Source: a virus
Virus record (IMG/VR): IMGVR_UViG_3300030330_006035
Span: 1 to 52,208 of that record
Strand: one strand, 5' to 3'
Length of the DNA stretch: 52,208 nucleotides
Part shown: positions 1 to 52,208 of the stretch, in pieces
Layout: every line of letters begins with the position of its first letter
Numbering within the stretch: position 1 is the first letter of the stretch
The notes under the pieces: model-generated
Told to the model about the DNA's origin: nothing
The model's input: the letters and a program-made list of their open reading frames with translations, nothing else
Database searches by the model: none
Program-made: the position numbers and the translations under genes

Positions 1-99
1 ATATATAGCAACAACCGGACGGCCAGGGGGTCGGACGGGGGTAGCACAGTGTGTGCTAGGCGAGCTAGCACTGTGCTACGCCGTTTGTTTGTTTGTATG
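1..99. repeat. Terminal identity, copy 1 (identical to 52110-52208). Circular-assembly overlap or short direct terminal repeat.
   Basis: Both ends read ATATATAGCAACAACCGGACGGCC...GTTTGTTTGTTTGTATG, with all 99 nt identical by eye. Confidence 0.95.
41..79. promoter_or_regulatory. Imperfect 39-nt hairpin holding two operator-like palindromes, TAGCACA-GTG-TGTGCTA (42-58) and TAGCAC-T-GTGCTA (66-78).
   Basis: GTAGCACAGTG (41-51) is the reverse complement of CACTGTGCTAC (69-79). CTAG 56-59 pairs with CTAG 65-68. It lies in the only long non-coding region, upstream of the ORF at 128. Confidence 0.6.
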
Positions 100-127
100 C
101 AGCAGCAGCTGCAGGAAGGATTGAACT

Positions 128-340
128 ATGTTCAATTTGTTTAGAAAGTCGTCACGTGGTGGTAAGGTTGGAAAAGCAACTCTCATGCCTGTGCATGAGA
201 AGAGCAAAGAGAACGCACCTGATTGGTACGGGTACGTAACAATCAAGGGCACTGAATACAAAATCAGTGGTTGGAACTCCGAGACACGGAGTGGCAACGA
301 GTGCATCTCCATCTCAATCCAGAAGAAGTGGAAACGCTAA
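128..340 (+). CDS. DUF736-like small protein (70 aa).
   Basis: ...KENAPDWYGYVTIKGTEYKISGWNSETRSGNECISISIQ resembles the DUF736 pattern (..APD[YW]......GA[AG]W....G.[ED]Y[IL]S[IL]..) as I remember it. RBS AGGAAGGA at 113-120. A strong terminator follows. Confidence 0.5.
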   Translation: MFNLFRKSSRGGKVGKATLMPVHEKSKENAPDWYGYVTIKGTEYKISGWNSETRSGNECISISIQKKWKR

Positions 341-358
341 GCGTTCCACTTCACACAC

Positions 359-384
359 GGGAGCCTTCGGGCTCCCTTTTTTTT
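359..384 (+). terminator. Rho-independent terminator.
   Basis: GGGAGCC-TTCG-GGCTCCC followed by T8. Confidence 0.85.
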
Positions 385-459
385 AAGGCTCCCAAGAAGG
401 AGCCGTCCGGTTGAAGCCCACCATAATCGGCAGGACATCCGCAGGATAGCCGGGAGACA

Positions 460-505
460 GCGTGAGCAGCAGCGAAGCGGGGTTCGCTGCTCACGCGGTG
501 TGAGC
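460..505 (+). other. Two mutually exclusive stem-loops in the leader of the ORF at 522.
   Basis: GCGTGAGCAGC (460-470) pairs with GCTGCTCACGC (486-496). GCTCAC (489-494) can instead pair with GTGAGC (500-505). GGATAGCC is repeated at 444-451 and 509-516. Confidence 0.5.
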
Positions 506-521
506 GGCGGATAGCCCCAGA

Positions 522-836
522 ATGGAGTTTGTTATGTGTGAAAGAATTGATTTGAATGTAATGCAACCATCCCAGTTGCTGTTGAATGTCATTGACGAGG
601 CCACCAAAGGGACGTACGACGGTGGTCATCTGGTTATCAACTACCACAGTGACAATGACATCTTTGTCATGGATGTGGAGGCTGAATGGCACAACCCTGA
701 GGAGTGTCCATTCTACGACACCAGGTACGGACTGTTGGGTGAGACTGTCAGTGTTGTCAACGGCGAGGTCACTCAGTGGGCATCCGATTACCCAGTGGAA
801 CCACGACTCATTACCAAGAAGGAGGTCACCAAATGA
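522..836 (+). CDS. Hypothetical protein (104 aa).
   Basis: ORF with protein-like composition. ATGA overlap with the next ORF. Confidence 0.6.
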   Translation: MEFVMCERIDLNVMQPSQLLLNVIDEATKGTYDGGHLVINYHSDNDIFVMDVEAEWHNPEECPFYDTRYGLLGETVSVVNGEVTQWASDYPVEPRLITKKEVTK

Positions 837-1048
837 CCAACATATTGATACTAACCCTCGTACTCTTCGTCACCTTTGTTGCAGGCATCTTTGCAGGCAG
901 GGAGTTGACATACCTAGCGGACGGTCGGAAACGACGCAGGGAACGGAAGGATTACCAACACCTTCGTTACCTCATTGAAGACGACGTGCCACCAGTTGCC
1001 GGTGGATACATCGACGACGAGTCGAAGCACTGGCCAAAGACCAAGTGA
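833..1048 (+). CDS. Small membrane protein (71 aa).
   Basis: The internal ATG at 833 overlaps the upstream TGA (ATGA). RBS AAGGAGG at 818-824. N-terminal TM helix ILILTLVLFVTFVAGIFAG followed by a basic stretch. Confidence 0.65.
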   Translation: MTNILILTLVLFVTFVAGIFAGRELTYLADGRKRRRERKDYQHLRYLIEDDVPPVAGGYIDDESKHWPKTK

Positions 1049-1056
1049 GAGCGTGT

Positions 1057-1085
1057 CAGCCCCCCGTACAGTGGTGCGGGGGCTG
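1057..1085 (+). other. GC-rich intergenic stem-loop with no T-run.
   Basis: CAGCCCCC pairs with GGGGGCTG around the 13-nt loop CGTACAGTGGTGC. Confidence 0.6.
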
Positions 1086-1113
1086 TCTCGCACAGTTAAA
1101 GAAAGGAATTGTT

Positions 1114-1395
1114 ATGAGTGAATCTTTGGAATGTAATCTTTACTCGGTGGTCATGTTCATCGAGAGTCCATACAGCACGGAGGTCGACACCGTAAGGATC
1201 GACGGAATCCTCAGCCACCAACCATTGGAAAAGGACCATTGGCGGTCAGAAGAGATTCTGATTGGGGAACTCAAACTCCACGGCATCTACCAGTGTGACG
1301 AACGCAGTGGTCAGAACACAGAACTTGTGGACTGGGCTGTGACCAAGTATGAACTTGTTGAAATTGGACCTGATGAGCCCTTCTGGCTCGCATAA
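1114..1395 (+). CDS. Hypothetical protein (93 aa).
   Basis: ATG at 1114 preceded by AAGAAAGGAATTGTT. The longer ORF from 1045 would run through the stem-loop. Confidence 0.6.
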   Translation: MSESLECNLYSVVMFIESPYSTEVDTVRIDGILSHQPLEKDHWRSEEILIGELKLHGIYQCDERSGQNTELVDWAVTKYELVEIGPDEPFWLA

Positions 1396-1408
1396 GAAAG
1401 GAATTGTC

Positions 1409-1696
1409 ATGAGAAAGTTTGAAGTTATTGTTTACCTGAACGAGGAACTGTGTGGTCAACCTACACAGAGGTCCTTCAACATCGAATGCGAGCACGACCT
1501 CACCCTTTGCGATGAGCGTGCTATCGAGATTGTCGAGGACAAGTGCGAGGAACTTGGATGGCTGACCAATGATGAGGACTACCTCGGTGGAGGGATGCCT
1601 CGAGAGTTGGATGGTTTTGACATTGTCTCAGAGGGACAGACATACAACTCTGTAGATATTGTTGAGTGTCGCAACGACGATGGCGGCATGTTGTGA
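1409..1696 (+). CDS. Hypothetical acidic protein (95 aa).
   Basis: ATG at 1409 preceded by AAGAAAGGAATTGTC, a near-identical initiation region to that of the ORF at 1114. Confidence 0.6.
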   Translation: MRKFEVIVYLNEELCGQPTQRSFNIECEHDLTLCDERAIEIVEDKCEELGWLTNDEDYLGGGMPRELDGFDIVSEGQTYNSVDIVECRNDDGGML

Positions 1697-1706
1697 AGAG
1701 GTGGGT

Positions 1707-1735
1707 GCGGCTCCGTCCAGTGGGGCGGGAGCCGC
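1707..1735 (+). other. GC-rich intergenic stem-loop.
   Basis: GCGGCTCC pairs with GGAGCCGC around the 13-nt loop GTCCAGTGGGGCG. Confidence 0.6.
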
Positions 1736-1756
1736 TCCCCCCAGTTTGGAGGTTAT

Positions 1757-2521
1757 ATGTTTAGATTTCGACAGCGACCAACACGTAAGTTGGTCACATT
1801 CAGAACGTCACGTGACACCGCAGCGTGGTACGTGGCACAGTTCGGCGATGGTGCGATCGACCGAGCCCGACGAGGCACACAAGTTGCCGAGTCCAAGTTG
1901 CAGGACAGACGTGTCACCGGTGACGACAGGATCCGTTGGCAGGTCAGGCATGCACAGCACGAGGCCTTCGTGGCCATGTTCATACCGATACCGCTTGGCG
2001 GTGTCATGGGACGCAACCCAGCGTTCACATACGCACCCGACGGTACAATCACACGGACATCGGACATACGTTCGGCGGACGTGGCCAACGAGGGTGTTGC
2101 CATGGCATCAGGTGGTGCCAACCCACATGGCTGGACACTAGGTATCGCAGTGATCGGTGCTTGGTCAGAGACGAACGAGCGGGTGCACATGCATGCGGCC
2201 AACGACTTCGTACCTGACGAGCACAACTGGGACAACCTTGTGTTCCCTGACCAGTTTGGTCGACCACGACTGGACGATGGCACGCTCCTACCCATGGAGC
2301 CGTTCAGTACATACAAGTACATCGAGCCCAGTGACGACGAACCGTTCGGATACTGGGTGACCGATGTGCCAGGGTCATACGTACCACAACCCCGACGATC
2401 CACGAACGGGTGGGGTGTGCACCTCGATGAGGATGACATGTACGCCATGACCAACCAACGCAAGTGTCTCGACGATGATGTCGCAGACCTTGACGAGACC
2501 GATGATACTCACGGTGAGTGA
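1757..2521 (+). CDS. Hypothetical protein (254 aa) with an acidic C-terminus.
   Basis: RBS GGAGG at 1748-1752. Protein-like composition, whereas the antisense ORF 1753-2463 is S/R/C-rich. Confidence 0.7.
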   Translation: MFRFRQRPTRKLVTFRTSRDTAAWYVAQFGDGAIDRARRGTQVAESKLQDRRVTGDDRIRWQVRHAQHEAFVAMFIPIPLGGVMGRNPAFTYAPDGTITRTSDIRSADVANEGVAMASGGANPHGWTLGIAVIGAWSETNERVHMHAANDFVPDEHNWDNLVFPDQFGRPRLDDGTLLPMEPFSTYKYIEPSDDEPFGYWVTDVPGSYVPQPRRSTNGWGVHLDEDDMYAMTNQRKCLDDDVADLDETDDTHGE

Positions 2522-2609
2522 GTCGGTATTGGGGAGCATGCCCCCGCGTTCCGCGGGGCACGCACCCCAGCAGTTTGTTTGTTTTAGTTACAAGAAAGGT
2601 AGGTGTCAT

Positions 2610-3083
2610 ATGACACATCTCAAAATGCAATCGCTTCGATCTTCTCGTTCAACCAGTGGTGGACTGCCACCCTATGTGATGACCAATGAGGAAAAGGCTT
2701 CATTCAAAGACCAGATCCAATACGGAACTGACTCAGATGGTAACTGGTTCATGGTGTTGCCTCCGATCCCATTGCGTCCCGGTAACCGTGGTGAGACTGG
2801 TAAGTCAGCCGGTCTGTGTTCCATCAATCAGTGGGACTCGGAGAAGAAGCAACAACGTGACATCATCATTGCCGATGGTGACAGCATCACTGGTGTTGAG
2901 TCGATGATCGTCATGTCACTCAATGTGGCAGCAGTGGCGAAGAACGGGAAGACCTTCCCGAACTTCAATGAACTGCGACAACCAGCGCAGTCTGAACCAG
3001 ATGCAACCAGCAACGCCACCCTTGGTGGAGGAGTTGCTGATGTATCGGATGCAGACCGCAAAGCAATGGGTATCACTGACTGA
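2610..3083 (+). CDS. Hypothetical protein (157 aa) with an acidic C-terminal tail. An ssDNA-binding role is only a guess.
   Basis: ATG at 2610 lies 7 nt after AAGAAAGGTAGG. The upstream part of ORF 2475-3083 crosses a GC hairpin (about 2531-2570). Confidence 0.55.
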   Translation: MTHLKMQSLRSSRSTSGGLPPYVMTNEEKASFKDQIQYGTDSDGNWFMVLPPIPLRPGNRGETGKSAGLCSINQWDSEKKQQRDIIIADGDSITGVESMIVMSLNVAAVAKNGKTFPNFNELRQPAQSEPDATSNATLGGGVADVSDADRKAMGITD

Positions 3084-3188
3084 TACCCATCAGATGATCT
3101 CGTCTTTGAGCCCTGCCGGTATGATACGGCGTAACGTGACACCAGGTGAAAGTCACGAGGGACCAGGCGAGACGTCTGTCTACCCCCC

Positions 3189-3228
3189 TGACTCCCCTCC
3201 ACTCCGGTGGAGGGTGAGTCTTTTTTTT
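3189..3228 (+). terminator. Rho-independent terminator.
   Basis: GACTC-CCCTCCAC / TCCG loop / GTGGAGGG-TGAGTC followed by T8. Confidence 0.85.
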
Positions 3229-3243
3229 ACGGAGTGAAACACC

Positions 3244-3510
3244 ATGATCAAGATTACCTACGGAATCGGCAGAGCCGTGAAGTCACACATGCAGGCTGCA
3301 TCAATGGCCCATGCTCTGCTGACTGACAATCCGCACAACTGGGTGCGTATACAAAATGCAGATGCAGATTGGGCACGCATCATGCACACACACCCAGACA
3401 ACACAGTCCACACTTTCAGTGAGGGCTCAACCAAGGACGTCGACGCTGATCTCCAAGCCCTGGAGAATCACGATCGGCAGAACCCGATGCTTCCTGAGGA
3501 TCGGGGATAA
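3244..3510 (+). CDS. Hypothetical protein (88 aa).
   Basis: ORF bounded by the terminator at 3189-3228 and a GC hairpin at about 3512-3547. Confidence 0.6.
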   Translation: MIKITYGIGRAVKSHMQAASMAHALLTDNPHNWVRIQNADADWARIMHTHPDNTVHTFSEGSTKDVDADLQALENHDRQNPMLPEDRG

Positions 3511-3718
3511 CACACACGAGGCCGCGCTTCGCGCCTCGTGCGTGTCAACAGGCAGTGATGACAAGATCTTGACAGGTTCCTTGATCTGTAAGGATGATCG
3601 GCAGAACCCCGACGGCGTTGCCGGTGGACGGGTGATGCCTAGTCTCCACGTCATCACTGTCATTTACACCTCTCATGGTGGGAGGTGCGACATCTTATTT
3701 CTCTGCAGGAGATAACCC

Positions 3719-3994
3719 ATGAGCGATTGCTCTGTATCGTTTGGCGACCTCGTCAAGAAATACTCTTCACCCGTTGACTCAAAGCGAGTCGAGATCGGCG
3801 CCGCTGCCGGTAACAAACTCCGTGAACTCAACACGGCCATCCAAGGTTGTCAGTGTGAACTGGCTGACTACCAAGGAAAGAAAGACAAACTCGTTGCTCT
3901 TGTCCAAGCGGTAGAGTCGACTGATTCCGAGGCCAGTCTTGTTGCCCTCGGCCAGCACCTGGGTCTGGTCAAACCCACGGAGGGATGTGACTAA
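3719..3994 (+). CDS. Hypothetical protein (91 aa), first gene of the Ubl operon.
   Basis: RBS AGGAGA at 3706-3711. Its stop overlaps the Ubl start (TAATG). Confidence 0.65.
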   Translation: MSDCSVSFGDLVKKYSSPVDSKRVEIGAAAGNKLRELNTAIQGCQCELADYQGKKDKLVALVQAVESTDSEASLVALGQHLGLVKPTEGCD

Positions 3995-4212
3995 TGATCA
4001 CTGTCAAACTCCTGGACTCGTCAGCCACTGGCGGCACTCGCAATGTCGAGGTCTCCACTGGCACGACTGTGTCCCAGCTCATCAGCGCACACACTGGTGC
4101 CAACCCTGAATCCTGCATGGTCCGTGTGAACCGTGCAACCGCAGACCTGGAGACTATCATCACCGATGGCGACCGGGTGACCGTCACGCCCACCAACATC
4201 AAGGGCGCCTGA
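3994..4212 (+). CDS. Ubiquitin-like beta-grasp protein of ThiS/MoaD type (72 aa).
   Basis: MITVKL...TVSQLI...VRVNRATADLETIITDGDRVTVTPTNIKGA shows the classic ThiS/MoaD layout, including the DGD-[RK]-V motif and a near-C-terminal Gly. It sits in an operon with E2-, JAB- and E1-like genes. Confidence 0.75.
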   Translation: MITVKLLDSSATGGTRNVEVSTGTTVSQLISAHTGANPESCMVRVNRATADLETIITDGDRVTVTPTNIKGA

Positions 4213-4277
4213 TCCCCCCTCCAGAGGGGTGGGGCTACTCATACTCCGGCCTCACCCCTCGCCCCTTGGGAGCAACC

Positions 4278-5165
4278 ATGAACACCAAAGAACTAGCACA
4301 ACACATTGTGCGGCAGTCTGACGGCACCACGTTGGACGAGATACAGTCACGCAGCAGGATGCTATCCAAGTCGCTGCGCAAAATCCGAATGCTCGAGAGA
4401 CAACTCGTACAAGACGGTGACACCACGAAAATCCAACAACAATGGGTTCGCTTACGTCGCAAGGTCGACATCGCAGTGAACAAGCCATACAGCTGGTCCG
4501 CCTCTGCTGATCGGATCGAATCAGAACTGGCAGAACTTCCACTGTGTGAGACACCTGTCATGCGTGAGTATCTACCGGGCGGCAAGTGGCAAGAGGTATC
4601 CGAAACCCCCCACTACTTGCAGTGGCTACACGAATGCAAACTTCACATGCCAGATGGATCAGTCGAAGACATGGGCACATTCTTTGTTCGTGTCAGCACA
4701 GACCGCAGAGCCATGGGGTCAGGCATAATGGTCTACCCTCACAAGAACTGCTATGACTTTCACAGCAGTCACCCTCACGTGGGGTCAAGCTATCACTTGT
4801 GCACAGGCGAAGCAGATCGAATGATTGCAAGCCTACGTAAGACACACGACTGGGCTGCACTTTATGACATCGTGAGTGGCACGCTTGACACATTCAATCC
4901 TGACTCTCCCTTCTGGCGCATCGACCGCATGCACCAAGAGATGAAGCGATGCAGGAGATGTGGACACGACCCGGAACACTATCGTTCACCTGCCAGGCAG
5001 ATGCACGTAGATCCTGACTACAGATCTGACGGCCCTTATCGACCTCGCTTTGTCTGCTCCGAGTGTATCGAAGCAGAACGTAGAGCCGTATTCAAAAACG
5101 CATTGAGAGATGCACAACGTGGACACCACACCGAAATAGCACGGAGACGTTATGACAACCCCTAA
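4278..5165 (+). CDS. E2 (UBC)-like protein with a helical N-terminal extension and a C-terminal CxxC...CxxC zinc ribbon (295 aa).
   Basis: SSHPHVGSSYHLCTGE is an HPN-type motif followed by a candidate catalytic Cys. C-terminal CRRC...(about 30 aa)...CSEC. ATG at 4278 lies 6 nt after GGGAG; the ORF track offers TTG at 4266. Confidence 0.6.
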   Translation: MNTKELAQHIVRQSDGTTLDEIQSRSRMLSKSLRKIRMLERQLVQDGDTTKIQQQWVRLRRKVDIAVNKPYSWSASADRIESELAELPLCETPVMREYLPGGKWQEVSETPHYLQWLHECKLHMPDGSVEDMGTFFVRVSTDRRAMGSGIMVYPHKNCYDFHSSHPHVGSSYHLCTGEADRMIASLRKTHDWAALYDIVSGTLDTFNPDSPFWRIDRMHQEMKRCRRCGHDPEHYRSPARQMHVDPDYRSDGPYRPRFVCSECIEAERRAVFKNALRDAQRGHHTEIARRRYDNP

Positions 5166-5742
5166 ACTGAACTTCACCCCTGACACATGGTGTCAGTTGA
5201 ACTACATGTGCAAGCGAGCCAGCACTGAGATCGGCTGCTTTGCAATCACCCATCCCGATGACCGTCTGTTTGTGACAGACCTGTGGTTCCCCAAGCAGGA
5301 ATGCACCGCAGCAACAGTCGAGTTCGACGACGAGAGTATCGCCGAAGAGATCGACCGACTGTCGGACACACACCCTATGGACGAGTGCTTCCGCATCTGG
5401 ATTCACACTCACCCAGGTGACAGCCCCAACCCCAGTGGCACAGACGAGGAGACCTTCTCCAAAGTCCTCGGCCACTTCGACTGGGCAGTCATGGCGATCC
5501 TTGCCAAGGGCGGCAAGTCATACGCCCGCATCAAGCATGATGCACCTGCTGGTATCACCGAGGGCAAGATCGAGTACAACATTCCCATGGGCATGTACAC
5601 CGACGGCTACGAAGAGTGGGATCAGATCCTTGCAGACAAGGTATCGAAGCGCACGTTCCAAGCAACAACCAAGACGTACCAAGGGGGACATTTCTACGGA
5701 GATTGGGATCGTTACTACGACACGAAAGGGAAATTCAAATGA
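5152..5742 (+). CDS. JAB/MPN (JAMM) metallopeptidase (196 aa).
   Basis: Complete JAMM signature: Glu in ASTEIGCF, then IHTHPGDSPNPSGTD (HxH-x7-S-xx-D). 14-nt overlap with the E2-like gene. Confidence 0.85.
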   Translation: MTTPKLNFTPDTWCQLNYMCKRASTEIGCFAITHPDDRLFVTDLWFPKQECTAATVEFDDESIAEEIDRLSDTHPMDECFRIWIHTHPGDSPNPSGTDEETFSKVLGHFDWAVMAILAKGGKSYARIKHDAPAGITEGKIEYNIPMGMYTDGYEEWDQILADKVSKRTFQATTKTYQGGHFYGDWDRYYDTKGKFK

Positions 5743-6392
5743 GTACGACTCAACGATTCAATGGCATCCTTGACCCCGACATGATGTTCGACCAGCGTGT
5801 CGTCATCGTCGGCGTGGGTGCAGTGGGCAACAACCTTGCTCGCATCATCGCAGGCATGAACCCTGGCAGCCTTGTCCTTGTCGACCCTGATGTGGTTGAC
5901 GAAGAGAACGTGGGTCCTCAGATGTACCACCCACGTAGCATCGATGAACCCAAAGTCGCTGCATGTGCAGACAGCCTGGTCATGGACAACGCAGTGCCTC
6001 TGCCCAACAGAGCCCCCAGCCCTGCAGTCAACAAGTATCTTGACATGGCAACGTGTGTCTTCCTCTGTGTCGACAGCATGGAAGCACGGGGTGAGATCAT
6101 GGACTACCTCACACGTGAGGGACAGCAGCCTGCCAACTGCAAGGTGATCGACACACGCATGGGTGCGGAGACGTACCAGGTGTGGGATGCAACCACATCG
6201 GAGTGGACAGAGAACTGGTTCACCGATGCGGAGTCACTGCTTGAGGTGTGCAATGCACGCAGCACACCGTGGTGTGCAACCATGTGTGCATCACACGCTG
6301 CCTTCTACTGGTCACAGCTCCTCCGTGATGAGGAGATGCCAACGCACATCATCCACGATCTGCGAACCAACGAGGTGGTGCCAGTTGGGTGA
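5739..6392 (+). CDS. E1-like ThiF/MoeB-family adenylyltransferase, minimal form (217 aa).
   Basis: VVIVGVGAVGNNLA (GxGxxG Rossmann motif), LVDPDVVDEENVGPQ and FLCVDSMEAR match ThiF/MoeB/E1 adenylation-domain motifs. ATGA overlap with the JAB gene. Confidence 0.8.
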   Translation: MSTTQRFNGILDPDMMFDQRVVIVGVGAVGNNLARIIAGMNPGSLVLVDPDVVDEENVGPQMYHPRSIDEPKVAACADSLVMDNAVPLPNRAPSPAVNKYLDMATCVFLCVDSMEARGEIMDYLTREGQQPANCKVIDTRMGAETYQVWDATTSEWTENWFTDAESLLEVCNARSTPWCATMCASHAAFYWSQLLRDEEMPTHIIHDLRTNEVVPVG

Positions 6393-6456
6393 CGGAGCAC
6401 TACCATCCCAGTTCTCTTGTGAAGAACAAGAAGAAACAAGACTGGGCAAATTTATC

Positions 6457-6894
6457 ATGAAACACGGAGTGGTTCTCACGGCAATCATCTGCCCGAGGTT
6501 CCAACACAGACAGGACTTCAAAGAGTTCATTCCGTATGACGCTTGTCTTACATTCCCTGGGCTCGGCCTCATCAACAGATGGGTTATGTTTAACGATGAA
6601 CCAGTACTACCCTCGATGGGCCGAGCCCCAGGTGTAAGCGCGTATGACTTTCTCGATGACACCCTGCGTGAGTTTGCACTGCTGGAGGAGGCACGCATGT
6701 TCTCCTCTGGCAGAGACGACGGGTTCAAGTACTGGTGTCATGACTCCAACATGGACGAGCGACTCATGTCTTCTTACTGTTTGTTTGACGACATCCGACA
6801 AGCCCATGACAAAGCGAGAGTCATACTGCCCAGTGCAGTGTGGACAGAAATGGTAGAGGCAAGGGTTGACGACGACGCTGACAGTACTAAGTGA
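6457..6894 (+). CDS. Hypothetical protein (145 aa).
   Basis: ATG at 6457. The upstream part of ORF 6163-6894 overlaps the E1-like gene out of frame. Confidence 0.55.
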   Translation: MKHGVVLTAIICPRFQHRQDFKEFIPYDACLTFPGLGLINRWVMFNDEPVLPSMGRAPGVSAYDFLDDTLREFALLEEARMFSSGRDDGFKYWCHDSNMDERLMSSYCLFDDIRQAHDKARVILPSAVWTEMVEARVDDDADSTK

Positions 6895-7531
6895 TCACCG
6901 TGATTGCACTGAATGCGAGCTGCATATGCAGGCCCCTGGTGTGCCAAAGTCTATTGGCATCGGGGCGCGTCGGCTCGGTCTCGAGCCGCCTGCTCCCGCT
7001 GTTGTATACATCGGCAGGAACCCTGGCTACAACGAGGATGATCAAGGTCACCCCTTTGTAGGTAAGTCAGGCAAACTCCTGCATGCTGTGTACATAGACG
7101 GCATCAACCTGCGTGAACGCGCAACTATCTACCTCATGAATGGTGTGCGTTGCTACACAATCAAGGACGAACCTCCCAAGGCACGCCACTGGAAAGCATG
7201 CATGCCCTACTCTATCCAAGAACTCGAACAGATAAAGGAACAACATGACAGAGTTGGAGTTGTATTACTGGGTGGGGATTGTACTTCTCATGGGTATCGT
7301 CATATGCTCGGAGTTAAAGGAATGAATCTGACCAAGGGCATCAATAACAATGGAGATACCCACAATGATGTGACAGTCTTTTCAACCTACCACCCTTCTG
7401 CGGTACTGCGTGATCCAAACTACATCAACGCAGTCCACGACCACAATGGCTTGATCTCCGCATGGCTCGACGGAGTAATGGCAGTACCATCAGAGCCAAA
7501 CATAATTCAACCGAGGATACCCCATGTCTGA
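6866..7531 (+). CDS. Uracil-DNA glycosylase, family 4.
   Basis: CTECELH...IGRNPGYNEDDQGHPFVGKSGKLL...STYHPSAVLR matches UDG family-4 motifs (GE.PG..ED..G.PF.G.aG.lL; HPS). TTG start at 6866. Confidence 0.8.
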   Translation: MTTTLTVLSDHRDCTECELHMQAPGVPKSIGIGARRLGLEPPAPAVVYIGRNPGYNEDDQGHPFVGKSGKLLHAVYIDGINLRERATIYLMNGVRCYTIKDEPPKARHWKACMPYSIQELEQIKEQHDRVGVVLLGGDCTSHGYRHMLGVKGMNLTKGINNNGDTHNDVTVFSTYHPSAVLRDPNYINAVHDHNGLISAWLDGVMAVPSEPNIIQPRIPHV

Positions 7532-7871
7532 TTTGAAAAAGAAATACGAGGTTATGGACTACCTCAAACGTAACAAGTCCAAGTTCTCTCACGCTTCTAT
7601 CCGCGTTGTATGCGAAGAAGTGAACACCATGTTCGATGTCCTGTACAGCCAGTACGTAATGCGTAAGATGATGGAAGCTGCAGGCGTTGCACTCAGACGG
7701 AACTCAATGAAGAAGGTGTCTATCTCTGAGATGGCCGAGGCTGTGAACTCTATCAAGATCGACCCTCCGTCCAACAAAGATCTCAAAGATCAACTCGATC
7801 ACATGGAGAAGAAGCTTGACTTTGTCTGCGACTTTATCCAATATGCAAAGACCGGTGAAGTACCCCAGTGA
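7524..7871 (+). CDS. Hypothetical protein (115 aa).
   Basis: ORF coupled on both sides (ATGTCTGA upstream, GTGA downstream). Confidence 0.6.
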   Translation: MSDLKKKYEVMDYLKRNKSKFSHASIRVVCEEVNTMFDVLYSQYVMRKMMEAAGVALRRNSMKKVSISEMAEAVNSIKIDPPSNKDLKDQLDHMEKKLDFVCDFIQYAKTGEVPQ

Positions 7872-10114
7872 CTGACTCAACCACCATATCCTTGGACATC
7901 GAGACGTACGGTGCTTGCACCGTGAACGCTGAAGGCACGCCGCTCCCTGTGCAGACAGTGTTCCATCCTCGCCGGTCTCTGCTGACGGATGGCGTCTCGT
8001 CCAAGGATCTGGTGTTGACAGTCTCGATCACTATGGTGTCCCCTCATAAGGCGGCGGGTGACTGGAATCTGCAAGCTCTTGCAGATGCACAAGCCGGGGA
8101 CACCATGGTTTTTGAACTGCACCGCAGCGAACACCGTCACCGCCTCAGGCAGTGGCTGTTCCATGTGGACACCATCATTGGTATGAACCTGCAGTTCGAC
8201 ATCCAATACCTACGTGCTCTCAATGATTTCAAGTTCGCACTCAACGGTCGCCACCAACTCATCGACCTGTCTGTGCTGAACTATCTGCATGACGAGACAC
8301 GACCCGAGCGATCGCTCAAGTCACTCGGACCTATCCTCCGCACTCACTCGTACGAGGCGGAGCAGACTCTTAAACACACACGCTTTGGATCTCCCTCGGA
8401 TCCCAAGCTTCTCCACTACAATGCGCAAGACACGCACAACACCTTGCTCGCCTGCCAAGAACTGGCACGTCGTATACAACGGGACTTCGGAACCACCACC
8501 AAAGCTTCCGCCGACTGCCTTCGGTTTTATTCTGACACCATCTGGTCTTGCATCAGGATGTCAGAGTCGGGCATCCCCATGGATAGAAATGCCATCCAAT
8601 CCCTAGAGTCGAACCTCATGGCTAACGCCTCCGAGGCAGTTCATAAGGCAAGAGATCGCGGACTAATCCTCGAAGGGGAGGGCTCGGGCAAGAGCAAGGA
8701 AGAGTTCATGTCTGCCGTAGTGGGGGAGCTTGGGATTCAAGATGATCCAAGGCTACAACTAACACCCAAGCAGGGGCTGATCAGCTTCTGTGAAGAGAAC
8801 AGGAAATTACTATGCTCGATGCTACCCCTGGATTCACCCCATCAGGAGATCCTTGCCCATGCTGCAACCCACAGCAAAGCCCAGAAGTTAGTGGGCAGTT
8901 ACTGTTTCCCTTTGCTGAGGCATCGGAGGAATTTCCCCACACAGATGGGTTCAGTCCTGCTGAGATCGCAGTGTTCAACGCCCACATGCGCACAATCGAC
9001 CTCGGATTTGACCTATCCAACATGGTTCGTGACCCCGAGTCCGGCGAAGGACGGCCAGGGTGACGCCGGTGGTACGAAGCAGGGCCGCATTACATGCAAA
9101 GGACCGAGTGCTCAGACGTTCCCTCGACCCATCAAGGCGTGTATCCAAAGCCGTTGGTGGGAGCATGGGGCGATCGTATCATTCGACCTCAGCCAGATTG
9201 AGCTGCGCGTTGCGGCACTACTCTCAGGCGACACGTCCCTATCCGCTGCATACAACGACAGCTTAGACTTGCACACCGATCGTGCAGTGTCTATCTTTGG
9301 CACCGCAGCATTGGAAGCCAAGTACGGCATGCTGTTTCATGACAACCCCGACTTCAAAGGACACGAAAGACAATGCGGCAAGAGGACGAATTTCGCAGAC
9401 TTGTTCAGATCTTCTGCACCCACCATGAAATCAGCGATGATGGAGGACACGGGGATCGACTTTCCGATGAGCGTCTTCGAGAAGATCGTGGCGGACAGAC
9501 CGAAGATCAGACCGGGACTATGGTCATGGCAGGAAGAGATGCTAAAGCTAGCGGAGAAGCAGGGTTACGTGGAGCTGCCGATCACTGGGCAATCAAGGTA
9601 CTTCGTAGGTTTCTCAAAGACCGACCGCCAGTCGGAAGCAAAGAACCAGCTCAACGAGATCATCAACTTCCCAATTCAAACGACAGCAGGTAACACACTG
9701 CTCAACATCCAGCATGAACTTCACCGGTCTCTCCCTGAACTCAACAGCCGGGAGCCCTGGGCATACATGTTCCTAAATATTTACGACGCGGTATACTTCG
9801 ACTGCAAGTTAGACCGTGTCTCAGAGCTCGAGCAGTTGATTGATAATGCAGTACGTGAAGTTGTTGAACGTGGGTATTGGGCAAGACTGCAAGAACTCTA
9901 CGGTCGTGAAATACCAGTGGAGTTTGATGTAGATGTATGCCAAGGATCCGAGCGTGGTGCAACGCCAACAAGTAATGACGAACCTTCTAGTGGACCATGG
10001 ACTGTCGATAGCGGAAGTGGCCACCCGAGTGGGCCTTTCGAAGAAGCGAGTCTATTCGTTCGCAAGGTCCAGGAGTCTTCCATACAATCGACCTGTGAAG
10101 CAGGGGGGCCGTAA
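7868..10114 (+). CDS. Family-A (Pol I-like) DNA polymerase with a 3'-5' exonuclease domain.
   Basis: Exo motifs: SLDIETYG, GMNLQFDIQYL, YNAQDTHN. Pol motif A SFDLSQIELRVAALLSGD, motif B RQCGKRTNFADLF, motif C LNIYDAVYFD. The conserved part appears to end near 9935. The last ~60 codons are low-complexity and overlap the ORF at 9933. Confidence 0.9.
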   Translation: MTDSTTISLDIETYGACTVNAEGTPLPVQTVFHPRRSLLTDGVSSKDLVLTVSITMVSPHKAAGDWNLQALADAQAGDTMVFELHRSEHRHRLRQWLFHVDTIIGMNLQFDIQYLRALNDFKFALNGRHQLIDLSVLNYLHDETRPERSLKSLGPILRTHSYEAEQTLKHTRFGSPSDPKLLHYNAQDTHNTLLACQELARRIQRDFGTTTKASADCLRFYSDTIWSCIRMSESGIPMDRNAIQSLESNLMANASEAVHKARDRGLILEGEGSGKSKEEFMSAVVGELGIQDDPRLQLTPKQGLISFCEENRKLLCSMLPLDSPHQEILAHAATHSKAQKLVGSYCFPLLRHRRNFPTQMGSVLLRSQCSTPTCAQSTSDLTYPTWFVTPSPAKDGQGDAGGTKQGRITCKGPSAQTFPRPIKACIQSRWWEHGAIVSFDLSQIELRVAALLSGDTSLSAAYNDSLDLHTDRAVSIFGTAALEAKYGMLFHDNPDFKGHERQCGKRTNFADLFRSSAPTMKSAMMEDTGIDFPMSVFEKIVADRPKIRPGLWSWQEEMLKLAEKQGYVELPITGQSRYFVGFSKTDRQSEAKNQLNEIINFPIQTTAGNTLLNIQHELHRSLPELNSREPWAYMFLNIYDAVYFDCKLDRVSELEQLIDNAVREVVERGYWARLQELYGREIPVEFDVDVCQGSERGATPTSNDEPSSGPWTVDSGSGHPSGPFEEASLFVRKVQESSIQSTCEAGGP

Positions 10115-10304
10115 GGAAGCACAGATCCTCCGTATGTTGGCACTCGGCCACGTAGTTGAGGATATCGGCACGGCTTTTGATATGGCCGTACCCGCAGTTG
10201 AGAATGTGATACGCTCTGCACGTGCAGCGCAAGTATGTGATAGTGCAGGACACACGCGAGAAGCTACCCCTTCTGTTCCCCAAGCGACTGGTGATGCTAG
10301 ATGA
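9933..10304 (+). CDS. DNA-binding protein with two helix-turn-helix units (123 aa; the start could be ATG 9975).
   Basis: LSIAEVATRVGLSKKRVYSFAR and VVEDIGTAFDMAVPAVENVIRSAR look like HTH / sigma region-4-type motifs. It lies in the +1 frame relative to the polymerase. Confidence 0.55.
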   Translation: MYAKDPSVVQRQQVMTNLLVDHGLSIAEVATRVGLSKKRVYSFARSRSLPYNRPVKQGGRKEAQILRMLALGHVVEDIGTAFDMAVPAVENVIRSARAAQVCDSAGHTREATPSVPQATGDAR

Positions 10305-10719
10305 CACGCGACCAGCCCCCGAAAAGAAGTCGGTCACTGTCGAAGTACACACGGTCAGGCAAAAGCTACAGACTGGGGACTACATTCTCTCTGGGGCCGA
10401 ATCAACGTGCATCATTGAAAGGAAAGGGTCGCTACTTGAGATCTCAAAAAACTGTCTCCACGGAGGCGACAGGAAAAGATTTGTACGCGAACTTGTTCGC
10501 CTCAGGGAAGAGACGTCACATCCCGTGCTGGTCCTTGAAGGCTCGCCTGCACAACTATTGGATCAAGCTGAAGGGTCTCTTGCGGTTGACGCGTTGATCC
10601 GACTATTACAGGAGTACGGTTGCGAGCTATTGCTGCTGCCGTCAGGTATTGCGAAACATCGGCGTGCCCTGGGTGAATGGGTAGCTCGCCTACTAATTAA
10701 TAGGACTCTCCATGACTGA
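10222..10719 (+). CDS. ERCC4 (XPF/Mus81/Hef)-type nuclease, a likely junction- or flap-resolving enzyme.
   Basis: VQDTREK ... GDYIL ... IERKGSLLEI matches the ERCC4 signature (D-x-R-E, GDY, ERKxxxD/E). Confidence 0.7.
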   Translation: MQRKYVIVQDTREKLPLLFPKRLVMLDDTRPAPEKKSVTVEVHTVRQKLQTGDYILSGAESTCIIERKGSLLEISKNCLHGGDRKRFVRELVRLREETSHPVLVLEGSPAQLLDQAEGSLAVDALIRLLQEYGCELLLLPSGIAKHRRALGEWVARLLINRTLHD

Positions 10720-11437
10720 TACCAAACCAGTATACCGAAGCCACATGGTGGGCAATCGGTTTCCTCAGTTCTCCGGCACCGGAGGATCTGTAGGCTCAGC
10801 CCCGTTTGTGATGAACACCGACATCAGCACTGTCACCGCAGATGATGAGTCAGAACTTCGAGACCCCTGGTCTATCTCATCAGGCGGAGTCAGTGATGCT
10901 GGCGTGGCCAACATCGTACCTATCTCTATCCCGCCAGAGTACAACCGGCTGGAGATCTGGGTGGCTGCACAGGCAGACTTGGATAGCAACACGCCTCCAG
11001 TCTTGAGCTTGTATGGCAGAACTCATGTACCTGCAGGCGCTCTGGATGGCATGCCTCATGCCTATGACGGAACCAACTACCCTCTGATTACTGAGTGGTG
11101 GACTCCTCTTACCTTTGTTGATCGTGCAGTAGACCGGCTCGGAACCACTGGCGCAATGGACGAGGTGGGTGCGGGTATTCCTATTGCTGCTGTGGGTAAC
11201 AACGCAGGCGAGGCCAACTCAACTGGTTCGTACAACATGCAGGCTGTGGAGTTCAAGCTGAACTACCGACCAGTTCCCATGCTGGCCAACACCGCCTCCG
11301 AGTTTGTGTCTCAGTTCGGCACCGACTTCTTCTGCAGCCCAAGCACCAGCGTGTTCCTGGACGGATGCGACCAGGTGCTGGCAGTTGTTAAGACTGCAGG
11401 CACGGGCGGCATGCTAATGGGTAGGTTGCACGGATGA
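10712..11437 (+). CDS. Hypothetical protein (241 aa).
   Basis: ORF coupled to its neighbours (8-nt overlap upstream, ATGA downstream). Confidence 0.6.
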   Translation: MTDTKPVYRSHMVGNRFPQFSGTGGSVGSAPFVMNTDISTVTADDESELRDPWSISSGGVSDAGVANIVPISIPPEYNRLEIWVAAQADLDSNTPPVLSLYGRTHVPAGALDGMPHAYDGTNYPLITEWWTPLTFVDRAVDRLGTTGAMDEVGAGIPIAAVGNNAGEANSTGSYNMQAVEFKLNYRPVPMLANTASEFVSQFGTDFFCSPSTSVFLDGCDQVLAVVKTAGTGGMLMGRLHG

Positions 11438-11541
11438 AGTACAGCGACAAGAAAAAGAAAGCAGTCAAGGCAGTTTCCAAGGGAAGAACAAAGAGATCTT
11501 CTCGTCCACGCAAAATGAAAAAGGCAGTCAAAGGAGGTTGA
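11434..11541 (+). CDS. Tiny highly basic peptide (35 aa), MKYSDKKKKAVKAVSKGRTKRSSRPRKMKKAVKGG.
   Basis: Hand-translated because it is below the ORF-track cutoff. ATGA overlap with the upstream stop. Confidence 0.5.
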   Translation: MKYSDKKKKAVKAVSKGRTKRSSRPRKMKKAVKGG

Positions 11542-11542
11542 C

Positions 11543-11680
11543 ATGAAGAAGAAGAAAGCAAAAAAAGTAGCCGCTCGTCGTGGTAGAGCAGCAAAGCCTT
11601 CACGTGGACGAGCAGCTAAGCGAGGCATTGTCGTCAACCTTGGCGGTGGTGGTGGCGGTGGCCGTGGCGGAAAGCCATGA
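11543..11680 (+). CDS. Tiny highly basic peptide (45 aa), MKKKKAKKVAARRGRAAKPSRGRAAKRGIVVNLGGGGGGGRGGKP.
   Basis: Hand-translated. Strong RBS AAGGAGG at 11531-11537. ATGA overlap with the next ORF. Confidence 0.6.
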   Translation: MKKKKAKKVAARRGRAAKPSRGRAAKRGIVVNLGGGGGGGRGGKP

Positions 11681-11877
11681 CATTCGAAGACGCACTGCCC
11701 GTATTGAATGTGATAGTTCTGGTGGCCGGTGCCGTCTGGTCTGTTGCTAAGATCACTGCTGCGGTGACCACACTGACAGCATCTGTCAATCGGCTTGAGC
11801 AATCAGTCGACAAGATGGAGCGACGTCTATGCGATCACGAGACGCGCTTGTCGCACTTGGAAGCCTCGCGCTCCTGA
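11677..11877 (+). CDS. Small membrane protein (66 aa) with one TM helix and a coiled-coil tail.
   Basis: TM helix VLNVIVLVAGAVWSVAKI followed by LTASVNRLEQSVDKMERRL. Confidence 0.6.
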   Translation: MTFEDALPVLNVIVLVAGAVWSVAKITAAVTTLTASVNRLEQSVDKMERRLCDHETRLSHLEASRS

Positions 11878-12332
11878 GTTGTGCCACAAGGATTGCTAGC
11901 GTAGGAGATAGACCCGCCCTACCTCCAGGGTGGGTTCCTCCATTGGAGGGTCCTCAGGACCCGGCACTCAGCCCCCTAACTTGGGTGGGGGGCGTGTCGA
12001 TACTGGGCGGAATTATTCTCATGACTGTGACCCGCTTCCTGGGATTACCGGTACGAGGAGCGATCCCGCTGCTCGCGGGGATCGCTCTCGTGGTGGGAGC
12101 TTGGGCATTACAAATGTATGCCGACATTGCTATATTGCCGATTGCCATCACCAGCGGGGTGGTGGGATCCCTGGCTGTGATAGCCAGCGCACGAAAACTA
12201 TTCAAGGAACAACAATGGACTCTATTCAAGACACCTTCAACGCCTTCTTCGCCAGCACCGGAGCGTGGTTCTTCTTCTACGTACTCGGTGCTCTCACTGG
12301 ATCGACCGTCGCAGGATGGCTCAAAGCGGTAG
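11829..12332 (+). CDS. Putative lipoprotein / polytopic membrane protein (167 aa).
   Basis: Signal-like N-terminus with the lipobox-like LALLSC, followed by three hydrophobic helices. The C-terminal ~40 codons overlap the ORF at 12215 and may not be genuine. Confidence 0.5.
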   Translation: MRSRDALVALGSLALLSCATRIASVGDRPALPPGWVPPLEGPQDPALSPLTWVGGVSILGGIILMTVTRFLGLPVRGAIPLLAGIALVVGAWALQMYADIAILPIAITSGVVGSLAVIASARKLFKEQQWTLFKTPSTPSSPAPERGSSSTYSVLSLDRPSQDGSKR

Positions 12333-12352
12333 TCGGCAAGCTGAAGGCCTAA
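12215..12352 (+). CDS. Small membrane protein (45 aa).
   Basis: MDSIQDTFNAFFASTGAWFFFYVLGALTGSTVAGWLKAVVGKLKA. It is the C-terminal part of ORF 11930-12352. AAGGAA lies upstream. Confidence 0.45.
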   Translation: MDSIQDTFNAFFASTGAWFFFYVLGALTGSTVAGWLKAVVGKLKA

Positions 12353-12353
12353 C

Positions 12354-13595
12354 ATGCCCCCGAATGTGCAGGAGATAAAACCCCCCGAAGGGTGGGGCGA
12401 GGATGCCGCACGCTGGTTGGAAGCGCACGGCATGGTGGCAGAGGTTCCAACAATTCGCTCATCGGACTACGAGTCTTGCTTGGGCAATCCGTTTGGTTAC
12501 TACCTGACGCGGCGCCTTGGACTGTCGGATGCACTCCGGTGGTCTGAGGCGCTGTCACGTGGGTCGTGGTTCCACAAGCGGTTCGAGTACTGGGACATTC
12601 CAGAAGAACAATCGAAGCCCATACTTGACGCAGCTATTGACTCGCGTAAGGAAGAACTCTCTGCCATGTGTGGTGAGTTGGGCATCCAGTCCGACGAACG
12701 TAAGAACATACTCGAACGTGAGGAGAAAGACTTCAAGGTAACAGAGGCGTGGTTCGAAGCCATCAAGGGTGAGCCCTTGCAGTGGATGAGCCAACCACAC
12801 TTCCGCTGCCTAGGCCAAGAGATCACAGGTATTTACAAGCATGACCGCTTCAAGGGATCCCCCTTGGTAGCACAGTTCGACAGCTTGTTGTACCACCGTG
12901 AGCAGAACACCTTGTGGGTGGTTGACCTCAAGACCTGTGCGGAGTCCCCCACTGACAGGCTGCAGACGGTAGGCATCGAGTTCCAAACTCAGCACTACAT
13001 GCACGTGGCCAACTACCTGTTGCAGGACGGTGTGCTTCAGAAGAAGTACGACCTACCGGAGGACTGCAGCTTGGGTGGCATGGCGCACATCGCTGTGCAA
13101 AAGCCCACGATCAACTTTGGTCTCAACGATCGTGACTTCCTTGAGGAAGAACACACGCTCAAATCTGGGCCCCGCAAGGGACAGATAGAGATCCGTCGCA
13201 AGTACCTGGGGGAACCCAGGTTCGAGAACTACGTAGCCCGATGCAAGCGTTGGTACGCAGGCGAGGGCGAGTACGAGAACAAGAAGGTTGATCGGGAGGA
13301 GAATCCCCCCGTCAATATTTCTTACACATACGGGAAGAATCTGCTTGACCCACACTTCGAGGCTGAGTACCTTGAGCGGGTCGCGCTGATCCATTCCTTG
13401 GCAACGCGTAGGGCATGGCCTGATCAGTTTCTCAAGAGTGCGAACGCCATTCGTTCTCATGGGAAGATCAGCCGGTTCGCACCGCTCTACCTTTGCCACC
13501 CAAAGGACTGGCCCACCATTGTCCAGGAGCTCAAACTGATTACCCTCCGACGGGATGAGCAAACACCCCTGGATAACACTGGACTGCATACTTAA
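12354..13595 (+). CDS. PD-(D/E)XK-family exonuclease (RecB / lambda-Exo / Cas4-like fold).
   Basis: AQFDSLLYH...LWVVDLKT...QTQHYMH fits the D...(D/E)xK...QxxxY arrangement of PD-(D/E)XK recombination nucleases. Confidence 0.6.
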   Translation: MPPNVQEIKPPEGWGEDAARWLEAHGMVAEVPTIRSSDYESCLGNPFGYYLTRRLGLSDALRWSEALSRGSWFHKRFEYWDIPEEQSKPILDAAIDSRKEELSAMCGELGIQSDERKNILEREEKDFKVTEAWFEAIKGEPLQWMSQPHFRCLGQEITGIYKHDRFKGSPLVAQFDSLLYHREQNTLWVVDLKTCAESPTDRLQTVGIEFQTQHYMHVANYLLQDGVLQKKYDLPEDCSLGGMAHIAVQKPTINFGLNDRDFLEEEHTLKSGPRKGQIEIRRKYLGEPRFENYVARCKRWYAGEGEYENKKVDREENPPVNISYTYGKNLLDPHFEAEYLERVALIHSLATRRAWPDQFLKSANAIRSHGKISRFAPLYLCHPKDWPTIVQELKLITLRRDEQTPLDNTGLHT

Positions 13596-13621
13596 CCTCC
13601 ACCAATGCAGTCTACCTTTCG

Positions 13622-13660
13622 CCGCACGCTCTCGCTTCGGGAGCGTGCGGTCTTCTCCCC
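13622..13660 (+). terminator. Terminator-like stem-loop.
   Basis: CCGCACGCTC pairs with GAGCGTGCGG (10-bp stem, 9-nt loop), followed by TCTTCTCCCC. Confidence 0.6.
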
Positions 13661-13687
13661 TATGGGACAACAACACTAATACTACAA

Positions 13688-14071
13688 ATGGAAACACAAA
13701 TGCCAACAAGAACAAACCCTTACGAATGGATCGAGGCAGAGATGCTAGCTCGAATCATTGGACCCAAAATTCAGGAAACCATCCGACGACGTGAGCCAAG
13801 CTCTGTTGCTGAAATGATTCGGCATATGGAGACTGACTACGGCATGGGCGGTGTCACTGGTGCACGCATGAAAGAGTGGCTCGACAAGTTGGGCTACGAA
13901 GTCAAGCAGCGTGTGGTGTTCGAGATCCCAGGCTCTGCAGCCGACGATCTGGTTCCACCACAACAAGACCATGAAGGCGGGTCCTTCAAGATCATCGAAG
14001 AAAACAATACCACTTACAACTACGCAAGCCGCCCCGTTCCTAACGTCGGCGGAATAGAAGGGACTCTATGA
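13688..14071 (+). CDS. Hypothetical protein (127 aa).
   Basis: ORF with an ATGA overlap with the next gene. Confidence 0.6.
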   Translation: METQMPTRTNPYEWIEAEMLARIIGPKIQETIRRREPSSVAEMIRHMETDYGMGGVTGARMKEWLDKLGYEVKQRVVFEIPGSAADDLVPPQQDHEGGSFKIIEENNTTYNYASRPVPNVGGIEGTL

Positions 14072-14988
14072 CACAAGTAGATCTACAACATGGGAACACC
14101 GCAGCACAGCGGTTCTCCCGACTAGGCGTGCAGAAGTCACGCATGATTACAGGCCCACGATCCATGTTTGCCATGGTCAGTGGACCCCCAGCCAGCGGCA
14201 AGACCAACTTCTTCATGGGTTGCGATGGCGCGTACATCATCAACCTCGATCAGGCATCTATGCCCGCTCGGGATCTGGACGACATCAAGTCAGGCGTATG
14301 GCCTGGCGTTGACGATGACGGTCAGTGCGTTGATGTGGACGGCAGCACCTTTACCCTCACGTGGGAGAAGATCCAAGAGAAGGTAGAAGTTCTCAAAGAG
14401 CTGGCTAAGAACAAAGAACCACGACCAGACATGGTTGTATTCGATACCCTCAGTGGCTTGCTCAACATTGCTACTGAGTACATCACCCGCAAGTCGGGTA
14501 AGAAGGACTTCAAGGAATTGGATGGCCGTCGTGCATACGACGATCTCTACTCCTTGATCCTGAACACTTGTCAAGACCTACGTCGTCACGGCTATGGGGT
14601 CTGGCTCATCTGTCACATCGTCAACAAAACGGTGCAGATTGGTGAGGACAGGTACGAGGAGCGACCACGGCTCACCATCACTGGTGGGTTCTGGCAGCGA
14701 CTCTTCTGGCAGTTGGAACTGTCGGCGGTGATCACCGCAGAGTGGGACGTCGAGACCATCGAGCGGGAGATCAAGACCGGACGAAAGGATGCCCAAGGTA
14801 ATGAGATCATCCGCAAACGTCCTGAGACTCAGAAGGTGAAGAAACACCACTTCACCATCAATCACCAAGATTACCTCGGCATTACCAAGGGGAAGATTGA
14901 CTTCTCCGACCTGCGTTTGACACGTGAGTCAGCGTGGGCACAGTTTGAATCAGCGTATACAGGAAACACATCTAATGATGAACAATGA
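14068..14988 (+). CDS. RecA-fold ATPase of AAA_24 / Sak4 type.
   Basis: Walker A MVSGPPASGKT and Walker B-like MVVFDTLSG. Typical size and context of phage Sak4-like recombination ATPases. Confidence 0.65.
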   Translation: MTQVDLQHGNTAAQRFSRLGVQKSRMITGPRSMFAMVSGPPASGKTNFFMGCDGAYIINLDQASMPARDLDDIKSGVWPGVDDDGQCVDVDGSTFTLTWEKIQEKVEVLKELAKNKEPRPDMVVFDTLSGLLNIATEYITRKSGKKDFKELDGRRAYDDLYSLILNTCQDLRRHGYGVWLICHIVNKTVQIGEDRYEERPRLTITGGFWQRLFWQLELSAVITAEWDVETIEREIKTGRKDAQGNEIIRKRPETQKVKKHHFTINHQDYLGITKGKIDFSDLRLTRESAWAQFESAYTGNTSNDEQ

Positions 14989-15496
14989 AACTAAGAATGC
15001 ATTTGCAAACATGCAGAACACTTTCGCCTCCGCAACTGCAGAGTCAGGCGGTGGCACCCCGTGGCCCAAAGCAGGTGACCATCAGTGCTACCTGATTGGT
15101 ATCCACACCGACACTGGTGAGTTCCGTCAGTCCGATGGACAGATGTTCCCATCAGCCACCATCCAGTTCGAGTACGAACTGTGTGATGACCCAGACCGTC
15201 CCAGCCCATTGCAGTGGCGTGGTGCAGTCTTCAACCTCCCAACCAACCCAGCACAGCTCGTGCTCGACGGCTCTAAGAAGCGTGCCGAGATCGAGATGAA
15301 CCGGTTGAAGGGACACCTCACTGTCCTTTTGGGCAGCGAACCAACCAACATGGTCGGTGCACTGGAGCAGGTATCTGCTATGATCCAGTCCGACCAGGCA
15401 GTTGTGTGCAACGTCCGGTGCAACTACCGCGAAGTCGGTGACCGCACCTACAAGACCGAGTACATCCGAGAGCTCCTCTCTGGCGCTGCCTCCTGA
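14975..15496 (+). CDS. Hypothetical protein (173 aa). An SSB-like role is suggested only by its position after the Sak4-like ATPase.
   Basis: ATG at 14975 or 14978 inside ORF 14924-15496. 14-nt overlap with the upstream gene. Confidence 0.55.
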   Translation: MMNNETKNAFANMQNTFASATAESGGGTPWPKAGDHQCYLIGIHTDTGEFRQSDGQMFPSATIQFEYELCDDPDRPSPLQWRGAVFNLPTNPAQLVLDGSKKRAEIEMNRLKGHLTVLLGSEPTNMVGALEQVSAMIQSDQAVVCNVRCNYREVGDRTYKTEYIRELLSGAAS

Positions 15497-15558
15497 TACT
15501 CCCCCACTGCAGCCCTGTCCTCCCCTTCCCGGGGAGGCGGGGCCTTCAGGAGACAACC

Positions 15559-15771
15559 ATGCCTATCTACAAAGTGACAAGAAGCGATGCCGTCATCCAG
15601 TACAGAACCTGGGAAGTGGAGGCTCGTGACGAAGAACAAGCTCAAGACATTGCTGAGATGGAAGAGAATGATCCATTCCACATGCGTCTTGAGTACGTAG
15701 AACATGCCCCTCAGTGGCAGATCCAAGACATCACATCAGGATTACAAGATGACCCACCGGGGCAAGAGTGA
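15559..15771 (+). CDS. Hypothetical acidic protein (70 aa).
   Basis: RBS AGGAGA upstream. Preceded by the stem-loop CCTCCCC/GGGGAGG at 15519-15537. Confidence 0.6.
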   Translation: MPIYKVTRSDAVIQYRTWEVEARDEEQAQDIAEMEENDPFHMRLEYVEHAPQWQIQDITSGLQDDPPGQE

Positions 15772-15973
15772 ATACAACTACGGCCCCCGTGGGGGGATGT
15801 ACAAGAACAGCCGGTGGACTGAAGAAGTCCTGGGCGAAGTGGTAACAATCAAATGTCCGGACTGCGGAGAAGAAGATCCAGACCACCTAGGCGAGACATT
15901 CAAGGGTAACTACGGACGCGTCCATTACCGCTGCAAACATTGTCAGTATGTCTGGTCAGAGAAGATTGTATAA
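15749..15973 (+). CDS. Zinc-ribbon protein (74 aa).
   Basis: CPDCGEE...CKHCQY (CxxC...CxxC). Internal ATG of ORF 15704-15973. Confidence 0.55.
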   Translation: MTHRGKSEYNYGPRGGMYKNSRWTEEVLGEVVTIKCPDCGEEDPDHLGETFKGNYGRVHYRCKHCQYVWSEKIV

Positions 15974-15980
15974 TCCGTGA

Positions 15981-16514
15981 GTGGGATCCGACCATAACAA
16001 TACGCACCGCAGCACAGAAGATGACCCTCTTCCCGGGGGTCATTTTCTATTTGAGGGACAGGTAGATGCACTCGTCAGATACTCCGACGACACCGGCAGA
16101 TTGGCCGGGCGCAGCATTTTGGTAGATCCCATCAAAGAACTAACCGTGCCCGACCACGCAGTAGTGGGGGAGAATCAGTTTCGCCTGAGCTCTTGCGTAC
16201 TGGTAGGGCGCTGGTCAGAGAACTGGCTGCTCTTCTGCTGGGGCACCAACGACGCAACGCGCGCAGAGCACGAGAGACTGATAGAGCGAACAGAAGGCAG
16301 CACCAACCACCTAAGGTGGATCTCGAGCACCCGGGTTGTAATGTACTGGAACGGCAAAGGCAAGGCCACCAGGTCCAGCATACGTCTGAACAAGGAAACG
16401 ATGGAAGACCTAGATAGGGCAGACACCCGCTTCATTGGAGCCCTGATGCCTAAGAGACACGCTTGTGCATACAGGGTTCAGGGAACTCTGGCTCATCTTT
16501 GGGTGCATCTTTGA
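15981..16514 (+). CDS. Hypothetical protein with an uncertain start (GTG 15981 or later).
   Basis: Protein-like composition, whereas the antisense ORF 16175-16435 is S/L/R-rich. A terminator-like hairpin lies within its first 70 nt. The 3' end overlaps the convergent sigma gene by 65 nt. Confidence 0.35.
   Translation: MGSDHNNTHRSTEDDPLPGGHFLFEGQVDALVRYSDDTGRLAGRSILVDPIKELTVPDHAVVGENQFRLSSCVLVGRWSENWLLFCWGTNDATRAEHERLIERTEGSTNHLRWISSTRVVMYWNGKGKATRSSIRLNKETMEDLDRADTRFIGALMPKRHACAYRVQGTLAHLWVHL
16021..16052 (+). terminator. Terminator-like stem-loop at the end of the rightward arm.
   Basis: ATGACCC pairs with GGGTCAT, followed by TTTCTATTT. It lies inside the 5' part of ORF 15981-16514. Confidence 0.45.
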
Positions 16515-17022
16515 TCCAGTTGTTCAGCTTTGGTCGAATTGACTCATTGATAATCTGACCTACTCTTGACGTGCTGATACCTAGACGCGTAGCAATATCG
16601 GCACGTGTCCTGTTCTCCATCAACATCGACACAATTCGCCGCTCCCTCACCGTCAGATCTATCTCGCTGAAGTCTACGTCACGGGCTGTTTCTATGCCTG
16701 GAGTGATGGACTCCAGACACTCGACCGAGGGGGCACGCTGAACCCAAGTGCGCCTGCGTCCGCCATTCTCTTTGGGTACCCAGTGGATCGTACGTCCCAA
16801 GTATCTCTGGTACGTGTACGAAAGATCTGTCCTGAGACAGGAACCTAGAAAGACAGTGGGTGTCCCTTTCTTCTTGTCGTACTTTTCTCTGAGCAGAAAG
16901 TCGGCACGCAAGAAAGCCTCTGACAAAGTGTCTTCAAAAGTCCACTGCTCGAACCATTTGTTACGCACCGCACGCTGTGTCCAGCGGACGAGGAACCCCA
17001 TATGTTCCTCAGCTGGGCTCAC
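16450..17022 (-). CDS. Sigma-70-family (ECF-like) sigma factor.
   Basis: Region-2-like TFEDTLSEAFLRA and region-4 HTH LTVRERRIVSMLMENRTRADIATRLGISTSRVGQIINESI. The GTG start overlaps the upstream stop (GTGA). Confidence 0.7.
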   Translation of the reverse strand: MSPAEEHMGFLVRWTQRAVRNKWFEQWTFEDTLSEAFLRADFLLREKYDKKKGTPTVFLGSCLRTDLSYTYQRYLGRTIHWVPKENGGRRRTWVQRAPSVECLESITPGIETARDVDFSEIDLTVRERRIVSMLMENRTRADIATRLGISTSRVGQIINESIRPKLNNWIKDAPKDEPEFPEPCMHKRVS

Positions 17023-17207
17023 TCTTCCTCTTCATCCTCGTCTTCATCATCACCCTCCACTAGGGTGTGCTCTGACTCCCAGATGATGTCGTTCTTGATC
17101 TCTTCTAATACACCGATCACGGCATGTTTGCCGAGGTCCCACTCGCTAGCCCAGTTCTGGCAGATGGTTAGTAGTTGTCGATACAGAACTTCGGCGGGGG
17201 GTCTCAT
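17019..17207 (-). CDS. Small protein with a poly-acidic tail (62 aa).
   Basis: Ends ...VEGDDEDEDEEEE. Coupled upstream (ATGA) and downstream (GTGA). Confidence 0.6.
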   Translation of the reverse strand: MRPPAEVLYRQLLTICQNWASEWDLGKHAVIGVLEEIKNDIIWESEHTLVEGDDEDEDEEEE

Positions 17208-17965
17208 AGCATTCTCTCCAATCGGGCTGACCAGTTACGTGTACGCATACGGTCGGGTCGATCAGTGAGACACTCAATGATGCCAACAGCACTCCCCCAC
17301 TGGGAGGTGTCCTTGCGCTGCATGTAGTCTGGCTTCATGGGTCCGCAGGTACCGACGTTCATGTACCACCAGGGAAGAGGCACTTTGCGGGTACGCATGC
17401 ACTGAGTTGGGTCTACGGGGCGGTGGGTATGACCACGAACGAACAGGCGCCACGGGTCACAGCCAGTAAAGTTGTTGAACTGAAGAGCTTCTGTCTCATC
17501 GCTGGTAGCACCAGCATCAAAGCCGTGGTAGAATACGCACTGACCTACCTTGTAGCAGCCACGTTCGGACTTCTCATAGGGTAGCCATTGCCAGTTGGAG
17601 AACTCACTATGGTGCAGGTGCGGATTGATCAGCTCACGGAGAGCCCTTGGGATACGACGGGGGTCGGCGACTCTGAGGTTGTCGTCATGGTTACCCATGG
17701 TGATAACTCTCTTGCACTCTGTCGGAAGGATCTTTCTGATTTCACACAAGAGGGAGCCCGCTTGGTCGTACTCCTCCCGAAGAGTATGCGTGTGCTCGTT
17801 GGGGTGCACGCTGGCAGCGCTGGCATCGAAGAGGTCACCGAGGTGGATGAAGTGGGTGACATCCTTCGCCTCTCTCTCCAGAACACCCAAGAGCCAACTA
17901 ATAGTTGACTCCGGGGTGAACGGAGCATGTGTGCATGAGATTGTTAGAATCTTTGCACGCGTCAT
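17204..17965 (-). CDS. Calcineurin-like metallophosphoesterase.
   Basis: SCTHAP, HLGDLFD, MGNHDDN and RGHTH form the canonical metallophosphoesterase motif set (DxH / GDxxD / GNH[DE] / GH). Confidence 0.75.
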   Translation of the reverse strand: MTRAKILTISCTHAPFTPESTISWLLGVLEREAKDVTHFIHLGDLFDASAASVHPNEHTHTLREEYDQAGSLLCEIRKILPTECKRVITMGNHDDNLRVADPRRIPRALRELINPHLHHSEFSNWQWLPYEKSERGCYKVGQCVFYHGFDAGATSDETEALQFNNFTGCDPWRLFVRGHTHRPVDPTQCMRTRKVPLPWWYMNVGTCGPMKPDYMQRKDTSQWGSAVGIIECLTDRPDRMRTRNWSARLERML

Positions 17966-17968
17966 TAC

Positions 17969-18064
17969 TTAGCGACTGCGTTTGCCTTGGGTCTTTTTCT
18001 TCCCATTGGTCTTTTTCTTCATACCCTTTTTCTTTTTACCTTGGGTCTTCTTCTTTCCTGGCAT
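17969..18064 (-). CDS. Tiny lysine-rich peptide (31 aa), MPGKKKTQGKKKKGMKKKTNGKKKTQGKRSR.
   Basis: Internal ATG of ORF 17969-18166. It overlaps the 3' end of the upstream gene by 29 nt. Confidence 0.4.
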   Translation of the reverse strand: MPGKKKTQGKKKKGMKKKTNGKKKTQGKRSR

Positions 18065-18569
18065 TTTGTAAACTCCTTCGGGACTCGACATAGTCCCTAA
18101 AATCTTGACTGGTCTTGTCGTAGTAACCAGCCTTCTCGAGAAGGTAAGACAAACGATTTGTCTCACTCAAAGATTGAATCATTACAAGGCCGTAGGCTTC
18201 GTCAGTGACGGCCCCCCATGTTTCAGGATCCAGTGTTTCGTCATCGGGGTCATCATCCCCTGGCATCATTACCACCCCCCATACATCCCATGACTTCCAG
18301 TAGTTGTTGAGAGTCTCTATTGACTGTTCAAGGTCGGGGTAGTCTGGGTCGTATGCAAGCACATAGATGTCCTTGTCTTTATCCTCTTGGAACCTACCGT
18401 ACATACGCATCGGCTCTTCATCGCATACCTGGATGAGAGCTTTGTCCATGTCCAAAGTTTTCTTGGCAAAGGGGCAGGGCTTGTTGCCGCTGTAGTGATC
18501 GCTCGGAACGTTGAGGTAATTCACCGTCCAGTTGTGAATCTCTTTCTCGAAGTCGCTCTGGCTAATCAT
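18036..18569 (-). CDS. Hypothetical protein (177 aa).
   Basis: ATG at 18569 lies 6 nt after AAGGAG and makes an ATGA overlap with the upstream ORF. Confidence 0.65.
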   Translation of the reverse strand: MISQSDFEKEIHNWTVNYLNVPSDHYSGNKPCPFAKKTLDMDKALIQVCDEEPMRMYGRFQEDKDKDIYVLAYDPDYPDLEQSIETLNNYWKSWDVWGVVMMPGDDDPDDETLDPETWGAVTDEAYGLVMIQSLSETNRLSYLLEKAGYYDKTSQDFRDYVESRRSLQNARKEEDPR

Positions 18570-18976
18570 CGCTGTCTCCTTGGCGTGAGAGCCCAAAGAG
18601 GCAAGAACCATAGAGGGGTCGCTTCTGGCACCGCAGCGGCTTGTGGCTCAAGGAAGAGGCTCATATCAGGAGCAGAGTAACTCGGCAGATACGAGCCAGC
18701 CACGTGCCAAGTCTCTGGATTTAGTTGTGGGGTGTAAGGCTCATACTCAGCAACGTCAGGAACGTCAGGAACGTCAGCCACGGTAGTCACCTTCTCCACC
18801 GTGTCGAAGACAGCCATGGCTTTGTCAAGAGTCTCTTTGGCTACAAGTGTGCTGACCACCGTCAATGCGATAGTCAAGCGTTGTGACTGTTTGTCGAGAC
18901 GCTTTCGTTCCGTCTCGCAGTTAGCCCTCGCCTGGTTCTCTGCCTTTTCTCGTGCTGCACACTTCTCACATGTCAC
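18566..18976 (-). CDS. Hypothetical membrane-associated protein with an uncertain start (GTG 18976; the ORF extends to 19021).
   Basis: Hydrophobic segment LTIALTVVSTLVA and a DVPDVPDV repeat encoded by a 3 x 9-bp tandem repeat at 18752-18778. Confidence 0.4.
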   Translation of the reverse strand: MTCEKCAAREKAENQARANCETERKRLDKQSQRLTIALTVVSTLVAKETLDKAMAVFDTVEKVTTVADVPDVPDVAEYEPYTPQLNPETWHVAGSYLPSYSAPDMSLFLEPQAAAVPEATPLWFLPLWALTPRRQR

Positions 18977-20015
18977 AGTCGCCCCACTCAGACAGCACCT
19001 TGACAATGGCGTTGAAGCCATTGTTTGTCTGGGGGTGATACTTATATGAAGACACGTCCCCCAGGACTTGCAGTAAATCTTGGAACCCCACTATGCCGTC
19101 CTCGTTCAGGTCTGACGGGCAAGAGTTGTCCGCTTGGTAGTTGACTTGGTATGGCGACGGCTCACAGGGGTGGTCGTTGCCGCAAGCAAACCGCACAACA
19201 CCAGAAGACGCGAAGGAATCGGGACCAGTGAACCTAGCGATGTGAAACGAACCAGGCCACTTCTCGCTACCCCAGTCTACGTCAGCGTTCCATCGGATCA
19301 GATCACCGTAGTCATTCTGAGATGGAGCAGAGCAGCACCTCTCGGATGGAATCACACCCACAGGGAAGGGCTCCCAGTACTTGATAACCCTGTTTAGTGT
19401 TGGGTGGGGGGTAATAAGATCCTTGTGCTGCTGCTGCACCAGCGGGTACTTGTATTGCTGCGAGTTGCCGTACTTCTTGCCGAGTGGTCCATGCAGAATC
19501 CATGAGTCACACCATGCATAGTCAAGGTCAACTATGTCAGCCGTCCGTGGGCAGCATCCTTGTGGTCCCTCAAAGATCCAGTTGATCGGGGTGAAGTTCA
19601 TACCCAAATACATCCACCGCTGGTACGGGTTGGCTTGGATGCAGTCCCAATACTCGCCTGCCTCTGGACAAAGAATCCCGGTATCTATCTCCCAGTATTC
19701 GATGCACTCTTGGCAGTTCTCCAGCCAAGGGTATAGGTGGTCAGGTCTGTGGTTCTTGAAGATATCACCCACGATTGCCCACTGAAACGCTCTAGCCGGT
19801 GACTCGTTGCCCCGGGTACAGCCAATCATGTACGGACGTCGCGGGTCGCCATTAGGGTATGAGAAGTCTGGGTCAAAACCGGTTTGGATATAGACATCAA
19901 ACGTCCGACCGAAAGGGGTCAGACGTCCGAGATCATCAATCCACATGGCTACTGCGTCGGGGTCAGCTGGTGGCCCCCCCACTAGCAGCGATAGTAATAG
20001 GGTTAGCATTTCCAT
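18966..20015 (-). CDS. Secreted Cys- and Trp-rich protein with a dockerin-like C-terminal module (349 aa).
   Basis: Signal-like N-terminus MEMLTLLLSLLVGGPP. About 14 Cys and about 14 Trp by my count. C-terminus CPSDLNEDGIVGFQDLLQVLGDV...WGDC resembles a dockerin / EF-hand-like repeat. Confidence 0.65.
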   Translation of the reverse strand: MEMLTLLLSLLVGGPPADPDAVAMWIDDLGRLTPFGRTFDVYIQTGFDPDFSYPNGDPRRPYMIGCTRGNESPARAFQWAIVGDIFKNHRPDHLYPWLENCQECIEYWEIDTGILCPEAGEYWDCIQANPYQRWMYLGMNFTPINWIFEGPQGCCPRTADIVDLDYAWCDSWILHGPLGKKYGNSQQYKYPLVQQQHKDLITPHPTLNRVIKYWEPFPVGVIPSERCCSAPSQNDYGDLIRWNADVDWGSEKWPGSFHIARFTGPDSFASSGVVRFACGNDHPCEPSPYQVNYQADNSCPSDLNEDGIVGFQDLLQVLGDVSSYKYHPQTNNGFNAIVKVLSEWGDCDM

Positions 20016-20275
20016 CTCCGTCGTGCAGCGCAGATACGCTTCTTTGGGGTCTTAGAGCAGTTCACTCCGTGCATCTTCATCTGCCCCTTAGAGCGAGCGC
20101 AGTACGAGGTTCGTCGTTTGCCTCCGCCTGGCTGGGGAGCTTTGAGCTTGCTGCCAGTTGCACGGTTGTACTTGGCTCGGCCTTTGGCAGTAAGACCTGC
20201 ACCCTGAGATGCAGGCTTCTTCTCGCCGCGACCGACTGAGAGTGATACGTTTTTGCGCTTCTTCTTCTTGGCCAT
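20003..20275 (-). CDS. Small basic protein (90 aa).
   Basis: MAKKKKRKNVSL...GLTAKGRAKYNRATGSKLKAPQPGGGKRRTSYCARSKG...ICAARRRWKC. TAATG coupling with the upstream ORF. Confidence 0.6.
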   Translation of the reverse strand: MAKKKKRKNVSLSVGRGEKKPASQGAGLTAKGRAKYNRATGSKLKAPQPGGGKRRTSYCARSKGQMKMHGVNCSKTPKKRICAARRRWKC

Positions 20276-20511
20276 TACTTCTTCTTCCTGGTTTTCTTCT
20301 TCCAAGAGATACGAGCAGGACCTGTCTTCCGTTTGGCAGCGGAGTTGCACTGAGCCTTAGTAGGACGACAAGCAGGATAAGGACGATTCTTATCCTTCTT
20401 GCCGCTCCTTCCGCAAGGCTTGCCGGTCTTGCAGTCGATCCAGCCTTTGCCTTTGTTCTGACTGAACCACTTGCGTAGACCACCGGACGTAGCGGACTTC
20501 TTCTTAGCCAC
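20275..20511 (-). CDS. Small basic Cys-containing protein (78 aa).
   Basis: ...GGLRKWFSQNKGKGWIDCKTGKPCGRSGKKDKNRPYPACRPTKAQC... GTG start overlapping the upstream stop. Confidence 0.6.
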   Translation of the reverse strand: MAKKKSATSGGLRKWFSQNKGKGWIDCKTGKPCGRSGKKDKNRPYPACRPTKAQCNSAAKRKTGPARISWKKKTRKKK

Positions 20512-20668
20512 GCTTCATGATCTTGTCTTGCAAGAATTTAGGCAGTGTCTTCTGCTTTGCCGTCAGCCTCTTGCCGTTCTTGGCTGCGGGCTTCTTGGCT
20601 CCGGCCTTGGCTTTCTTGATGCCCTTCTTTAGGCCGTTCTTTGCTTTACCGTTTGGTCGCATTGCCAT
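20504..20668 (-). CDS. Tiny basic protein (54 aa).
   Basis: Hand-translated base by base: MAMRPNGKAKNGLKKGIKKAKAGAKKPAAKNGKRLTAKQKTLPKFLQDKIMKRG. TAATG coupling upstream. Confidence 0.55.
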   Translation of the reverse strand: MAMRPNGKAKNGLKKGIKKAKAGAKKPAAKNGKRLTAKQKTLPKFLQDKIMKRG

Positions 20669-20823
20669 TACTTTTTCCTTTTGCTTTTGTTGCCATAGTT
20701 AGCAGCGCCTTTCTTACGGCACTGCACGATTCGACCAGATGCATACGCCGAAGGGAACACCTTGGCGGTTGCCTTTACCTTGTGGTAGCAGGCATCTTTC
20801 TTACCTTTTTTCTTAGCGGGCAC
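20668..20823 (-). CDS. Tiny basic protein (51 aa).
   Basis: Hand-translated: (GTG)PAKKKGKKDACYHKVKATAKVFPSAYASGRIVQCRKKGAANYGNKSKRKK. AAGAAAGGA lies 8 nt upstream of the GTG. Confidence 0.55.
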   Translation of the reverse strand: MPAKKKGKKDACYHKVKATAKVFPSAYASGRIVQCRKKGAANYGNKSKRKK

Positions 20824-20911
20824 GTCGTCGTCCTTTCTTCGCAGGTTTCTTTTTGGGGACGGCAGTTTTTTTCATCTTACCGCATCCGCAATCATGTCCT
20901 TTTTTGTGCAT
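20813..20911 (-). CDS. Tiny basic peptide (32 aa).
   Basis: Hand-translated: MHKKGHDCGCGKMKKTAVPKKKPAKKGRRRAR. No clear RBS, and the start could be the second ATG. Confidence 0.35.
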   Translation of the reverse strand: MHKKGHDCGCGKMKKTAVPKKKPAKKGRRRAR

Positions 20912-20926
20912 ATTGGTAAAGTCGGA

Positions 20927-23900
20927 TCAGAAGCCTTGGAATCTCTCGAACACCTCGGGCTGCAGGAGCTCACGCTGCCTCTCTGTCTCTTGAATGGACC
21001 GTTTGATCTCTTGGAGAACTTCTGGAGACAAAGAGACGGGTACTTGAGTGGGGGTAACTGCCTGCCTCTGTGAGGTGGTGGGCATATTCAACAACACTTC
21101 CTGTGGAGTCTGCACCCGTTCTGGTCTTGATGCTGCTTCTTGCTGGAAGTAAGACCGGATCTCGGGAGGCATACGGTCCATCATGCGTAGGGAGCGCGGA
21201 GTCTCCATGCCCTTTACCGCAGCCTTGATCTGCTGGGTGGTGACAGGCAAACGGAACCCATACTTGCGTTGGAACTCTGCGTTGATCCTCTCTCCCTCAG
21301 CCACATCCCCCTTCCGCACGACAGCGTCGATCCATCTACGCCGTTGCTGGTTGATCTGATCTCTCTGGCGCACCATGTAGCCGTCGATGTCACGGCTGTA
21401 CTGAGGCAGAGAAAGGTTTGCACCTAGACCTCTGAGAATTAGAGATGACGGGCTTTGGTAGTCGACCAGTGTGCCGTCGGACTTCTTGATGGGAATCAAA
21501 CCATCAGGGGTCATGTTCTCGTAGTCCCCGTAGAACTTCTGAGCGGGGGATGCAATGCTCGTAAGGAAGTTGCTCTTGGCATCAGGGGCTACCTGCAGTG
21601 CACGCTGGAGTGCAATACCACCAGGAACGGATCTTGCCATGGCGTCACCGATTAGCTGGACATCTCCCCTCATCACACCCTCAAAGGCAGATGCAGAAAT
21701 GCCTATGACTGGAGGCACCACAAATGGGAACTCACCTCGGGCTAGTTTCTCAGGGTTGGCAAATGCTTTGTAAGACTCAATCGCTCCACCTCGAGACAGG
21801 TCTGCACCGATGAGTCCCTTTGCCCCTTCGTAAATCAGAGCACTTACACCGATCATGCGGAGCGGGTCAGCCAGTCGGAAGGGAACTTCTAGGTCGGTGC
21901 CTCGAATGAACCGTTGTCCTCCTTGAACCATGCCTCCACCGATAAACGATGAGGTCAAAGTACGCAGACCAAACGACTGGAACTGTCGAAGCAAGGGGTC
22001 AGACAGGGGTCCACGCATGAACATCATAGGAGTACCCAAGATGTCAGCACCAAACTGGAACTGCTGCACGGCCTTGGTTGCGTCGTACTTAAACGCTTCT
22101 TCTGTCACAGAGTTACCAAACACCGTCTTGCCATCTGGTCCCTTGTTGGCCAGCCCACGAGCCAGATAGTTGTGCTTCATGGCATGCACCGTAGTCAGAC
22201 GGTTCATCCATTCAGTCTTTTCAAATCCTTTGAGGCTGAAGTCCACAACCTTGTTGACGTCGAAGTTGGCACCCCGTGCGATGCGCTGTGCGTCCATCAG
22301 TCGGTCGATATCAGAGATAACGTCGCCCATAATCCCTGCTTCTTCAGGGAACTCAAGGACCTCTTCCAGAATCTCGCGTCGTTGCTCTGGAGTAATTCTT
22401 ACGCCGAAGTCCATACGACGTCGTGCGTACCGGGTAAGGTCGTCTGCTGCGTTTGCCATCCCCTTGACGGTGGCTTCCATACCCACAATCGTTTGCAGGT
22501 GCAAAAAGGGCTGCTGAAGGTTCAGCAAAATAGAACCAAAGTTCATACCGAGGTGGGATGCATACAGGTAACTGGCTGCGTTGTTCCGCACAGGGTCGAT
22601 CAGCTCTGCTGCGTCTCGGCTAGCAAAGTACTTGATCTGCTTCATCGCCTCCTTCATGGTGGGGCTGGCGTCAGATAGTTTTTGAGCAAGAATACTGTTG
22701 GCGAACTTCTCCCCCACTGCCTGTGCTTGGCGTGTAGCGAACGTCACAAGGCTGGCTTGGTCAGTACGCATACCCAGTGCGGCAGGAATGATTGTCTCTC
22801 GGAACAACTCGTAGGCTTTCTCGCCCCGCAGCTTGGACAGTTCTGGTGCTACCTGCGCAGTGTCGGAGGCTACGGTACGCAGCTGGTTACCTACCTGCTC
22901 AAGAAGGTCAGCACGTGTCCATCCCCCTGGGGGTGCAACACTGTCTTCAAACACTTGCATCAGACGAGGTGCTTCTGCGCCTTTCTTGTACGCTCGTGCT
23001 CGCACTTGCGTCACGCTTTCGCCAAACCTCTCTGCTCCCTCAGGGGTAAGCAGGGACTCTCTTTGTGCAAGCCGCTCAAGGTCGGTGATCTCGTCGATGT
23101 AGAGGGCGTGGTCTCTTGCTGTCTGCAGATGGTAGGTTTCGTAGCTTCGGTTGAAGTCGATGCGCCGCATGGGCACAATACGCCCCTCTGCTTTGTTAGC
23201 ATCTGCGTACCTAATCACCCTTTGACTTAGATCCTGGTGGTATTTGTACCCGCCTGCTGTTTGACCCCCCACTGCCTCTGCTGCCCGACGAGCTCGGTCT
23301 AGGTCTTCGGGCAGGTACGCGACCTCGTTGATGTTTCTACGTGCAGACCGGCCAGATGCAAACATCTGGGACATCTCGTTACGGATGTCTCGTCCGCCTT
23401 TTACGTCAAAGGTAGGGCGGTCAAGACCGGTAGCCTCCACAAACTTAAATGGTTCGTTGGGCCCCCGCTTGAACGTGTAGAAGTCCATCTGATTACGTGG
23501 AAAGTACGAGCCGCCAGCAAACAGGTCGTTGGCCATACCTCTGGTCATCAGGTCTACAAACTCATCGTCCCCAATATTCAGTGGCTTACCGGACATCAGG
23601 TTTGCCCGCATCTCTCTACTCATCAAACGATCAAAGAATCCAGGCAGCTGGACTGATTCGTCGATGTGCGGGCTCTGCAGTGCGTTCTTCAGCCGAATGA
23701 CTTTGTTGGGGTCAATCAGTTCTTTGGCTGCTTCTAGTCGTTTGGCTCCATCAGCCATGCCTTCCACTGCACGGACCTGGTCTAGGCTAACTCCCTCTTT
23801 TAGATAGTTCCTAGACATGCGTAGACGGAAGCTGTCACGGTGCGCCTCTGCCAGGTCGTACAGTCCACGTTGTTTGAGTACGTTGTCCAGTCCACCTGCA

Positions 23901-24709
23901 GCACTGAAGTCAAAGATCTTGGACGATTTGGTCGTTTCGTCAATCGGGATGATGTCGTCAACCCCTGTCTTGACTCGGAAGATAGCACCATCAGCATCTT
24001 CTACCAGCTCTCCACCCTTCTTCTGGTAGATCTTGTGCAGTTCTTTGGCCTTCTCTAGGGCCACCTCTTCTCCATCTACGGTCGTAAACTTCTGGATGTA
24101 GTTGGTTCGAGTGATGTTCTCGACCTTGTCCATGCCTGCCAGTTTGATGTGCATGAGGTCAAGGTCTGTCTCGATCTCCTGCCGTAGTTTGATGTCTTTG
24201 ATCTTGCCTGGGTTGCGGTACTGGTGAATGCTGATCCCCCGGGTCTCCAAGTAAGAGGCCAAGGAAGGATCAACAATCGCTCGAGTTTCATCCGACAGGT
24301 TGCGGATGACTCTCTGCATGTTGGTTACCGCTTCACCTCCTGCGGTGCCCATCAGCATCTCGTTGCCGTTACGTGCAAACAGAGCACTCAAGCTGTTCTT
24401 GACGTGCTGTCCAAACACACGGCCATTCGCCCGCAGCCCTGCTGGGGTGAACATAAATGCTAGGTAGACAAGAGGGTTTGTGGCTACATCGACCAGCGCA
24501 GATCCTACGCCTTTGTCTTCATAGCCCAAGTCCTTCTTCATCCTGTCTGCGTATGAGTCCCGTTGGATGGGGCTCAGGTGGTCAGGACTAAAGAAGGTAT
24601 CTACGACGCTCCCGAAGGTCGCTTCGTCATCCAAGATCTGGGTGAGAGCGACCTCCGGGGCATCATAGAAATGTAGCGGGCCGAATGGGCTCGCTTGAAT
24701 CTGGCTCAT
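20927..24709 (-). CDS. Giant virion-module protein (1260 aa), a candidate internal/ejection or tail-associated protein.
   Basis: Uninterrupted 3.8-kb ORF in the late arm. It has hydrophobic segments such as NPLVYLAFMFTPAG. I could not read a catalytic motif. Confidence 0.7.
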   Translation of the reverse strand: MSQIQASPFGPLHFYDAPEVALTQILDDEATFGSVVDTFFSPDHLSPIQRDSYADRMKKDLGYEDKGVGSALVDVATNPLVYLAFMFTPAGLRANGRVFGQHVKNSLSALFARNGNEMLMGTAGGEAVTNMQRVIRNLSDETRAIVDPSLASYLETRGISIHQYRNPGKIKDIKLRQEIETDLDLMHIKLAGMDKVENITRTNYIQKFTTVDGEEVALEKAKELHKIYQKKGGELVEDADGAIFRVKTGVDDIIPIDETTKSSKIFDFSAAGGLDNVLKQRGLYDLAEAHRDSFRLRMSRNYLKEGVSLDQVRAVEGMADGAKRLEAAKELIDPNKVIRLKNALQSPHIDESVQLPGFFDRLMSREMRANLMSGKPLNIGDDEFVDLMTRGMANDLFAGGSYFPRNQMDFYTFKRGPNEPFKFVEATGLDRPTFDVKGGRDIRNEMSQMFASGRSARRNINEVAYLPEDLDRARRAAEAVGGQTAGGYKYHQDLSQRVIRYADANKAEGRIVPMRRIDFNRSYETYHLQTARDHALYIDEITDLERLAQRESLLTPEGAERFGESVTQVRARAYKKGAEAPRLMQVFEDSVAPPGGWTRADLLEQVGNQLRTVASDTAQVAPELSKLRGEKAYELFRETIIPAALGMRTDQASLVTFATRQAQAVGEKFANSILAQKLSDASPTMKEAMKQIKYFASRDAAELIDPVRNNAASYLYASHLGMNFGSILLNLQQPFLHLQTIVGMEATVKGMANAADDLTRYARRRMDFGVRITPEQRREILEEVLEFPEEAGIMGDVISDIDRLMDAQRIARGANFDVNKVVDFSLKGFEKTEWMNRLTTVHAMKHNYLARGLANKGPDGKTVFGNSVTEEAFKYDATKAVQQFQFGADILGTPMMFMRGPLSDPLLRQFQSFGLRTLTSSFIGGGMVQGGQRFIRGTDLEVPFRLADPLRMIGVSALIYEGAKGLIGADLSRGGAIESYKAFANPEKLARGEFPFVVPPVIGISASAFEGVMRGDVQLIGDAMARSVPGGIALQRALQVAPDAKSNFLTSIASPAQKFYGDYENMTPDGLIPIKKSDGTLVDYQSPSSLILRGLGANLSLPQYSRDIDGYMVRQRDQINQQRRRWIDAVVRKGDVAEGERINAEFQRKYGFRLPVTTQQIKAAVKGMETPRSLRMMDRMPPEIRSYFQQEAASRPERVQTPQEVLLNMPTTSQRQAVTPTQVPVSLSPEVLQEIKRSIQETERQRELLQPEVFERFQGF

Positions 24710-25116
24710 CGCCGCTTAGTACGAAGCCTAAGTTGCAATACACCCGAAGCACTACTAGCGGCACTGGCGCTAAGTGCGATGTATGAGTTGGCAGGAATCA
24801 CGTTTTGGGTAGTGATCATCGTGAATTCCTTCTTCTCAGGAACATCTGTAGTTGCAAAGGCAAGAGCGTCTGTAAAAGCAGTACCGCTGTCCGCTGCAGT
24901 GATGCTGCCATCAGCAGCAACAGCACAGTGCTTCAGCGTAAACGTCGCATCAACATCTCCGATGTCAGCACCGATACATGCAAAGTCGACAACAGTTTCT
25001 CGCTCGCAAAAGTAGATAAAGGCATCTTCCAGCTCGGTTGAAATGTTCAACGATGCAATAACATCTTGCTGGAAATCGACTTGAACGTCGATTGGTAGTG
25101 GGTTTTCACCTGGCAT
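24706..25116 (-). CDS. Hypothetical virion-module protein (136 aa), a distant paralogue of the ORF at 25127-25567.
   Basis: RBS AAGGAG upstream. Shares local patterns with its neighbour (see findings). Confidence 0.65.
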   Translation of the reverse strand: MPGENPLPIDVQVDFQQDVIASLNISTELEDAFIYFCERETVVDFACIGADIGDVDATFTLKHCAVAADGSITAADSGTAFTDALAFATTDVPEKKEFTMITTQNVIPANSYIALSASAASSASGVLQLRLRTKRR

Positions 25117-25126
25117 TAGTTACTCC

Positions 25127-25567
25127 TTACGCCTGAGCAGTGTTGAATGGCATGCACAACACAGTAACGTGTGGAGCAGTCAAAGCGGTAGAAGCGGAGC
25201 TCAGGTCAAGAACCAAACGGTCACCGGCTTCGACGGTGTTGGCATCAGGAACTCCACTAGCGGTCACCAAAGTAAGCTCGACAGTGCTGTCAGCAGACAC
25301 GCCGCCGTTCAGGTCAAAACTTGCAGTGGTGATGTCTTGACCTGCTCCAGAGATAGCAGTGCCAGATGGAACCTGCTTTACGTGAGCAGTGCAAGCACTA
25401 TCAGCTGCGGTACCAACGCCGATCCAGGCCTTGAGAACCACCATCTTGACGGGTGCGATACCAATAACAGCATCAGCAAGTTCGGTGCCTTCGGCGAAGT
25501 AAGACATGGTAAAGGCGCCATCCGGGATGCCGTCCTTCAAAAGGTTATCGACTGATTGTCCAGCCAT
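25127..25567 (-). CDS. Hypothetical virion-module protein (146 aa).
   Basis: RBS AAGGAG upstream. A/G/T/V-rich composition that looks beta-rich. Confidence 0.65.
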   Translation of the reverse strand: MAGQSVDNLLKDGIPDGAFTMSYFAEGTELADAVIGIAPVKMVVLKAWIGVGTAADSACTAHVKQVPSGTAISGAGQDITTASFDLNGGVSADSTVELTLVTASGVPDANTVEAGDRLVLDLSSASTALTAPHVTVLCMPFNTAQA

Positions 25568-25577
25568 CGTAAACTCC

Positions 25578-26045
25578 TTAGATCAAATCCATTACAGAGG
25601 GTTGGGCTGGGGCGCCCGGGATAGAATTAGGACTGGTCGCCATACGGAACGCCAGATCCTCCATAAGGTCGACTCTAGGTTGCCCACCTAATACCACCGC
25701 ACCTTGCGGAAGTTGTCGACCCGCCATTACTTGGTTATATGTTTGAGGGCTAGCCGCTGCCAGTCGAGCAAGCGATGCAGCCATATTGCCCTGCAGTTGT
25801 TGGTATTCCTTCTTCCTTTTGCGGGCGCGATTCATCGCCCGTACGCCACGTTCGCTCGAAGCCAGAAGCGCATAGCCCCTCAAGTTGTTGAGTCGAGCTC
25901 GTTCCTTACGGCCCAGAAAGTCTCCTCTAGTAGCACCTCCAAGATTGAACACTGACTCCACAGGGGATCTGAGGGCAGGGATTCCTGCTCCCAGCTCTAT
26001 GCCTAGGACTCCTGCTATTCGGGGTACTTGAGTAAACTGACTCAT
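25578..26045 (-). CDS. Hypothetical virion-module protein (155 aa).
   Basis: ORF coupled to the upstream gene (1-nt overlap). Confidence 0.6.
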   Translation of the reverse strand: MSQFTQVPRIAGVLGIELGAGIPALRSPVESVFNLGGATRGDFLGRKERARLNNLRGYALLASSERGVRAMNRARKRKKEYQQLQGNMAASLARLAAASPQTYNQVMAGRQLPQGAVVLGGQPRVDLMEDLAFRMATSPNSIPGAPAQPSVMDLI

Positions 26046-28126
26046 TAGATCATCCCAAGTGCGCCCTGGCTAGCCATGGGTGCCATTCTACCGGCTAGAG
26101 CCGCTGATTGGGCGGCATAAGCGCCACTAGTTCCAAGAAGACTAGCCAGTTCTGCAGTCCGTGCAGGCATAGGGTCTGCCCCTACCTCTGCCAGAGCAGC
26201 AAGTGCTCGCAAGTTGTTTGCCTCTGATCGAGCCTCTGCCATGGCAAGTGCTCTTTCTTGGCGCGCAATAGAATCATTTGCCATGCCAAGACCCATATTC
26301 TGGATCTCCAGTCGGCGCTGTTCTTTAGCTGCGCTACCTTCCATGGCCAAGAACGCAGGCGTAGCCAGAATACCCAAGATACCAAGAGGACCTCCCAACT
26401 TAGCAAGTGTGGCTGCTCTTGCATTCTTACCAAGGAGGTTCTTGGCCAGCATTTGGGCTCTGTTTAGTTTAGGCCCTTTGTTTCGACCTACTTTGTCTCT
26501 CCCCCTTACGCTCCCATCCTCATCAATGATGGTGGTCGGTCGAGGGAATCGCTTAGCGTCCTCAGGGTCAAAGAAGATAGGGCCTTTGCCTTTCGGGAAC
26601 TTGGTAACCGCTTCGCCTCGCACCCTTCTAGCCGTATCAAGTTTTTCCTCGAATGCGCCACGGACACGCGGGCCAGACTTGGCGGGATCCTCTATTTGCG
26701 TGGCAGGGAGACCGGTTGCCTTAGCTCGGGCCTGGCGCTCACGTGCCATTTGAGTCAAAGACTTATTGCGGTCTTTGAGTGCTCGAGCCTGGGCTGCTTT
26801 GTCAGTCTCTGCTTCTGCCATACGCACGGCGATTGCGTGCCGCTTCTCGACAGGAAGGCCTGTAAAGTCTTTGCCTCCAACCTTTGAGCCAGGTGTGCTG
26901 AGCTGTTCATAGTACTTGTTGACCCTCTTAGCAAAGGCCGCGTCCTTTGAACTAATGTTCTGAACATCCTCAAAACCAGGGAGGTTACGGAACACCGCAT
27001 CATCAGTCTGTACAAACCCCAGGCTGCTGCGTAGGGGAGTGTCAGCAAAACCGGCTGACCGTCCCACAGATGCACGAGGATCAACATCACCAACGCGAAG
27101 ACCTTCTGCTCTTTGTCGTGCAGTCAACGGCCTGCCTACACCAACCCGAGGAGTTTCCGCAGTGGATATGGTCCTATCAGTTTGGAAAGCTCTGTTACCG
27201 CCAGCACCCTCAACAGGAAGCGCACCAACAAAGCCCAGTGCTCGGCCCCCACGCTGCAGTGGGGGAGCTTTAGCAGCCAACTCTGCAGTTTCTTCTGCGA
27301 CTGCTGCCTCCAGCAGCGGAAGACCAGAGCCCCGCATCTGACCTGCAGTCATGATTCGAGCAGGACCCCCTCTTTTCATTCGAATAGGCTGGTCTGCAAC
27401 AGGTCCTACGCCTGCCCTTTCGCCTGCCCGCATAGACATAATGTCATTGACGAGCTCTCGGTTCGACGCACGCATCACCTGGTTACGTCGAAGTTGTTCT
27501 CCTCGAGCTCTTGGGGTGGCTTCTCCTGCTCGAGGCGTACCCTTTAGTCTATTTTGTCCCTTAGTTGTTTCTATGCCTCTATCGGGATCTCGGTCCACCA
27601 AGTTGTTGAGGTGCAAGCCGATTGCTTTGTTCTTTTTGGTCAGCTGCTCGGCGGTGTCCTCTGGCATACCAAAGGCTCTGGCCAGCTTCTTCACGGACCG
27701 GTCAGTCTCGGGTCCAGGTGCGGCCCTTTCAACAATGTCGTTAATCAGCTCTCGAGTGACCGACTGTTCTCCTCCAAGCTGAGACAGCGGAACGCCAAAG
27801 TTACGCAAGCGAGAAGTAACAAGGCGTGCGTAGTCGTCCGCCTCGTCTACTACTTCGAGGCCCCGCATGCGCTGTGCTGCGCCGGTGATACTTCTTTCGG
27901 CAGTGGGTCTCTTAGCAGCTCGCTTGGCTCCGAATCCAGCATCTCGAACCACATCGCGCAGCATGCCCTGGGTAACCAAGTCTGCTGTATTGAATCCAGG
28001 AAGGAGACCCTGTCCCGGGATTGGCCCTCTTACCCTTTGGGCAAGCTGTCGACGCAAAGCAGCAAGAACTTCTTCTCGCTGGTTGGAGGTCAGGTTTTCA
28101 AGATCCAAAGGGAGCTGGGACATCAA
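26045..28126 (-). CDS. A/R/G-rich virion-module protein (693 aa) with a C-terminal hydrophobic segment.
   Basis: Long ORF containing LGGPLGILGILATPAFLAM. All overlapping plus-strand ORFs are S/R/L/C-rich shadows. Confidence 0.65.
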   Translation of the reverse strand: MMSQLPLDLENLTSNQREEVLAALRRQLAQRVRGPIPGQGLLPGFNTADLVTQGMLRDVVRDAGFGAKRAAKRPTAERSITGAAQRMRGLEVVDEADDYARLVTSRLRNFGVPLSQLGGEQSVTRELINDIVERAAPGPETDRSVKKLARAFGMPEDTAEQLTKKNKAIGLHLNNLVDRDPDRGIETTKGQNRLKGTPRAGEATPRARGEQLRRNQVMRASNRELVNDIMSMRAGERAGVGPVADQPIRMKRGGPARIMTAGQMRGSGLPLLEAAVAEETAELAAKAPPLQRGGRALGFVGALPVEGAGGNRAFQTDRTISTAETPRVGVGRPLTARQRAEGLRVGDVDPRASVGRSAGFADTPLRSSLGFVQTDDAVFRNLPGFEDVQNISSKDAAFAKRVNKYYEQLSTPGSKVGGKDFTGLPVEKRHAIAVRMAEAETDKAAQARALKDRNKSLTQMARERQARAKATGLPATQIEDPAKSGPRVRGAFEEKLDTARRVRGEAVTKFPKGKGPIFFDPEDAKRFPRPTTIIDEDGSVRGRDKVGRNKGPKLNRAQMLAKNLLGKNARAATLAKLGGPLGILGILATPAFLAMEGSAAKEQRRLEIQNMGLGMANDSIARQERALAMAEARSEANNLRALAALAEVGADPMPARTAELASLLGTSGAYAAQSAALAGRMAPMASQGALGMI

Positions 28127-28464
28127 GACACCTCGCGCTTACGCATGTTGGTGAGTCGCACCGCAGCGCCTGCAGTGGTAAAGGCACCTAGGCCTACTCG
28201 GCTTATATCGTCGGACTCGTCATAACTAGCGAATAGGAACGCATTCTTTCGCTGGACACATCGTTGGTTTCTCAGTTCCCACAACCACTTGCGGACAGAC
28301 TTGGCGCTGATGTCTGACCCTTCAACTTCCAACAGGTGTTCGTCGGGAGTTATTTGGATCAGGTGCAGCTTCTCCGGGTCAGGCTCAGACAACGGAGTCA
28401 TAGCCCCCTTCTTCTCAGAGAACTGGTCGATCAACGTCTTGACTTTGCTTTTCCAGTCGATCAT
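28123..28464 (-). CDS. Hypothetical protein (113 aa).
   Basis: ORF with 4-nt overlaps on both sides. Confidence 0.6.
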   Translation of the reverse strand: MIDWKSKVKTLIDQFSEKKGAMTPLSEPDPEKLHLIQITPDEHLLEVEGSDISAKSVRKWLWELRNQRCVQRKNAFLFASYDESDDISRVGLGAFTTAGAAVRLTNMRKREVS

Positions 28465-30248
28465 TGCTCCAAGAACCTCAATCCTGCTGAGATCTCATCT
28501 ATCAACATATCGGCTGTTCGCTGCTCTTCTACTTGCCGTCGGGCTGCTTCTTGGTTGGCTTGGAAGTTTTCATCTGCGATGATTGCAAGTTCGTTCTCAA
28601 GCTCTGCGACCAAAGGACTCAACTCAGGGTCCATCAGCTCTGCCAAATCCATTTGTTCTTCTTGAAGACCCTCCAACCGATCCAAAGCGCCAAGTCGGTT
28701 ACTAATCAAATCGCTCAAGGCTTGACCCATTCGAGGATCGAGTTTGGCAAAGATCTCTTCGAACTCTGGGTTGATGTTGCCTTGCTCATCAAAGGCAGTT
28801 TCGAGGGTACCCAAAAGAAGTTCTGACGCTGCATCTGCTCGCTCCTCTGCCGTAAAGAAGCGGGCGGTTGTGTCCGTGGTTTGCTTGCCCATGTCTTCCA
28901 AGAACGCCATCGCAGCTTGCGCTTTGAACTGCAGTTTTTGGTGTGCCTGCCGCACGTCTTCAGACTTTTCAGCTATCAGTCTTTGGGTTTCGGAGTTCGA
29001 GGCATCTTCTTCTGTCGCCAAGATATTCTCAAACTCTTGTCGGCTTTTGAGTGCAGTGGCGGACGTAGAGCTAGAAGCAACCATGATAGATTCTGCCGCT
29101 GCGTGAAGCTGCTCCAATGACACGCCATACTCCGCTTTCAAAGAAGCAAGCTCATCAATCATTTGCTGAGGGTCTCCCCCACTACCCTCTACGCCTCGGA
29201 ACAACTTCTGCAACCCCAAGAACAAACCTTCGGATGCTTTCTCTCCGCCTTTACCCAGTGCAGACAGCGATCGAGATGCGGTGATCAGGTTGGCTGCTTC
29301 GAGTCCTTCGTAGTCTGTCTTGTACTCAGCAAGAGCTTGCTGCACATTCTCTTTGACTTCTGCTTCTGATTGGTCACCTGCTTGCCCAACAAGACCTGTC
29401 ACTCCAGTGAGGGCAACAAGACCTGCCGCAAACAAACCAACAGGATTGGAAAGGAGAAAGAGACCTCCAACGCCCGCAGCGGTAGCCAAAAGACTTCCCC
29501 CAAGACCCATTGTTTCCCCTACAGGCTCCGCCGCGTCCACGACATCCTCGAAGAATCCCGGTGCATCACCGAAGAACCCTTGGCCGTCAACTGCTGGAGT
29601 TGGTCGAGCACTCTCCAAAGCAGCCTTTGCTGCTGCATAGGGGGTCATTCCCATTCCGATACGGTCTTGGTAGGTAGTGTCAAACGTCATACCCAGCCGG
29701 GTGTCTCCTACTCCTGCTCCTCCGATGCCGAAGGTGCCTCCTGCTCCCAGCTGAATAAAGCGGTTCTGGTTTCCCATCAAAGCTCTTGCGACAGCCTCCC
29801 TTGCATTCTTGTGCACTTTGTCGTTGGCCATCTCGTTAGCGTACGAACTAAGAGTTCTTTGGAATGTTTGGTCGAAACCTCGAATGCCTCCCTGTTCCTT
29901 AGCAATCTTGCCTGCGATTCCTCCGCTCTCTCGCTTGAGCCTACGCATCTCTTCTTTATTCTTTTCGATTGCTGCTCGGCGCCGCTCGAAGAACTCTGAT
30001 CCTGGCTTCATGAAGCTAAGGGCTTGTGCGTTTGGCATCCCAGACACAGCCGCACCTGCGGTCGGACCAAACTGAGACACAAAACCCTCTGACAAGATAG
30101 AGCTTGCGTCCATGCGGGCTTCGTTCATTCTTGTGTTGTGCAACTCTCCCTGCTGAGCAAGTGTTTCGCCTCGCCGCTGCTGGAGGCCTTGCATCAACTG
30201 GCTAACCATAGCCGCTTGGATCTGAGGATTTCCTTGGAACTGTGACAT
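28461..30248 (-). CDS. A/G/Q/E-rich virion-module protein (595 aa) with central hydrophobic helices.
   Basis: GGSLLATAAGVGGLFLLSNPVGLFAAGLVALTGVTGLVG is flanked by helical, low-complexity sequence. This resembles ejection- or tape-measure-like proteins in composition only. Confidence 0.65.
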   Translation of the reverse strand: MSQFQGNPQIQAAMVSQLMQGLQQRRGETLAQQGELHNTRMNEARMDASSILSEGFVSQFGPTAGAAVSGMPNAQALSFMKPGSEFFERRRAAIEKNKEEMRRLKRESGGIAGKIAKEQGGIRGFDQTFQRTLSSYANEMANDKVHKNAREAVARALMGNQNRFIQLGAGGTFGIGGAGVGDTRLGMTFDTTYQDRIGMGMTPYAAAKAALESARPTPAVDGQGFFGDAPGFFEDVVDAAEPVGETMGLGGSLLATAAGVGGLFLLSNPVGLFAAGLVALTGVTGLVGQAGDQSEAEVKENVQQALAEYKTDYEGLEAANLITASRSLSALGKGGEKASEGLFLGLQKLFRGVEGSGGDPQQMIDELASLKAEYGVSLEQLHAAAESIMVASSSTSATALKSRQEFENILATEEDASNSETQRLIAEKSEDVRQAHQKLQFKAQAAMAFLEDMGKQTTDTTARFFTAEERADAASELLLGTLETAFDEQGNINPEFEEIFAKLDPRMGQALSDLISNRLGALDRLEGLQEEQMDLAELMDPELSPLVAELENELAIIADENFQANQEAARRQVEEQRTADMLIDEISAGLRFLEQ

Positions 30249-30251
30249 GGA

Positions 30252-31409
30252 TTAGTAGCCTACTGTTGCGGGGAAGTTTACTGGTCCTCCCGATTGCGAT
30301 CCGGGAGGGTACATGTATGTGTTGTACCCAGCTCCGTGGATGGTCTGTGCAACGCTAAACAACTCACCGAGAAGTCCAAGCACCCCAACTTCAGTCGGAG
30401 GCAAAGCTGAGATGATGTTCACCATTGCATTCGAGCCGGTAGCAGCTGCGTTTGCGAGAGCAGTTGATGCCTGCATTCGCAGTGCGTCGTTGGCTTGTTG
30501 CATCCCGGTGTATACCTGCACTGCTTGGTTCATGGCTTGGCTCTGTTCAGCCACCATTCCTGCACCTTGCATGGTCACCTGAGAAAACAAGCCTGTCATG
30601 TTTTGGATCGCGGACGACTCCAACTGTGCTTGGGCTTGGAAGGTGCCTGAGATTGCTGTGTCGTACTGTGCAGCACTTGCAGCGATAGAGGCTGCGGCTG
30701 ATTGTCCTCGAGTAGAGTCTGCTTGGATCTGGGCTCCCACGATCTGTGCAGGAGATGCGCCAGCAGCCGCCATTTGAGAAGCCATCTGAACTGACTGTTC
30801 GCCCGCTGCTCGACCTGCGTTGATCGCTTGAGCCGCCATGCTCTGGTGGCGAGCAGCCTTCAAACCTTCTCGGGCTTCGTCCATGTTGCCGCTGATAGCA
30901 GCAAGTGCATCTTTCTGGCCTTGTTGGATTGCGTCTTGTGCTTGTCCGGTGGAGGACTTGATAAAGTCCATGCCTTCTTGCAAGAACCCAAGACCTTCCT
31001 CTTTGGCAGCGGCTACGTCGGTAAGTCCTTGTCCCGTAGCAAGATCTGAAAGTGCGCCCATGGAAGTATCAAAGGCGCCACCGAACTGATCAAGCAAGCC
31101 TTCTCGGTAGTCGTTGATCTGGTCTGCAACGGACTGTCGGTTGCCCAGCTCCTGCTGGAAAATGTCGGGGAGGTTGATTCCCATCATCTGGCCCATGTTG
31201 CCTTCAAAGTATTGAAGGTCGCCCAGATCGCTGTAAAGCTGCCCGGTCAAATCGCTTCGGATACCCTGCCGTGAGCCTCGTCCTTGGTTTACTGCAAGGT
31301 CCCCTGTAATAGGGAACGCTGCTGTGGAGTTAGTTCGCCCGGCAAATGCAGGACTGAAACCCAAGTTAGGTCCCGAACCAGGCATAAAGAATGGGTTGAA
31401 GGTGCTCAT
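30252..31409 (-). CDS. Q/A/M/G-rich virion-module protein (385 aa).
   Basis: Long ORF with low-complexity helical composition. Confidence 0.65.
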   Translation of the reverse strand: MSTFNPFFMPGSGPNLGFSPAFAGRTNSTAAFPITGDLAVNQGRGSRQGIRSDLTGQLYSDLGDLQYFEGNMGQMMGINLPDIFQQELGNRQSVADQINDYREGLLDQFGGAFDTSMGALSDLATGQGLTDVAAAKEEGLGFLQEGMDFIKSSTGQAQDAIQQGQKDALAAISGNMDEAREGLKAARHQSMAAQAINAGRAAGEQSVQMASQMAAAGASPAQIVGAQIQADSTRGQSAAASIAASAAQYDTAISGTFQAQAQLESSAIQNMTGLFSQVTMQGAGMVAEQSQAMNQAVQVYTGMQQANDALRMQASTALANAAATGSNAMVNIISALPPTEVGVLGLLGELFSVAQTIHGAGYNTYMYPPGSQSGGPVNFPATVGY

Positions 31410-34400
31410 GACTGGGTATATGCCTGACTGGTCTTGGTGTCCATGATCTGTCCGTTACACACCATACTCTGAAGCCGGTAATCCACGTCAGGACAGAAGA
31501 TGCGGATTCCGGGCGTCAGGGTAAAGCCTAGCGGTCCTTGTACACCGCTGAAGGTAGAGTCGGATCCAAAGACTGCTGGGTATAACGAGGAGCCTTCAGT
31601 TAGAGACGCGACGTTTGTGCCGTCTGGTTTGACGGGTACGTTCTTGCTGCTTGCCGCTTCGTCGTTATTGTTGTAAAGGATGCCTTGGAACTTACAAGCA
31701 GTGTCTGATGCGTTGTTTCCTGACACATCCAGTACGTGGATTCGAGTCTCGTCGACCTGTTTGAGATAGTGGTGGTCATCAATCTCAGAGGCCCCTCTTG
31801 CTGTGCGGGTGGGAATGCCTACCTGGTGCGCAGTGCACTCCACAAACACAGGACTGATGCCGATCTTAGCGCTGGCGCTGCAGTCTAGTGAGGTCATCAA
31901 CGTAATAGTTATTGCGCTGGCGCTCTTAGTAACGCTTTTGATCTGCGCTTTGTTGCCGATCTTGGACTGATCTGTGTCCTCCAAGACGTAGACGTACGCC
32001 CCGACACAGCTGTCAGATGCTGCCTGGCTGTTGCCGTTGCCTGTAGTGCACACCAAGCTGGTGCTGCCCTGACCGCTAGACAACGTAAACAATGTGGGGC
32101 CGATGATGTCCATCAGTGTGCGCCGGTTGTAGGACTGCTGCGCAAACACAGCAGTGTCTCCACCAGTCAGTGCCTTGCGGTCACGCACGTGGTTGGCTAC
32201 GTAGATACGCGGGCGCCAGTATCCCGCTACCGCCTCGTCTCGGGTGTTGACGTTGTTGGCCACATCCGGGTGGTTCATCAGCCATAGCGAACGGTGCACC
32301 CTATCTCCCCCGAACGTGGGGGAGTAACCCGTGCCGCTTGCTGTAGTTGAAAAGGTCTCTGCGTTGGGGAAGTTCGCATGCTTGACGTCGGTGAACGGAA
32401 GATCCACCAGCTCAGTCATGCTGGATGTCTCAAACCACGTACATGCTGCGTGCCCCAAAGTGGGGTTGTAGAAGAACAAAGACGAGATGAAAGGGTCGAA
32501 CGCAACCTTTAGATTGTCGTGGTTGTCCTTCCATTTTTCTCGAATCAAGACGTCGATTACAGACATGTTGTCGAGTGACCCATTCGTGCCCACAATCTTG
32601 ACGCCTCTAGGTGCAATCGAAAACAGCTGAGATGCAGCAACTGTGCAGGCGTCGGGGTTGACCACCCCCACCATACCTTCGTGCAGTTCCCGCACCATCA
32701 CATCTTGCTCTCGACGGATGTGGTAGAGGCGGTCCTCGCTCAGTCCCAGCATGTTGGGGCCTGTACGCACTAGCGCCAAGATACGGTTGGAAGGATCGCT
32801 AGGTGTGTACTGGTTCTGAGGGGGGAACAGTTCTGCTGCGTACTTCTCGACTTGAGAGTACTTGGTTTCTCCCCCACCGCGATAAGGATCTGCTGCGGTG
32901 AACTCATCCTCTGTTCCCTGGTTCAGCGTGGTGATCGCAGGAGGTGTGATGTTTGCAGTCACCAAGATGTTATCCAAGAACTTGGCGGTTCCTGCTTGTG
33001 GCATGTTGTCATCGAAGCGCAGTGGTCCGGTGTAAAGCGGACGGTACAGCAACTCGTCTTCGTTCAGTGTGTAGAAGAATATAACCCGCTGGCGGGTAGA
33101 GGCTACTGCGCCTCCGGTGGTGGTCGGCAGCACGTCGATGCCGTAGTTGGTCAAGGTGTTGTCAAGAGTCTTGTAGTCGTCAAGTTTGATCAGTTTGTCC
33201 AAGAACAGAGTGTTCGGGGCAAAGTTGATAGCCTCGTCTTCTGTGCGGGGTGAGCGATAGAAGAAGGCGTAGTCGTACTTGCGCACGTCATAGCAGAGCT
33301 CAACACAGGTGTACTCACGAATACCTTTCGGTACAACCTGAGGGCTACTGATAAGCGCAATCAGATCCTCGTTCTCTTCGTCATACTCACGGCCTGATAC
33401 ACCGCAGCGACCGGTGGTGCCGTACTTGAAAGCCGACTTGTCGATGCGTGCAATCTGGGACATGCCAGATGTACGTCCAGTCTTGGAGTCAAAGAGCTGG
33501 TATGCGAAGGCGTAGTTGCCCCGGTCAAACCTGTGCGACTTGAAGATGTCGTCGGTAGTAAACTCAAAGGTCTGGCTAACCTTCTGGAAGTCCACGCCGT
33601 TGATTGTGGCTTTAGCAACGATCCCCCACTGAAAGTTACGTCCCGAAGGCAGTATGCCTTGGTCGTACAAAGAGGTAATCTCAAACTTATTGCTGGGAAT
33701 ATCGCTGGCTACCTTGATCAGTCGACCTATAGCCTCCGGGTCGTTCCAGTACACGTCAAAGGTTACGTTACCCGAGAATGTGCCTGCCTCGGCAATCTCC
33801 CAGACCAAGTCAGAGTTGACTGAGGCTTGGAGTGCACGGTCAACAGGAGATCGGGAAACAATCAAAGACTTTAGGAAGTCAAGAGCTTGTTGGTCAGTGA
33901 CTCCGGATTGACTGGTAGAGGACTGGGCTGACCAGTTACCAGGAGACGTTGTGTTTGCTGCTATCTCAAAGCCTAGGGTGTGCCAGTGGCTCTGCAGCTG
34001 CAGGTCGTCAGGAGAGGTACCGTCGACTTCATTGGCAGCAATAGAAGGGAAAGTGAACTGGGTGTCAAAGCTCAGGTCACTAATCAGGTCGCCGCCGGTA
34101 GCGGTACTAGAGTTGAGAGTCTGGGCAATGCATAGTGCTTCATCTGCAAAAGACTTGGAGTTGAGGGTGTTGTTCGCTCGACGAAGAGTTGCTACTCGAT
34201 TGGAGGTAGGGCTACCGCTAGAGTGGATAGCAGGGAAGGTAAGTGCGTCTGACTCCCCTGTTCCGTCTGGAGGATCTGAGGTGTCGTAGTCTTGGTCGAC
34301 CACATTCGCAGCAAAAAAGTTCTTGAAGTAGTCCCCTTCGTTAGTACCAAACAAGCTGGTGCCAGCCGATTGATCGTTGCGTCGACGGACACGCCCAAAG

Positions 34401-36229
34401 GTAGTGCTGATCACTGCGCTAGAGGATCGCTTGACGGTGGACGCCCCCGGCACAAAAGCCTGAGTGGAAAGGTATCCGTTCTTCAGCGCGGGGTTGTTTG
34501 TTGTCCCTGCCGCTGTATTAGGGAACTGAACAGATCCATCCCTTACCCCAACAAGCCCCATGCGCCTGACGGTAGATCCGCTAACCAGCGTCGGGTAGCT
34601 GTAGTTGTGCTGCCCAGGAGTGTTAGTCAGGTTATCCAAACCTACTTCTTGCAGGTGTGTGGTCGATCCAGAAGCAAGCACTGTCTCAGGCTTCCACTTG
34701 AGGCTTTCGGCTGGAATGCAGTACTCGTCATCGTTGACGTTAGTGACTAGGTAGATGTTTACACTGAGGTCCGAAACGGCCAAGGTGGTGGTGTCTGTTG
34801 GAGAGGTTCCGGTCAGTGGGCGTACGCGCACGTACATGTTGGCTGCGATTGCCGTGCCGGTACCTCCAGCGTCTGAGGTCTTCAGGTCGTTGAAAGGACG
34901 ACACTCAAAGACTTGGGTGTACGTCACTTGCTCTGAGAAGTTGGCTCCGGTGTTGTACACGTCGTAGACAGACATGCCATTGCTGATAGCGTCTTTTGAG
35001 CCTACGCAACCGCCCGCAGGCTGGAAGGTGTTGACAACGCTAGGAGACCCGCCGGTGCCATCAACGAAGTCGACGATACAACCGGGGTGTCTCTGGTTAG
35101 CTCCCTTGCGCAAAGAGTCTGTACTGTTAGGGGTGACGTCATTTGCGGTGTTGGTGGCTCGGTAGTTTACGACTACGATTACCCGTTGTCCGGTAGTCAA
35201 CGCTGTTCCGCTGGTACCAAAGTTTGTAGCTGCTGAGGTGTAGGTGCTTACGGTGGATGCAAGACTTCCAGGCAGCAAAGTGTTTTCTTTGTGCGTCACA
35301 ACAGGGGCAGACACAAAGTCATCAAGGCGAATACCGGGCTGGTCAAAGTCACCGAAAAGTTCAGGTAGGTCTTCTGCTGACTTGTTGCTTTGGAGTAGCT
35401 GTGCAGATCCTGGTCGTCGATCGTTTGTGTCTGGGGTTGGTAATGTGCCAATCTCTGTGGCTTGGTCAATGTCCAAGAAGTCTGGTCGGAACCCAGGCCC
35501 GGGCACTCCAGTGTTGCCTGTCGCAGAACTATCTCCGGTAACTCCAATGACTTGACTGCCGTTGAACGCTGCGTTCTCCGGGTCAACGTCGTTAGCTCCG
35601 CCGTCCAAGAAGAACACTGAAGGCGAGCGTCCACGCACAAAGACGTAGACCAGCCGCCCCAGAGTTTCCACGCTCATGGGCTCTGTGGAGGAGCAGCCCA
35701 GCATAAGAAGCTGTCCAGTGTAGTTCAGCCCTGACCCCGAAGCGCCTGGGTCAGCAGGGTCGTTGGGGGTGTACCACTTAGGAGCTGCTGCGCCTGTGTC
35801 GAAAAACTCAATGAACACATCGGCGTTCACTTTGTCGTCGGCTACGTCTTTTCGTTTGACGCGGTACACATAGCCATAGCAAGTGGAGCTGGTGCCACGC
35901 ATAAACGTGACAGGGTAGAAGTCAATAACCTCAGAGCCTTCGCCGTGAGCTGCCCCGGTATCATCTGTCTGACGTCCACCGGCAGCAAGGTAGGGGGTGA
36001 GTCGAGTGTCGTTGGCTGCTCCGTCGCCGTTGTCGTCAGGAGCGTAGTTATCAAACTCAAGTTCACGGACCTGACGGAAACCAGCAAAGGGACGGCTACC
36101 TCCAGAGATAGTACCGTCAAGACCGTTGGCTTCGCTAAGCAGGCCTCGAGCGACTGAGGTTCGTGGTACAGACTTATCGCCTGTAGGACGGCTCAGGTCG
36201 ATCTTCCACTCAGCGTCCTTCTGTGCCAC
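31406..36229 (-). CDS. Giant virion protein (1607 aa), a candidate tail hub, fibre or spike.
   Basis: Uninterrupted 4.8-kb ORF immediately downstream of the fibre-like genes. T/S/G/N/D-rich composition that looks beta-rich. Confidence 0.7.
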   Translation of the reverse strand: MAQKDAEWKIDLSRPTGDKSVPRTSVARGLLSEANGLDGTISGGSRPFAGFRQVRELEFDNYAPDDNGDGAANDTRLTPYLAAGGRQTDDTGAAHGEGSEVIDFYPVTFMRGTSSTCYGYVYRVKRKDVADDKVNADVFIEFFDTGAAAPKWYTPNDPADPGASGSGLNYTGQLLMLGCSSTEPMSVETLGRLVYVFVRGRSPSVFFLDGGANDVDPENAAFNGSQVIGVTGDSSATGNTGVPGPGFRPDFLDIDQATEIGTLPTPDTNDRRPGSAQLLQSNKSAEDLPELFGDFDQPGIRLDDFVSAPVVTHKENTLLPGSLASTVSTYTSAATNFGTSGTALTTGQRVIVVVNYRATNTANDVTPNSTDSLRKGANQRHPGCIVDFVDGTGGSPSVVNTFQPAGGCVGSKDAISNGMSVYDVYNTGANFSEQVTYTQVFECRPFNDLKTSDAGGTGTAIAANMYVRVRPLTGTSPTDTTTLAVSDLSVNIYLVTNVNDDEYCIPAESLKWKPETVLASGSTTHLQEVGLDNLTNTPGQHNYSYPTLVSGSTVRRMGLVGVRDGSVQFPNTAAGTTNNPALKNGYLSTQAFVPGASTVKRSSSAVISTTFGRVRRRNDQSAGTSLFGTNEGDYFKNFFAANVVDQDYDTSDPPDGTGESDALTFPAIHSSGSPTSNRVATLRRANNTLNSKSFADEALCIAQTLNSSTATGGDLISDLSFDTQFTFPSIAANEVDGTSPDDLQLQSHWHTLGFEIAANTTSPGNWSAQSSTSQSGVTDQQALDFLKSLIVSRSPVDRALQASVNSDLVWEIAEAGTFSGNVTFDVYWNDPEAIGRLIKVASDIPSNKFEITSLYDQGILPSGRNFQWGIVAKATINGVDFQKVSQTFEFTTDDIFKSHRFDRGNYAFAYQLFDSKTGRTSGMSQIARIDKSAFKYGTTGRCGVSGREYDEENEDLIALISSPQVVPKGIREYTCVELCYDVRKYDYAFFYRSPRTEDEAINFAPNTLFLDKLIKLDDYKTLDNTLTNYGIDVLPTTTGGAVASTRQRVIFFYTLNEDELLYRPLYTGPLRFDDNMPQAGTAKFLDNILVTANITPPAITTLNQGTEDEFTAADPYRGGGETKYSQVEKYAAELFPPQNQYTPSDPSNRILALVRTGPNMLGLSEDRLYHIRREQDVMVRELHEGMVGVVNPDACTVAASQLFSIAPRGVKIVGTNGSLDNMSVIDVLIREKWKDNHDNLKVAFDPFISSLFFYNPTLGHAACTWFETSSMTELVDLPFTDVKHANFPNAETFSTTASGTGYSPTFGGDRVHRSLWLMNHPDVANNVNTRDEAVAGYWRPRIYVANHVRDRKALTGGDTAVFAQQSYNRRTLMDIIGPTLFTLSSGQGSTSLVCTTGNGNSQAASDSCVGAYVYVLEDTDQSKIGNKAQIKSVTKSASAITITLMTSLDCSASAKIGISPVFVECTAHQVGIPTRTARGASEIDDHHYLKQVDETRIHVLDVSGNNASDTACKFQGILYNNNDEAASSKNVPVKPDGTNVASLTEGSSLYPAVFGSDSTFSGVQGPLGFTLTPGIRIFCPDVDYRLQSMVCNGQIMDTKTSQAYTQS

Positions 36230-36230
36230 T

Positions 36231-36563
36231 TCAACTCCATCGGTATGGGAACTTGCGGTTTAGCCAGCTCTGCCGCTCTTTGCAACCGCACCCCTTCTTC
36301 TGCTTGATGCGTCCAAAGGAGACAACTTCGATAAACCATTTGACCGTGTCGCCTAGGCCACGGTGCTCTTTAAATACGTCGTACCACTTCATAGGTCGTA
36401 CCTCTACTGCTTGCTGAGGAGCCGCCTTGTTTTCCAAATACCACTGAGGGCAAAGAAGGCGACATGTTTGAGGGGTCGGACTTCCTTCCCAATACCCCAA
36501 GGAGCATACGGGTTTGTCGTCTACGTAGGAGTGTTTTGAACAGTTTACTACTGGTAGTTCCAT
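36231..36563 (-). CDS. Small Cys-rich protein (110 aa).
   Basis: Internal ATG at 36563, 2 nt after the upstream stop. 8 Cys, including ...KKGCGCKERQSWLN. Confidence 0.55.
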   Translation of the reverse strand: MELPVVNCSKHSYVDDKPVCSLGYWEGSPTPQTCRLLCPQWYLENKAAPQQAVEVRPMKWYDVFKEHRGLGDTVKWFIEVVSFGRIKQKKGCGCKERQSWLNRKFPYRWS

Positions 36564-36565
36564 GG

Positions 36566-38557
36566 TTATTGCACCGTTAGTGTAGAAGGAAAAGACAGGT
36601 CTAGAGAGACTCCAAAGTTTGAGCCGAAGCCCGTGGTCGGAGTTGAGTCTGTACAAAGAACGTATGATCCGTCAGGACAGGTGTTGTCTTCTTGCCCTCC
36701 TGCTGCCGCATTGTGACGGTAAAGCGCTGTGACCCCGTCACCCCCTCCGGTGCTGGAGCATGACTGAGGGACTCCCCCTCCAGCAAAGCAAATCGAGAAC
36801 TTAACAACTATTCCCCAGTTATTACCGGTTGCAGTTGCAGGGCATGAGTCGTCAAACGCGGGAGAACAAAGAATCCTTGCTGAGTCGATGATTAGCTTTA
36901 CTGTCACAGGAGGAGTACCTGTACCCAAGACCGCTACTTCGCCACCTTCGGCAATCGTCACTGCTTGTCCGGTTGCGTCGGTGCACGGACCGCTAGGCCT
37001 ACACCCTGCACAAGGAAAGTTAGGCTGGCCCGGAGGCTGCGCAGGGGCTTGACAACAAGCATCGTAGACTGTTGCTTTGCACTCAGAGGTTGATGGGTCA
37101 ATGACCGCCCCCACCTGAACAGCATCTTCGCTAATGGACACACTCCCGCCGTCGAGTACTGAACCACTAGTGTCGGTCGCAGTCAAAGCAACATCCACAA
37201 TGTTGTAAACACCCTGACAAGCGTTTGGAGGGCAGCTGTCTGCACCTGCACCCGGAGGCTGGCACTGCACACAAGCACACGCGCATTTAGGCGTCTCACA
37301 AAGACAAGCCTCGCAAGTATCAAAGGGACCGACGTTGGGGATTCCGCCCTCGCAGTTTTGCTCACAGTTTATAGTGTTCGCTGCGTGGTCTCCGTTTTGG
37401 AAGAACGCATGAGTAAACACTCCATTGGGGTAACCAGGGGTACAAGTTCCTGTACCAGACGGGCTAAGCATTGCACCGCAGCCCCCGACTCTTGCGTTAG
37501 CGGGATCCACAATAGTTCCGTTGCCTGAAAGCACCTGCTGGCATTGACTCTGCTTGCAGTTTACGTTGCTGGTTCCTCCGCCAAACCCAACTACCTTTCC
37601 TCTAAAGTCTTGGTCTGTTGGGCCGGGAGTAGCTGTGCCTAGGTTGGCGCAGTCGCACCATGCAAATCCTGCTGCTTTTTCAGAGGATATGAACTGAGCA
37701 AAGTCTTCCAAGCCTGAGCTGCAGATAGTTCCGTCCTTTAGGTTGAAACACCCTTGACAGTCTTTCGTGTTTAGCCACACCGCCTGACAGCAGTTAGCGC
37801 ACAAGTTCTCCATCGTCTGGTTACTATCGGTAGAGAAGTTTAGTTTGCCTACGCTTATCGCCAAACCGCCTGTGTTGTAGATCATTTTATCGCCCGCGCA
37901 GTCTTCGTTGAAAGAGGAGCGGTCTATCTTCTTGCATGCGGGTATAACTGTTCCGCCGCTGTCAGTAGTTTCTTTTATCTGTGCTTCGGATCGAAGGTCA
38001 GGACTGCCTACAAAACAGTGGCCTCCAATCTTAAATGCAAGCGGCCACTCTGTCCCCCCTGCACCAGCAGGAAGCCACCCTAACTGAGCCATAGTGGGGC
38101 CTCCGCTACCAATCTCCATTTGCTTGAAGTCTTCAAGGCGCATGTAGACAGACTTGCACATTCGCTTTTGGGTTTGTACTGCTCCGTCAACTATGTGCGT
38201 TCCGCCTATCTGCTGTTCGGTTGCCCCAGCACAGTTGTTTTCGTACGCCTCAGCAGGGGACTGCTTGTCGTTGCCGCTAAGGCCTGAGCAATCTCCAATA
38301 CCTACTTGGCAACAGACATCACCAAAACCATCTGCGTTTTTACATAACGACTCGTGGTACGCCCTGTCGCCCACACTACAAGGGTTGCCTGTGAAGTTGA
38401 CGTACTTGTCTGCAATGTGCGTACCGCAAGAGGTAAACTCAACATACGTCCCTGCTGCACAGCAGCACTCTCTCATTAGCTTTCCAACCTGATTTGAGTT
38501 GGTTGTAGTGCTGTGTTTGATCAGCGCTTTGTCGCTGGGGCGGAACTGCAGGGTCAT
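36566..38557 (-). CDS. Extremely cysteine-rich virion/fibre-module protein (663 aa).
   Basis: About 49 Cys by my count (about 7%), including ECCC, CANCC, WCDC and TCEACLCETPKCACACVQC. It sits directly downstream of the collagen-like protein (4-nt overlap). Confidence 0.7.
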   Translation of the reverse strand: MTLQFRPSDKALIKHSTTTNSNQVGKLMRECCCAAGTYVEFTSCGTHIADKYVNFTGNPCSVGDRAYHESLCKNADGFGDVCCQVGIGDCSGLSGNDKQSPAEAYENNCAGATEQQIGGTHIVDGAVQTQKRMCKSVYMRLEDFKQMEIGSGGPTMAQLGWLPAGAGGTEWPLAFKIGGHCFVGSPDLRSEAQIKETTDSGGTVIPACKKIDRSSFNEDCAGDKMIYNTGGLAISVGKLNFSTDSNQTMENLCANCCQAVWLNTKDCQGCFNLKDGTICSSGLEDFAQFISSEKAAGFAWCDCANLGTATPGPTDQDFRGKVVGFGGGTSNVNCKQSQCQQVLSGNGTIVDPANARVGGCGAMLSPSGTGTCTPGYPNGVFTHAFFQNGDHAANTINCEQNCEGGIPNVGPFDTCEACLCETPKCACACVQCQPPGAGADSCPPNACQGVYNIVDVALTATDTSGSVLDGGSVSISEDAVQVGAVIDPSTSECKATVYDACCQAPAQPPGQPNFPCAGCRPSGPCTDATGQAVTIAEGGEVAVLGTGTPPVTVKLIIDSARILCSPAFDDSCPATATGNNWGIVVKFSICFAGGGVPQSCSSTGGGDGVTALYRHNAAAGGQEDNTCPDGSYVLCTDSTPTTGFGSNFGVSLDLSFPSTLTVQ

Positions 38558-39129
38558 GAATCACATTCTTTAGCGCACGTAATCTCTCTCGCGGTGCCCC
38601 CGTACGTGGTGCCTGTGCTGTCAGTACCGACAGCCCCTCCGAGACCGGACCCCTCAAAAAAGCCATAGACGCGAGTAAACTGTTTCTTCAGGCACTGGTC
38701 GCTTGTGTCGTAGGTAACATCAGAAACAAAGTCGATGTACCCATTTACACCAGGAGTAGACCCATTAGATCCTGGGGGACCTTGAGGTCCAGGAGCGCCA
38801 GTAGGCCCCGCTGGTCCGGGAGGTCCTTGTATCCCTTGTATCCCTTGCTCTCCTGTTGCGCCAGGCTCACCATCGTCGCCTCGCTGACCCCCTCCGCCAC
38901 CGCCGCCCCCGCTCTTAGGACGACCAAAACCTCCCGGTCCTCCGGTGCCTCCTGCCCCGAATGGGGGCAGACCCGGTCCTGACATAAGGAAGGCTTCTCC
39001 GTCACGGACGTGAGTAATGCGCAGGGGCTCTGCGTTCAAAAGGCCAAGTGCTGCAACAAGTGCTCGAGCTACCTGAGCATCTGACTCTTCACGCGTTCGA
39101 GTATTGGAGGGTCTTGCGCCGAATGCCAT
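38554..39129 (-). CDS. Collagen-like repeat protein (191 aa), a probable tail-fibre component.
   Basis: G-X-Y run GDDGEPGATGEQGIQGIQGPPGPAGPTGAPGPQGPPGSNG preceded by a Gly-rich tract. Confidence 0.7.
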   Translation of the reverse strand: MAFGARPSNTRTREESDAQVARALVAALGLLNAEPLRITHVRDGEAFLMSGPGLPPFGAGGTGGPGGFGRPKSGGGGGGGGQRGDDGEPGATGEQGIQGIQGPPGPAGPTGAPGPQGPPGSNGSTPGVNGYIDFVSDVTYDTSDQCLKKQFTRVYGFFEGSGLGGAVGTDSTGTTYGGTAREITCAKECDS

Positions 39130-40073
39130 TAGTAAAGTTCCTGCCCGAGGTTGTAGGTGCTTCGATCTTGATTGTCCACAGTATGCTTCTCGAATTTCTT
39201 GGGCTTGCGCATCTGCATATAGGACAAGTTGTCGCCGATAGTCTTCAGCGCCTTGCGATACTCGATCTGCAAGAACTGCATCTTCTTGGCACTAACATCT
39301 TTCATCACAGCCAAGTTGATAGCGGAGGCTGCAGCCACACACTGCATTAGAGATTGGAACCCCTGAGGCACAATTTCGTAGTGGATATCTGTTTTAGATC
39401 CGTACGCCGAAGTATCAAACGCCACCCGCACAGTAACCTGATCGTCCCCGGCATCAGTTGCAGCCAAGGTATGGGAGTCGATTACTCGCTCCTCGACTAC
39501 GGTTGCATTGCCTGCAGTGTTCTTCAACAGACGCAAGGTCGCTCCTACGTAGGCGTTAGGTCGGCGGTCAATCGCACCCAAAGTTACCTGCGAAGGCAAG
39601 CAGAGGGTTAGGGTCTTGCGGTCTGCAGAGAGCTGCCCCTGCCCTTGGTTGTAGTGGGGGAGAAAGTCACCGTTCGGGATGTAGAACAGAGTGAGGGTGT
39701 CGTCGACGTCGGGCTTGGGGCGACACGACAAAAGGTTGCCCTCGAGTGACCAGTTAGGTCCGTGCGGGTGCATCTGGTTGAAGGGGACAAACTCCTTACT
39801 GACCACGTTGTTGGTATCCAACTTCACAAGGCGGAATACCTCCCCCACGTTTGGAGGCAGTTGGTAGTACTCGGTTCCGGTGACAAACGTGATGTTATGG
39901 CGGATAACAATAGGGTTGTCAAAGTTCAGCGACAGGCGGGAGAGGACGTTGACCATCTCCGGCATGATGACGTTCCGGACCAGAAAGTCGTTGCTGTACT
40001 TGGAGGAGGGCTCGTCGAGGTAGCCTCGGACGCGTTCGATCACAGAAAACAAGAAGGAGCCGGTACTATGCAT
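39129..40073 (-). CDS. Hypothetical structural protein (314 aa), possibly a head-tail adaptor or tail protein by position.
   Basis: ORF between the capsid-proximal genes and the fibre genes. Confidence 0.55.
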   Translation of the reverse strand: MHSTGSFLFSVIERVRGYLDEPSSKYSNDFLVRNVIMPEMVNVLSRLSLNFDNPIVIRHNITFVTGTEYYQLPPNVGEVFRLVKLDTNNVVSKEFVPFNQMHPHGPNWSLEGNLLSCRPKPDVDDTLTLFYIPNGDFLPHYNQGQGQLSADRKTLTLCLPSQVTLGAIDRRPNAYVGATLRLLKNTAGNATVVEERVIDSHTLAATDAGDDQVTVRVAFDTSAYGSKTDIHYEIVPQGFQSLMQCVAAASAINLAVMKDVSAKKMQFLQIEYRKALKTIGDNLSYMQMRKPKKFEKHTVDNQDRSTYNLGQELY

Positions 40074-40608
40074 AGTAAGTCTTTCCGGACGTCATGTCCT
40101 TCAGGGAGTCTTTGGTGCGCTCCAGCGTCTCTCCGCCCTCACGCTCTCCGGTAAACCTGCTGATGGCAAGGTTCCTAGCGGACTCTTCCTTGCCTTTGCT
40201 GCGAGCCCACTTCACGGCGTCATGCTTCTCTTCGTTGGATTCACGGGCTGCTTCTATACGTTCGTACCTTGAGTCCTCAGCCTGTTGCCGCCGCCGCATC
40301 ATCTTCTCGTCGTGAGGCATTACGGTCAGTTGCAGGACCCGTTCGCCCAACCAGCCCCCTCTGTCGGGAGGGCCTTGGAGCACAGTCAGTTCGACTGCGA
40401 TGCGCAGACGTTTGACCCGCCAAGCAGCGAGCACAAAAGTGTTGTGTTCTGCGTGTCGGTACACGAAGAGTTCTGGAATGCCAGTCACCCGGCGGGCCCA
40501 ACGAATCCACTCTCCGTCTTCCATAACGCGGTGGTTTTCGTCCATGTGTAAGTCGTCTTGGAACATATGTAGATAGTAGTAAAAACCCCCCTCATCCGTA
40601 AAGGACAA
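40066..40608 (-). CDS. Hypothetical protein (180 aa; TTG start or a later ATG).
   Basis: ORF downstream of the capsid candidate. Confidence 0.5.
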   Translation of the reverse strand: MSFTDEGGFYYYLHMFQDDLHMDENHRVMEDGEWIRWARRVTGIPELFVYRHAEHNTFVLAAWRVKRLRIAVELTVLQGPPDRGGWLGERVLQLTVMPHDEKMMRRRQQAEDSRYERIEAARESNEEKHDAVKWARSKGKEESARNLAISRFTGEREGGETLERTKDSLKDMTSGKTYYA

Positions 40609-40648
40609 GGGGGGCCGAAAGGCAGGAGCCTTATATGAAGATCAAGGA

Positions 40649-42268
40649 TTAGCTGTCAGGGGTGTACTGACGATCAGCGTAGACACGGTCTTCGGTGATG
40701 TTCTTGATCTTGATGCCGCAGAACTGATCGGGGCAGATCTGCATACGCATGTAGCCGGGCATCTGGGATGCTTCGGTGGCAAGGTTGCGACCGTTGCTGT
40801 TCGAGTAAATCGGCAGCTGGTTGGTGGAGGTGCCGGTAAGGGCGCCAGCCACAAACTCAAACGGAGCAAACGATGGAGACTTATCGAAGGACGAGGTGCC
40901 CGAGATGCTCGGTGGCACGTACTTCTTGTAGTTTCCGCCGCCCATGCGGAGGCCGTAGCAGATGCCGTTCTCGATGTAGGTCGAGGTGTAGCCTTGGTAC
41001 GACTTACCGTCAATGGTGAAGTTGAAGCCGGAGTTGAACTGGTTGGTATCCCCACCAGCGCCGCCGCCTTCAGAACCTTGCGTAGAGAGGGAGGAGAGTC
41101 GGCCAGTACGGTCGAGCATTTCACGACCAATCTTGGTGGACTCGTAACCCAACCACACACCGTCGGACGCAACGAGCGTGTCGACGAAGTAACCGTACTT
41201 GTTCTTCGCAGCGTGGAAGCGGCGGAGGATCTGACGGAGAGTGTGCTCAGTGAGCAGGCTGCTGTTCATGTCGTACTCGAACGAACGGTGTTCGGGCTTG
41301 ACGTTCACATTGATCTGCTCGCCAGAGATGGACTCGTAGGTACCCAAGAGGGTGTTGGCGTCCGTGGCGATGGCTGAGGTGTCACCGACCTTGAGGTATG
41401 AGTTAATACCTGCAATGTTGGTGAATCGGGTGCTGCCGCTGTCGCTGTGGTGGCTGTTCGCGTGAACGATAAAGTCACCAGCGCTGGAGCCGGTACCTGT
41501 GACAGAAGCGAAGTTGTAGTCGTTAGACACAAGACGAACAGTGTTAGAAAGTTCGTCGATGTAGTCCACAACCACAACCTGACGGACACCGCCAGATTCG
41601 TTACGACGTGCGGAAGAGGTTCCGACGTTGTCACGAATGTCAACCTGCATACCGATGTAGAACCGGTCGATAGCTTGGTTGTCTGGTTGGAACTCCAAGA
41701 AGTTTGGAGTACCTGCGGTGTCAGTCTTCTGGGTCACGCGGCAAAGCGCGTAGCCGTCATTCTGAGAGGTGTACCACGAGTTACAGAGAGTCTGAGCAAT
41801 GTTACGAGAGAAGCCTTCGAGCTTCGGAGCAACGATTTGTCCGATGAACGAGGGGGTGGCTTCTGCTTGCAGTTCGCCCAGGGTAAATGCGATGTTAGCG
41901 ACCATGGTTCGCATCGGAAGACCGAAGCGGTATGGCAGCTGGTTCATGCCGTCCATCGCATCAGGGAAGTTCTGGGTGAGGTTCTGGGTGTAGAGACGCT
42001 CACCGAGTTCATTCGTGGAATCGCCAAACAGAGCGAAGTCGTTACGACCACGGCCTTGTTCGAGGATACCAGTCATGCCTCCCATGAAGACACGAAGGAC
42101 CTTAAAGTCACGGCCAAGAGCATCAACGGGACCAACGCCCATCGCACTCGTAACCATGTTCTCCCAGATGGGGTCAACCCCAGGGAGCATCAGGTCGATG
42201 TTTTTGTTAATCACATCTTCAATACGATCAACATGCGTATTGAAGAGTTTTCCGGTAACAAGAGACAT
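40649..42268 (-). CDS. Major capsid protein candidate (539 aa).
   Basis: Position is terminase-portal-scaffold-this ORF. Strong RBS AAGGAG 7 nt upstream. The call rests on synteny only. Confidence 0.6.
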   Translation of the reverse strand: MSLVTGKLFNTHVDRIEDVINKNIDLMLPGVDPIWENMVTSAMGVGPVDALGRDFKVLRVFMGGMTGILEQGRGRNDFALFGDSTNELGERLYTQNLTQNFPDAMDGMNQLPYRFGLPMRTMVANIAFTLGELQAEATPSFIGQIVAPKLEGFSRNIAQTLCNSWYTSQNDGYALCRVTQKTDTAGTPNFLEFQPDNQAIDRFYIGMQVDIRDNVGTSSARRNESGGVRQVVVVDYIDELSNTVRLVSNDYNFASVTGTGSSAGDFIVHANSHHSDSGSTRFTNIAGINSYLKVGDTSAIATDANTLLGTYESISGEQINVNVKPEHRSFEYDMNSSLLTEHTLRQILRRFHAAKNKYGYFVDTLVASDGVWLGYESTKIGREMLDRTGRLSSLSTQGSEGGGAGGDTNQFNSGFNFTIDGKSYQGYTSTYIENGICYGLRMGGGNYKKYVPPSISGTSSFDKSPSFAPFEFVAGALTGTSTNQLPIYSNSNGRNLATEASQMPGYMRMQICPDQFCGIKIKNITEDRVYADRQYTPDS

Positions 42269-42282
42269 TGTTGTCTACTCCT

Positions 42283-43203
42283 TTACAGCTTTGTGTTTCC
42301 TCCCGTTGAGATGTCAGCTGCAATGTCAAGCAGTGTGTCTTCCGCAAACGTCTTCGCTTTGTCGTAGACGCTGGCAGTAGTGTCCTTGCCTGGCTTGAAC
42401 TGGGGGATCTCAATGGGTTTCTTCTTAAAGAACATATCTTGTCCAGAAGCTGTTTCCGGTGCCCGACCAAGTTTGTCTGGGTCTCCGATTACCGTCCGGT
42501 ATCTATCAGCGACCACCTTGGCCGCGTTTTCTGATGCAGTCTTGAATGTAGAGTCGTCGATGCTTCCTCCGGCAGATTTAACGCGCCGAAGGCTGCTGAG
42601 GATTTCTTTTTGAACATCCTCTTTGATGACTTCCATTCGTTTGTCGTGACCTTCATCTCCGTGGATTCGCTTGAATGCGTTTCCGATGGAGGCCAGTGAT
42701 TCGTTATTTGCAGCCTCAGAGACTGCGTTCCCCAACTTGCCTTGAAGCGCTTCGAGGCGAAGCTGTCTCTCTCGACTCTCCACTTCCGCCAGCCGTTGGT
42801 TCATTTCGTCTACACGAGGATCTTGTTGGGGTTCGGGTTGGAGTTGCGGGTTAGGGTCCATTTGCTGTTGTCCTTTCAATCCAGAGACGTACTCTTCAAT
42901 CTGCTCTGGCTGATAGCCTTCGTATGCCATCACATAACGAAGGTCGGACTCACGCTCAGGACTCAGAGTCTCTTCTTGGTTACGCATCAGCTTGGATGCT
43001 GCTGCTTGATATTCGCGGAGGTTTTCTGCCTCTCGCATTTGAGCAGCGACTTGCTCTGCAGTAAATGTTTGTCCGTCAATCGTAAACTTCTGGTCTACAT
43101 TGACTTCTGCCGGTGCTTCGGTAGAGGCCTCAGGCGCTGCTGTGGTCTCCGTGGTTGCTTCCGGGGTTTCCTGCGTACTTTCTTGGACTTGCTCTTCGCT
43201 CAT
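42283..43203 (-). CDS. Scaffolding-like protein (306 aa).
   Basis: Acidic T/E/A/P-rich N-terminus and helical, charged Q/E/R-rich body. Located between the portal and the capsid candidate. Confidence 0.55.
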   Translation of the reverse strand: MSEEQVQESTQETPEATTETTAAPEASTEAPAEVNVDQKFTIDGQTFTAEQVAAQMREAENLREYQAAASKLMRNQEETLSPERESDLRYVMAYEGYQPEQIEEYVSGLKGQQQMDPNPQLQPEPQQDPRVDEMNQRLAEVESRERQLRLEALQGKLGNAVSEAANNESLASIGNAFKRIHGDEGHDKRMEVIKEDVQKEILSSLRRVKSAGGSIDDSTFKTASENAAKVVADRYRTVIGDPDKLGRAPETASGQDMFFKKKPIEIPQFKPGKDTTASVYDKAKTFAEDTLLDIAADISTGGNTKL

Positions 43204-45254
43204 CTAGGGGCTCCTGCGGGCTGCGGTTGTTGTGGTCGAGGCATCTGCCTGCCTTGTGCAGCCATTCTATTCATCGCCGCATCTTCAGGCAGCGGCACGC
43301 CTTCTGGGAGGACATTCCCAAGTCCCTGCTGGAGGAACTGCTTGTACTTCATAAACTCATCCTGGACTTCAGGTGCCGCCAAGGACATCTGAGGGCCAGC
43401 CATGAAAGATGTTAGAACTCTCAACTGCAAATTAGGTAGCACAGTATGAGGGGTCAAAACAATTTCGCCTGGGGACTCCCCGTTTCCGTACAGAATCAGG
43501 CAGTTCTTGACCACCATCTCGTAGGCTGCTCGCTCCTCTTCCATGTAGATAGCGAAGTCAAGTCCTTCAGATAAAGACAGCAGCATAAGTCGCATGGGGT
43601 CCTGGAATCCAGGGGCGGCATAGAGTTGCAGCGCTTCTTGCTTTCGGGCAACCTCAGACCGGGGGTTGGTCTCTTTGATTGTGATTCCGAGGTTGGAGAT
43701 CACAGGCAGTGGGTTGTCGCTGAACGAGGCAAAGCCACTCTCAGGGTCAATCACGGCACCTGCAAGGTCAAGAGTGAGGTTGCTGACGGGTACAGCTCGG
43801 CGGCTAAGTGCAAGTGCACGAGCAGCTTGCGAGAGCATAGCGCGGTGGCTTTGAGAGAAGGCCTTCTCGATTGCCTTCATGGGGCTCATCATCAACTGCC
43901 GGTTCTTCTCATCAAGGAAGCCAAGCCCCGCAGCACTGTCGACTCGACCCTTGTTGGCGACGAGGTCGCGGAAGGGGTTGATCTGGTCGAGCAGCTGTTT
44001 AGCAAAGGCTGCGGTTTTGCCGGGCAAGTCTCCGGCTGTCATCGGAGAAATGTTGAACGGACGGAAGCCGGGGTCAATAGCGTCTGGCTCGTAGGGAAGA
44101 ACACGTAGCCCGCGTCCTACGTCACGCAGAGCGGCACGCTCGTTGAACTGTCCTTGGGGTAGAACAAGGATGCCGTACTGGTCGATATCTCGGATATTGT
44201 TGAAGAGAGCCTTGAGTAGCTTCTCCATCTCACGACTCATAGAGAACAAGAGGTCGAAGAGGCCAGCCCCGTAGAAAGACCCTGTCTCCATAAAACGAGC
44301 AAAGCCGATGGGGCAGTAGACTTCCACATCGGTATACTCTTCGTCGACGATCACGTAGTCTCCCGAGCACATGACGTACCGGCTTACGGTATTCCTGTGG
44401 CCCATCAACCAAAGTTCGCGGATACGTACGAGGGAATACTTGGTCTTGTCTGTTGACGCACCGCCGCCTGGGATAGCGTAAGAACTGTTGTAGCGGGGGC
44501 TAGTGCCGACAGCGTTGAGGCGATCAGCAAAGTCTTCGTTGTCGTACGGCGCTTGGCCTGCTTCGACGTCGAAGTAGTACATCTTCTCAATGTTGGTCTT
44601 GATCTTGCGTCCGAACTTCTCGACGAGATAGTCCATGGGCACAATGCGCTCACGGATCAGACCACGCTGTTTGGTGTGGTCCATGCCGGTAGACGGGAAC
44701 GCATACAGCTCACGTGGGTGCACAACCTCGAGGTCAGAAGTCAGTCCCACTGTGGGGGAGTCAACAATGTGGCCTGCAATACCGCAAGACCCGCAAGAGG
44801 TCAGGATGTAAGCGAACTCTGTAAGTGTTTCTTCTGCACGCTCTCGAGACACCATAGCGTCCGAGATAACTTGGGCTATTGATCGGTCGCGGATCTGCTG
44901 CAGCGACGAACCGGAGCGGAGGATTTTGGGTCGGACGTCCATTGCAGACAAGACACCTACGACCCGATCAATAGCAGACAGGAGTTCCTGGCTTTGGAAC
45001 TCCATGTTTCCATCCTCATCAAGGTGGTGAGGTTGGAGAAGTCCTGTCTCAGGATCAAATACGTCGAAGCGGCGAGCGCCGTTCAGGTAGTACCACGCAA
45101 GAGACCACATCGTGTAGCGGTAGGAGTGGTTAGCTTCCTCCCGTTCAATGTGGCGGTCAATGATGCGACAGATAGCATCCTTGTCCTTGGTTAGTGTGTA
45201 GGTATCCTCAGGCATCGTCCTCGTCCGTTCTTGCCGCTGCGCCGCGAGGGACAT
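43200..45254 (-). CDS. Portal protein candidate (684 aa; alternative ATG at 45215).
   Basis: Size and position immediately downstream of the large terminase module. Confidence 0.65.
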   Translation of the reverse strand: MSLAAQRQERTRTMPEDTYTLTKDKDAICRIIDRHIEREEANHSYRYTMWSLAWYYLNGARRFDVFDPETGLLQPHHLDEDGNMEFQSQELLSAIDRVVGVLSAMDVRPKILRSGSSLQQIRDRSIAQVISDAMVSRERAEETLTEFAYILTSCGSCGIAGHIVDSPTVGLTSDLEVVHPRELYAFPSTGMDHTKQRGLIRERIVPMDYLVEKFGRKIKTNIEKMYYFDVEAGQAPYDNEDFADRLNAVGTSPRYNSSYAIPGGGASTDKTKYSLVRIRELWLMGHRNTVSRYVMCSGDYVIVDEEYTDVEVYCPIGFARFMETGSFYGAGLFDLLFSMSREMEKLLKALFNNIRDIDQYGILVLPQGQFNERAALRDVGRGLRVLPYEPDAIDPGFRPFNISPMTAGDLPGKTAAFAKQLLDQINPFRDLVANKGRVDSAAGLGFLDEKNRQLMMSPMKAIEKAFSQSHRAMLSQAARALALSRRAVPVSNLTLDLAGAVIDPESGFASFSDNPLPVISNLGITIKETNPRSEVARKQEALQLYAAPGFQDPMRLMLLSLSEGLDFAIYMEEERAAYEMVVKNCLILYGNGESPGEIVLTPHTVLPNLQLRVLTSFMAGPQMSLAAPEVQDEFMKYKQFLQQGLGNVLPEGVPLPEDAAMNRMAAQGRQMPRPQQPQPAGAPR

Positions 45255-45474
45255 AGCCCTCTGGTACGTACTGACGCACAGTTCTTACATCAGGTATGTT
45301 CATATCTTCTGAGACCCTTATCGAGGCGGGACTCTGTAACGGAGTTTTTTCCTGTTGTCCTACGACACCTCCGCCCTTGACGGTGTAGTAGACCTCCATG
45401 ACTCGCTCAAAAAAAGCGATGGGGACTACGACGTGGCTGGGGTGGACTTGTAGCTCAGATTTTGCTTCTTCCAT
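45208..45474 (-). CDS. Hypothetical protein (88 aa).
   Basis: ORF overlapping the TerL 3' end by 20 nt and the portal 5' end. Confidence 0.5.
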   Translation of the reverse strand: MEEAKSELQVHPSHVVVPIAFFERVMEVYYTVKGGGVVGQQEKTPLQSPASIRVSEDMNIPDVRTVRQYVPEGYVPRGAAARTDEDDA

Positions 45475-47518
45475 CAGGTTCCTGCTTTCTGCTTAGGAGA
45501 AGAGCGATGTCCTCTTGACTGAGGTTTTGTAGTGGTACTCCGAACAGGATAGGGTTTCCTTGGAGGTCGTGTGTCTCCCCTGACCGTAAAAGGTCTAGGA
45601 CGTTCGGTTCCTCTTCCGCCTCTTGTACCGCTTTGCCTGGCTTTCCTCGGATGATGTACATAGACATCGAGACAGTGTCCAGTTCGTCGTCGTGCTGGAG
45701 TCCGCCATCGCGGGCTTCTGGGTTAAACTGCTCGATCTGGTCGATCAGCGCACGCCACGGCTTTCTTTGCCTATCTCGCAAAGGGAGCTTGATCTTGCCG
45801 TAGTCAAAGCGGCGCAAGAGGGCGGCGATCTTTGCCGACTTGGAGGTCATGCCGGGGTTGAACTTCTTGATGCGGGGGAGGTGCTGTACGTTGGCCATGT
45901 CAGACGCACGGGTGCTGACGATGGAGTAAAGGGTGTCGTAGACGCTGAGTCCTTCTTTGATGCCCTCAACATGCACGCCGGGGCAACGCCACTTGTCAGC
46001 CATCTGTAGCACAGCGTCAATCAGCTTTTGCTGCTGGCACTGTGCTGACCACATGTCGAAGACAAACAACTCGTTCTCTTTGTTGACCCCCATGAGAGTA
46101 CAGACCTTGGAGTCTGAGTCTTTAGTGGAGGTGTACGAGGTGTCGACCGCCATGAACAAGCGACACGATGCAAGAAGGGAGCCAAGGCTTTGGCGCTTGA
46201 GCTCGTCGTTTGAATACCAACCCACTATAGTGTTGGAGCTATGTGGATCGACTTCGAACTGCTCATCCGGATCCTCAAACCAATATCCGTGCTTCTCCTC
46301 TTCTAGGTTCGGGAAGAAGACTTCGTCACCCCGCCCAGGCTGAGCCATGTATTCAGAGAGGTAGTTGGCAACCCCAATGGTCTCCTTGATCTCTTCGAGC
46401 GACACGCACTTTTTGAAACGCTCATCTTTGATTGCCAGCTGGTCACGTTCTTCGATTGTTGCTGGCCACATGTCTGGCCAGCAGCTTTTGGTAAGTCCTT
46501 GTTCATCTTGATACTCCGAGCGGATAATGATGCGGTCCCACTTGTTGAACCGGGGGTCACGTGCCTTGCCGCCTTCTACATCCATTGCGTGGAATGCGTA
46601 GTGACGACGAGACACAAACGTAGCAAGCCATCTAGCACCGCAGCCTGCGCGCATAACCATGGGAAGAACAACCTTGAAGAGCAGCTGATCCATGTACTCA
46701 CGGATGAGTGACATAGAGGTCGAGGCCTTCGGGTCATACTCTGGGTCGTCCAATACGTAGAGGCGCGGACGACCACCACGTTGCTTTGACTCCGCAGAGA
46801 TACAGCGCAGCGATGATCCGTTCATAAGCTGCATGTACGTATTGCCGTAGGGTGCCTCGCCTCGCTTGGGGGCTAGGCGTCCGTAAGGTGTCTCGGCGCC
46901 GAAGTCGTCGCTGATACGGGGGTTGAAGCTGTACTGGTCTTTGATGGACTGCCCGACGGACTTTGTATTGTCGCCCGTTGACGTAGCGTAAATTACGCTG
47001 AACTTGGGGCGTGCCAGAGTTTCTAGCAAGATTGTTTTCTTGACCAGACTGGACTTTGCGGATCCGCGAGGAGCGATTGCGATTGAAAGTCTTTCGGTTG
47101 CCCATTGTCTTGCGATGTCGTAATGCATCTCCGGTGTAGGTAGTGGCGTGTCGTCATAGAACATCGGGTCGAACTCAACATCCAAGTCTGGATGGAGGTA
47201 GTAGAAGTCGAGGAAGTTCAATGATGCGACATACGCTTCTGCCTTCTGCCGGTCAGTAAGACCAGGAACCAGAAACTGTCTGCATGCGTTTGTTCGGGCT
47301 TGACGTTGTCCCTCTTCCGACAGCTCCATGTAGTCTGCCGGAAGGGGGTACAGGTCGTTGGGGGTAATCAGCTTAGGAATCAACGTGTCGTTCCATTGCC
47401 TCCCGCATAAATACAGATACCGCTGCAAGTCTGCTGACCTGTGCAGCAACAAGACGTTCGTCGCCTCGCACCATAGACATACGCTCAAGTTCGATAGTGA
47501 CTGCTGCGTAAGGTGCAC
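45455..47518 (-). CDS. terL: Terminase large subunit. The true start is probably downstream (TTG 47383 or ATG 47329).
   Basis: Walker A-like IAPRGSAKSS, Walker B-like RLYVLDDPEYD and a C-terminal nuclease-like region (FMAVDTSYT...). The first ~45-63 codons overlap the ORF at 47373-47768. Confidence 0.8.
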   Translation of the reverse strand: MHLTQQSLSNLSVCLWCEATNVLLLHRSADLQRYLYLCGRQWNDTLIPKLITPNDLYPLPADYMELSEEGQRQARTNACRQFLVPGLTDRQKAEAYVASLNFLDFYYLHPDLDVEFDPMFYDDTPLPTPEMHYDIARQWATERLSIAIAPRGSAKSSLVKKTILLETLARPKFSVIYATSTGDNTKSVGQSIKDQYSFNPRISDDFGAETPYGRLAPKRGEAPYGNTYMQLMNGSSLRCISAESKQRGGRPRLYVLDDPEYDPKASTSMSLIREYMDQLLFKVVLPMVMRAGCGARWLATFVSRRHYAFHAMDVEGGKARDPRFNKWDRIIIRSEYQDEQGLTKSCWPDMWPATIEERDQLAIKDERFKKCVSLEEIKETIGVANYLSEYMAQPGRGDEVFFPNLEEEKHGYWFEDPDEQFEVDPHSSNTIVGWYSNDELKRQSLGSLLASCRLFMAVDTSYTSTKDSDSKVCTLMGVNKENELFVFDMWSAQCQQQKLIDAVLQMADKWRCPGVHVEGIKEGLSVYDTLYSIVSTRASDMANVQHLPRIKKFNPGMTSKSAKIAALLRRFDYGKIKLPLRDRQRKPWRALIDQIEQFNPEARDGGLQHDDELDTVSMSMYIIRGKPGKAVQEAEEEPNVLDLLRSGETHDLQGNPILFGVPLQNLSQEDIALLLSRKQEPDGRSKI

Positions 47519-47768
47519 GCATCATGCTGCCGACAAACATCTCGTTGTAGATCTTGGATGCTCCTGCTTCAGGAGTCTCCGCCCACATCGGTATCGGGTT
47601 CGGGATTGCCATGTCCTGAATCGCTGGCAGTCCATACTGGATCAGTTGTTGTGGGGTCAGGGACTTGAGATGATTCTCGACTGCGATCACTAGAGGGCTC
47701 CTCGGAACTTCTTTCTTGGGGGGAGTGGTGTTCGAGGTGGCCTTTTTCCGGGTTGTGGTTTTGGACAC
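47373..47768 (-). CDS. Hypothetical protein (131 aa), possibly a small terminase subunit by position.
   Basis: GTG start after AAGGAAGG. Basic N-terminus followed by a helical body. It lies immediately upstream of TerL. Confidence 0.5.
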   Translation of the reverse strand: MSKTTTRKKATSNTTPPKKEVPRSPLVIAVENHLKSLTPQQLIQYGLPAIQDMAIPNPIPMWAETPEAGASKIYNEMFVGSMMRAPYAAVTIELERMSMVRGDERLVAAQVSRLAAVSVFMREAMERHVDS

Positions 47769-48096
47769 GTGTCCTGCCTTCCTTGATCCTGCTGATCAAT
47801 TTGTTTGTGGAGACCACCTGCCGGACTTTCGATCCGTCTTCTCCGGTGGACTCGCGTACCTCACTCATGCTACCGACAACGCCGTTAGCAGTTGCAACGT
47901 CTTTGAGAATTGTCCGGAGATGCCGGAGACCGGCAAGTGATATCTTCGGATCTGGATCGCGCGCATGACGGATGGTGATCTCCATTTCTTCACGGGCGTC
48001 AAACCTCGATGCAAGAATCCCTTGTGCAGGTCCTTCCATCGTGAAGAAACCGACGATTGCGTCGTCGGGGTCAGGCGTTTTGATCTGTCCTTTCAT
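47569..48096 (-). CDS. Hypothetical protein (175-aa ORF, of which only about the first 110 aa look protein-like).
   Basis: The last ~65 codons (..HNPEKGHLEHHSPQERSSEEPSSDRS..) are low-complexity and overlap the ORF at 47373-47768 in another frame. Confidence 0.5.
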   Translation of the reverse strand: MKGQIKTPDPDDAIVGFFTMEGPAQGILASRFDAREEMEITIRHARDPDPKISLAGLRHLRTILKDVATANGVVGSMSEVRESTGEDGSKVRQVVSTNKLISRIKEGRTRVQNHNPEKGHLEHHSPQERSSEEPSSDRSRESSQVPDPTTTDPVWTASDSGHGNPEPDTDVGGDS

Positions 48097-48568
48097 AACT
48101 CTTTTCCTGCTGAGCCTTCCATGGTGCTTGGTGAATAGCAGCGTCTCGCATTCGTTCTGCTGCTTTACGTGCAGACTCGCGCACCTGTCGAGTCATTTCT
48201 ACGCCATTGACCTTCTTGGCTGCAATCAGCTCTGTCGCCAGCGTCTCATAGTTTTGTAGGATCTCGTCGGGTTCAAGATTCACTCGTGCCTTGAGGTCTT
48301 TGCGGTAGGACATAGGTGCCGACCCCGGAAACAGGAAGTTCTCGTTGCCGATTCGGGTCACCGCAGCCATTGCCATCTCGAAACGGTGCATGTCTACGTA
48401 CACCCCCTCACCGATGAATATCACCGGTACTCGGAGGTTTGCACAGAGTGCACGGAATCCCTTTGTCGTAATACCACACCCCATCGCCTGGATATACTCA
48501 CTCTCTTCCATCAAGCGTACGCCTGATCCGAAAGAAATGAAGGTTTGGGGGTTGCTCTTGCCTGGCAT
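48071..48568 (-). CDS. Hypothetical protein (165 aa).
   Basis: ORF with protein-like composition in the late arm. Confidence 0.6.
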   Translation of the reverse strand: MPGKSNPQTFISFGSGVRLMEESEYIQAMGCGITTKGFRALCANLRVPVIFIGEGVYVDMHRFEMAMAAVTRIGNENFLFPGSAPMSYRKDLKARVNLEPDEILQNYETLATELIAAKKVNGVEMTRQVRESARKAAERMRDAAIHQAPWKAQQEKSYERTDQNA

Positions 48569-48579
48569 ACCTGGTATGT

Positions 48580-50247
48580 TTACCCGCCCATGCCGAAGAA
48601 GTTGCGAAGAGGTTGTCTCACATTCTGGTCAAACGAGCTTGGGAAGCCTGTGCTCATAGGGACTCCCGCTTGTTGCTGACCTCGACGCATCTTGCCTTGA
48701 AGGCTTCCTGCCAGCGTTTGCCGCTGGTCAAGAAGTTTGGCGACTCGGTCTTTCTTCTTGAGTTCGTCGACCTCGATTTTGAGGGTTTGCTCCAGCGCGT
48801 CAAGCTCGTTTCCCCCCATCATCGGGAACTGGCTGGTGATGGGTTGCATCATGTCTCGTTGGGCTGCTTGCCCAGACCGGAGGTCTTCTCGGATACCTTG
48901 AATGAACCCTCGTGGTTGCCCCAAAGGCTCCCCGGAAGTTTCTCCTCGGCGGTATCGCGCGGCCTCCCGTGCAGCTTCGGTAGGCACGAACATGCCTCCT
49001 TGAGCCTCGAGGGCGTAGCCTTGGGCGGGCTGGCCGGTAGCAGGACCTCCCGGTTGAGTAGGGGCAGAGCCGACGGCGCCGGGAGCAACTCGAGTCCTTC
49101 CGGCTTCAAATTCTTCTCGGGTAGTCATTCGCTGGGAAAGTCGCTGAGAAGGAGTCAGCCCATCGCCTGGCGCAGCAGGATTTGGGATTGCCTGTGCTGG
49201 AGCAGCAGCAGGAGCCTGCACGGGTTGAGGCGCCGCAGTTGCGGCGGGTTGCCCAACAGGGCCGCTAGCCTGAGGGACAGGTCCAAAGTCCAGAATGTCC
49301 CTCATCATCATTTGGTTTTCAGCCTCAACGTCGATAGGGGTGTTGTTGGGGCCTCGTCGATCTCCTGCTTGCGGGCGGGGAGCACCTACGAAGTTAGGGT
49401 CATATCGCTCAAGGACATCTATGAGTCCTTCATCGTTGCGGATAGCGTCGAGCCGCGCTGTATCAATCGAGGTCAAAGCGTCATTTGCTGCAAGACCGAG
49501 CTGCTCTACGCTTTGAGCAAGATCCATGCGTGCCTGGCCGGGAGTATAGTCGGCGCTGGTGGGCTGGGGATCAGCCGCGGGCGTTATCCCGGGCTTCTTC
49601 GCGTCGTCCATCATGGTTTTAAGTTGCTCTTTGATCTCGTCTTGGAGCTTCTTTTCTTGGCGCTGCTTGTAAGAAGGCGCTCCTTTTCCAAGTCGCTGCT
49701 CACGACGACTCTTGTTTTGGTTGCGCATCCGCTCTTGGGCAAACTCTCGATCTCTTTGCCGTTCCAACGCACGTTCTCGAGCAGACTCACGGGCCTCTTC
49801 TCGTTTTTGAAGTCTGTCTTCTCGTCGTTCTGCACTGGACATGATAAGACCTGCATCAACCAGATCTTGTTTTGTGACGAGGCCTCGAAGTTCGTTGGCG
49901 GGAATGCCCGCAGCACGACCAAGGATGACCATGTTGATGATGTCGAGCAGGCTGTTTTGTTTGCCTTTTGCTCCAACCGCTGCGTTGAGTCGCTGCTGAA
50001 GTTTCCTCAACGATTCATTCGTCGTGCTGAGCTGAGGCAGCGGCGCGGGCTTAGCCTTTTGTTTGGTCTTAGGTTTCTTATCTTTGGTCGCATCCGCTCT
50101 GACAGGCCCCGTCGCTTTATCAAAAAATCGTTCTCCAGAATCAATCTCGACCAAGTTGTCGGGGGCAGGCTGGAAAATCTCTGGCAACTCAGAGGCCTCT
50201 ATGTCGAGGACTCGCTGGAAGTAATCAGGTAAGTTAGCTGAACTCAT
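48580..50247 (-). CDS. Low-complexity charged and P/A/Q-rich protein (555 aa from ATG 50247), first gene of the leftward arm.
   Basis: ATG at 50247 preceded by GGAG. E/R/K/Q-rich composition is protein-like, whereas the 539-aa antisense ORF (48613-50232) is S/L/R-rich. Confidence 0.65.
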   Translation of the reverse strand: MSSANLPDYFQRVLDIEASELPEIFQPAPDNLVEIDSGERFFDKATGPVRADATKDKKPKTKQKAKPAPLPQLSTTNESLRKLQQRLNAAVGAKGKQNSLLDIINMVILGRAAGIPANELRGLVTKQDLVDAGLIMSSAERREDRLQKREEARESARERALERQRDREFAQERMRNQNKSRREQRLGKGAPSYKQRQEKKLQDEIKEQLKTMMDDAKKPGITPAADPQPTSADYTPGQARMDLAQSVEQLGLAANDALTSIDTARLDAIRNDEGLIDVLERYDPNFVGAPRPQAGDRRGPNNTPIDVEAENQMMMRDILDFGPVPQASGPVGQPAATAAPQPVQAPAAAPAQAIPNPAAPGDGLTPSQRLSQRMTTREEFEAGRTRVAPGAVGSAPTQPGGPATGQPAQGYALEAQGGMFVPTEAAREAARYRRGETSGEPLGQPRGFIQGIREDLRSGQAAQRDMMQPITSQFPMMGGNELDALEQTLKIEVDELKKKDRVAKLLDQRQTLAGSLQGKMRRGQQQAGVPMSTGFPSSFDQNVRQPLRNFFGMGG

Positions 50248-50261
50248 CGAAAGGAATCTCC

Positions 50262-51671
50262 ATGATCGGAACACAGTCTAACCCAGTACAGAGCGGTGAG
50301 CCTGCAAAGGTAGCCGGGGCACTCTTACAGTCGCACTTCTTGACCCCAAACAACAGGCCGGGATTATGGACCCACCAAGGGGTGCACTACGTTTGGGAGG
50401 GTCACCGCTGGGTGCTGCACGATAGGGAGTGGTTGCGGGATGCCTGCTGGAATATGTTGGAGGACTTCCATATCAACAAGATGGTCAACGGCATGCCAGC
50501 GGTAGTCCGGTATGGGGTGGATCAGTCCAAGATCGCAAATGTGCTGGAGGCTCTGTCTGCCAAGACCCGGTTGCCTCACGTCAATGTTCCGTGTTGGCTG
50601 GGGTCTTCGGACATGGACGCCGCCCGGTGCATCACCTTCGAGGACGCTGTGGTAGAGGTCTCCAATGTCTCCAAAGTCACTGAACGGGACGAGTCTTGGT
50701 TCAGCCCCTCGGTCATCCCTTGCAAGTACGACCCTGAGGCTACGTGTTCTCTGTGGCTCAGCTGCCTTGAGCAGTGGAGCGGTGGAGACAAAGTGTGGAT
50801 TGAGCTGCTACAGCGGTGGTTCGGGTACTGCATGATGCCCCATAATGACTACGCACGGTGGTTTTTGATGTACGGCAAGGTGCGGTCGGGTAAAGGTACT
50901 ATCGCCAAGATCCTCGAAACGCTGCTGGGTCTGGACTCGTACTTCGGTGTCAGCCTCTACAGCCTCAGTAATCGGTTTGGGTTGGATGGGTTGCAGGCTG
51001 CACGGGTCATGTGCGTGCACGAGGTCAGTGAGTTGGATGGCCGTGAGGGTGAGCGGTGTACGCAGGTGCTCAAGAGTATTCTGGGTCAAGACCGTATCGA
51101 CATTGACCGCAAGGGTTTGTCCATGATCCGTAACGTGGTAATCCCTGCTAAGGCCATGATGCAGACTAACGAGATCCCTAAGTTGCCTAACAAAGGTCAG
51201 GGTCTTAGTAGCAAGATGCTGCTTCTGCCGTTTGACGTGTCATTCCACGGTAAGGAGGACGAGCGGTTGATCCACAAGTTGCGGGAGGAGTTGCCCGGTA
51301 TTGCAGCATGGGCGGTGCAGGGGGCACTGAAGTGTGAGAATGCGCAGACTAGCGCAGAAAGATTCCCGGTACCTGAGCGGAGTGCAGACGCGGTGCGACT
51401 GTACCTACAGACCAACAACCCGTTCGATAGCTTCCTTGAAGCCCGATTCGTACAGAATGACAATGGCTTCGTAGCAACAGAGATGATCTGGAAGCAGTGG
51501 GAAGACTGGGTCGAGAGAAACAAGGTACGAGGCATGCACATTAGCCGCAACCAAATCACCGTAAAGATAGAGCAGGAGAGCAGTTGGAACCTGCGGCGTT
51601 ACCGCCCGTGCGGCGGCAAACGTGGTTTGAAGGGCATGGTGCTCAGAACCAAGTATGATGACGAGGCATGA
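50262..51671 (+). CDS. SF3 helicase of the D5 / P4-alpha type (D5_N-like region plus NTPase). No recognisable primase domain.
   Basis: WIELLQRWFGYCMM (D5_N-like), Walker A MYGKVRSGKGT, Walker B-like VMCVHEVSE and motif C-like MMQTNEIP. Confidence 0.65.
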   Translation: MIGTQSNPVQSGEPAKVAGALLQSHFLTPNNRPGLWTHQGVHYVWEGHRWVLHDREWLRDACWNMLEDFHINKMVNGMPAVVRYGVDQSKIANVLEALSAKTRLPHVNVPCWLGSSDMDAARCITFEDAVVEVSNVSKVTERDESWFSPSVIPCKYDPEATCSLWLSCLEQWSGGDKVWIELLQRWFGYCMMPHNDYARWFLMYGKVRSGKGTIAKILETLLGLDSYFGVSLYSLSNRFGLDGLQAARVMCVHEVSELDGREGERCTQVLKSILGQDRIDIDRKGLSMIRNVVIPAKAMMQTNEIPKLPNKGQGLSSKMLLLPFDVSFHGKEDERLIHKLREELPGIAAWAVQGALKCENAQTSAERFPVPERSADAVRLYLQTNNPFDSFLEARFVQNDNGFVATEMIWKQWEDWVERNKVRGMHISRNQITVKIEQESSWNLRRYRPCGGKRGLKGMVLRTKYDDEA

Positions 51672-51919
51672 TGGATAATCCCGAAAAACCACTGACCTTT
51701 GTACCCACAGATGAGATTGTGCAGGAGCTGCACCGTCGTAATCCGGTCATGATGTTGGTTTTTGAGAAAGAACCCAGCGGTGATGATCCGTCAACCTTGA
51801 ACATTTACGGCCCTGAGGGCACGGCAGCGGGTCTTGCCCGTGCTCTCGGGTTGTTAGAGGCCGCAAAACAGCAGATGCAGTTTGACTTTCTGCTAATGAA
51901 TCGGGTCAGCGGCAAGTAA
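51668..51919 (+). CDS. Hypothetical protein (83 aa).
   Basis: ATGA overlap with the helicase gene. Confidence 0.6.
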   Translation: MMDNPEKPLTFVPTDEIVQELHRRNPVMMLVFEKEPSGDDPSTLNIYGPEGTAAGLARALGLLEAAKQQMQFDFLLMNRVSGK

Positions 51920-52109
51920 AATACCAGCATACCGGGGTTAAACCAGGCATTTGCGTCTGTACTTGCATACATATAATACTTACCGACTAACTGTAGAGAG
52001 TATGGTATATGCGGATTGACTGGGCAAAACGCCTGTGACGTCCGATACAACGTGACGCGTCACGGTATAGACCTGGTATGACGTGGATTCCCAGAGAAAA
52101 ACCACCTTT
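51920..52109. promoter_or_regulatory. Non-coding control region (continues through 1-127). Candidate early promoter and/or origin.
   Basis: TTGCGT (51951-51956), 15 nt, then TATAAT (51972-51977). Perfect palindrome GTGACGCGTCAC (52052-52063), with further GTGACG/GACGTG and GGTAT repeats. It is the only non-coding stretch longer than 300 nt in the genome. Confidence 0.5.
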
Positions 52110-52208
52110 ATATATAGCAACAACCGGACGGCCAGGGGGTCGGACGGGGGTAGCACAGTGTGTGCTAGGCGAGCTAGCACTGTGCTACGCCGTTTGTTTG
52201 TTTGTATG
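52110..52208. repeat. Terminal identity, copy 2 (identical to 1-99).
   Basis: Same 99-nt string as the window start. Confidence 0.95.

Follow-up and report, generated by a model that had tools for sequence, protein, structure and literature searches.

The stretch of DNA analysed here (the window, 52,208 nucleotides; IMGVR_UViG_3300030330_006035) is the complete circular genome, 52.1 kb, of a marine phage that encodes TerL, primase and PolA, and in which neither an integrase nor a repressor was detected, leaving it without detectable lysogeny genes. Since members of the phage cluster were also recovered from the Tara <0.22 um (viral size) fraction, these observations place on a phage chromosome, as originally predicted, a cassette of four genes at positions 3994-6392, in the order Ubl, E2, JAB/MPN+ peptidase and minimal ThiF/E1 (Table 1). 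The cassette lies in the replication (early) arm of the genome and, in all relatives, keeps its syntenic place between the primase and UDG genes; its expression is presumed to occur during infection. The ORF and motif positions of the original prediction all match the sequence, its reading of the locus as a phage-encoded Ubl/E2/JAB/E1 operon is supported, and all four component assignments survived testing, as detailed below.

Table 1. Features of the cassette and its surroundings (window positions, or protein residues where stated).
Feature	Position	Strand	Basis or remark
Structured 5' leader	3510..3718	+	RNA fold z-score -4.8
GC-rich hairpin in leader	3510-3545	+	directly 3' of the preceding ORF
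Sigma70-like TTGACA-18-GATGAT in leader	3569-3598	+	match score 10/12
Conserved proximal leader	about 3585-3718	+	includes hairpin 3667-3687 and GGAGA ribosome-binding site
Leader hairpin with T-rich tail	3667-3687	+	compensatory changes
Conserved helical ORF, 91 aa, ends ...EGCD	3719..3994	+	no family match
Ubl, ThiS/MoaD-type beta-grasp, 72 aa, MITVKL...TNIKGA	3994..4212	+	Pfam ThiS
GC-rich intercistronic hairpin, 13-bp stem	4224..4260	+	in 65-nt Ubl-E2 spacer
E2/UBC-like conjugating enzyme (predicted), 295 aa	4278..5165	+	family profile vs canonical E2s
E2 N-terminal helical region	residues 1-75
E2 UBC-like core	residues 77-214		H165-P-H167...C175-x-G177; F-N-P-D-S-P-F at 206-212
E2 C-terminal part			Cys4 zinc ribbon C225/C228/C260/C263, then C-terminal helix
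JAB/MPN+ metallopeptidase, 196 aa	5152..5742	+	Pfam Prok-JAB, JAMM motif
Minimal E1, single ThiF/MoeB-type adenylation domain, 217 aa	5739..6392	+	Pfam ThiF
Fast-evolving ORF, 169 aa (most likely start)	6385..6894	+	TTG start, overlaps UDG start

The Ubl scores above the gathering threshold of Pfam ThiS (E 2.3e-6, 28.5 bits, cut-off 22.5), in agreement with the proposed ThiS/MoaD-type beta-grasp protein, and the profile of its family matches ThiS and MoaD (E 0.015) as well as Urm1 in the PDB. Its sequence is ThiS-like and not ubiquitin-like. The C-terminus reads ...TPTNIK-G71-A72; an alignment of 11 homologues shows no variation at G71 or A72, after which 0-6 variable residues follow, and a GA motif is found at the C-terminus in all ~37 Ubls listed. 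The protein therefore looks like a precursor that is trimmed after Gly71, although the cleavage itself is inferred. This end differs from that of ThiS and MoaD, which terminate in a free GG.

The match of the third protein to Pfam Prok-JAB lies at the threshold (E 2.7e-5, 24.5 bits, cut-off 25). Its JAMM site, comprising E26 and H85-x-H87-x7-S95-x2-D98 (H85-T-H87-PGDSPNP-S95-GT-D98; residues 85-98 are HTHPGDSPNPSGTD), is intact and its residues are kept in 44 homologues, which confirms the complete JAMM signature that had been read from the window. We predict this protein to be the enzyme that matures and deconjugates the Ubl. A weak match of the window JAB to a tail-protein PHROG was also seen.

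The E1, like the other members of its family (about 210-280 aa), consists of one adenylation domain, and it matches Pfam ThiF above the gathering score (E 1.3e-15), as expected from the assignment made earlier. Directly, its PDB matches are ThiF and MoeB. With the family profile, the best matches are eukaryotic E1s, namely Uba1 (E 6.5e-23), UBA7 and UBA6 (E 1e-20 to 1e-23), together with ThiF (3e-20) and, at a distance, BubCD (E 1e-12). Compared with eukaryotic E1s (Uba1/UBA5), however, the phage protein is minimal and ThiF-like, without UFD, FCCH or SCCH. Its motifs are GVGAVG at residues 25-30, DPDVVDEENVGPQ at 49-61 and CVDSMEAR at 110-117; R6, G25xG27xxG30, D49, N57, Q61, K72 and D112 are invariant in the family, and R117 is a further key residue. 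The N-terminal Arg, GxGxxG and Asp are shared with ThiF/MoeB, and so, judging by a manual alignment, is the crossover-loop Cys. All 19 aligned family members carry this cysteine, C171, whose conservation among 42 is at least 95%; it falls at the position of ThiF C184 and MoeB C187, although neither structural equivalence nor reactivity has been shown. Where ThiF/MoeB have their second ATP-binding arginine (the RQ motif), the E1 family carries Pro or Ser, a point against the conjugation reading.

The E2 is the weakest of the four component calls. Searched directly, it matches no Pfam or PDB sequence, and its identity had to be inferred at the level of its family (118 representatives). Throughout these 118 sequences, the residues of the motifs HPH-x6/7-C-x-G and [YF]NPxSP[YF] are invariant or nearly so; the cysteine of the HLC motif, whose conservation had been named as decisive, is invariant. 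It is Cys175, encoded at nt 4800, within SSHPHVGSSYHLCTGE (residues 163-178). Among 50 remote family members, two match Pfam UQ_con (best E 7.8e-7) and none matches the Prok-E2_A-E families. Aligned by hhalign with canonical E2s, whose sequences were entered by hand, the family profile gave a probability of 96.7% and an E-value of 4e-10 over the UBC-like core, with helix 1, HPN/HPH, the catalytic Cys and NPxxP in register. In this alignment, C175 falls on UBE2D2 C85, H165-P-H167-x7-C175 corresponds to H75-P-N77-x7-C85, and N207-P-x-S-P211 aligns with NPDDP. A Trp after the active site is likewise shared with canonical eukaryotic E2s (UQ_con), whereas the phage protein has His for the Asn of HPN, long beta-hairpins, additional helices at its N-terminus and a zinc ribbon at its C-terminus.

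Structure prediction gave a mixed picture. The AF2 model of the core (pLDDT 86, pTM 0.80) has its secondary elements in the order of the UBC fold, with a helix, a 4-stranded meander and 3 helices. However, superposition on eukaryotic E2s is poor (TM at most 0.40): UBCs made up four of the top seven Foldseek matches of the core model, all of them non-significant (E 0.3-0.8, TM 0.24-0.40), and with the full-length model the best UBC ranked only ninth (E 1.8). The E2-like assignment thus stands on the profile-profile match to canonical UBCs and on the UQ_con matches within the family, while the fold is not settled.

The genes were described as translationally coupled, and this is true of most junctions. 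The 91-aa ORF and the Ubl gene are coupled via TAATG (3992-3996), the E2 and JAB genes overlap by 14 nt (5152-5165), and JAB and E1 overlap at ATGA (5739-5742), but the Ubl-E2 junction is uncoupled, the two genes being separated by a 65-nt spacer. The GC-rich hairpin in this spacer (fold energy -36 kcal/mol, z-score -2.2) has a stem preserved by compensatory substitutions in the relatives L001, L004 and L007, and 3' of it stands GGGAG, the ribosome-binding site for E2. Upstream of the 91-aa ORF, the proximal leader with its T-tailed hairpin is kept in L004 and L001, again with compensatory changes. The leader has no Rfam match, and its promoter-like sequence is not enriched relative to shuffled sequences.

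A search of viral and metagenomic databases for the same gene order, which the original prediction had called for, returned about 45 loci with Ubl-E2-JAB-E1, comprising relatives of the window phage, eight IMG/VR phage contigs and 34 genome loci, nearly all of the latter in Planctomycetota. With about 45 independent loci sharing the four-gene order, a chance arrangement can be excluded. On the eight contigs, genes for terminase, primase, helicase and exonuclease surround the cassette. In every phage locus examined, all four genes retain intact catalytic residues; the presence, order, catalytic motifs and joint conservation of the genes across phages are matters of observation. In Planctomycetota, where several MAGs carry two copies, the cassettes reside in islands with integrases, AAA/HerA, NACHT, type I-C Cas, Fic and TraG genes.

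The operon had been likened to Bil and CBASS systems. This likeness holds for the four component types and for a Bil-like order, but the cassette is a separate, unnamed operon family, found in phages and Planctomycetota genomes, and a member of neither; it is covered by no curated model, and no description of it was found in the searchable literature. The gene order is identical to bilA-B-C-D (PMC11601603), and in type II BilABCD, a bacterial ISG15-like system, the JAB cleaves a Gly97-Ala98 Ubl precursor (Chambers et al.; PMC10557695). Type II Bil and the cassette both have four separate genes (Ubl, E2, JAB and E1), no E3 and a mobile, sporadic distribution, and in both a single beta-grasp Ubl carries, behind its conserved Gly, an Ala or a short variable tail, which the JAB removes in Bil and is inferred to remove here. 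However, the CEHH signature of the type II Bil E2 (Cys-x5-Glu-x-His-x4-His; PMC10557695) is absent from the window E2, where no conserved Glu/His/His follows C175: only G177 and A179 are conserved after it, the conserved His lies upstream in HPH, and HPH...C, NPxSP and the zinc ribbon replace CEHH. The type II Bil E1, which combines an inactive with an active adenylation domain and has a CYS domain inserted, is ruled out by the single-domain phage E1. No Bil chain in the PDB showed a sequence match to the cassette proteins, Bil E1 chains were absent from the best 60 PDB matches of the E1 profile, and the cassette, unlike type II Bil, resides in phage genomes.

Other systems fit no better. Bil type I has a two-beta-grasp Ubl ending in Gly and an E1 seen as a band of about 70 kDa, as opposed to the single-domain Ubl and the 217-aa E1 found here. 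Bub types I and II contain the DUF6527 serine protease BubE together with Ubl-E2 and JAB-E1 (or E2-E1) fusions, whereas the four phage proteins are separate and the window has no DUF6527 match. With CBASS type II, the cassette shares matches of its E1 to the PADLOC Cap2 'E1-E2' models (E 1e-10) and of its JAB to the Cap3-type JAB models, but the window contains no CD-NTase or effector family, E1 and E2 are unfused, and there is a dedicated beta-grasp Ubl. The only earlier pairing of a phage Ubl with a JAB that we found in the literature is that of TAPI (Ubl) and TAPK (JAB) in lambda/T1 tail assembly (Iyer et al., 2006; PMC1779556), which lacks E1 and E2, is part of the tail module and has its Ubl fused to another domain, whereas the cassette encodes a full cascade in the replication arm.

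Taken together, we consider it likely that the window encodes a complete, self-contained Ubl conjugation cascade deployed by the phage, although there is no biochemical evidence for it, and every chemical step, the independence from an E3 and the target are inferred. In the proposed mechanism, the Ubl would be made as a Gly71-Ala72 precursor (with up to six more residues in homologues) and cut after Gly71 by the JAB/MPN+ peptidase. The E1, probably as a homodimer with Arg6 acting as a finger in trans, would adenylate Gly71 using ATP/Mg and hold the Ubl as a thioester on Cys171 of the crossover loop, from which it would be handed to Cys175 in the HPH...C active site of the UBC-like E2. Without a partner E3, the N-terminal helical and C-terminal zinc-ribbon extensions of the E2 itself might serve Ubl attachment, and the E2 would couple the Ubl to lysines in specific proteins of the host or the phage, a mark that the JAB could also reverse. 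No E3, adaptor or target was identified for the cascade.

The similarity of Ubl and E1 to ThiS/ThiF and MoaD/MoeB raises the question of whether the Ubl is instead adenylated and thiocarboxylated as a sulfur carrier, supplying for instance a cofactor or the thiolation of nucleosides or of DNA near the replication genes, with the JAB as a maturase only, as in CysO/Mec+. The best named matches of both proteins are indeed ThiS and ThiF/MoeB, the E1 is ThiF-sized, phage homologues are annotated as 'thiamine biosynthesis protein' in databases, and operons of JAB, ThiS/MoaD and E1 for sulfur assimilation exist (Iyer et al., 2006). Linkage to thiamine, molybdopterin or siderophore genes, which would have refuted the original prediction, was absent from the homologous loci: the window showed no ThiG/ThiH/MoaE, rhodanese or cysteine desulfurase gene, nor did any such gene turn up beside the cassettes of relatives, viral contigs and Planctomycetota loci. 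Further, an E2 with the invariant HPH...Cys, which sulfur carriers do not need, always accompanies the Ubl, as does the JAB, and rhodanese domains are missing from the E1s encoded in E2/JAB operons (Iyer et al.). We therefore give sulfur-carrier chemistry very little credence.

A mobile, Bil-like module for anti-phage defence or superinfection exclusion, merely carried by the phage and tagging the structural proteins of its competitors instead of serving host takeover, is unlikely but deserves more serious thought. The gene order shared with bilA-B-C-D agrees with it, fast evolution is expected of a component that recognises an adversary, as seen in the E2, and the islands with integrases, Cas, NACHT and HerA make a defence role in Planctomycetota as plausible as an offensive one. 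In the window phage, however, the cassette occupies a fixed place in the replication arm of a genome without detected lysogeny genes, replication genes adjoin it in other phage contigs too, and the PADLOC matches are only to generic Cap2/Cap3 domains. Eukaryotic viruses are known to deploy deubiquitinases against Ubl-based host defences, and the phage JAB might likewise strip the conjugates of a homologous host Ubl system, or the Ubl, E1 and E2 might titrate or mis-charge host parts, without any functional marks of the phage's own being made. Planctomycetota, which are plausible hosts, encode close homologues of all four proteins (HMM E-values of 1e-35 to 1e-46 for JAB and 1e-6 to 1e-15 for Ubl). 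Yet a deconjugase alone would suffice for this purpose, whereas all four genes remain catalytically intact in the phage loci; the host of the window phage is unknown, and evidence that any host system targets it is lacking. We regard such counter-defence by mimicry as improbable.

In the favoured conjugation cascade, proteins of the host or of competing phages are the most likely target, an inference drawn from the arms-race speed at which the E2 and the adjacent ORF evolve, both diverging far faster than the remaining genome. The E2 is 67/45% identical to its relatives and the downstream ORF just 30/38%, where core genes reach 85-96%. This ORF had been proposed to encode 145 aa from an ATG at 6457, which is probably too short: L001 and L004 lack a Met there, and the extra N-terminus, L-x-DG-A/S-LPSQF, is conserved in both. 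Judging from the sequence and from gene calls in relatives, which begin 8 nt before the E1 stop, the ORF most likely starts at TTG 6385 with an 8-nt overlap. No family match was found for it; an accessory or a target peculiar to the clade is one possibility. The 91-aa ORF (87/67/36% identity to relatives) is without a match in Pfam, PHROG, PADLOC or NCBIfam, and its HMM matches only this phage clade, outside which no homologues of either flanking ORF were found; substrate or adaptor roles for them, as suggested earlier, are speculation.

The occurrence of this kit in the window phage, in other uncultured phages and in Planctomycetota suggests that phages, and not only hosts, probably use ubiquitin-style modification. 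More tentatively, and with doubts that outweigh our confidence, virulent phages may own an ancient Ubl module (Ubl, UBC-type E2 with canonical motifs, JAB and minimal E1) within a shared block of replication genes, tagging host or phage proteins as infection proceeds. If this were true, protein 'ubiquitination' would be a viral weapon in bacteria and not host defence alone, and the most eukaryote-like of the E2 lineages known from the prokaryotic world would have a reservoir, and possibly a vector, in phages. As part of this idea, a block running from primase through cassette-ORF-UDG and resolvase to a PD-(D/E)XK nuclease would be common to the marine clade, Crassvirales (crAss001 Gp79-Gp74) and Flavobacterium phages. 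Homologous JAB and E1 pairs do occur in a similar replication-module setting in the cultured phages crAss001, where they are syntenic, and Flavobacterium phage FpV4.

The original prediction, which read window 3719-6392 as a phage-borne Ubl/E2/JAB/E1 operon, is supported by domain, profile, motif and operon evidence, and its ORFs, overlaps and motifs were all recovered in the sequence, as collected in the table below. The finding is real, with no biochemistry behind it as yet, an E2 fold that is structurally unverified and a target that is unknown.

Features of the cassette and its surroundings, with protein identity to L004 and L001, two relatives in the phage clade of the window
Feature	Position	Strand	Remarks	Identity to L004	Identity to L001
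Leader hairpin	3510-3545				
Sigma70-like TTGACA-18-GATGAT	3569-3598		In leader		
Conserved leader hairpin	3667-3687		Compensatory changes; T-rich tail just 5' of ribosome-binding site		
ORF of unknown function, 91 aa	3719-3994	+			
Ubl, 72 aa	3994-4212	+	C-terminus ...TPTNIKGA	97%	93%
GC-rich hairpin, 13-bp	4224-4260		In Ubl-E2 spacer; compensatory changes in three relatives		
E2, 295 aa	4278-5165	+	SSHPHVGSSYHLCTGE (residues 163-178)	67%	45%
JAB, 196 aa	5152-5742	+	HTHPGDSPNPSGTD (residues 85-98)	93%	87%
E1, 217 aa	5739-6392	+	GVGAVG (25-30); DPDVVDEENVGPQ (49-61); CVDSMEAR (110-117)	90%	69%
Downstream ORF, 169 aa	6385-6894		Probable TTG start	30%	38%
Replication proteins				88-96%	85-96%

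Three of the components are recognized by conventional searches. The Ubl matches Pfam ThiS above the gathering score, and its family profile matches the solved structures of ThiS, MoaD and Urm1. Across the family, the C-termini read ...TP[TV]K[IV][ED]-G-A followed by 0-6 variable residues, a predicted precursor signature; in type II Bil, the JAB protein BilC cleaves Gly97-Ala98 after the Gly (PMC10557695). E1 matches Pfam ThiF (E 1.3e-15), and while the best PDB matches of the single protein are ThiF and MoeB, the profile of 19 family sequences matches Uba1 (6.5e-23), UBA7, UBA6, ThiF (3e-20), UBA5, MccB and MoeB. Residues R6, G25, G27, G30, D49, N57, Q61, K72, D112, R117, D138, R140, E144 and C171 of E1 are invariant, and our alignment to ThiF and MoeB would place C171 in the crossover loop, at the position of ThiF C184 and MoeB C187; the second ATP-site arginine of ThiF (RQ motif) is Pro in the window E1 and Ser in most relatives. 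JAB scores 24.5 bits against Prok-JAB, for which the Pfam cut-off is 25, and its E...HxHx7Sx2D signature is complete and conserved across 44 homologues. The source annotations name JAB 'RPN8/RPN11' and E1 'TcdA'; the latter identity, a tRNA ct6A dehydratase, was rejected because the E1 gene always lies within a Ubl/E2/JAB operon.

The identity of E2 had to be established by profiles. Neither the single protein nor the close-clade profile matched anything in Pfam, PHROGs, PADLOC, NCBIfam or PDB sequence searches, tblastn against GenBank phages gave no match, and no more than 19 close relatives came from a word-indexed search, all of them retaining C175 and the HPH motif. An exhaustive profile search yielded 118 cluster representatives, which have in common HPH-x6/7-C-x-G, then L-x-T-[YF]-N-P-x-S-P-[YF], then a CxxC zinc ribbon. 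Pfam UQ_con was matched by 2 of 50 family members (best E 7.8e-7), and Prok-E2_A-E by none of them. When the family core was compared using hhalign with four canonical E2s, the sequences of which were entered by hand, the probability was 96.7% (E 4e-10); residues 77-214 of the window E2 fell on UBE2D2 3-121, with helix 1, HPH/HPN, C175/C85 and NPDSP/NPDDP all in register, and the close-clade profile alone reproduced this register. Predicted models of the full-length protein (pLDDT 79) and of the core only (pLDDT 86, pTM 0.80) both consist of a helix, a beta-meander and then three helices. However, Foldseek found no significant match for the full-length AF2 model, and for a deeper, domain-only model it placed UBCs at ranks 1, 2, 4 and 7 without significance (E 0.3-0.8, TM <=0.40); therefore, we do not claim that the fold is structurally verified. 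A UBC fold thus rests on profile and motif evidence rather than on structure, and remains a prediction. Since the family keeps the eukaryotic HP[N/H]...Cys...NPxxP signature and its matches are to UQ_con, not to the prokaryotic E2 families known so far, it is relevant to the origin of canonical E2s.

The same gene order, which the original prediction proposed to look for in viral and metagenomic data, recurs widely. HMMs from four clade members were run on every fetched locus, about 45 in all, comprising the clade relatives (L001, L004-L007), metagenome contigs, eight IMG/VR viral contigs and 34 genome loci, and Ubl-E2-JAB-E1 was found in nearly all of them, with E2-E1-JAB in two viral contigs. 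The IMG/VR contigs (10-191 kb, GC 34-54%) carry terminase, primase, helicase, exonuclease and head-tail adaptor genes beside the cassette; scanning IMG/VR with the close-clade profile returned one relative only, and the motif-based family profile was needed to reach the others. On one of these contigs (L016, IMGVR_UViG_3300042731_006512, 191 kb), an extra 284-aa ORF lies between Ubl and E2 (6793-7644); since the E2-core HMM matches it weakly as a second site (E 0.0027), this ORF could be an E2-like gene that was duplicated or has degenerated. The 34 genome loci are nearly all from Planctomycetota MAGs (Pirellulales, Phycisphaerae, Gimesia), several being on Mb-scale contigs and several MAGs having two copies, and their flanks, with integrases, AAA/HerA, NACHT, type I-C Cas, Fic and TraG, are reminiscent of mobile elements or defence islands. 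Ahead of about a dozen of the Planctomycetota cassettes (among L022-L054, e.g., L043:3529-5154) lies the gene of a conserved ~550-aa protein without a Pfam match, which is absent from the window and the viral contigs and was rejected as a component of the phage versions.

Whether the cassette belongs to a system already known can be judged largely by architecture. Bil resembles it in gene order and Ubl processing, type II most of all, but the cassette lacks the two-domain Ubl of type I as well as the CEHH E2 motif and the multi-domain E1 with CYS insertion of type II. Similarly, the fusions and the DUF6527 protein of Bub are missing, as are the CD-NTase and the E2-E1 fusion of CBASS Cap2/3, and membership in any of these systems is thereby ruled out. 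A sulfur-carrier system, to which the ThiS- and ThiF-like matches might point, does not fit, either in gene linkage or in the obligatory presence of E2: linkage of the homologues to thiamine, molybdopterin or siderophore genes was what would chiefly have refuted the original prediction, and there was none at any locus. The sole phage Ubl/JAB pairing that we found described, TAPI/TAPK of lambda/T1 tail assembly, has neither E1 nor E2 (Iyer, 2006). NCBIfam (June 2026) holds no model of the E2 family and none scoring above cut-off for Ubl, JAB or E1, and generic Cap2/Cap3 domains were the sole matches in PADLOC. Full-text literature searches, which did not reach the 2011 paper by Burroughs et al. 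on mobile Ub/E1/E2/JAB operons, turned up no description of an E1-E2-Ubl-JAB cascade encoded by a phage; that the Planctomycetota-type cassette is listed in that paper is not excluded. The cassette represents a new form, so far without a name, of the Ubl-E1-E2-JAB operon type, set apart by a canonical-style E2, a minimal E1 and its location on phage genomes.

The window itself is a phage, and probably a virulent one. Its first 99 nt (1-99) are repeated exactly at 52110-52208, an assembly overlap which indicates a complete circular (or terminally redundant) genome of ~52,109 bp. The genome has two divergent arms, and since it is circular, the + strand arm runs from the primase (50262) via the origin to ~16.5 kb. 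It encodes a large terminase, a D5-type primase, a family-A DNA polymerase, UDG, an ERCC4 nuclease, a PD-(D/E)XK nuclease and a Sak4-like ATPase, and no integrase or repressor domain was detected; the cassette is located in the replication arm, flanked by the primase side and by UDG/PolA. Marine metagenomes, among them a Tara <0.22 um fraction, yielded proteins identical or nearly identical to those of the window, and contigs of 51-53.7 kb have been repeatedly recovered. No DNA similarity to GenBank phages was found, and the lineage is essentially undescribed. The family-A polymerase (7868-10114) has <=23% identity to any GenBank phage polymerase. Among seven large proteins of the minus-strand arm (16.5-50.3 kb) searched against PHROGs, only the large terminase was matched, and the remaining ORFs of the genome gave few Pfam matches, none assigned to individual genes.

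A full E1-E2 thioester cascade is the best-supported reading of the cassette, with all steps inferred from motif integrity and homology. JAB would trim the Ubl after Gly71, and E1, probably a homodimer because the N-terminal Arg typical of ThiF/MoeB is conserved, would adenylate the Ubl and then form a thioester on C171; from there the Ubl would pass to C175 of E2, which would aminolyse it onto a target lysine, and JAB could reverse the mark. Since no E3 is encoded, the N-terminal helical region and C-terminal zinc ribbon of E2 are the likely specificity elements. Sequence does not tell whether the putative cascade serves to attack the host, to counter a Ubl defence of the host or to exclude rivals of the phage. 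We give the highest weight to a role that benefits the phage in lytic infection, because the cassette keeps a fixed place in the replication arm, no lysogeny genes were detected in this phage, and the cassette recurs beside replication genes in unrelated phages. To our knowledge, host immunity is the only setting in which Ubl conjugation has been demonstrated in bacteria, with Bil tagging the tail fibres of phages and CBASS Cap2 priming cGAS-like enzymes. Finding the complete cascade conserved in phages turns this around, as it implies that they place marks on proteins in the course of infection and, by means of JAB, remove them; phage biology has no described precedent for host takeover or counter-defence of this kind.

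Translational coupling had been proposed for five consecutive ORFs; it holds for the three start/stop overlaps (TAATG, 14-nt and ATGA) but not for the Ubl-E2 junction, where a 65-nt spacer carries a hairpin, and the operon is therefore not coupled throughout. Compensatory substitutions maintain this hairpin in L001 and in L007, a further clade relative, and in L004 it is retained around a ~120-nt insertion; acting as an attenuator, processing site or mRNA-stability element, it could determine how much Ubl is made relative to the enzymes. The leader (3510-3718) is unusually structured (z-score -4.8) and might act in attenuation of transcription or otherwise in regulation; a known RNA was rejected for want of a match in Rfam.

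The ORF following E1 had been assigned an ATG start at 6457, where L001 and L004 have no Met. From comparison of the sequences, TTG 6385, which lies 8 nt within the E1 gene, is its probable start, and the 24 additional N-terminal residues (6385-6460) are conserved in L001 and L004. The suggestion that this ORF and the upstream 91-aa ORF are components of the system did not hold in general, as HMMs of both match nothing outside the clade of the window. E2 and the 169-aa ORF are far more diverged than the surrounding genes (85-97% in L004/L001). By these identities, E2, the component expected to contact substrates, and its neighbour would be diverging at arms-race speed, which points to diversifying selection or module swapping.

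A weak tblastn match of E1 pointed to Crassvirales, where cr106_1 (uncultured, locus L056) and the cultured Bacteroides phage crAss001 (NC_049977, locus L058), of the phage lineage that is most abundant in the human gut, have a block primase-Gp79-Gp78-Gp77-Gp76-Gp75-Gp74(UDG)-...-resolvase-PD-(D/E)XK nuclease. It parallels the order primase ... E2-JAB-E1-ORF-UDG ... ERCC4 ... PD-(D/E)XK of the window. Gp77 of crAss001, annotated as a metalloprotease domain, is a JAB, its cr106_1 orthologue being above the Prok-JAB gathering score, and Gp76, annotated 'ThiF, thiamine biosynthesis', is an E1 matched by our E1 HMM at 76-90 bits, Cys region included. In Flavobacterium phage FpV4 (locus L057), gp53-gp52-gp51-gp50 lie beside UDG and primase; gp50 (ThiF) is a clear E1, whereas gp51 has only a weak Prok-JAB match (E 0.0076). 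At the E2 position, Gp78 and gp52 have in common GYMHSH...CxG...PYxRL, aligned to the E2 motif at an hhalign probability of 12.5%, which is only suggestive of a putative E2. The N-terminal regions of Gp79 and gp53 end in ...K[IV]KSG|[AG] but find no support as Ubls in Pfam or hhalign. The JAB and E1 homology is solid, while the resemblance at the E2 and Ubl positions is a lead only, at the level of motifs. Because JAB and E1 homologues occupy the same genomic position in the cultured crAss001, and FpV4, with its weaker JAB-like gene, offers a similar setting, the hypothesis is testable now in tractable phage-host pairs.

Follow-up and report, generated by a model that had tools for sequence, protein, structure and literature searches.

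We identified a phage gene that, on the evidence of its sequence and of structural models, encodes with a probability of about three in four an active E2-type carrier enzyme belonging to a phage-encoded conjugation cascade for a ubiquitin-like protein (Ubl). The gene lies on the plus strand of the analyzed DNA (hereafter the window, 52,208 nucleotides, positions 1 to 52,208 of IMG/VR virus record IMGVR_UViG_3300030330_006035), an apparently complete phage genome of ~52 kb in which the early/replication arm is on the plus strand and an arm of large ORFs is on the minus strand. The reading frame opens with an ATG at 4278 preceded by GGGAG, its start methionine being common to all aligned homologues, and closes with a TAA stop codon at 5163-5165. 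Homologues from marine and other metagenomes formed 19 clusters at 45–100% identity, and the longest contig with the identical protein measures 52,521 bases. Searches with the E2-like protein returned no usable match in Pfam, PHROG, PADLOC or NCBIfam. Among 50,697 cultured-phage records, tblastn with the same protein revealed no relative and megablast with the first 20 kb of the window gave no match. The family A DNA polymerase (PolA) of the window is ~22% identical to those of the nearest cultured phages, which are Vibrio siphophages.

Gene neighborhood of the E2-like protein

The E2-like gene is the second member of a four-gene cassette in the order Ubl, E2, JAB metallopeptidase and ThiF-type E1, which is bordered by one additional gene on either side and followed by genes for replication and repair:

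3719..3994, plus strand: 91-residue helical protein, sharing 1 nt with the start of the Ubl gene; position kept in six loci
3994..4212, plus strand: ThiS-like Ubl of 72 residues, ending Lys-Gly-Ala (Pfam ThiS, 28.5 bits versus a cutoff of 22.5)
4278..5165, plus strand: E2-like gene, 295 residues plus stop (ORF, ribosome-binding site, translation)
5152..5742, plus strand: JAB/MPN+ metallopeptidase of 196 residues, overlapping the E2 stop (Prok-JAB, E 2.7e-5)
5739..6392, plus strand: ThiF-type E1 of 217 residues with a single adenylation domain, in ATGA overlap with the JAB gene (Pfam ThiF, 2e-15)
6388..6894, plus strand: 168-residue protein with a TTG start, overlapping the E1 stop; located before the UDG gene in six loci
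6866-7531, 7868-10114, 10222-10719 and 12354-13595, plus strand: replication/repair genes

The replication/repair module 3′ of the cassette encodes a uracil-DNA glycosylase (UDG)-superfamily protein, a family A DNA polymerase, an ERCC4-type nuclease and a PD-(D/E)XK nuclease. Across eight divergent loci, the JAB residues E26, H85, H87, S95 and D98, constituting the JAMM motif, are invariant, as are the GxGxxG motif, the Asp/Arg motifs and Cys171 of the E1. Every related phage contig examined contains the 91-residue protein, the cassette, a protein of ~165 residues, UDG and PolA in the same order, and the order within the cassette is kept in related phage contigs down to 28–32% E2 identity. Ubl–E2–JAB–E1 arrangements of more distant E2 relatives were seen in further viral contigs and in elements that also carry genes for integrase and AbiE. 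At one locus (L015), an extra gene for a 143-residue protein is inserted between Ubl and E2 (4556-4987). Within IMG/VR, one locus was recovered by alignment search and four by motif patterns; one of the latter (L010) was rejected, no E2-like ORF being shown there.

In seven lineages, the C-terminus of the Ubl consists of a glycine plus zero to four small residues (G-A, G-A-V-A-A, G-A-G or G-G). The type II protein BilA from E. aridi has Gly97-Ala98 at its end, and the JAB protein of that system cuts after Gly97 (Chambers et al., PMC10557695). By analogy, maturation of the phage Ubl by the neighboring JAB peptidase is a natural inference. Regarding the two bordering genes, the 91-residue protein has a conserved C-terminal ...HLGL...Gly-Cys-Asp pattern in six related loci and may be an accessory factor that constitutes a sixth cassette component. 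The fast-evolving 168-residue protein shares 16–38% identity among relatives (the corresponding E2s, 28–75%) and matches no known family; it is possibly an accessory factor or a target.

To locate the family beyond viruses, the motif T-Y-N-P-x-S-P-(Y/F)-V was scanned in one genome per prokaryotic species. The scan resulted in 62 confirmed loci (L018-L079), nearly all from Planctomycetota or other PVC bacteria, whose genomes often carry two or three loci of the E2 family each. Using HMMs built from the family alignments, we found the full Ubl–E2–JAB–E1 order in 47 of the 62; many of the other 15 are located on short contigs or near a contig end. The neighbors of these sister-group loci include genes for ArdC-N, DUF932 and DUF4230 proteins, which points to a location in mobile elements. 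Because the sister E2s are concentrated in Planctomycetota and the PVC group, there is also a hint at a marine planctomycete as the host of the window phage. The abundant planctomycetal cassettes represent a tractable set of natural variants.

A parallel gene order was observed in the crAss-like phage cr106_1 (L014, MT774378.1), where positions 1727-6818 contain a 434-residue ORF, a JAB-motif metalloprotease, a ThiF-like E1, a 249-residue ORF and UDG, an order that matches the E2, JAB, E1, 168-residue ORF and UDG of the window. For the 434-residue ORF, hhalign against the family profile gave no similarity, and BLASTP gave none between the 168-residue protein of the window and its positional counterpart in the crAss-like phage. 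Proteins of 370–540 residues from crAss-like phages are, however, included among the BFVD fold matches of the core model discussed below. A literature search found no paper pairing crAss-like phages with ThiF.

Fold and conserved motifs of the UBC-like core

The elements that identify the central part of the protein as E2-like are the following:

4590..4949, plus strand: UBC-fold core, residues ~105-224 (fold searches; PDB profile alignment in register with E2s)
4770..4778, plus strand: His165-Pro166-His167, counterpart of the E2 His-Pro-Asn motif, aligned to HPN of Caenorhabditis elegans UBC-1
4800..4802, plus strand: Cys175, the predicted thioester-forming cysteine (invariant; aligned to the E2 catalytic Cys)
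4896..4910, plus strand: Asn207-Pro-Asp-Ser-Pro211, E2-type motif after the central helix, aligned to NPNSP of UBC-1

AlphaFold2 (AF2) models were obtained with mean pLDDT values of 80.5 for the full-length protein and 84.6 for the core plus tail. For the UBC fold, the models show one helix (residues 77-85), a three-to-four-stranded meander (strands 113-123, 129-140 and 150-156) and subsequent helices (177-188, 192-203 and 215-223). A preliminary description of this DNA had suggested a UBC core at about residues 130–220. Such a core is present, but it is wider than proposed, spanning ~105–224. Foldseek ranked mostly E2 enzymes first, although with weak E values of at least 0.14. In an exhaustive VIA search of the core-plus-tail model against 48,161 chains, 93 had a Z-score of at least 2, and the top 47 of these 93 consisted throughout of chains with an E2, UEV or RWD fold or of complexes that contain one (best Z 5.5 for ~110 residues at an r.m.s.d. 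of ~4 Å). Re-scoring the Foldseek list gave 91 chains with a Z-score of at least 5, the best 50 of the 91 being exclusively E2s, with UBE2S in the lead (Z 6.2, 107 aligned residues, r.m.s.d. 3.2). All VIA Z-scores were below 8, a middling range for this tool. The proposed UBC fold is supported by the AF2 model and by an exhaustive fold search that returns almost only E2, UEV or RWD chains. When the full-length model was used, the exhaustive search was dominated by helical hairpins matching residues 10-75. The CBASS CdnG–E2 complex and the Bub complex scored lower in VIA (Z 3.5) than eukaryotic E2s (5.5), and Bil E2 chains were absent among the listed fold or PDB-sequence matches, an absence that is not evidence of unrelatedness.

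At the sequence level, HMMER, run exhaustively over 1.84 billion representatives, returned 27 proteins at E ≤ 0.001, most of which align to residues ~120–235 only, and an alignment-based search of a 5.8-billion-protein index added nothing. One candidate of 2027 residues (P0025), matched in six stretches, was discarded as an unrelated repeat protein. In 38 aligned sequences with 18–89% identity to the window protein, H165, P166, H167, C175 and G177 are invariant, and a G-x-F strand and L-x-T-(Y/F)-N-P-x-S-P after the central helix are shared, which corresponds to the layout of canonical E2s. The same five residues are invariant in a set of 56 sequences comprising the window protein and 55 bacterial relatives, as are N207, P208, S210, P211 and C225. 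Given this invariance across both the 38 and the 56 sequences, the core motifs are not attributable to chance. The cysteine following HPH, also singled out in the preliminary description, proved to be fully conserved in both sets; the spacer leading to it had been miscounted as eight residues and comprises seven (His165-Pro166-His167, then Cys175), as in canonical E2s.

A profile built from the 38 relatives matched many E2s in the PDB, with marginal E values starting at 0.017 and with alignments in register over G-x-F, HP(H/N), the cysteine and NPxSP; a profile of the close clade alone had no PDB match. Pfam UQ_con (PF00179, gathering threshold of 27 bits) did not match the query at E ≤ 10, and none of the 55 bacterial relatives matched a Pfam E2 family at E ≤ 0.01. 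One relative, P0033, which phmmer connected with the query at E 8e-5, scored 29.2 bits with UQ_con, above the cutoff of 27. The family is, thus, a relative within the UBC superfamily that falls outside the curated Pfam UQ_con. Overall, a predicted UBC fold with Cys175 as the putative catalytic residue is well supported: scores are modest, yet the exclusivity of the match lists, the alignment of the motifs in register and the genomic setting all point the same way.

Six further residues in the core, Trp116, His118, Cys120, Cys158, Tyr159 and His162 (within E2 residues 116-167; nt 4623-4778, plus strand), are invariant within the phage clade and not among the invariant or near-invariant positions of the wider family. 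Possible roles for these residues are a second metal site or a disulfide within the core.

Flanking modules and proposed function

The preliminary description had placed the UBC-like core between a helical N-terminal extension and a C-terminal four-cysteine module, an arrangement upheld by the AF2 model, the fold searches and motif conservation:

4278..4589, plus strand: N-terminal extension, residues 1-104 (AF2 pLDDT 61-89; heptad pattern)
4950..5066, plus strand: predicted four-cysteine zinc module, Cys225/Cys228/Cys260/Cys263 (invariant in the clade; aligned to bacterial Cys-rich tails)
5058..5156, plus strand: long C-terminal helix, residues 261-293, ending in the invariant Arg289-Arg-Arg291 (AF2 pLDDT ~83-94; conservation)

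For the N-terminal extension, AF2 predicts helices at residues 3-13, 19-46, 50-67 and 77-85 with an antiparallel hairpin. Its coiled-coil appearance, remarked on before, is consistent with the predicted helices 19-46 and 50-67, in which six of eight and five of five a/d heptad positions, respectively, are hydrophobic. Within the phage clade, the sequence of the extension is highly conserved and includes an invariant LRKIRMLE block. N-terminal extensions of ~75 to ~650 residues are present in every family member, with sequences that are not conserved family-wide. In a PDB profile search, the N-terminal part of the family profile matched chains with antiparallel coiled coils and helical bundles.

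In the tail, the CRRC and CSEC motifs occupy residues 225-228 and 260-263. Cys228 and Cys260 are separated by 31 residues, in agreement with the gap of about 30 residues given previously. All four cysteines are invariant in the phage clade, and C228, C260 and C263 are conserved in at least 90% of the 56 sequences. In the model, the second pair falls on strand 258-260 and the N-terminal end of helix 261-293, a treble-clef-like placement; atlas entries with zf-C4_ClpX align to this part, weakly, with TM-scores of 0.27–0.34. Tails differ widely across the family, ranging from 0 to 19 CxxC motifs behind the core (exactly two in the phage clade) and reaching 48 cysteines in bacterial relatives. In a PDB profile search, the family-profile tail matched the B-box of MID1 (PDB 2ffw, E 4.8e-4) as well as FYVE domains, with scores that may be inflated by cysteine-rich composition. 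A RING-type two-zinc module was rejected for the window protein, which has four cysteines, a number that would suffice for one zinc site, as opposed to the eight ligands of a cross-brace. Judged by sequence and model, the window tail is a putative form of a larger B-box/RING-like module, reduced to a minimum with one zinc site. The architecture had been regarded as unusual; the additional modules are real, but extensions are the rule in this family and not a peculiarity of the window gene.

In the cascade that we propose, the JAB peptidase would remove the terminal alanine of the Ubl, exposing Gly71, which the E1 would adenylate, with a possible passage through its invariant Cys171. Cys175 of the E2 would then accept the Ubl in thioester linkage; there, the His-Pro-His loop would replace the canonical His-Pro-Asn, a substitution with which catalytic details may differ from those of canonical E2s. 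In the last step, the E2 would attach the Ubl to a lysine residue in a protein of the phage or host, with no separate E3 taking part. Both the N-terminal hairpin and the zinc module at the C-terminus, with its basic helix, would represent lineage-specific adaptors on a conserved core, most likely positioning the E2 on a target or partner protein. E3-like target recognition by these modules, as put forward in the preliminary description, is plausible, with pointers at the family level, namely tail variation and the resemblance to B-box and FYVE domains. 

Alternatively, the protein could be a true E2 whose modules dock it on the minimal E1, the JAB peptidase or the Ubl, or oligomerize it, with target choice residing elsewhere, such as in the 91- or 168-residue neighbors. 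We consider this possible, with a weight well short of an even chance. It would suit the E1, which, as a single ThiF domain of 217 residues, lacks the usual E2-recruiting (ubiquitin-fold) domain, and the coiled-coil heptad pattern of the hairpin would fit oligomerization or docking. The two neighboring genes, both conserved and overlapping the Ubl start and the E1 stop, respectively, are consistent with target choice outside the E2. Docking fits poorly, however, with the conservation of E1, JAB and Ubl while the E2 modules vary in length and cysteine content. From this variability, we lean toward lineage-specific recognition or partner binding rather than docking on the conserved E1, JAB or Ubl, and give the former roughly even odds among the readings considered.

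Two other explanations would dispense with protein conjugation by the E2-like protein, and both appear very improbable. A sulfur-carrier system composed of ThiS, ThiF and JAB could supply the thiocarboxylate needed to make a thio-modified nucleotide or cofactor, with the E2-like protein as a cysteine persulfide relay. The Ubl indeed passes the Pfam ThiS threshold, the best match of the E1 is ThiF/MoeB and the cassette adjoins UDG and PolA in a DNA-metabolism arm. Against this, a Pfam analysis of 20 neighboring ORFs revealed no rhodanese, cysteine desulfurase, sulfurtransferase or ThiG/MoaE-type partner, a UBC fold with HP(H) and cysteine is a hallmark of protein conjugation and the cassette order equals that of the protein-conjugating Bil systems (PMC10557695). 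Hardly more credible is an inert UEV/RWD-like scaffold that binds only the Ubl or a partner; UEV and RWD chains do appear in the fold list and the asparagine of His-Pro-Asn is replaced, but all 56 sequences retain the His-Pro-His loop and the cysteine, the latter being a residue that UEV and RWD domains do not have. An active E2 remains our preferred reading.

A more far-reaching proposal, which we regard as speculative and rather unlikely as a whole, would make the cassette a third type of Bil-like system with a single-chain E2–E3 hybrid, used offensively, early in infection or in the course of replication, to tag proteins of the host or of rival phages. The tail would then be a variable B-box/RING-like recognition module of which the phage keeps one zinc site, and the E2 would be the prokaryotic or viral form most like canonical eukaryotic E2s in these searches. 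If the modules do select targets, the family would represent a natural, compact E2–E3 hybrid and illustrate a way in which an E2 could acquire substrate recognition before there were separate E3s. Offensive tagging, if true, would invert the known defensive use of Ubl systems.

Comparison with known conjugation systems

To our knowledge, bacterial Ubl conjugation has so far been known as anti-phage defense, as in Bil and CBASS Cap2. Here, in contrast to that defensive role, a complete Ubl cassette is located in the early/replication arm of a lytic-looking marine phage, with an E2 family that keeps canonical active-site motifs better than known bacterial E2s and is fused to variable helical and zinc modules. 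Neither a phage-encoded Ubl–E2–JAB–E1 cassette nor this E2 family was found in the searchable literature, which did not cover Burroughs et al. 2011 on prokaryotic RING/E2 systems.

With canonical E2s (UQ_con PF00179; UBE2S, UbcH5, Ubc13, Rad6/UBC-1), the family shares the fold, the His-Pro-x motif seven residues before the cysteine and NPxSP. Unlike these enzymes, its members always have histidine in place of the asparagine of His-Pro-Asn, and the segment from the cysteine onward reads C-x-G-(E/D)-A rather than the canonical C-L-D-I-L. Further differences are the ~100-residue helical N-terminal extension and the predicted zinc-binding tail of the window E2, as well as the encoding of the family by phages and bacterial mobile elements beside a minimal ThiF-type E1. 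The modeled tail resembles treble clefs in that the second cysteine pair is placed at a helix start, and it aligns weakly with the N-terminal C4 zinc domain of ClpX, while its four cysteines set it apart from B-box, FYVE and RING fingers with eight ligands.

The closest gene order is that of BilABCD types I and II, which have an identical Ubl–E2–JAB–E1 arrangement (PMC10557695) and correspond to operon classes 6d and 6C/CEHH of Iyer et al. 2006 (PMC1779556, PMC10557695, 10.1101/2023.09.04.556158). Bacterial Bil-type systems normally lack a separate E3 (PMC10557695; 10.1101/2023.09.04.556158), and the phage cassette likewise contains none; its Ubl also has the conserved glycine with a short extension, for which JAB trimming is expected by analogy. 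Bil E2s, however, do not have the canonical motif histidine and carry a conserved histidine downstream of the cysteine (Cys/Glu/His/His in type II; PMC1779556, PMC10557695), whereas the phage family keeps an invariant His-Pro-His and shows no conserved downstream histidine in the 38-sequence alignment. Similarly, the type II E1 (BilD) is a multidomain protein with an inactive and an active adenylation domain (PMC10557695), unlike the single 217-residue ThiF domain of the window. The settings differ as well, with Bil acting in bacterial anti-phage defense and the window cassette located in the early/replication arm of a phage. Because its E2 keeps the canonical His-Pro-x and its E1 has a single domain, the cassette is not a member of Bil; it is a Bil-like but distinct system with an E2 of the UBC superfamily.

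Follow-up and report, generated by a model that had tools for sequence, protein, structure and literature searches.

The window analysed here is a 52,208-nt stretch of viral DNA (IMG/VR record IMGVR_UViG_3300030330_006035, positions 1 to 52,208). On its minus strand, at 20003-20911, lies an array of five ORFs placed between the gene for a 1260-aa putative virion protein (20927..24709, minus strand) and the gene for a 349-aa acidic, Cys-rich protein (18966..20015, minus strand; pI 4.5, 14 Cys). In reading order on the minus strand, these ORFs are p1 (20911..20813; 32 aa, ATG start, pI 11.2), p2 (20823..20668; 51 aa, GTG start, pI 10.5), p3 (20668..20504; 54 aa, ATG start, pI 11.8, no Cys), p4 (20511..20275; 78 aa, GTG start, pI 11.1) and p5 (20275..20003; 90 aa, ATG start, pI 11.7). 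A gap of 15 nt separates p1 from the end of the 1260-aa gene at 20927; on the other side, the stop of p5 and the start of the 349-aa gene share 13 nt. The p2/p3 and p4/p5 junctions are TAATG with a 1-nt overlap, while p1/p2 and p3/p4 overlap by 11 nt and 8 nt, respectively, both of the GTG...TAA type, and the five ORFs switch back and forth between two reading frames. These stop/start overlaps suggest that the array genes are translationally coupled. All five products are strongly basic (pI 10.5-11.8, K+R 32-44%) with just 1-2 acidic residues apiece. The original prediction had described five back-to-back, K/R-rich ORFs of these sizes between the two large genes, joined by TAATG or GTG..TAA overlaps, and had quoted three motif strings; the ORFs, their basic character and all four internal junctions were confirmed, the strand, which it did not state, is minus, and the three strings occur letter for letter in p2, p4 and p5. 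No promoter- or terminator-like site was found on the minus strand inside the array, and no minus-strand terminator-like site was found between the 1260-aa gene and p1. A tRNA search of the array found none, and the only repeats in the array are two short, coding tandem repeats, both within p3.

Selection on the five ORFs was estimated as dN/dS by the Nei-Gojobori method between the window and its Tara Oceans relative L101. The values were 0.06 for p1 (12 synonymous and 5 non-synonymous changes), 0.02 for p2 (dS 0.92), 0.09 for p3 (6 synonymous and 2 non-synonymous changes), 0.03 for p4 and 0.06 for p5. This range of 0.02-0.09 is the same as in the flanking large genes (0.06 for the 349-aa gene), and p4 retained 94% amino acid identity to L101 where dS was saturated. 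The reading frames were kept, and in-frame homologues of array genes were found in L101, L005, L004 and L015. Because dN/dS was this low and p2, p4 and p5 have numerous homologues, the five ORFs are not chance products, and we are highly confident that all of them are genuine genes of the families described below. The purine-rich sense strand of the array (A 34%, T 14.5%) and the very short length of three ORFs could instead suggest an A/G-rich non-coding spacer or an RNA element with fortuitous short ORFs. However, dN/dS was far below 1 for all five, protein-level homologues number in the thousands and an Rfam scan of the array gave no family above its threshold; the non-coding reading is refuted by the dN/dS values and the homologue clusters of p2, p4 and p5, and its probability is negligible.

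In profile searches, p2 alone matched the Pfam family DUF5872 (PF19197) at positions 6-44 with 16.7 bits, below the cut-off of 27.5, and p4 alone had no Pfam match, so that neither belongs to the family as a single protein. When p2 and p4 were concatenated, the match extended over positions 6-88 with 31.6 bits, above the gathering cut-off of 27.5, and the pair thus belongs to DUF5872 as a collinear split domain. From these profile matches, we assign p2 to the N-terminal half and p4 to the C-terminal half of one DUF5872 domain carried by two genes. The picture of an array of five equivalent proteins does not hold. The p4-type protein P-SCSP2_00022 matched DUF5872 on its own (positions 55-112, 53.3 bits), and the concatenated pairs matched at positions 6-112 with 65.9 bits for P-SCSP2 and with 37.6 bits for CRP-7; concatenation of p2 and p4 from CRP-902 gave no match to DUF5872. 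DUF5872 is a family of unknown function with a giant-virus member, BQ1_105 of CpV-BQ1. Two separate genes encode it in the window and in the majority of the marine phage loci examined, and in the window its halves are further parted by the unrelated 54-aa gene p3.

The core of p2 reads DACY...PSAYASG...CRK, with Cys12 and Cys35 invariant and Lys-rich tails on both sides. This protein matched phrog_727, phrog_38880 and phrog_3477 (E 6e-21 to 1e-15; all 'unknown function' in PHROG), its homologues form 897 clusters at 90% identity, and its DNA is 79-82% identical to genes of T4-like cyanophages. The most conserved array member is p4, with the pattern L..WF...GW.DCKTGKPCGR...YPACRPT...C. Its homologues form 683 clusters at 90% identity and occur in more than 588 IMG/VR stretches; their alignment has 15 invariant columns, C27 and C48 included, and conservation is at least 90% at C33 and C55. 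The AF2 model of p4 was poor (pLDDT 59.7), and a PDB profile search gave only a marginal zinc-finger match (E 0.047). A cold-shock domain in p4 was considered from the likeness of KWF..KGKGWI to the RNP1 region and rejected: the similarity covers 20 residues and is sub-threshold (residues 10-30, 11.7 bits against a cut-off of 27 for PF00313 and 11.9 bits against 120 for CspE), and the KGxGW motif is missing from the distant p4 homologues of P-SCSP2 and CRP-7.

We assign p5 to DUF6321 (PF19846), whose profile it matched with 54.3 bits (cut-off 28.5, E 2e-14) over residues 25-88, covering profile positions 5-72 of 72. The domain spans approximately residues 25-90 behind a Lys-rich N-terminal tail, and Cys59 and Cys90 are conserved. 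In an alignment of 76 sequences, p5 shares the G-L-T-x-x-G-R, S-x-C-A-R and R-x-W-x-C core with the family, and these motifs recur in P-SCSP1d, S-TIP37, Venkman and CRP-7. The SxCAR...RxWxC core is as in cyanophages, pelagiphages, the Microcystis phage Ma-LMM01 and the Methylophilales phage Venkman, and no feature distinguishes p5 from the rest of the family. In addition, p5 matched phrog_10346 (E 4e-25; 'unknown function' in PHROG), and its homologues form 5486 clusters at 90% identity, with 191 GenBank phage records. The AF2 model (pLDDT 81.6) predicts helices at 30-40, 53-69 and 80-87. A Foldseek search of this model against the PDB found no fold match, and against BFVD it retrieved DUF6321 proteins alone; the p5 sequence had no match in the PDB.

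The two remaining genes, p1 and p3, are lysine-rich cassettes, largely of low complexity and restricted to the lineage. The p1 protein carries a conserved C-G-C motif and had no family match in Pfam, NCBIfam and PHROG scans. Its gene always comes first after that of the large protein, and L101, L015, L005 and L004 have a homologue of 32, 30, 29 and 35 aa, respectively, at this position. The K/A-rich p3, which ends in a C-terminal LTAKQKTLPKFLQDKI motif, is inserted between the DUF5872 halves. It is rare, with only 3 representative clusters among 1.84 billion proteins and no tblastn match in GenBank phages, and homologues were found in L019 (42 aa) and L005 (57 aa, partial). The slot between p2 and p4 is filled by differing small genes in L101, L005, L015 and P-SCSP2.

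The phage itself is marine and otherwise very novel. At the nucleotide level, the window had no match among GenBank phages, and PADLOC defence models had no matches. The array sits in a long minus-strand block that also holds the large terminase subunit, the only protein recognised in a PHROG scan of ten large minus-strand ORFs; a Pfam scan of ten further ORFs of the window recognised DNA polymerase A, a D5-like primase-helicase, a PD-(D/E)XK nuclease, AAA_24 and a metallophosphatase. The 1260-aa protein had no match in Pfam, PHROG, PADLOC or GenBank phages. Its relatives are in L005 (98% identity), L004 (76%) and L006 and L007 (29%), and no array lies downstream of it in the last two. The 349-aa protein, which had no Pfam, PHROG or PADLOC match, is 95% identical in L101 and absent from L005.

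Beyond the window, p2, p4 and p5 were found to travel together. Among 80 IMG/VR loci with p4, a p2 homologue lay upstream on the same strand in 72 (57 directly abutting, 15 at 74-958 nt), and p5 was also present within 2.5 kb in 45; p4 typically lies in a run of three to six consecutive small basic ORFs. A search of 185,579 species genomes gave only 9 matches, all on small MAG contigs with unrelated taxonomic labels, from which we conclude that the array families are viral in origin. The p2-p4(-p5) module is found widely in marine phage genomes and is horizontally mobile, and the recurrence of the motifs that the original prediction had described for marine phages and giant viruses was borne out by the many phage homologues and by the DUF5872 member of CpV-BQ1. 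In cultured phages, the array genes usually adjoin scaffold, capsid, portal or terminase genes. The array lies between scaffold and major capsid protein in P-SCSP2, between capsid and tail tube A in P-SCSP1d, after portal and scaffold in S-TIP37 and KBS-P-1A, and just upstream of terminase in CRP-7 and Venkman. The same families form similarly tight arrays in two marine podoviruses, as P-SCSP2 genes 00019-00023 and CRP-7 gp65-gp63. In P-SCSP2 the order is p2-x-x-p4-p5 as in the window, with variable small genes between p2 and p4; in contrast to the window, these two phages lack p1 and p3, their p4 type has just two of the four Cys and the genes are annotated as hypothetical only. Homologues of p5 with 86-89% identity also occur in the replication module of unrelated ~59-kb phages, after a resolvase-like gene and a Prim-Pol primase, and p5 homologues lie among helicase genes in Ma-LMM01 and beside a recombination endonuclease in Venkman. 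Annotation missed p1 and p4 in one Tara Oceans scaffold and p4 in CRP-902.

In T4-like cyanophages, modules of the array are fused in a gene located between the small and large terminase subunits. S-MbCM6_093 (421 aa) contains a p2 module (E 4e-27), a p5 module (E 3e-18) and a weak p4-like motif, and SSCSM1_29 of S-SCSM1 (517 aa) contains a p2 module (E 3e-30) and a p5 module (E 1e-22). Both proteins have the p2 and DUF6321 modules and a p4-like LHxWF...GW motif in common with the window; they differ in that one chain carries all of these, along with acidic linkers and additional modules (CWxGY...PNCV and others), whereas the window encodes free micro-proteins. SSCSM1_29 is annotated as 'virion protein', a label that in the S-SCSM1 genome denotes detection by mass spectrometry in CsCl-purified particles, and the authors of that work noted that abundant non-structural proteins can contaminate virion preparations (PMC9602691). 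The mass spectrometry evidence concerns a 517-aa multi-module myovirus protein rather than free small proteins. Release of the modules from the fused proteins by a prohead protease was considered and rejected, as these proteins have 2-3 (L/I)xE motifs and none lies between modules. The fused protein had no match in the PDB, no entry in Table S8 of a 2010 cyanomyovirus proteomics paper could be linked to the fused gene, and the papers on P-SCSP1u cryo-EM and on MPP-C make no mention of the small proteins. Literature searches on DUF6321 or DUF5872 function, the array motifs and the label 'T4-GC_110' found nothing.

The fused genes, the alternation of the ORFs between two frames and the presence of two halves of a single Pfam domain could together be taken to mean that the array is one larger gene broken by frameshifts, whether through sequencing error, pseudogenisation or programmed frameshifting. 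We consider this very improbable, since the same arrangement of separate genes, each module having a start codon and a 'MAKKK' N-terminus of its own, is found in more than 80 independent contigs and also in the isolate genomes of P-SCSP2, CRP-7 and CRP-902, junctions such as TAATG are conserved, and entire genes are gained or lost between modules with their neighbours undisturbed. For the products of the array, the original prediction had named as plausible a protamine- or histone-like role in DNA condensation or packaging, or one as injected nucleoid-binding effectors. The protamine- or histone-like part was not upheld: p2, p4 and p5 are strongly constrained folded domains with invariant Cys, aromatic, Gly and Pro positions, and no histone-fold, HU/IHF or protamine family was found for p1-p5 in Pfam, NCBIfam and PHROG scans at E up to 1, nor did PDB sequence searches give anything other than the marginal zinc-finger match of p4. 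Simple polycations that act through charge alone and have no defined fold, as sperm protamines or adenovirus mu do, would fit the composition of the proteins, the Lys-rich tails at both ends of p2, p4 and p5 and the largely low-complexity p1 and p3. Nevertheless, p2, p4 and p5 each have 14-15 invariant columns that are non-basic or structural (Cys, Trp, Tyr, Pro, Gly), dN/dS is 0.02-0.06 even with dS near saturation, the AF2 model of p5 is a confident helical domain and no protamine or histone family was matched, all of which make a charge-only function improbable. Protamines, adenovirus VII/mu and the basic proteins with which large eukaryotic dsDNA viruses condense their DNA, such as ascovirus P64 (PMC6163548), resemble the array in extreme basicity and by analogy in the proposed condensing of encapsidated DNA, but they are largely of low complexity or have other folds, in contrast to the folded Cys-pair domains of p2, p4 and p5, and share no family membership with them.

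We propose, at slightly less than an even chance, that the array proteins are nucleic-acid-binding proteins made late and packaged with the DNA. A capsid or packaging link is plausible because homologous arrays adjoin scaffold, capsid, tail-tube and terminase genes and because SSCSM1_29 carries the 'virion protein' annotation. In this model, the array genes would be transcribed late together with their neighbours and translated in a coupled manner, p2 and p4 would associate to rebuild the DUF5872 unit, and p5 would fold as a small three-helix domain. Since each DUF5872 half has one conserved Cys pair, the two may share a Cys4 metal site or form disulfides. Nucleic acid would be bound independently of sequence through the lysine-rich tails at the N- and C-termini, and the proteins would bind the phage genome and be packaged in the capsid as small internal proteins, where they may neutralise or organise the DNA and possibly enter the host along with it. 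The T4 internal proteins IPI, IPII and IPIII are small, basic, packaged in the head with DNA and injected with it. We suggest them as a functional analogy for the array proteins, with which they share no sequence similarity; neither the N-terminal capsid-targeting sequence nor the (L/I)xE prohead-protease site of the T4 proteins was found in p1-p5, whose N-termini are Lys-rich, and the window has no recognised prohead protease.

Several observations run against packaging: p5 homologues are also found in replication modules, residue conservation exceeds the needs of charge neutralisation, the mass spectrometry result concerns the fused protein, and the window's own flanking genes are no more than putative structural genes, the large terminase subunit alone having been recognised. 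The proteins might instead be intracellular nucleic-acid-binding factors that remain unpackaged and act on DNA or RNA of the phage or the host, for instance during recombination, replication, transcription or translation, with the position near head genes reflecting late timing only. The location of p5 directly after the resolvase-like and Prim-Pol genes of the ~59-kb phages, and next to helicase and recombination endonuclease genes in Ma-LMM01 and Venkman, is consistent with such a role, as is the strong residue-specific constraint, which suggests a specific partner. However, head or packaging modules house the p2-p4 pair and most arrays of cultured phages, the annotation of the fused homologue marks detection in virions and no known DNA- or RNA-binding domain was matched, the cold-shock similarity being sub-threshold; an intracellular role is possible and, in our judgement, rather unlikely. 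Taken together, the array is best explained as a genuine split-DUF5872/DUF6321 module that may be bound to DNA and packaged in the capsid, a reading to which we give an even chance. More speculatively, and with considerable doubt, many marine tailed phages, and perhaps giant viruses through DUF5872, might carry a mobile split-DUF5872 heterodimer together with DUF6321 and variable extras, co-packaged as capsid-internal chromatin and delivered to the host with the DNA.

DUF6321 and the DUF5872 halves are very common in marine phage data and have been without function, structure or literature, and array-type genes are often left unannotated. Our results add that DUF6321 and the DUF5872 halves form a linked module, that DUF5872 is routinely split into two genes, and that a cyanomyovirus protein with a virion-associated annotation combines the p2 and p5 modules in one chain. 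What began as a note on small basic ORFs becomes a testable hypothesis using the cultured isolates P-SCSP2, S-TIP37, CRP-7 and S-SCSM1. Should the proteins prove to be packaged with DNA, they would have to be taken into account in models of how marine phages pack and eject their genomes, and if the reading as capsid-internal chromatin is true, they would represent a widespread class of DNA-associated virion proteins overlooked by gene callers and tryptic proteomics.

Five consecutive small ORFs were re-derived at 20003-20911 on the minus strand, which the original prediction had left unstated, and they lay as predicted between a 1260-aa ORF upstream (24709..20927, minus) and a 349-aa ORF downstream (20015..18966, minus). 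In reading order these are p1 (20911..20813; 32 aa, ATG start), p2 (20823..20668; 51 aa, GTG start), p3 (20668..20504; 54 aa, ATG start), p4 (20511..20275; 78 aa, GTG start) and p5 (20275..20003; 90 aa, ATG start). The proposed overlaps were present at all four junctions, with TAATG at p2/p3 and p4/p5 and GTG...TAA overlaps of 11 nt at p1/p2 and 8 nt at p3/p4; furthermore, the last 13 nt of p5 also form the start of the 349-aa gene. Read from these overlaps, p1-p5 are probably translationally coupled. The extreme basicity was likewise confirmed (pI 10.5-11.8, K+R 32-44%, 1-2 acidic residues per protein), and the motifs quoted earlier occur verbatim in the ORFs. No promoter- or terminator-like sites were found on the minus strand within the array, and the array region contained no Rfam family at threshold and no tRNAs.

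Relatives were recovered by two routes: with the 1260-aa protein, which led to IMG/VR loci L004 to L007, and with identical or nearly identical copies of p4 and p2, which led to locus L015 and to L101, a 51-kb Tara Oceans scaffold. When the window was compared with L101 by the Nei-Gojobori method, dN/dS was 0.06 for p1 (12 synonymous and 5 non-synonymous changes), 0.02 for p2 (dS 0.92), 0.09 for p3 (6 synonymous and 2 non-synonymous changes), 0.03 for p4 and 0.06 for p5, and 0.06 for the 349-aa gene as a flanking control; the 1260-aa gene gave 0.04 against L005. In addition, p4 of locus L019 retained 94% amino-acid identity despite saturated synonymous sites. Frame conservation, on which the original prediction hinged, thus held for all five ORFs (dN/dS 0.02-0.09), and therefore all five are coding and under strong purifying selection. 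These results demonstrate that p1-p5 are real genes. Some array genes have been overlooked by gene callers and annotators: p1 (L101:2413-2511) and p4 (L101:3006-3242) have no gene call in the Tara Oceans scaffold, roseophage CRP-902 has a 77-aa p4 homologue (L100:3001-3234) that lacks annotation, and the CRP-901 match falls where no feature is annotated.

The p2 protein alone matched DUF5872 (profile positions 6-44) at 16.7 bits, below threshold, and gave strong matches to PHROGs 727, 38880 and 3477; neither Pfam nor PHROG assigned p4 alone to a family. In Prochlorococcus phage P-SCSP2, the p4 homologue (gene 00022) by itself matched DUF5872 positions 55-112 at 53.3 bits. When p2-type and p4-type sequences were concatenated, the domain was matched at 65.9 bits in P-SCSP2 (positions 6-112), 37.6 bits in CRP-7 and 31.6 bits in the window; the concatenated CRP-902 pair gave no DUF5872 match. 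Judged by these profile matches, p2 and p4 jointly make up one DUF5872 domain divided between two genes. Homologues of p4 formed 683 clusters and occurred on more than 588 IMG/VR stretches, and DUF5872 also has a giant-virus representative. AF2 gave no usable model of p4, and a marginal profile match to a C2H2 zinc-finger chain (E 0.047) hints weakly at metal binding. By its full-length Pfam match (54.3 bits, cut-off 28.5), p5 is assigned to DUF6321; it also matched phrog_10346 (E 4e-25). Its homologues comprised 5486 clusters and 191 GenBank phage records, the carriers being T4-like and T7-like cyanophages, pelagiphages, Microcystis phage Ma-LMM01 and one Methylophilales phage. The AF2 model of p5 is a confident three-helix domain (pLDDT 81.6) with no PDB analogue. 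Alignments of p2, p4 and p5 each held 14-15 invariant columns, and sequence inspection found one Cys pair per module in distant homologues (C12/C35, C33/C48 and C59/C90, respectively), with two extra Cys in p4, and likewise in p5, in the window's clade. Every core is bordered by Lys-rich tails.

Among 80 IMG/VR loci recovered through p4, a p2 homologue directly abutted p4 upstream on the same strand in 57, and lay 74-958 nt upstream in a further 15, leaving space for inserted genes, as in the window. A p5 homologue was found within 2.5 kb of p4 in 45 loci, upstream (p5-p2-p4) in 33 of these and downstream (p2-p4-p5, like the window) in 12; the p2, p4 and p5 modules are linked, and an unbroken run of 3-6 small basic ORFs is typical around p4. 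The slot between p2 and p4 holds p3 in the window, a 60-aa gene and p3 in L101, 86-aa and 57-aa genes in L005, 36-aa and 95-aa genes in L015, and 41-aa and 50-aa genes in P-SCSP2. DNA identity between the window and L101 is 92% from p3 downstream and ~70% upstream of p3 (60% protein identity across p1, p2 and the 1260-aa gene), and therefore a recombination junction lies exactly at the p2/p3 boundary (~20668-20680; L101:2656-2849), the site of the extra 60-aa gene in L101. Copies of p5 with 86-89% identity were present in an unrelated ~59-kb phage, so genes move horizontally. The genes of the array are mobile. In 185,579 species genomes, p4 had only nine matches; all nine fell on small MAG contigs, the MAGs bore unrelated taxonomic labels, and the pattern is consistent with mis-binned phage DNA.

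The array genes lie mostly within morphogenesis modules. In P-SCSP2, five small genes have scaffold on one side and the major capsid protein on the other; in P-SCSP1d, small basic genes are flanked by capsid and tail tube A; in S-TIP37 and KBS-P-1A, they follow portal, scaffold and hli and precede psbA; in CRP-7, gp65-gp64-gp63 are directly upstream of the large terminase subunit; and in Methylophilales phage Venkman, they are upstream of endonuclease, terminase and portal. Thus, the p2-p4 pair is associated with head-assembly and packaging genes. On its own, p5 is more promiscuous than the pair, standing amid helicase genes in Ma-LMM01 and after a primase and a resolvase-like gene in the ~59-kb phage. 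Beside the Venkman DUF6321 gene, the 46-aa lysine-rich gp69 (L119:1325-1465) is annotated 'Gp59-like DNA recombinase'; this annotation looks spurious, the product being a low-complexity basic peptide.

In T4-like cyanomyoviruses, the modules are fused within one polypeptide. S-MbCM6_093 (421 aa) contains a p2 module (E 4e-27), DUF6321 (E 3e-18) and a weak p4-like stretch, LHDWF...GW...GKPC, and SSCSM1_29 of phage S-SCSM1 (517 aa) matched p2 (E 3e-30) and p5 (E 1e-22); Pfam also detected DUF6321 in both. The SSCSM1_29 gene stands between those for the two terminase subunits, small and large, and its annotation reads 'virion protein', a label that in the S-SCSM1 genome denotes mass spectrometry detection in CsCl-purified particles, with which, its authors caution, abundant non-structural proteins can co-purify (PMC9602691). 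This label is the sole experimental pointer to the virion, and concerns a larger multi-module protein; it hints at a virion location. By eye, residues ~380-440 of SSCSM1_29 have the segment VMVTWRGKGYSLKMF...YPGG in common with the adjacent small gene SSCSM1_30 (L116:2216-2536), a further case of modules occurring both free and fused.

Of the remaining array genes, p1 has a conserved C-G-C motif; outside the window, only close relatives carry it, and in every case it is the gene that immediately follows the large protein. In L005 and L004, a strongly acidic 172-aa ORF with no Pfam hit (L005:9885-10403; L004 from ~9920) is inserted directly after it, within the otherwise basic array. The p3 protein is rare (1.84 billion proteins yielded 3 representative clusters). 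Its N-terminal half contains a repeat rich in K and A, and its conserved C-terminus, LTAxQKTLPxFLQxKI, also occurs in a 42-aa gene of L019. Further recurrent cassettes (L020:926-1156, L001:1871-2134, L019:2743-3075 and L015:243-353) include a 76-aa mini-HNH-like protein (Pfam HNH 21.8 bits), a 110-aa RRLYTDENPKDTV protein and a 36-aa GGKKYPYTKAG protein; in P0361, the motif of this last protein is joined to the p3 C-terminus. A small basic family of 50-58 aa, GLYANIHAKRKRIxAGSGEKMRKPGxKGAPT, had no Pfam match; in T7-like cyanophages its gene comes directly after that for DUF6321, and in S-CRES3 it is also found near that gene (L117:2034-2186, L118:2041-2196, L003:2737-2913, L001:2312-2467).

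With a pI of 4.5, the downstream 349-aa protein is acidic; it contains 14 Cys and has a hydrophobic N-terminus, and its C-terminal part includes a stretch, DLNEDGIVGFQDLLQVLGD, reminiscent of a Ca-binding loop of the dockerin or EF-hand type. The protein had no Pfam, PHROG or PADLOC match, is 95% conserved in L101 and is replaced by other genes in L005. The phage is very novel: window 1-52208 had no nucleotide match among GenBank phages and contains no tRNAs, ten large minus-strand ORFs yielded only the large terminase subunit against PHROGs, and of ten further ORFs searched against Pfam only, five (two on the minus strand) had no match. Replication genes on the plus strand include those for DNA polymerase A, a PD-(D/E)XK nuclease and AAA_24; a D5-like primase-helicase is at 50262-51671.

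For the role of the array, we tentatively favour small internal proteins. The genes would be transcribed together and expressed late; p2 and p4 would reassemble the DUF5872 unit, possibly by way of a Cys4 site common to both; the Lys-rich tails would bind nucleic acid without sequence preference; and the proteins would be packaged with the genome, neutralising or organising the DNA, and may be injected. The array does not belong to the T4 internal protein family, but by analogy may work like it. The main rival, that the proteins bind nucleic acid inside the cell and are not packaged, is possible if somewhat unlikely. The protamine- or histone-like nature originally proposed was not borne out, as the array lies outside the histone, HU and protamine families, and also outside the cold-shock family; purely protamine-like polycations are disfavoured by the data and improbable. 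A single gene broken by frameshifts, also disfavoured, is highly improbable, and non-coding sequence is next to impossible, the low dN/dS of all five ORFs refuting both spacer and artefact readings.

No paper was found on the function of DUF6321 or DUF5872, both of them families that are already catalogued but entirely without characterisation. What this analysis adds is the recognition that DUF5872 is split, the conserved module of p2, p4 and p5, and a lead towards the virion. It is conceivable, if doubtful, that these proteins represent a kind of 'chromatin' inside the capsid that is widespread among marine phages.

What the first reader, a model, noticed from the sequence alone, without database searches (positions are those of the whole stretch)
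36231..39129. Fibre module combining a collagen-like protein with a 663-aa protein of about 7% cysteine and a small Cys-rich partner
The 191-aa G-X-Y repeat protein is followed, with a 4-nt overlap, by a 663-aa ORF with about 49 Cys by my count, in dense clusters (ECCC, CANCC, WCDC, TCEACLCETPKCACACVQCQPPG, CAGCRPSGPC). After that comes a 110-aa ORF with 8 Cys (..GCGCKERQSWLN). Such cysteine density is very unusual for phage virion proteins. It implies extensive disulfide bonding or metal binding in an extracellular receptor-binding structure. I cannot place it in any family by eye.
Basis: seen in the sequence. Interest (0 to 1): 0.65.

Follow-up and report, generated by a model that had tools for sequence, protein, structure and literature searches.

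The report
Cysteine-stapled phage tail-fibre cassette
An uncultured marine phage carries a swappable three-gene host-recognition module (a collagen-like stalk ending in a cysteine, a 663-residue head with 49 mostly conserved cysteines, and a small six-cysteine helper), which probably forms a fibre held together by disulfide bonds and belongs to no described protein family.

Summary
The 663-aa ORF (36566-38557, minus strand) has 49 Cys (7.4%). The small ORF has 6 Cys, not 8.

The Cys are not a compositional accident. 37 are invariant and 6 nearly invariant in homologues of about 50% identity. Cys are gained and lost in even numbers, and 14 of 15 family members keep an odd total.

The family is confined to marine metagenome phages. 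It has no Pfam, PHROG, PDB or GenBank-phage match.

The small Cys6 protein is the best marker of the system. In all 15 IMG/VR loci where it is full length, the ORF just upstream has 4.2-8.5% Cys (background median 0.8%). This holds in podovirus-like and siphovirus-like phages alike.

The protein before the hyper-Cys gene always ends in a Cys, and the hyper-Cys protein usually starts with a CCC motif.

In phages with 71-86% identical capsid and adaptor proteins, the cassette is 25% identical or unrecognisable. Conservation falls from the N to the C terminus, and some members carry a ConA-like lectin domain.

Best reading: a disulfide-stapled receptor-binding fibre, covalently tethered to its stalk, with a dedicated helper. 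It is a new variant of a known kind. The chemistry is inferred, not shown.

The parts
39129..40073 (-). 314-aa head-to-tail adaptor-like protein. This is context: the gene just before the cassette.
   Evidence: Weak Pfam SU10_adaptor match (E 0.009, below the curated cut-off). It is 71-86% identical in L015/L016/L027, where the cassette itself is almost unrecognisable.
38554..39129 (-). 191-aa collagen-like stalk or anchor protein. It has a conserved N-terminal ~55 aa, poly-Gly plus 17 G-X-Y triplets (residues 75-125), and a C-terminal domain ending ...ITCAKECDS (Cys 146, 185, 189).
   Evidence: PHROG tail-fibre families match the collagen part (best E 1.3e-5). The penultimate-region Cys is the only invariant column across six divergent anchor tails. 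There is a 4-nt ATGA overlap with the next gene.
36566..38557 (-). 663-aa hyper-cysteine protein (49 Cys, pI 4.55). No N-terminal hydrophobic signal segment is visible in the sequence. Proposed distal receptor-binding subunit.
38459..38467 (-). Invariant CCC motif (residues 31-33), followed by YVEF. It is shared with hyper-Cys proteins of other phage lineages.
37217..37315 (-). Metallothionein-like CxC cluster, residues 415-447 (CEACLCETPKCACACVQC...C...C). The six Cys at 415-429 are removed together by the deletion in P0007.
36569..37210 (-). Variable beta-rich C-terminal region (residues 450-663), ending ...TLTVQ. This is the only part with a moderately confident AF2 model. Proposed receptor-binding end.
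   Evidence: Column identity 0.18-0.39 here versus 0.7-0.8 at the N terminus. dN 0.21 and dN/dS 0.40. pLDDT 60-79.
36231..36563 (-). 110-aa basic (pI 9.2) Cys6 partner protein. The N-module is C8-x11-C20-x13-C34-x3-C38-P. The C-module is GLGDTVKWFIEVVSFGRIKQKKGCGCKERQSWLNRKFPY (residues 69-107).
   Evidence: It is 97% identical in L071, where the 663-aa protein is 85% identical.
31406..36229 (-). 1607-aa downstream virion-module protein (context). Its GTG start lies 1 nt after the stop of the small gene.
   Evidence: Syntenic in L001-L006 and L015-L016, and in part in L011 and L027. No family match.

Best explanation
Window 36231-39129 encodes a three-part tail-fibre (host-recognition) cassette of an uncultured marine phage.

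1. **Stalk.** The 191-aa protein is a trimeric collagen-like stalk. Its conserved N-terminus attaches it to the tail/adaptor region. Its C-terminal domain ends in a free Cys.
2. **Head.** The 663-aa protein is the distal, receptor-binding subunit. It is made in the cytoplasm (no N-terminal signal-like segment is visible). In the mature virion in oxic seawater, about 21-23 intramolecular disulfides staple its fold. Its odd, unpaired Cys (one, or the three of the invariant N-terminal CCC) form intermolecular disulfides with the C-terminal Cys of the stalk chains. This would tether head to stalk covalently, as the fibres of cyanophage Pam3 are tethered to Cys-rich loops of the baseplate.
3. **Helper.** The 110-aa Cys6 protein is an obligate, co-inherited maturation factor for the head. 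It may be a Zn- or redox-active mini-protein that keeps the many thiols in register or relays disulfides.

Shown here: the genes are real and conserved; the Cys positions are conserved; Cys are gained and lost in even numbers; the three genes co-occur in unrelated phages; the cassette is hypervariable and recombines.

Inferred: presence in the virion, receptor binding, disulfide rather than metal chemistry, covalent tethering, and what the helper does.
For: **Real, conserved genes**
- There are 11 homologues in the first search and 15 distinct full-length members in all. All come from marine metagenomes and share the same gene order.
- dN/dS is 0.35 for the head gene and 0.09 for the small gene.

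**The Cys skeleton is conserved**
- 37 Cys are invariant and 6 nearly invariant out of 49.
- Cys counts across members are 49/45/47/39, so 14 of 15 are odd.
- Differences between clades are even (+6/-2, +2, -6). Two Cys columns arise together in exactly the same four sequences.

**Co-inheritance with the small protein**
- All 15 IMG/VR loci with a full-length Cys6 protein have a 4.2-8.5% Cys ORF immediately upstream. Only 0.3% of background ORFs reach 4%.
- This includes siphovirus-like contigs with HK97-type capsid, tail-tube and tape-measure genes. There the pair follows the distal-tail genes.
- The 690-aa, 73-Cys protein of L007 aligns with the window protein over its full length (E 9e-31).

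**Host-range behaviour**
- In L015/L016/L027 the capsid protein is 71-73% identical and the adaptor 71-86%. The head is <=25% identical or undetectable, the stalk (where detected, in L015/L016) about 29%, and the small protein 36-50%.
- Column identity falls from 0.79 to 0.18 along the protein.
- dS of the head's N-terminal part and of the small gene is 0.13, against 0.7-1.2 in the flanking genes. This points to recent exchange of the cassette.
- Laminin_G_3 (ConA-like lectin) domains are inserted in L009 and L020, above Pfam's threshold.

**Tethering**
- In every such locus with an upstream gene, the protein before the head gene ends with a Cys in its last 1-6 residues. These tails come in about seven sequence types (CAKECDS, VAECS, AVCTQ, CTAACPP, VECDET, SVSCT, DGSC). 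The background rate is 8%.
- Most heads start with CCC-x3-6-[YF][VI]E[FL].

**Precedent**
- Pam3 fibres are disulfide-linked to Cys-rich baseplate regions and are released by DTT (PMC9942802).
Against: - There is no experimental evidence. The phage is uncultured, so expression, virion incorporation and disulfides are all unverified.
- AF2 gave a poor model (mean pLDDT 37.8; 55 for the small protein), and Foldseek found nothing. Cys-Cys geometry therefore could not be checked.
- The parity argument rests on only about 4-5 independent evolutionary events. One member (P0010) has an even count.
- The CxC-rich segment 415-447 and five invariant His are equally compatible with metal-thiolate sites.
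- Pfam recognised no thiol oxidase or thioredoxin-like enzyme in the window.
- The helper has no thioredoxin, Erv or Dsb signature. Its C-module also occurs in proteins outside tail modules, for example next to the terminase gene in Nonlabens phage P12024S. Its activity may therefore be generic.
Confidence: 0.6

Rival explanations
1. The cysteines mainly bind metal. The head would be a Zn- (or Fe-S / Cu-) thiolate-stabilised fibre protein. The small Cys6 protein would be its metallochaperone, or itself a Zn2Cys6- or Fe-S-type protein. Disulfides would be minor or absent.
For: - The protein is made in the reducing cytoplasm, with no signal-like N-terminus visible in the sequence.
- Segment 415-447 resembles a metallothionein (CxCxC...CxCxC) and is lost as a unit in P0007.
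- Five His are invariant, several of them next to Cys (SCGTH, GGHC).
- The small protein has C-x3-C-P and CGC motifs. C-module-only relatives carry an extra distal CxxC, which suggests Cys4 sites.
- From general knowledge, not tested here: metal ions in fibres have precedent, such as the His-coordinated Fe in the T4 gp37 tip.
Against: - The contigs come from marine metagenomes (Tara Oceans among them). If those waters are oxic, as assumed here, exposed thiolates would be expected to oxidise.
- Cys change in steps of two and the total stays odd. That is the classic disulfide signature, not sets of 3-4 ligands.
- Known fibre metal sites use His rather than Cys.
- No Pfam metallothionein or zinc-finger model matches.
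Confidence: 0.25
2. The 110-aa protein is not an assembly factor. It would be a structural part of the fibre (a junction or tip subunit), or a general small regulatory or DNA-binding protein that merely sits in this operon.
For: - It is very basic (pI 9.2; C-module 10.1) beside an acidic head (pI 4.55), so a stable complex is plausible.
- Its C-module (phrog_32048, function unknown) is widespread in other contexts, for example beside the terminase or a metallophosphatase.
- From general knowledge: some genes downstream of fibre genes encode adhesins carried on the virion, such as the gp38 of T2-type phages.
Against: - It is far more conserved than the head (97% versus 85%, and about 90% versus 50%; dN/dS 0.09). 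That is the opposite of what an exposed tip adhesin would show.
- The N-module-plus-C-module architecture is found only next to hyper-Cys genes, in 15 of 15 loci. A random operon passenger is therefore unlikely.
Confidence: 0.25
3. The 663-aa protein is a virion component but does not bind the receptor. It could be a capsid decoration or whisker fibre, or a tail nozzle or plug element.
For: In the window it lies directly after the capsid and adaptor genes. No tail gene here has a recognisable family, so its position alone is ambiguous.
Against: - In siphovirus-like contigs the homologous pair lies after the tape measure and two distal-tail genes, not near head genes.
- The cassette is the most variable part of the module, and conservation falls from N to C terminus.
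- Relatives carry lectin-domain insertions.
Confidence: 0.1
4. The finding is a compositional or frame artefact. The ORF would not be a real gene, or its Cys richness would be accidental.
For: Off-frame ORFs with 8-9% Cys do occur in this window, antisense to real genes.
Against: There are full-length homologues with conserved synteny, indels in multiples of three, 37 invariant Cys and dN/dS of 0.35.
Confidence: 0.01

Closest known systems
Disulfide-tethered tail fibres of freshwater cyanophage Pam3 (gp24 fibre trimer linked to gp22/gp23 wedge; PMC9942802)
   Same: In Pam3, three equivalent Cys of a trimeric fibre element are disulfide-bonded to a 'cysteine-rich region' of the partner protein, and DTT releases the fibres. 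Here a presumably trimeric collagen-like stalk ends in a conserved Cys, and its partner has an invariant CCC and an odd Cys count.
   Different: - No sequence similarity was detected. The window proteins match nothing in GenBank phages or PDB.
- Pam3 uses a handful of Cys, whereas here one protein carries 45-49, or up to 73-80 in relatives.
- No small Cys6 partner is mentioned in the passages of the Pam3 paper that I read.
- Disulfides here are inferred, not observed.
Collagen-like phage tail-fibre proteins (Pfam PF01391 Collagen; PHROG tail-fibre families such as phrog_819 and phrog_366)
   Same: The 191-aa protein has 17 G-X-Y triplets and matches tail-fibre PHROGs over that region. Its counterpart in L011 has a Pfam Collagen hit on record.
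   Different: The matches are confined to the low-complexity collagen part. The window protein does not reach Pfam Collagen at E <= 0.1. The N-terminal anchor and the Cys-ended C-terminal domain have no known family.
Tail-fibre assembly chaperones encoded just downstream of fibre genes (lambda Tfa / Caudo_TAP, Mu U, T4 gp38 and gp57A)
   Same: The small gene lies immediately downstream of, and tightly coupled to, the fibre gene. It is inherited with the fibre across phage types.
   Different: There is no homology. It has six invariant Cys and a very basic, widely distributed C-module. It is more conserved than its client, whereas the client-specific parts of Tfa-type chaperones co-vary with the fibre tip (general knowledge).
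Cytoplasmic disulfide pathway of poxviruses and other NCLDVs (E10R Erv-type oxidase, A2.5L with CxxxC, G4L glutaredoxin); CGC shuttle of yeast Erv2p
   Same: The concept is the same: a virus makes disulfide-rich virion proteins in a reducing cytoplasm and supplies small Cys-motif relay proteins. The window's small protein has CxxxC (C34-C38) and CGC (C92-C94) motifs. The comparison with A2.5L and Erv2p rests on my own recall, not on a test.
   Different: Pfam finds no Erv/ALR, thioredoxin or glutaredoxin domain anywhere in the window. No FAD-binding protein was found. The resemblance is limited to the motifs.
phrog_32048 (PHROGs family of unknown function)
   Same: Relatives of the small protein that carry the same GLGDTVKK...C-x(1,2)-C..RQ..LN module match it, with E from 1e-10 to 3e-5.
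   Different: The window protein itself gave no PHROG hit at E <= 0.1. In phrog_32048-type proteins the module is N-terminal, they lack the 4-Cys N-module, and they are not tied to hyper-Cys neighbours.

Membership tests
Collagen-like phage tail fibre (PF01391 Collagen) | Uninterrupted G-X-Y repeats long enough to form a triple helix | tested here: met
   17 consecutive triplets at residues 75-125. Repeats are present in all lineage homologues.
Collagen-like phage tail fibre (PF01391 Collagen) | Significant match to the Pfam Collagen HMM | tested here: not met
   No Pfam family at E <= 0.1 for the window protein. Only PHROG tail-fibre hits over the repeat. The L011 counterpart does have PF01391 on record.
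Phage receptor-binding / tail-fibre protein (functional class) | Located in the tail module and hypervariable relative to flanking structural genes; conserved N-terminus with variable C-terminus | tested here: met
Phage receptor-binding / tail-fibre protein (functional class) | Present in the virion and binds a host receptor | not testable with these tools
   The phage is uncultured and no proteome or host is known. Genome-collection scans found no prophage copy.
Tail-fibre assembly chaperone (Caudo_TAP/Tfa, T4 gp38/gp57A) | Sequence homology to a known chaperone family | tested here: not met
   No Pfam, PHROG or PDB hit.
Tail-fibre assembly chaperone (Caudo_TAP/Tfa, T4 gp38/gp57A) | Encoded immediately downstream of the client fibre gene and co-inherited with it | tested here: met
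   2-nt intergenic gap. 15 of 15 loci pair it with a hyper-Cys ORF.
Thiol-disulfide oxidoreductases (thioredoxin fold / Dsb / Erv-ALR) | Thioredoxin-fold CxxC or FAD-linked Erv domain | tested here: not met
   No Pfam match. The motifs are CxxxC and CxC, not CxxC. The AF2 model is low-confidence and mostly helical, with no Foldseek hit.
Metallothionein / metal-thiolate cluster proteins | Dense CxC/CxxC clusters that bind metal; match to a metallothionein family | tested here: inconclusive
   A CxC cluster lies at 415-432, but there is no Pfam match. Metal content cannot be tested here.
Disulfide-rich extracellular protein (general class) | Cys conserved; gained and lost in pairs | tested here: met
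   37 invariant plus 6 nearly invariant Cys. Counts of 49/47/45/39. One co-arising Cys pair. One exception, P0010.
Pam3-type disulfide-tethered fibre | Intermolecular disulfides between the fibre element and a Cys-rich partner, released by reduction | not testable with these tools
   Only sequence correlates are available: a conserved C-terminal Cys on the stalk, the CCC motif and the odd Cys count on the head.
phrog_32048 | HMM match | tested here: inconclusive
   The window protein gave no hit at E <= 0.1. Relatives sharing the C-module gave hits with E from 1e-10 to 3e-5.

The most novel reading that the evidence does not exclude
The 110-aa Cys6 protein is a phage-encoded catalyst or template for oxidative folding. 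It would be a minimal thiol-disulfide relay (CxxxC plus CGC, perhaps with a metal centre). It would allow a protein with about 23 disulfides to be folded, and covalently coupled through its CCC motif to the three C-terminal Cys of a trimeric stalk, inside or on exit from a bacterial cytoplasm. That would make the cassette the first dedicated disulfide-assembly system for a bacteriophage virion, analogous in logic to the poxvirus E10R-A2.5L-G4L pathway. It would also make phage infectivity in the sea directly dependent on redox conditions.
Probability: 0.15. Interest if true: 0.85.

Novelty: new variant of a known kind. Interest (0 to 1): 0.62.

Why it matters
- **Host recognition in marine phages.** Receptor-binding proteins of uncultured marine phages are almost entirely unannotated. 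This cassette can be recognised from its conserved small-protein marker, the Cys-ended stalk and the CCC-started head. It moves between podovirus-like and siphovirus-like phages, so it offers a handle for finding host-range determinants in viromes.
- **Ecology.** If the fibre is disulfide-stapled and disulfide-tethered, the infectivity and decay of these phages should respond to reductants, oxygen-minimum conditions and photochemical redox chemistry. That is a testable ecological link.
- **Oxidative folding in bacteria.** The obligate Cys6 partner raises the question of how a protein with more than 40 structural Cys is matured in a bacterial cytoplasm.
- **Engineering.** A compact, hyper-cross-linked binding scaffold could also be useful for protein engineering.

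Tried and rejected
**Searches that found nothing**
- Pfam and PHROGs on the 663-aa and 110-aa proteins gave nothing beyond noise (ALOG, E 0.086).
- tblastn of the head, the capsid protein, the L007 head and a small-protein relative against 50,697 GenBank phages gave no match.
- phmmer against 1.84 billion representative proteins gave 6 hits. Five are the same narrow family or fragments of it. One (P0015) is a spurious match to a repeat protein.
- A profile search that included the siphovirus-type heads did not widen the family, because of the candidate cap.
- PDB sequence searches with A1, A3, the adaptor and the 1607-aa protein gave nothing.
- Scans of 185,579 species genomes for either protein found no prophage copy and so no host clue.
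- Literature searches found no description of this family. Only the Pam3 precedent turned up.

**Structure prediction**
- AF2 on the head with 11 sequences gave mean pLDDT 37.8, with only residues ~450-663 moderately confident. AF2 on the small protein gave pLDDT 55.
- Foldseek against PDB and BFVD gave no match at E < 1e-3.
- The diverse siphovirus-type homologues could not be added to the AF2 alignment because of tool restrictions.

**Ideas considered and rejected**
- I looked for a phage-encoded thioredoxin, glutaredoxin, Dsb or Erv enzyme in the window. Pfam found none.
- The small protein is not simply a member of a tail-specific family. Its C-module also occurs beside terminase and metallophosphatase genes.
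- The collagen repeat is not part of the mobile core. It is absent from the siphovirus-type loci.
- The small gene is not missing from the closest relatives L071/L072. It is intact there and the gene caller missed it.


Full report
**1. Checking the observation**

All genes concerned lie on the minus strand.
- The 191-aa ORF (38554-39129) has a poly-Gly run and 17 consecutive G-X-Y triplets (residues 75-125). Its Cys are at 146, 185 and 189.
- It overlaps by ATGA the 663-aa ORF (36566-38557), which has exactly 49 Cys (7.39%) and all the quoted motifs.
- Two nucleotides after that gene's stop comes a 110-aa ORF (36231-36563) containing GCGCKERQSWLN. It has six Cys (8, 20, 34, 38, 92, 94), not eight.
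- A 1607-aa ORF follows, 1 nt after the small gene's stop.

Given about 1% Cys in other ORFs, 49 Cys in 663 aa has a chance probability of about 2e-27. In 306 other ORFs of >=150 aa from related viral contigs, the median is 0.81% Cys and only 0.3% reach 4%. Short off-frame ORFs with 8-9% Cys do exist in the window, so I checked that this ORF is a genuine gene (section 3).

**2. Genomic context**

The window is a phage.
- The plus strand carries a replication module with family-A DNA polymerase, PD-(D/E)XK nuclease, a UDG-family protein, an AAA_24 ATPase, an ERCC4 nuclease and a D5-like primase.
- The minus strand carries a large terminase (45455-47518, phrog_38, E 1e-44). After it come a 684-aa protein (probable portal), a 306-aa protein, a 539-aa protein (probable major capsid protein) and a 180-aa protein.
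- Next is a 314-aa protein with a weak SU10-adaptor match (E 0.009), then the cassette, then a run of large proteins with no family match.
- The nearest cultured phages are extremely distant. The polymerase is about 22% identical to Vibrio siphophages, and the capsid protein has no match.

**3. The 663-aa protein is real and its Cys skeleton is conserved**

- A search of 5.8 billion proteins returned 11 homologues (47-88% identical), all unnamed and from metagenomes.
- phmmer against 1.84 billion representatives found six hits. Five are the same narrow family or fragments of it and one (P0015) is spurious.
- The contigs carrying these homologues are marine (Tara Oceans and others). Their gene order is the same: capsid protein, 180-aa, adaptor, collagen-like, Cys-rich, 110-aa, ~1600-aa, and so on.
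- In the alignment, 37 Cys are invariant and six more are missing only from P0007, which has a 26-residue deletion.
- Against the closest relative (L071), dN/dS is 0.35 for the Cys-rich gene and 0.09 for the small gene.

**4. Evidence on the chemistry**

Among 15 distinct full-length members the Cys counts are 49, 49, 49, 49, 45 (six members), 47, 47, 47, 39 and 48. Fourteen of the 15 are odd. Differences between clades are even.
- The window's clade has six Cys that the other clades lack and lacks two that they have.
- The P0008-P0011 clade gains two Cys in exactly the same four sequences.
- The P0007 deletion removes exactly six.

Gain and loss in pairs with a constant odd remainder is what a disulfide network plus one (or three) unpaired Cys would produce. 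Only about five independent events underlie this, and one member (P0010) has an extra Cys.

The N-terminus shows no signal-like hydrophobic segment, so the protein is made in the cytoplasm. Oxidation must then happen either with help or after lysis in seawater. Metal binding is not excluded. Residues 415-447 look like a metallothionein and five His are invariant.

**5. The small protein identifies a wider, mobile system**

The small protein has 16 homologues.
- Its alignment shows an N-module with four invariant Cys: C-x9-15-C-xxG[YF]YGGxPS-x3-C-x3-CP.
- A variable linker follows.
- The C-module is almost invariant: GLGDTVKWxIExVSFGxIKQKKGCGCxxRQxWLNxxFPY.

Its distant homologues sit in unrelated siphovirus-like contigs with HK97-type capsid, tail-tube, chaperone and tape-measure genes. 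There they lie directly downstream of another hyper-Cys protein:
- 690 aa with 73 Cys in L007;
- 926 aa with 57 Cys in L009.

The L007 protein aligns with the window protein end to end (27% identity, E 9e-31).

A scan of IMG/VR gave 57 loci. All 15 loci in which the small protein has both modules have an upstream ORF of 4.2-8.5% Cys. Proteins with the C-module alone (50-160 aa) are widespread, match phrog_32048 (function unknown), and occur in other contexts. One example lies beside the terminase gene of Nonlabens phage P12024S. Even so, 11 of 37 of them follow ORFs with >=3% Cys.

**6. A third conserved element**

The protein encoded just before the hyper-Cys gene ends with a Cys within its last 1-6 residues in every locus with a full-length partner and an upstream gene:
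- window ...ITCAKECDS
- L013 ...CAQECDS
- L011 ...VAECS
- L015 ...AAVCTQ
- L027 ...CTAACPP
- L007 ...AVECDET
- L009, L019, L020 ...SVSCT
- L028 ...YDGSC
- L048 ...HDGSCS

L030, whose partner lacks the N-module, shows the same feature (...HDGTC).

Only 8% of other ORFs have a Cys in their last seven residues. That Cys is the only invariant column when six divergent tails are aligned.

Collagen repeats occur only in the podovirus-like lineage: the window, L011, L013, L015 and L027. The hyper-Cys proteins usually begin with CCC followed by [YF][VI]E[FL].

A trimeric stalk offering three C-terminal Cys to a CCC motif, or to one unpaired Cys on each of three head chains, fits the odd parity. It also mirrors cyanophage Pam3. 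There, three Cys28 of a trimeric fibre are disulfide-bonded to Cys-rich loops of the wedge, and DTT releases the fibres (PMC9942802).

**7. Evidence that this is the host-recognition module**

- In L015, L016 and L027 the capsid protein is 71-73% identical to the window's and the adaptor 71-86%. The hyper-Cys protein is 25% identical or undetectable. The collagen-like protein is 28-30% identical where it is detected (L015, L016), and the small protein is 36-50% identical.
- Within the narrow family, column identity falls from 0.79 at the N-terminus to 0.18-0.39 beyond residue 450.
- Between the window and L071, synonymous divergence is 0.13 for the first 220 codons of the head and for the small gene. 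It is 0.7-1.2 in the flanking genes. This indicates recent recombinational exchange of the cassette.
- Two siphovirus-type members contain a ConA-like lectin (Laminin_G_3) domain above Pfam's threshold.

**8. Structure and other family searches**

- AF2 gave poor models: mean pLDDT 37.8 for the head, with only the beta-rich residues ~450-663 reaching 60-79, and 55 for the small protein.
- Foldseek against PDB and BFVD, and HMM searches of PDB sequences, found nothing.
- Pfam recognised no thiol-redox enzyme in the window.
- No prophage copy exists in 185,579 species genomes.

**9. Interpretation**

The best-supported model (confidence about 0.6) is a three-part fibre.
- A stalk or anchor protein, collagen-like in this lineage, ends in a free Cys.
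- A hyper-Cys, disulfide-stapled distal head binds the receptor through its variable C-terminal part. Its N-terminal CCC or odd Cys tethers it covalently to the stalk.
- A small, highly conserved, basic Cys6 protein acts as a dedicated maturation factor.

The rivals are listed with their tests: metal-thiolate chemistry (about 0.25), the small protein as a structural or generic factor (about 0.25), and a virion role other than receptor binding (about 0.1).

**10. Novelty**

The functional category (a tail fibre plus an accessory gene) is known, and disulfide tethering of fibres has one structural precedent. What is not described in the libraries and literature I searched is:
- the protein families themselves;
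- the extreme and conserved Cys skeleton;
- the strict three-gene signature shared across podovirus-like and siphovirus-like marine phages;
- the Cys6 partner.

I rate it a new variant of a known kind, with interest 0.62. The most novel reading not excluded is a phage-encoded oxidative-folding helper, with probability about 0.15.

Noticed in passing
window 20927-24709, 25578-26045, 26045-28126, 28461-30248, 30252-31409, 40066-40608, 42283-43203 (all minus strand): Seven virion-module proteins contain no cysteine at all: 1260, 155, 693, 595, 385, 180 and 306 aa, 3,574 residues in total. Two of them are very basic (pI 10.4 and 11.2). This sharp contrast with the 49-Cys protein suggests selection against stray thiols in the particle, or that these are ejected proteins.
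   Followed up: partly
window 5152-5742 and 5616-6392 (plus strand): A Prok-JAB (JAMM) domain ORF overlaps or adjoins a ThiF-family E1-like ORF inside the replication module. This may be a ubiquitin-like or sulfur-carrier activation pair. Its function here is unknown.
   Followed up: no
window 18966-20015 (minus strand); also 20003-20350: A 349-aa ORF has a hydrophobic, signal-like N-terminus, 14 Cys (4%) and a dockerin/EF-hand-like DLNEDGIVGFQD motif near its C-terminus. It is preceded by a very basic 115-aa DUF6321 protein with 6 Cys. This may be a secreted or lysis-related protein.
   Followed up: no
L021-L069 (IMG/VR loci); NC_018271.1 21280-21639 (L070 5980-6339): The ~40-aa C-module of the small protein (sKGLGDTVKK..GIKxC-x(1,2)-C..RQ..LN..FPY) is widespread in phage contigs (IMG/VR). 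It occurs as 50-aa stand-alone proteins and as the N-terminus of 120-160-aa proteins (phrog_32048, function unknown). In Nonlabens phage P12024S it is gp35, just upstream of the terminase.
   Followed up: partly
L007 9975-9989, L009 9987-10001, L015, L027, L030, L035, L067, L069 (ends of the upstream ORFs); window 36569-36583: Nearly all proteins encoded just upstream of a C-module gene end in a short beta-strand-like motif at the very C-terminus (...TITVS...LTVS...TASIS...VVIS...LTVQ). This may be a recognition element for the small protein.
   Followed up: no
L071 5583-5915; L072 about 2243-2575: In the two contigs of the closest relative, the 110-aa gene is intact (107/110 identical). The public gene calls missed or truncated it, calling 53 aa in one contig and nothing in the other.
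   Followed up: yes
window 36231-38557 versus L071 3601-5915: Synonymous divergence drops to 0.13 in the 5' part of the head gene and in the small gene, against 0.7-1.2 in the flanking capsid, adaptor, stalk and 1607-aa genes. This is a mosaic pattern that indicates recent recombination.
   Followed up: partly
L011 8133-9993: In this more distant relative, the hyper-Cys region is split into three Cys-rich ORFs (106, 171 and 188 aa) lying between a Pfam-Collagen protein and the small gene. This could reflect frameshifts, assembly errors or a genuinely split gene.
   Followed up: no
window 36231-36656 (minus strand): The mechanical ORF list extends the small gene to a TTG start (141 aa), which overlaps the end of the 663-aa gene by 91 nt. 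Homologues all start at the ATG (MELPVVNC...), so the 110-aa form is the real one.
   Followed up: yes
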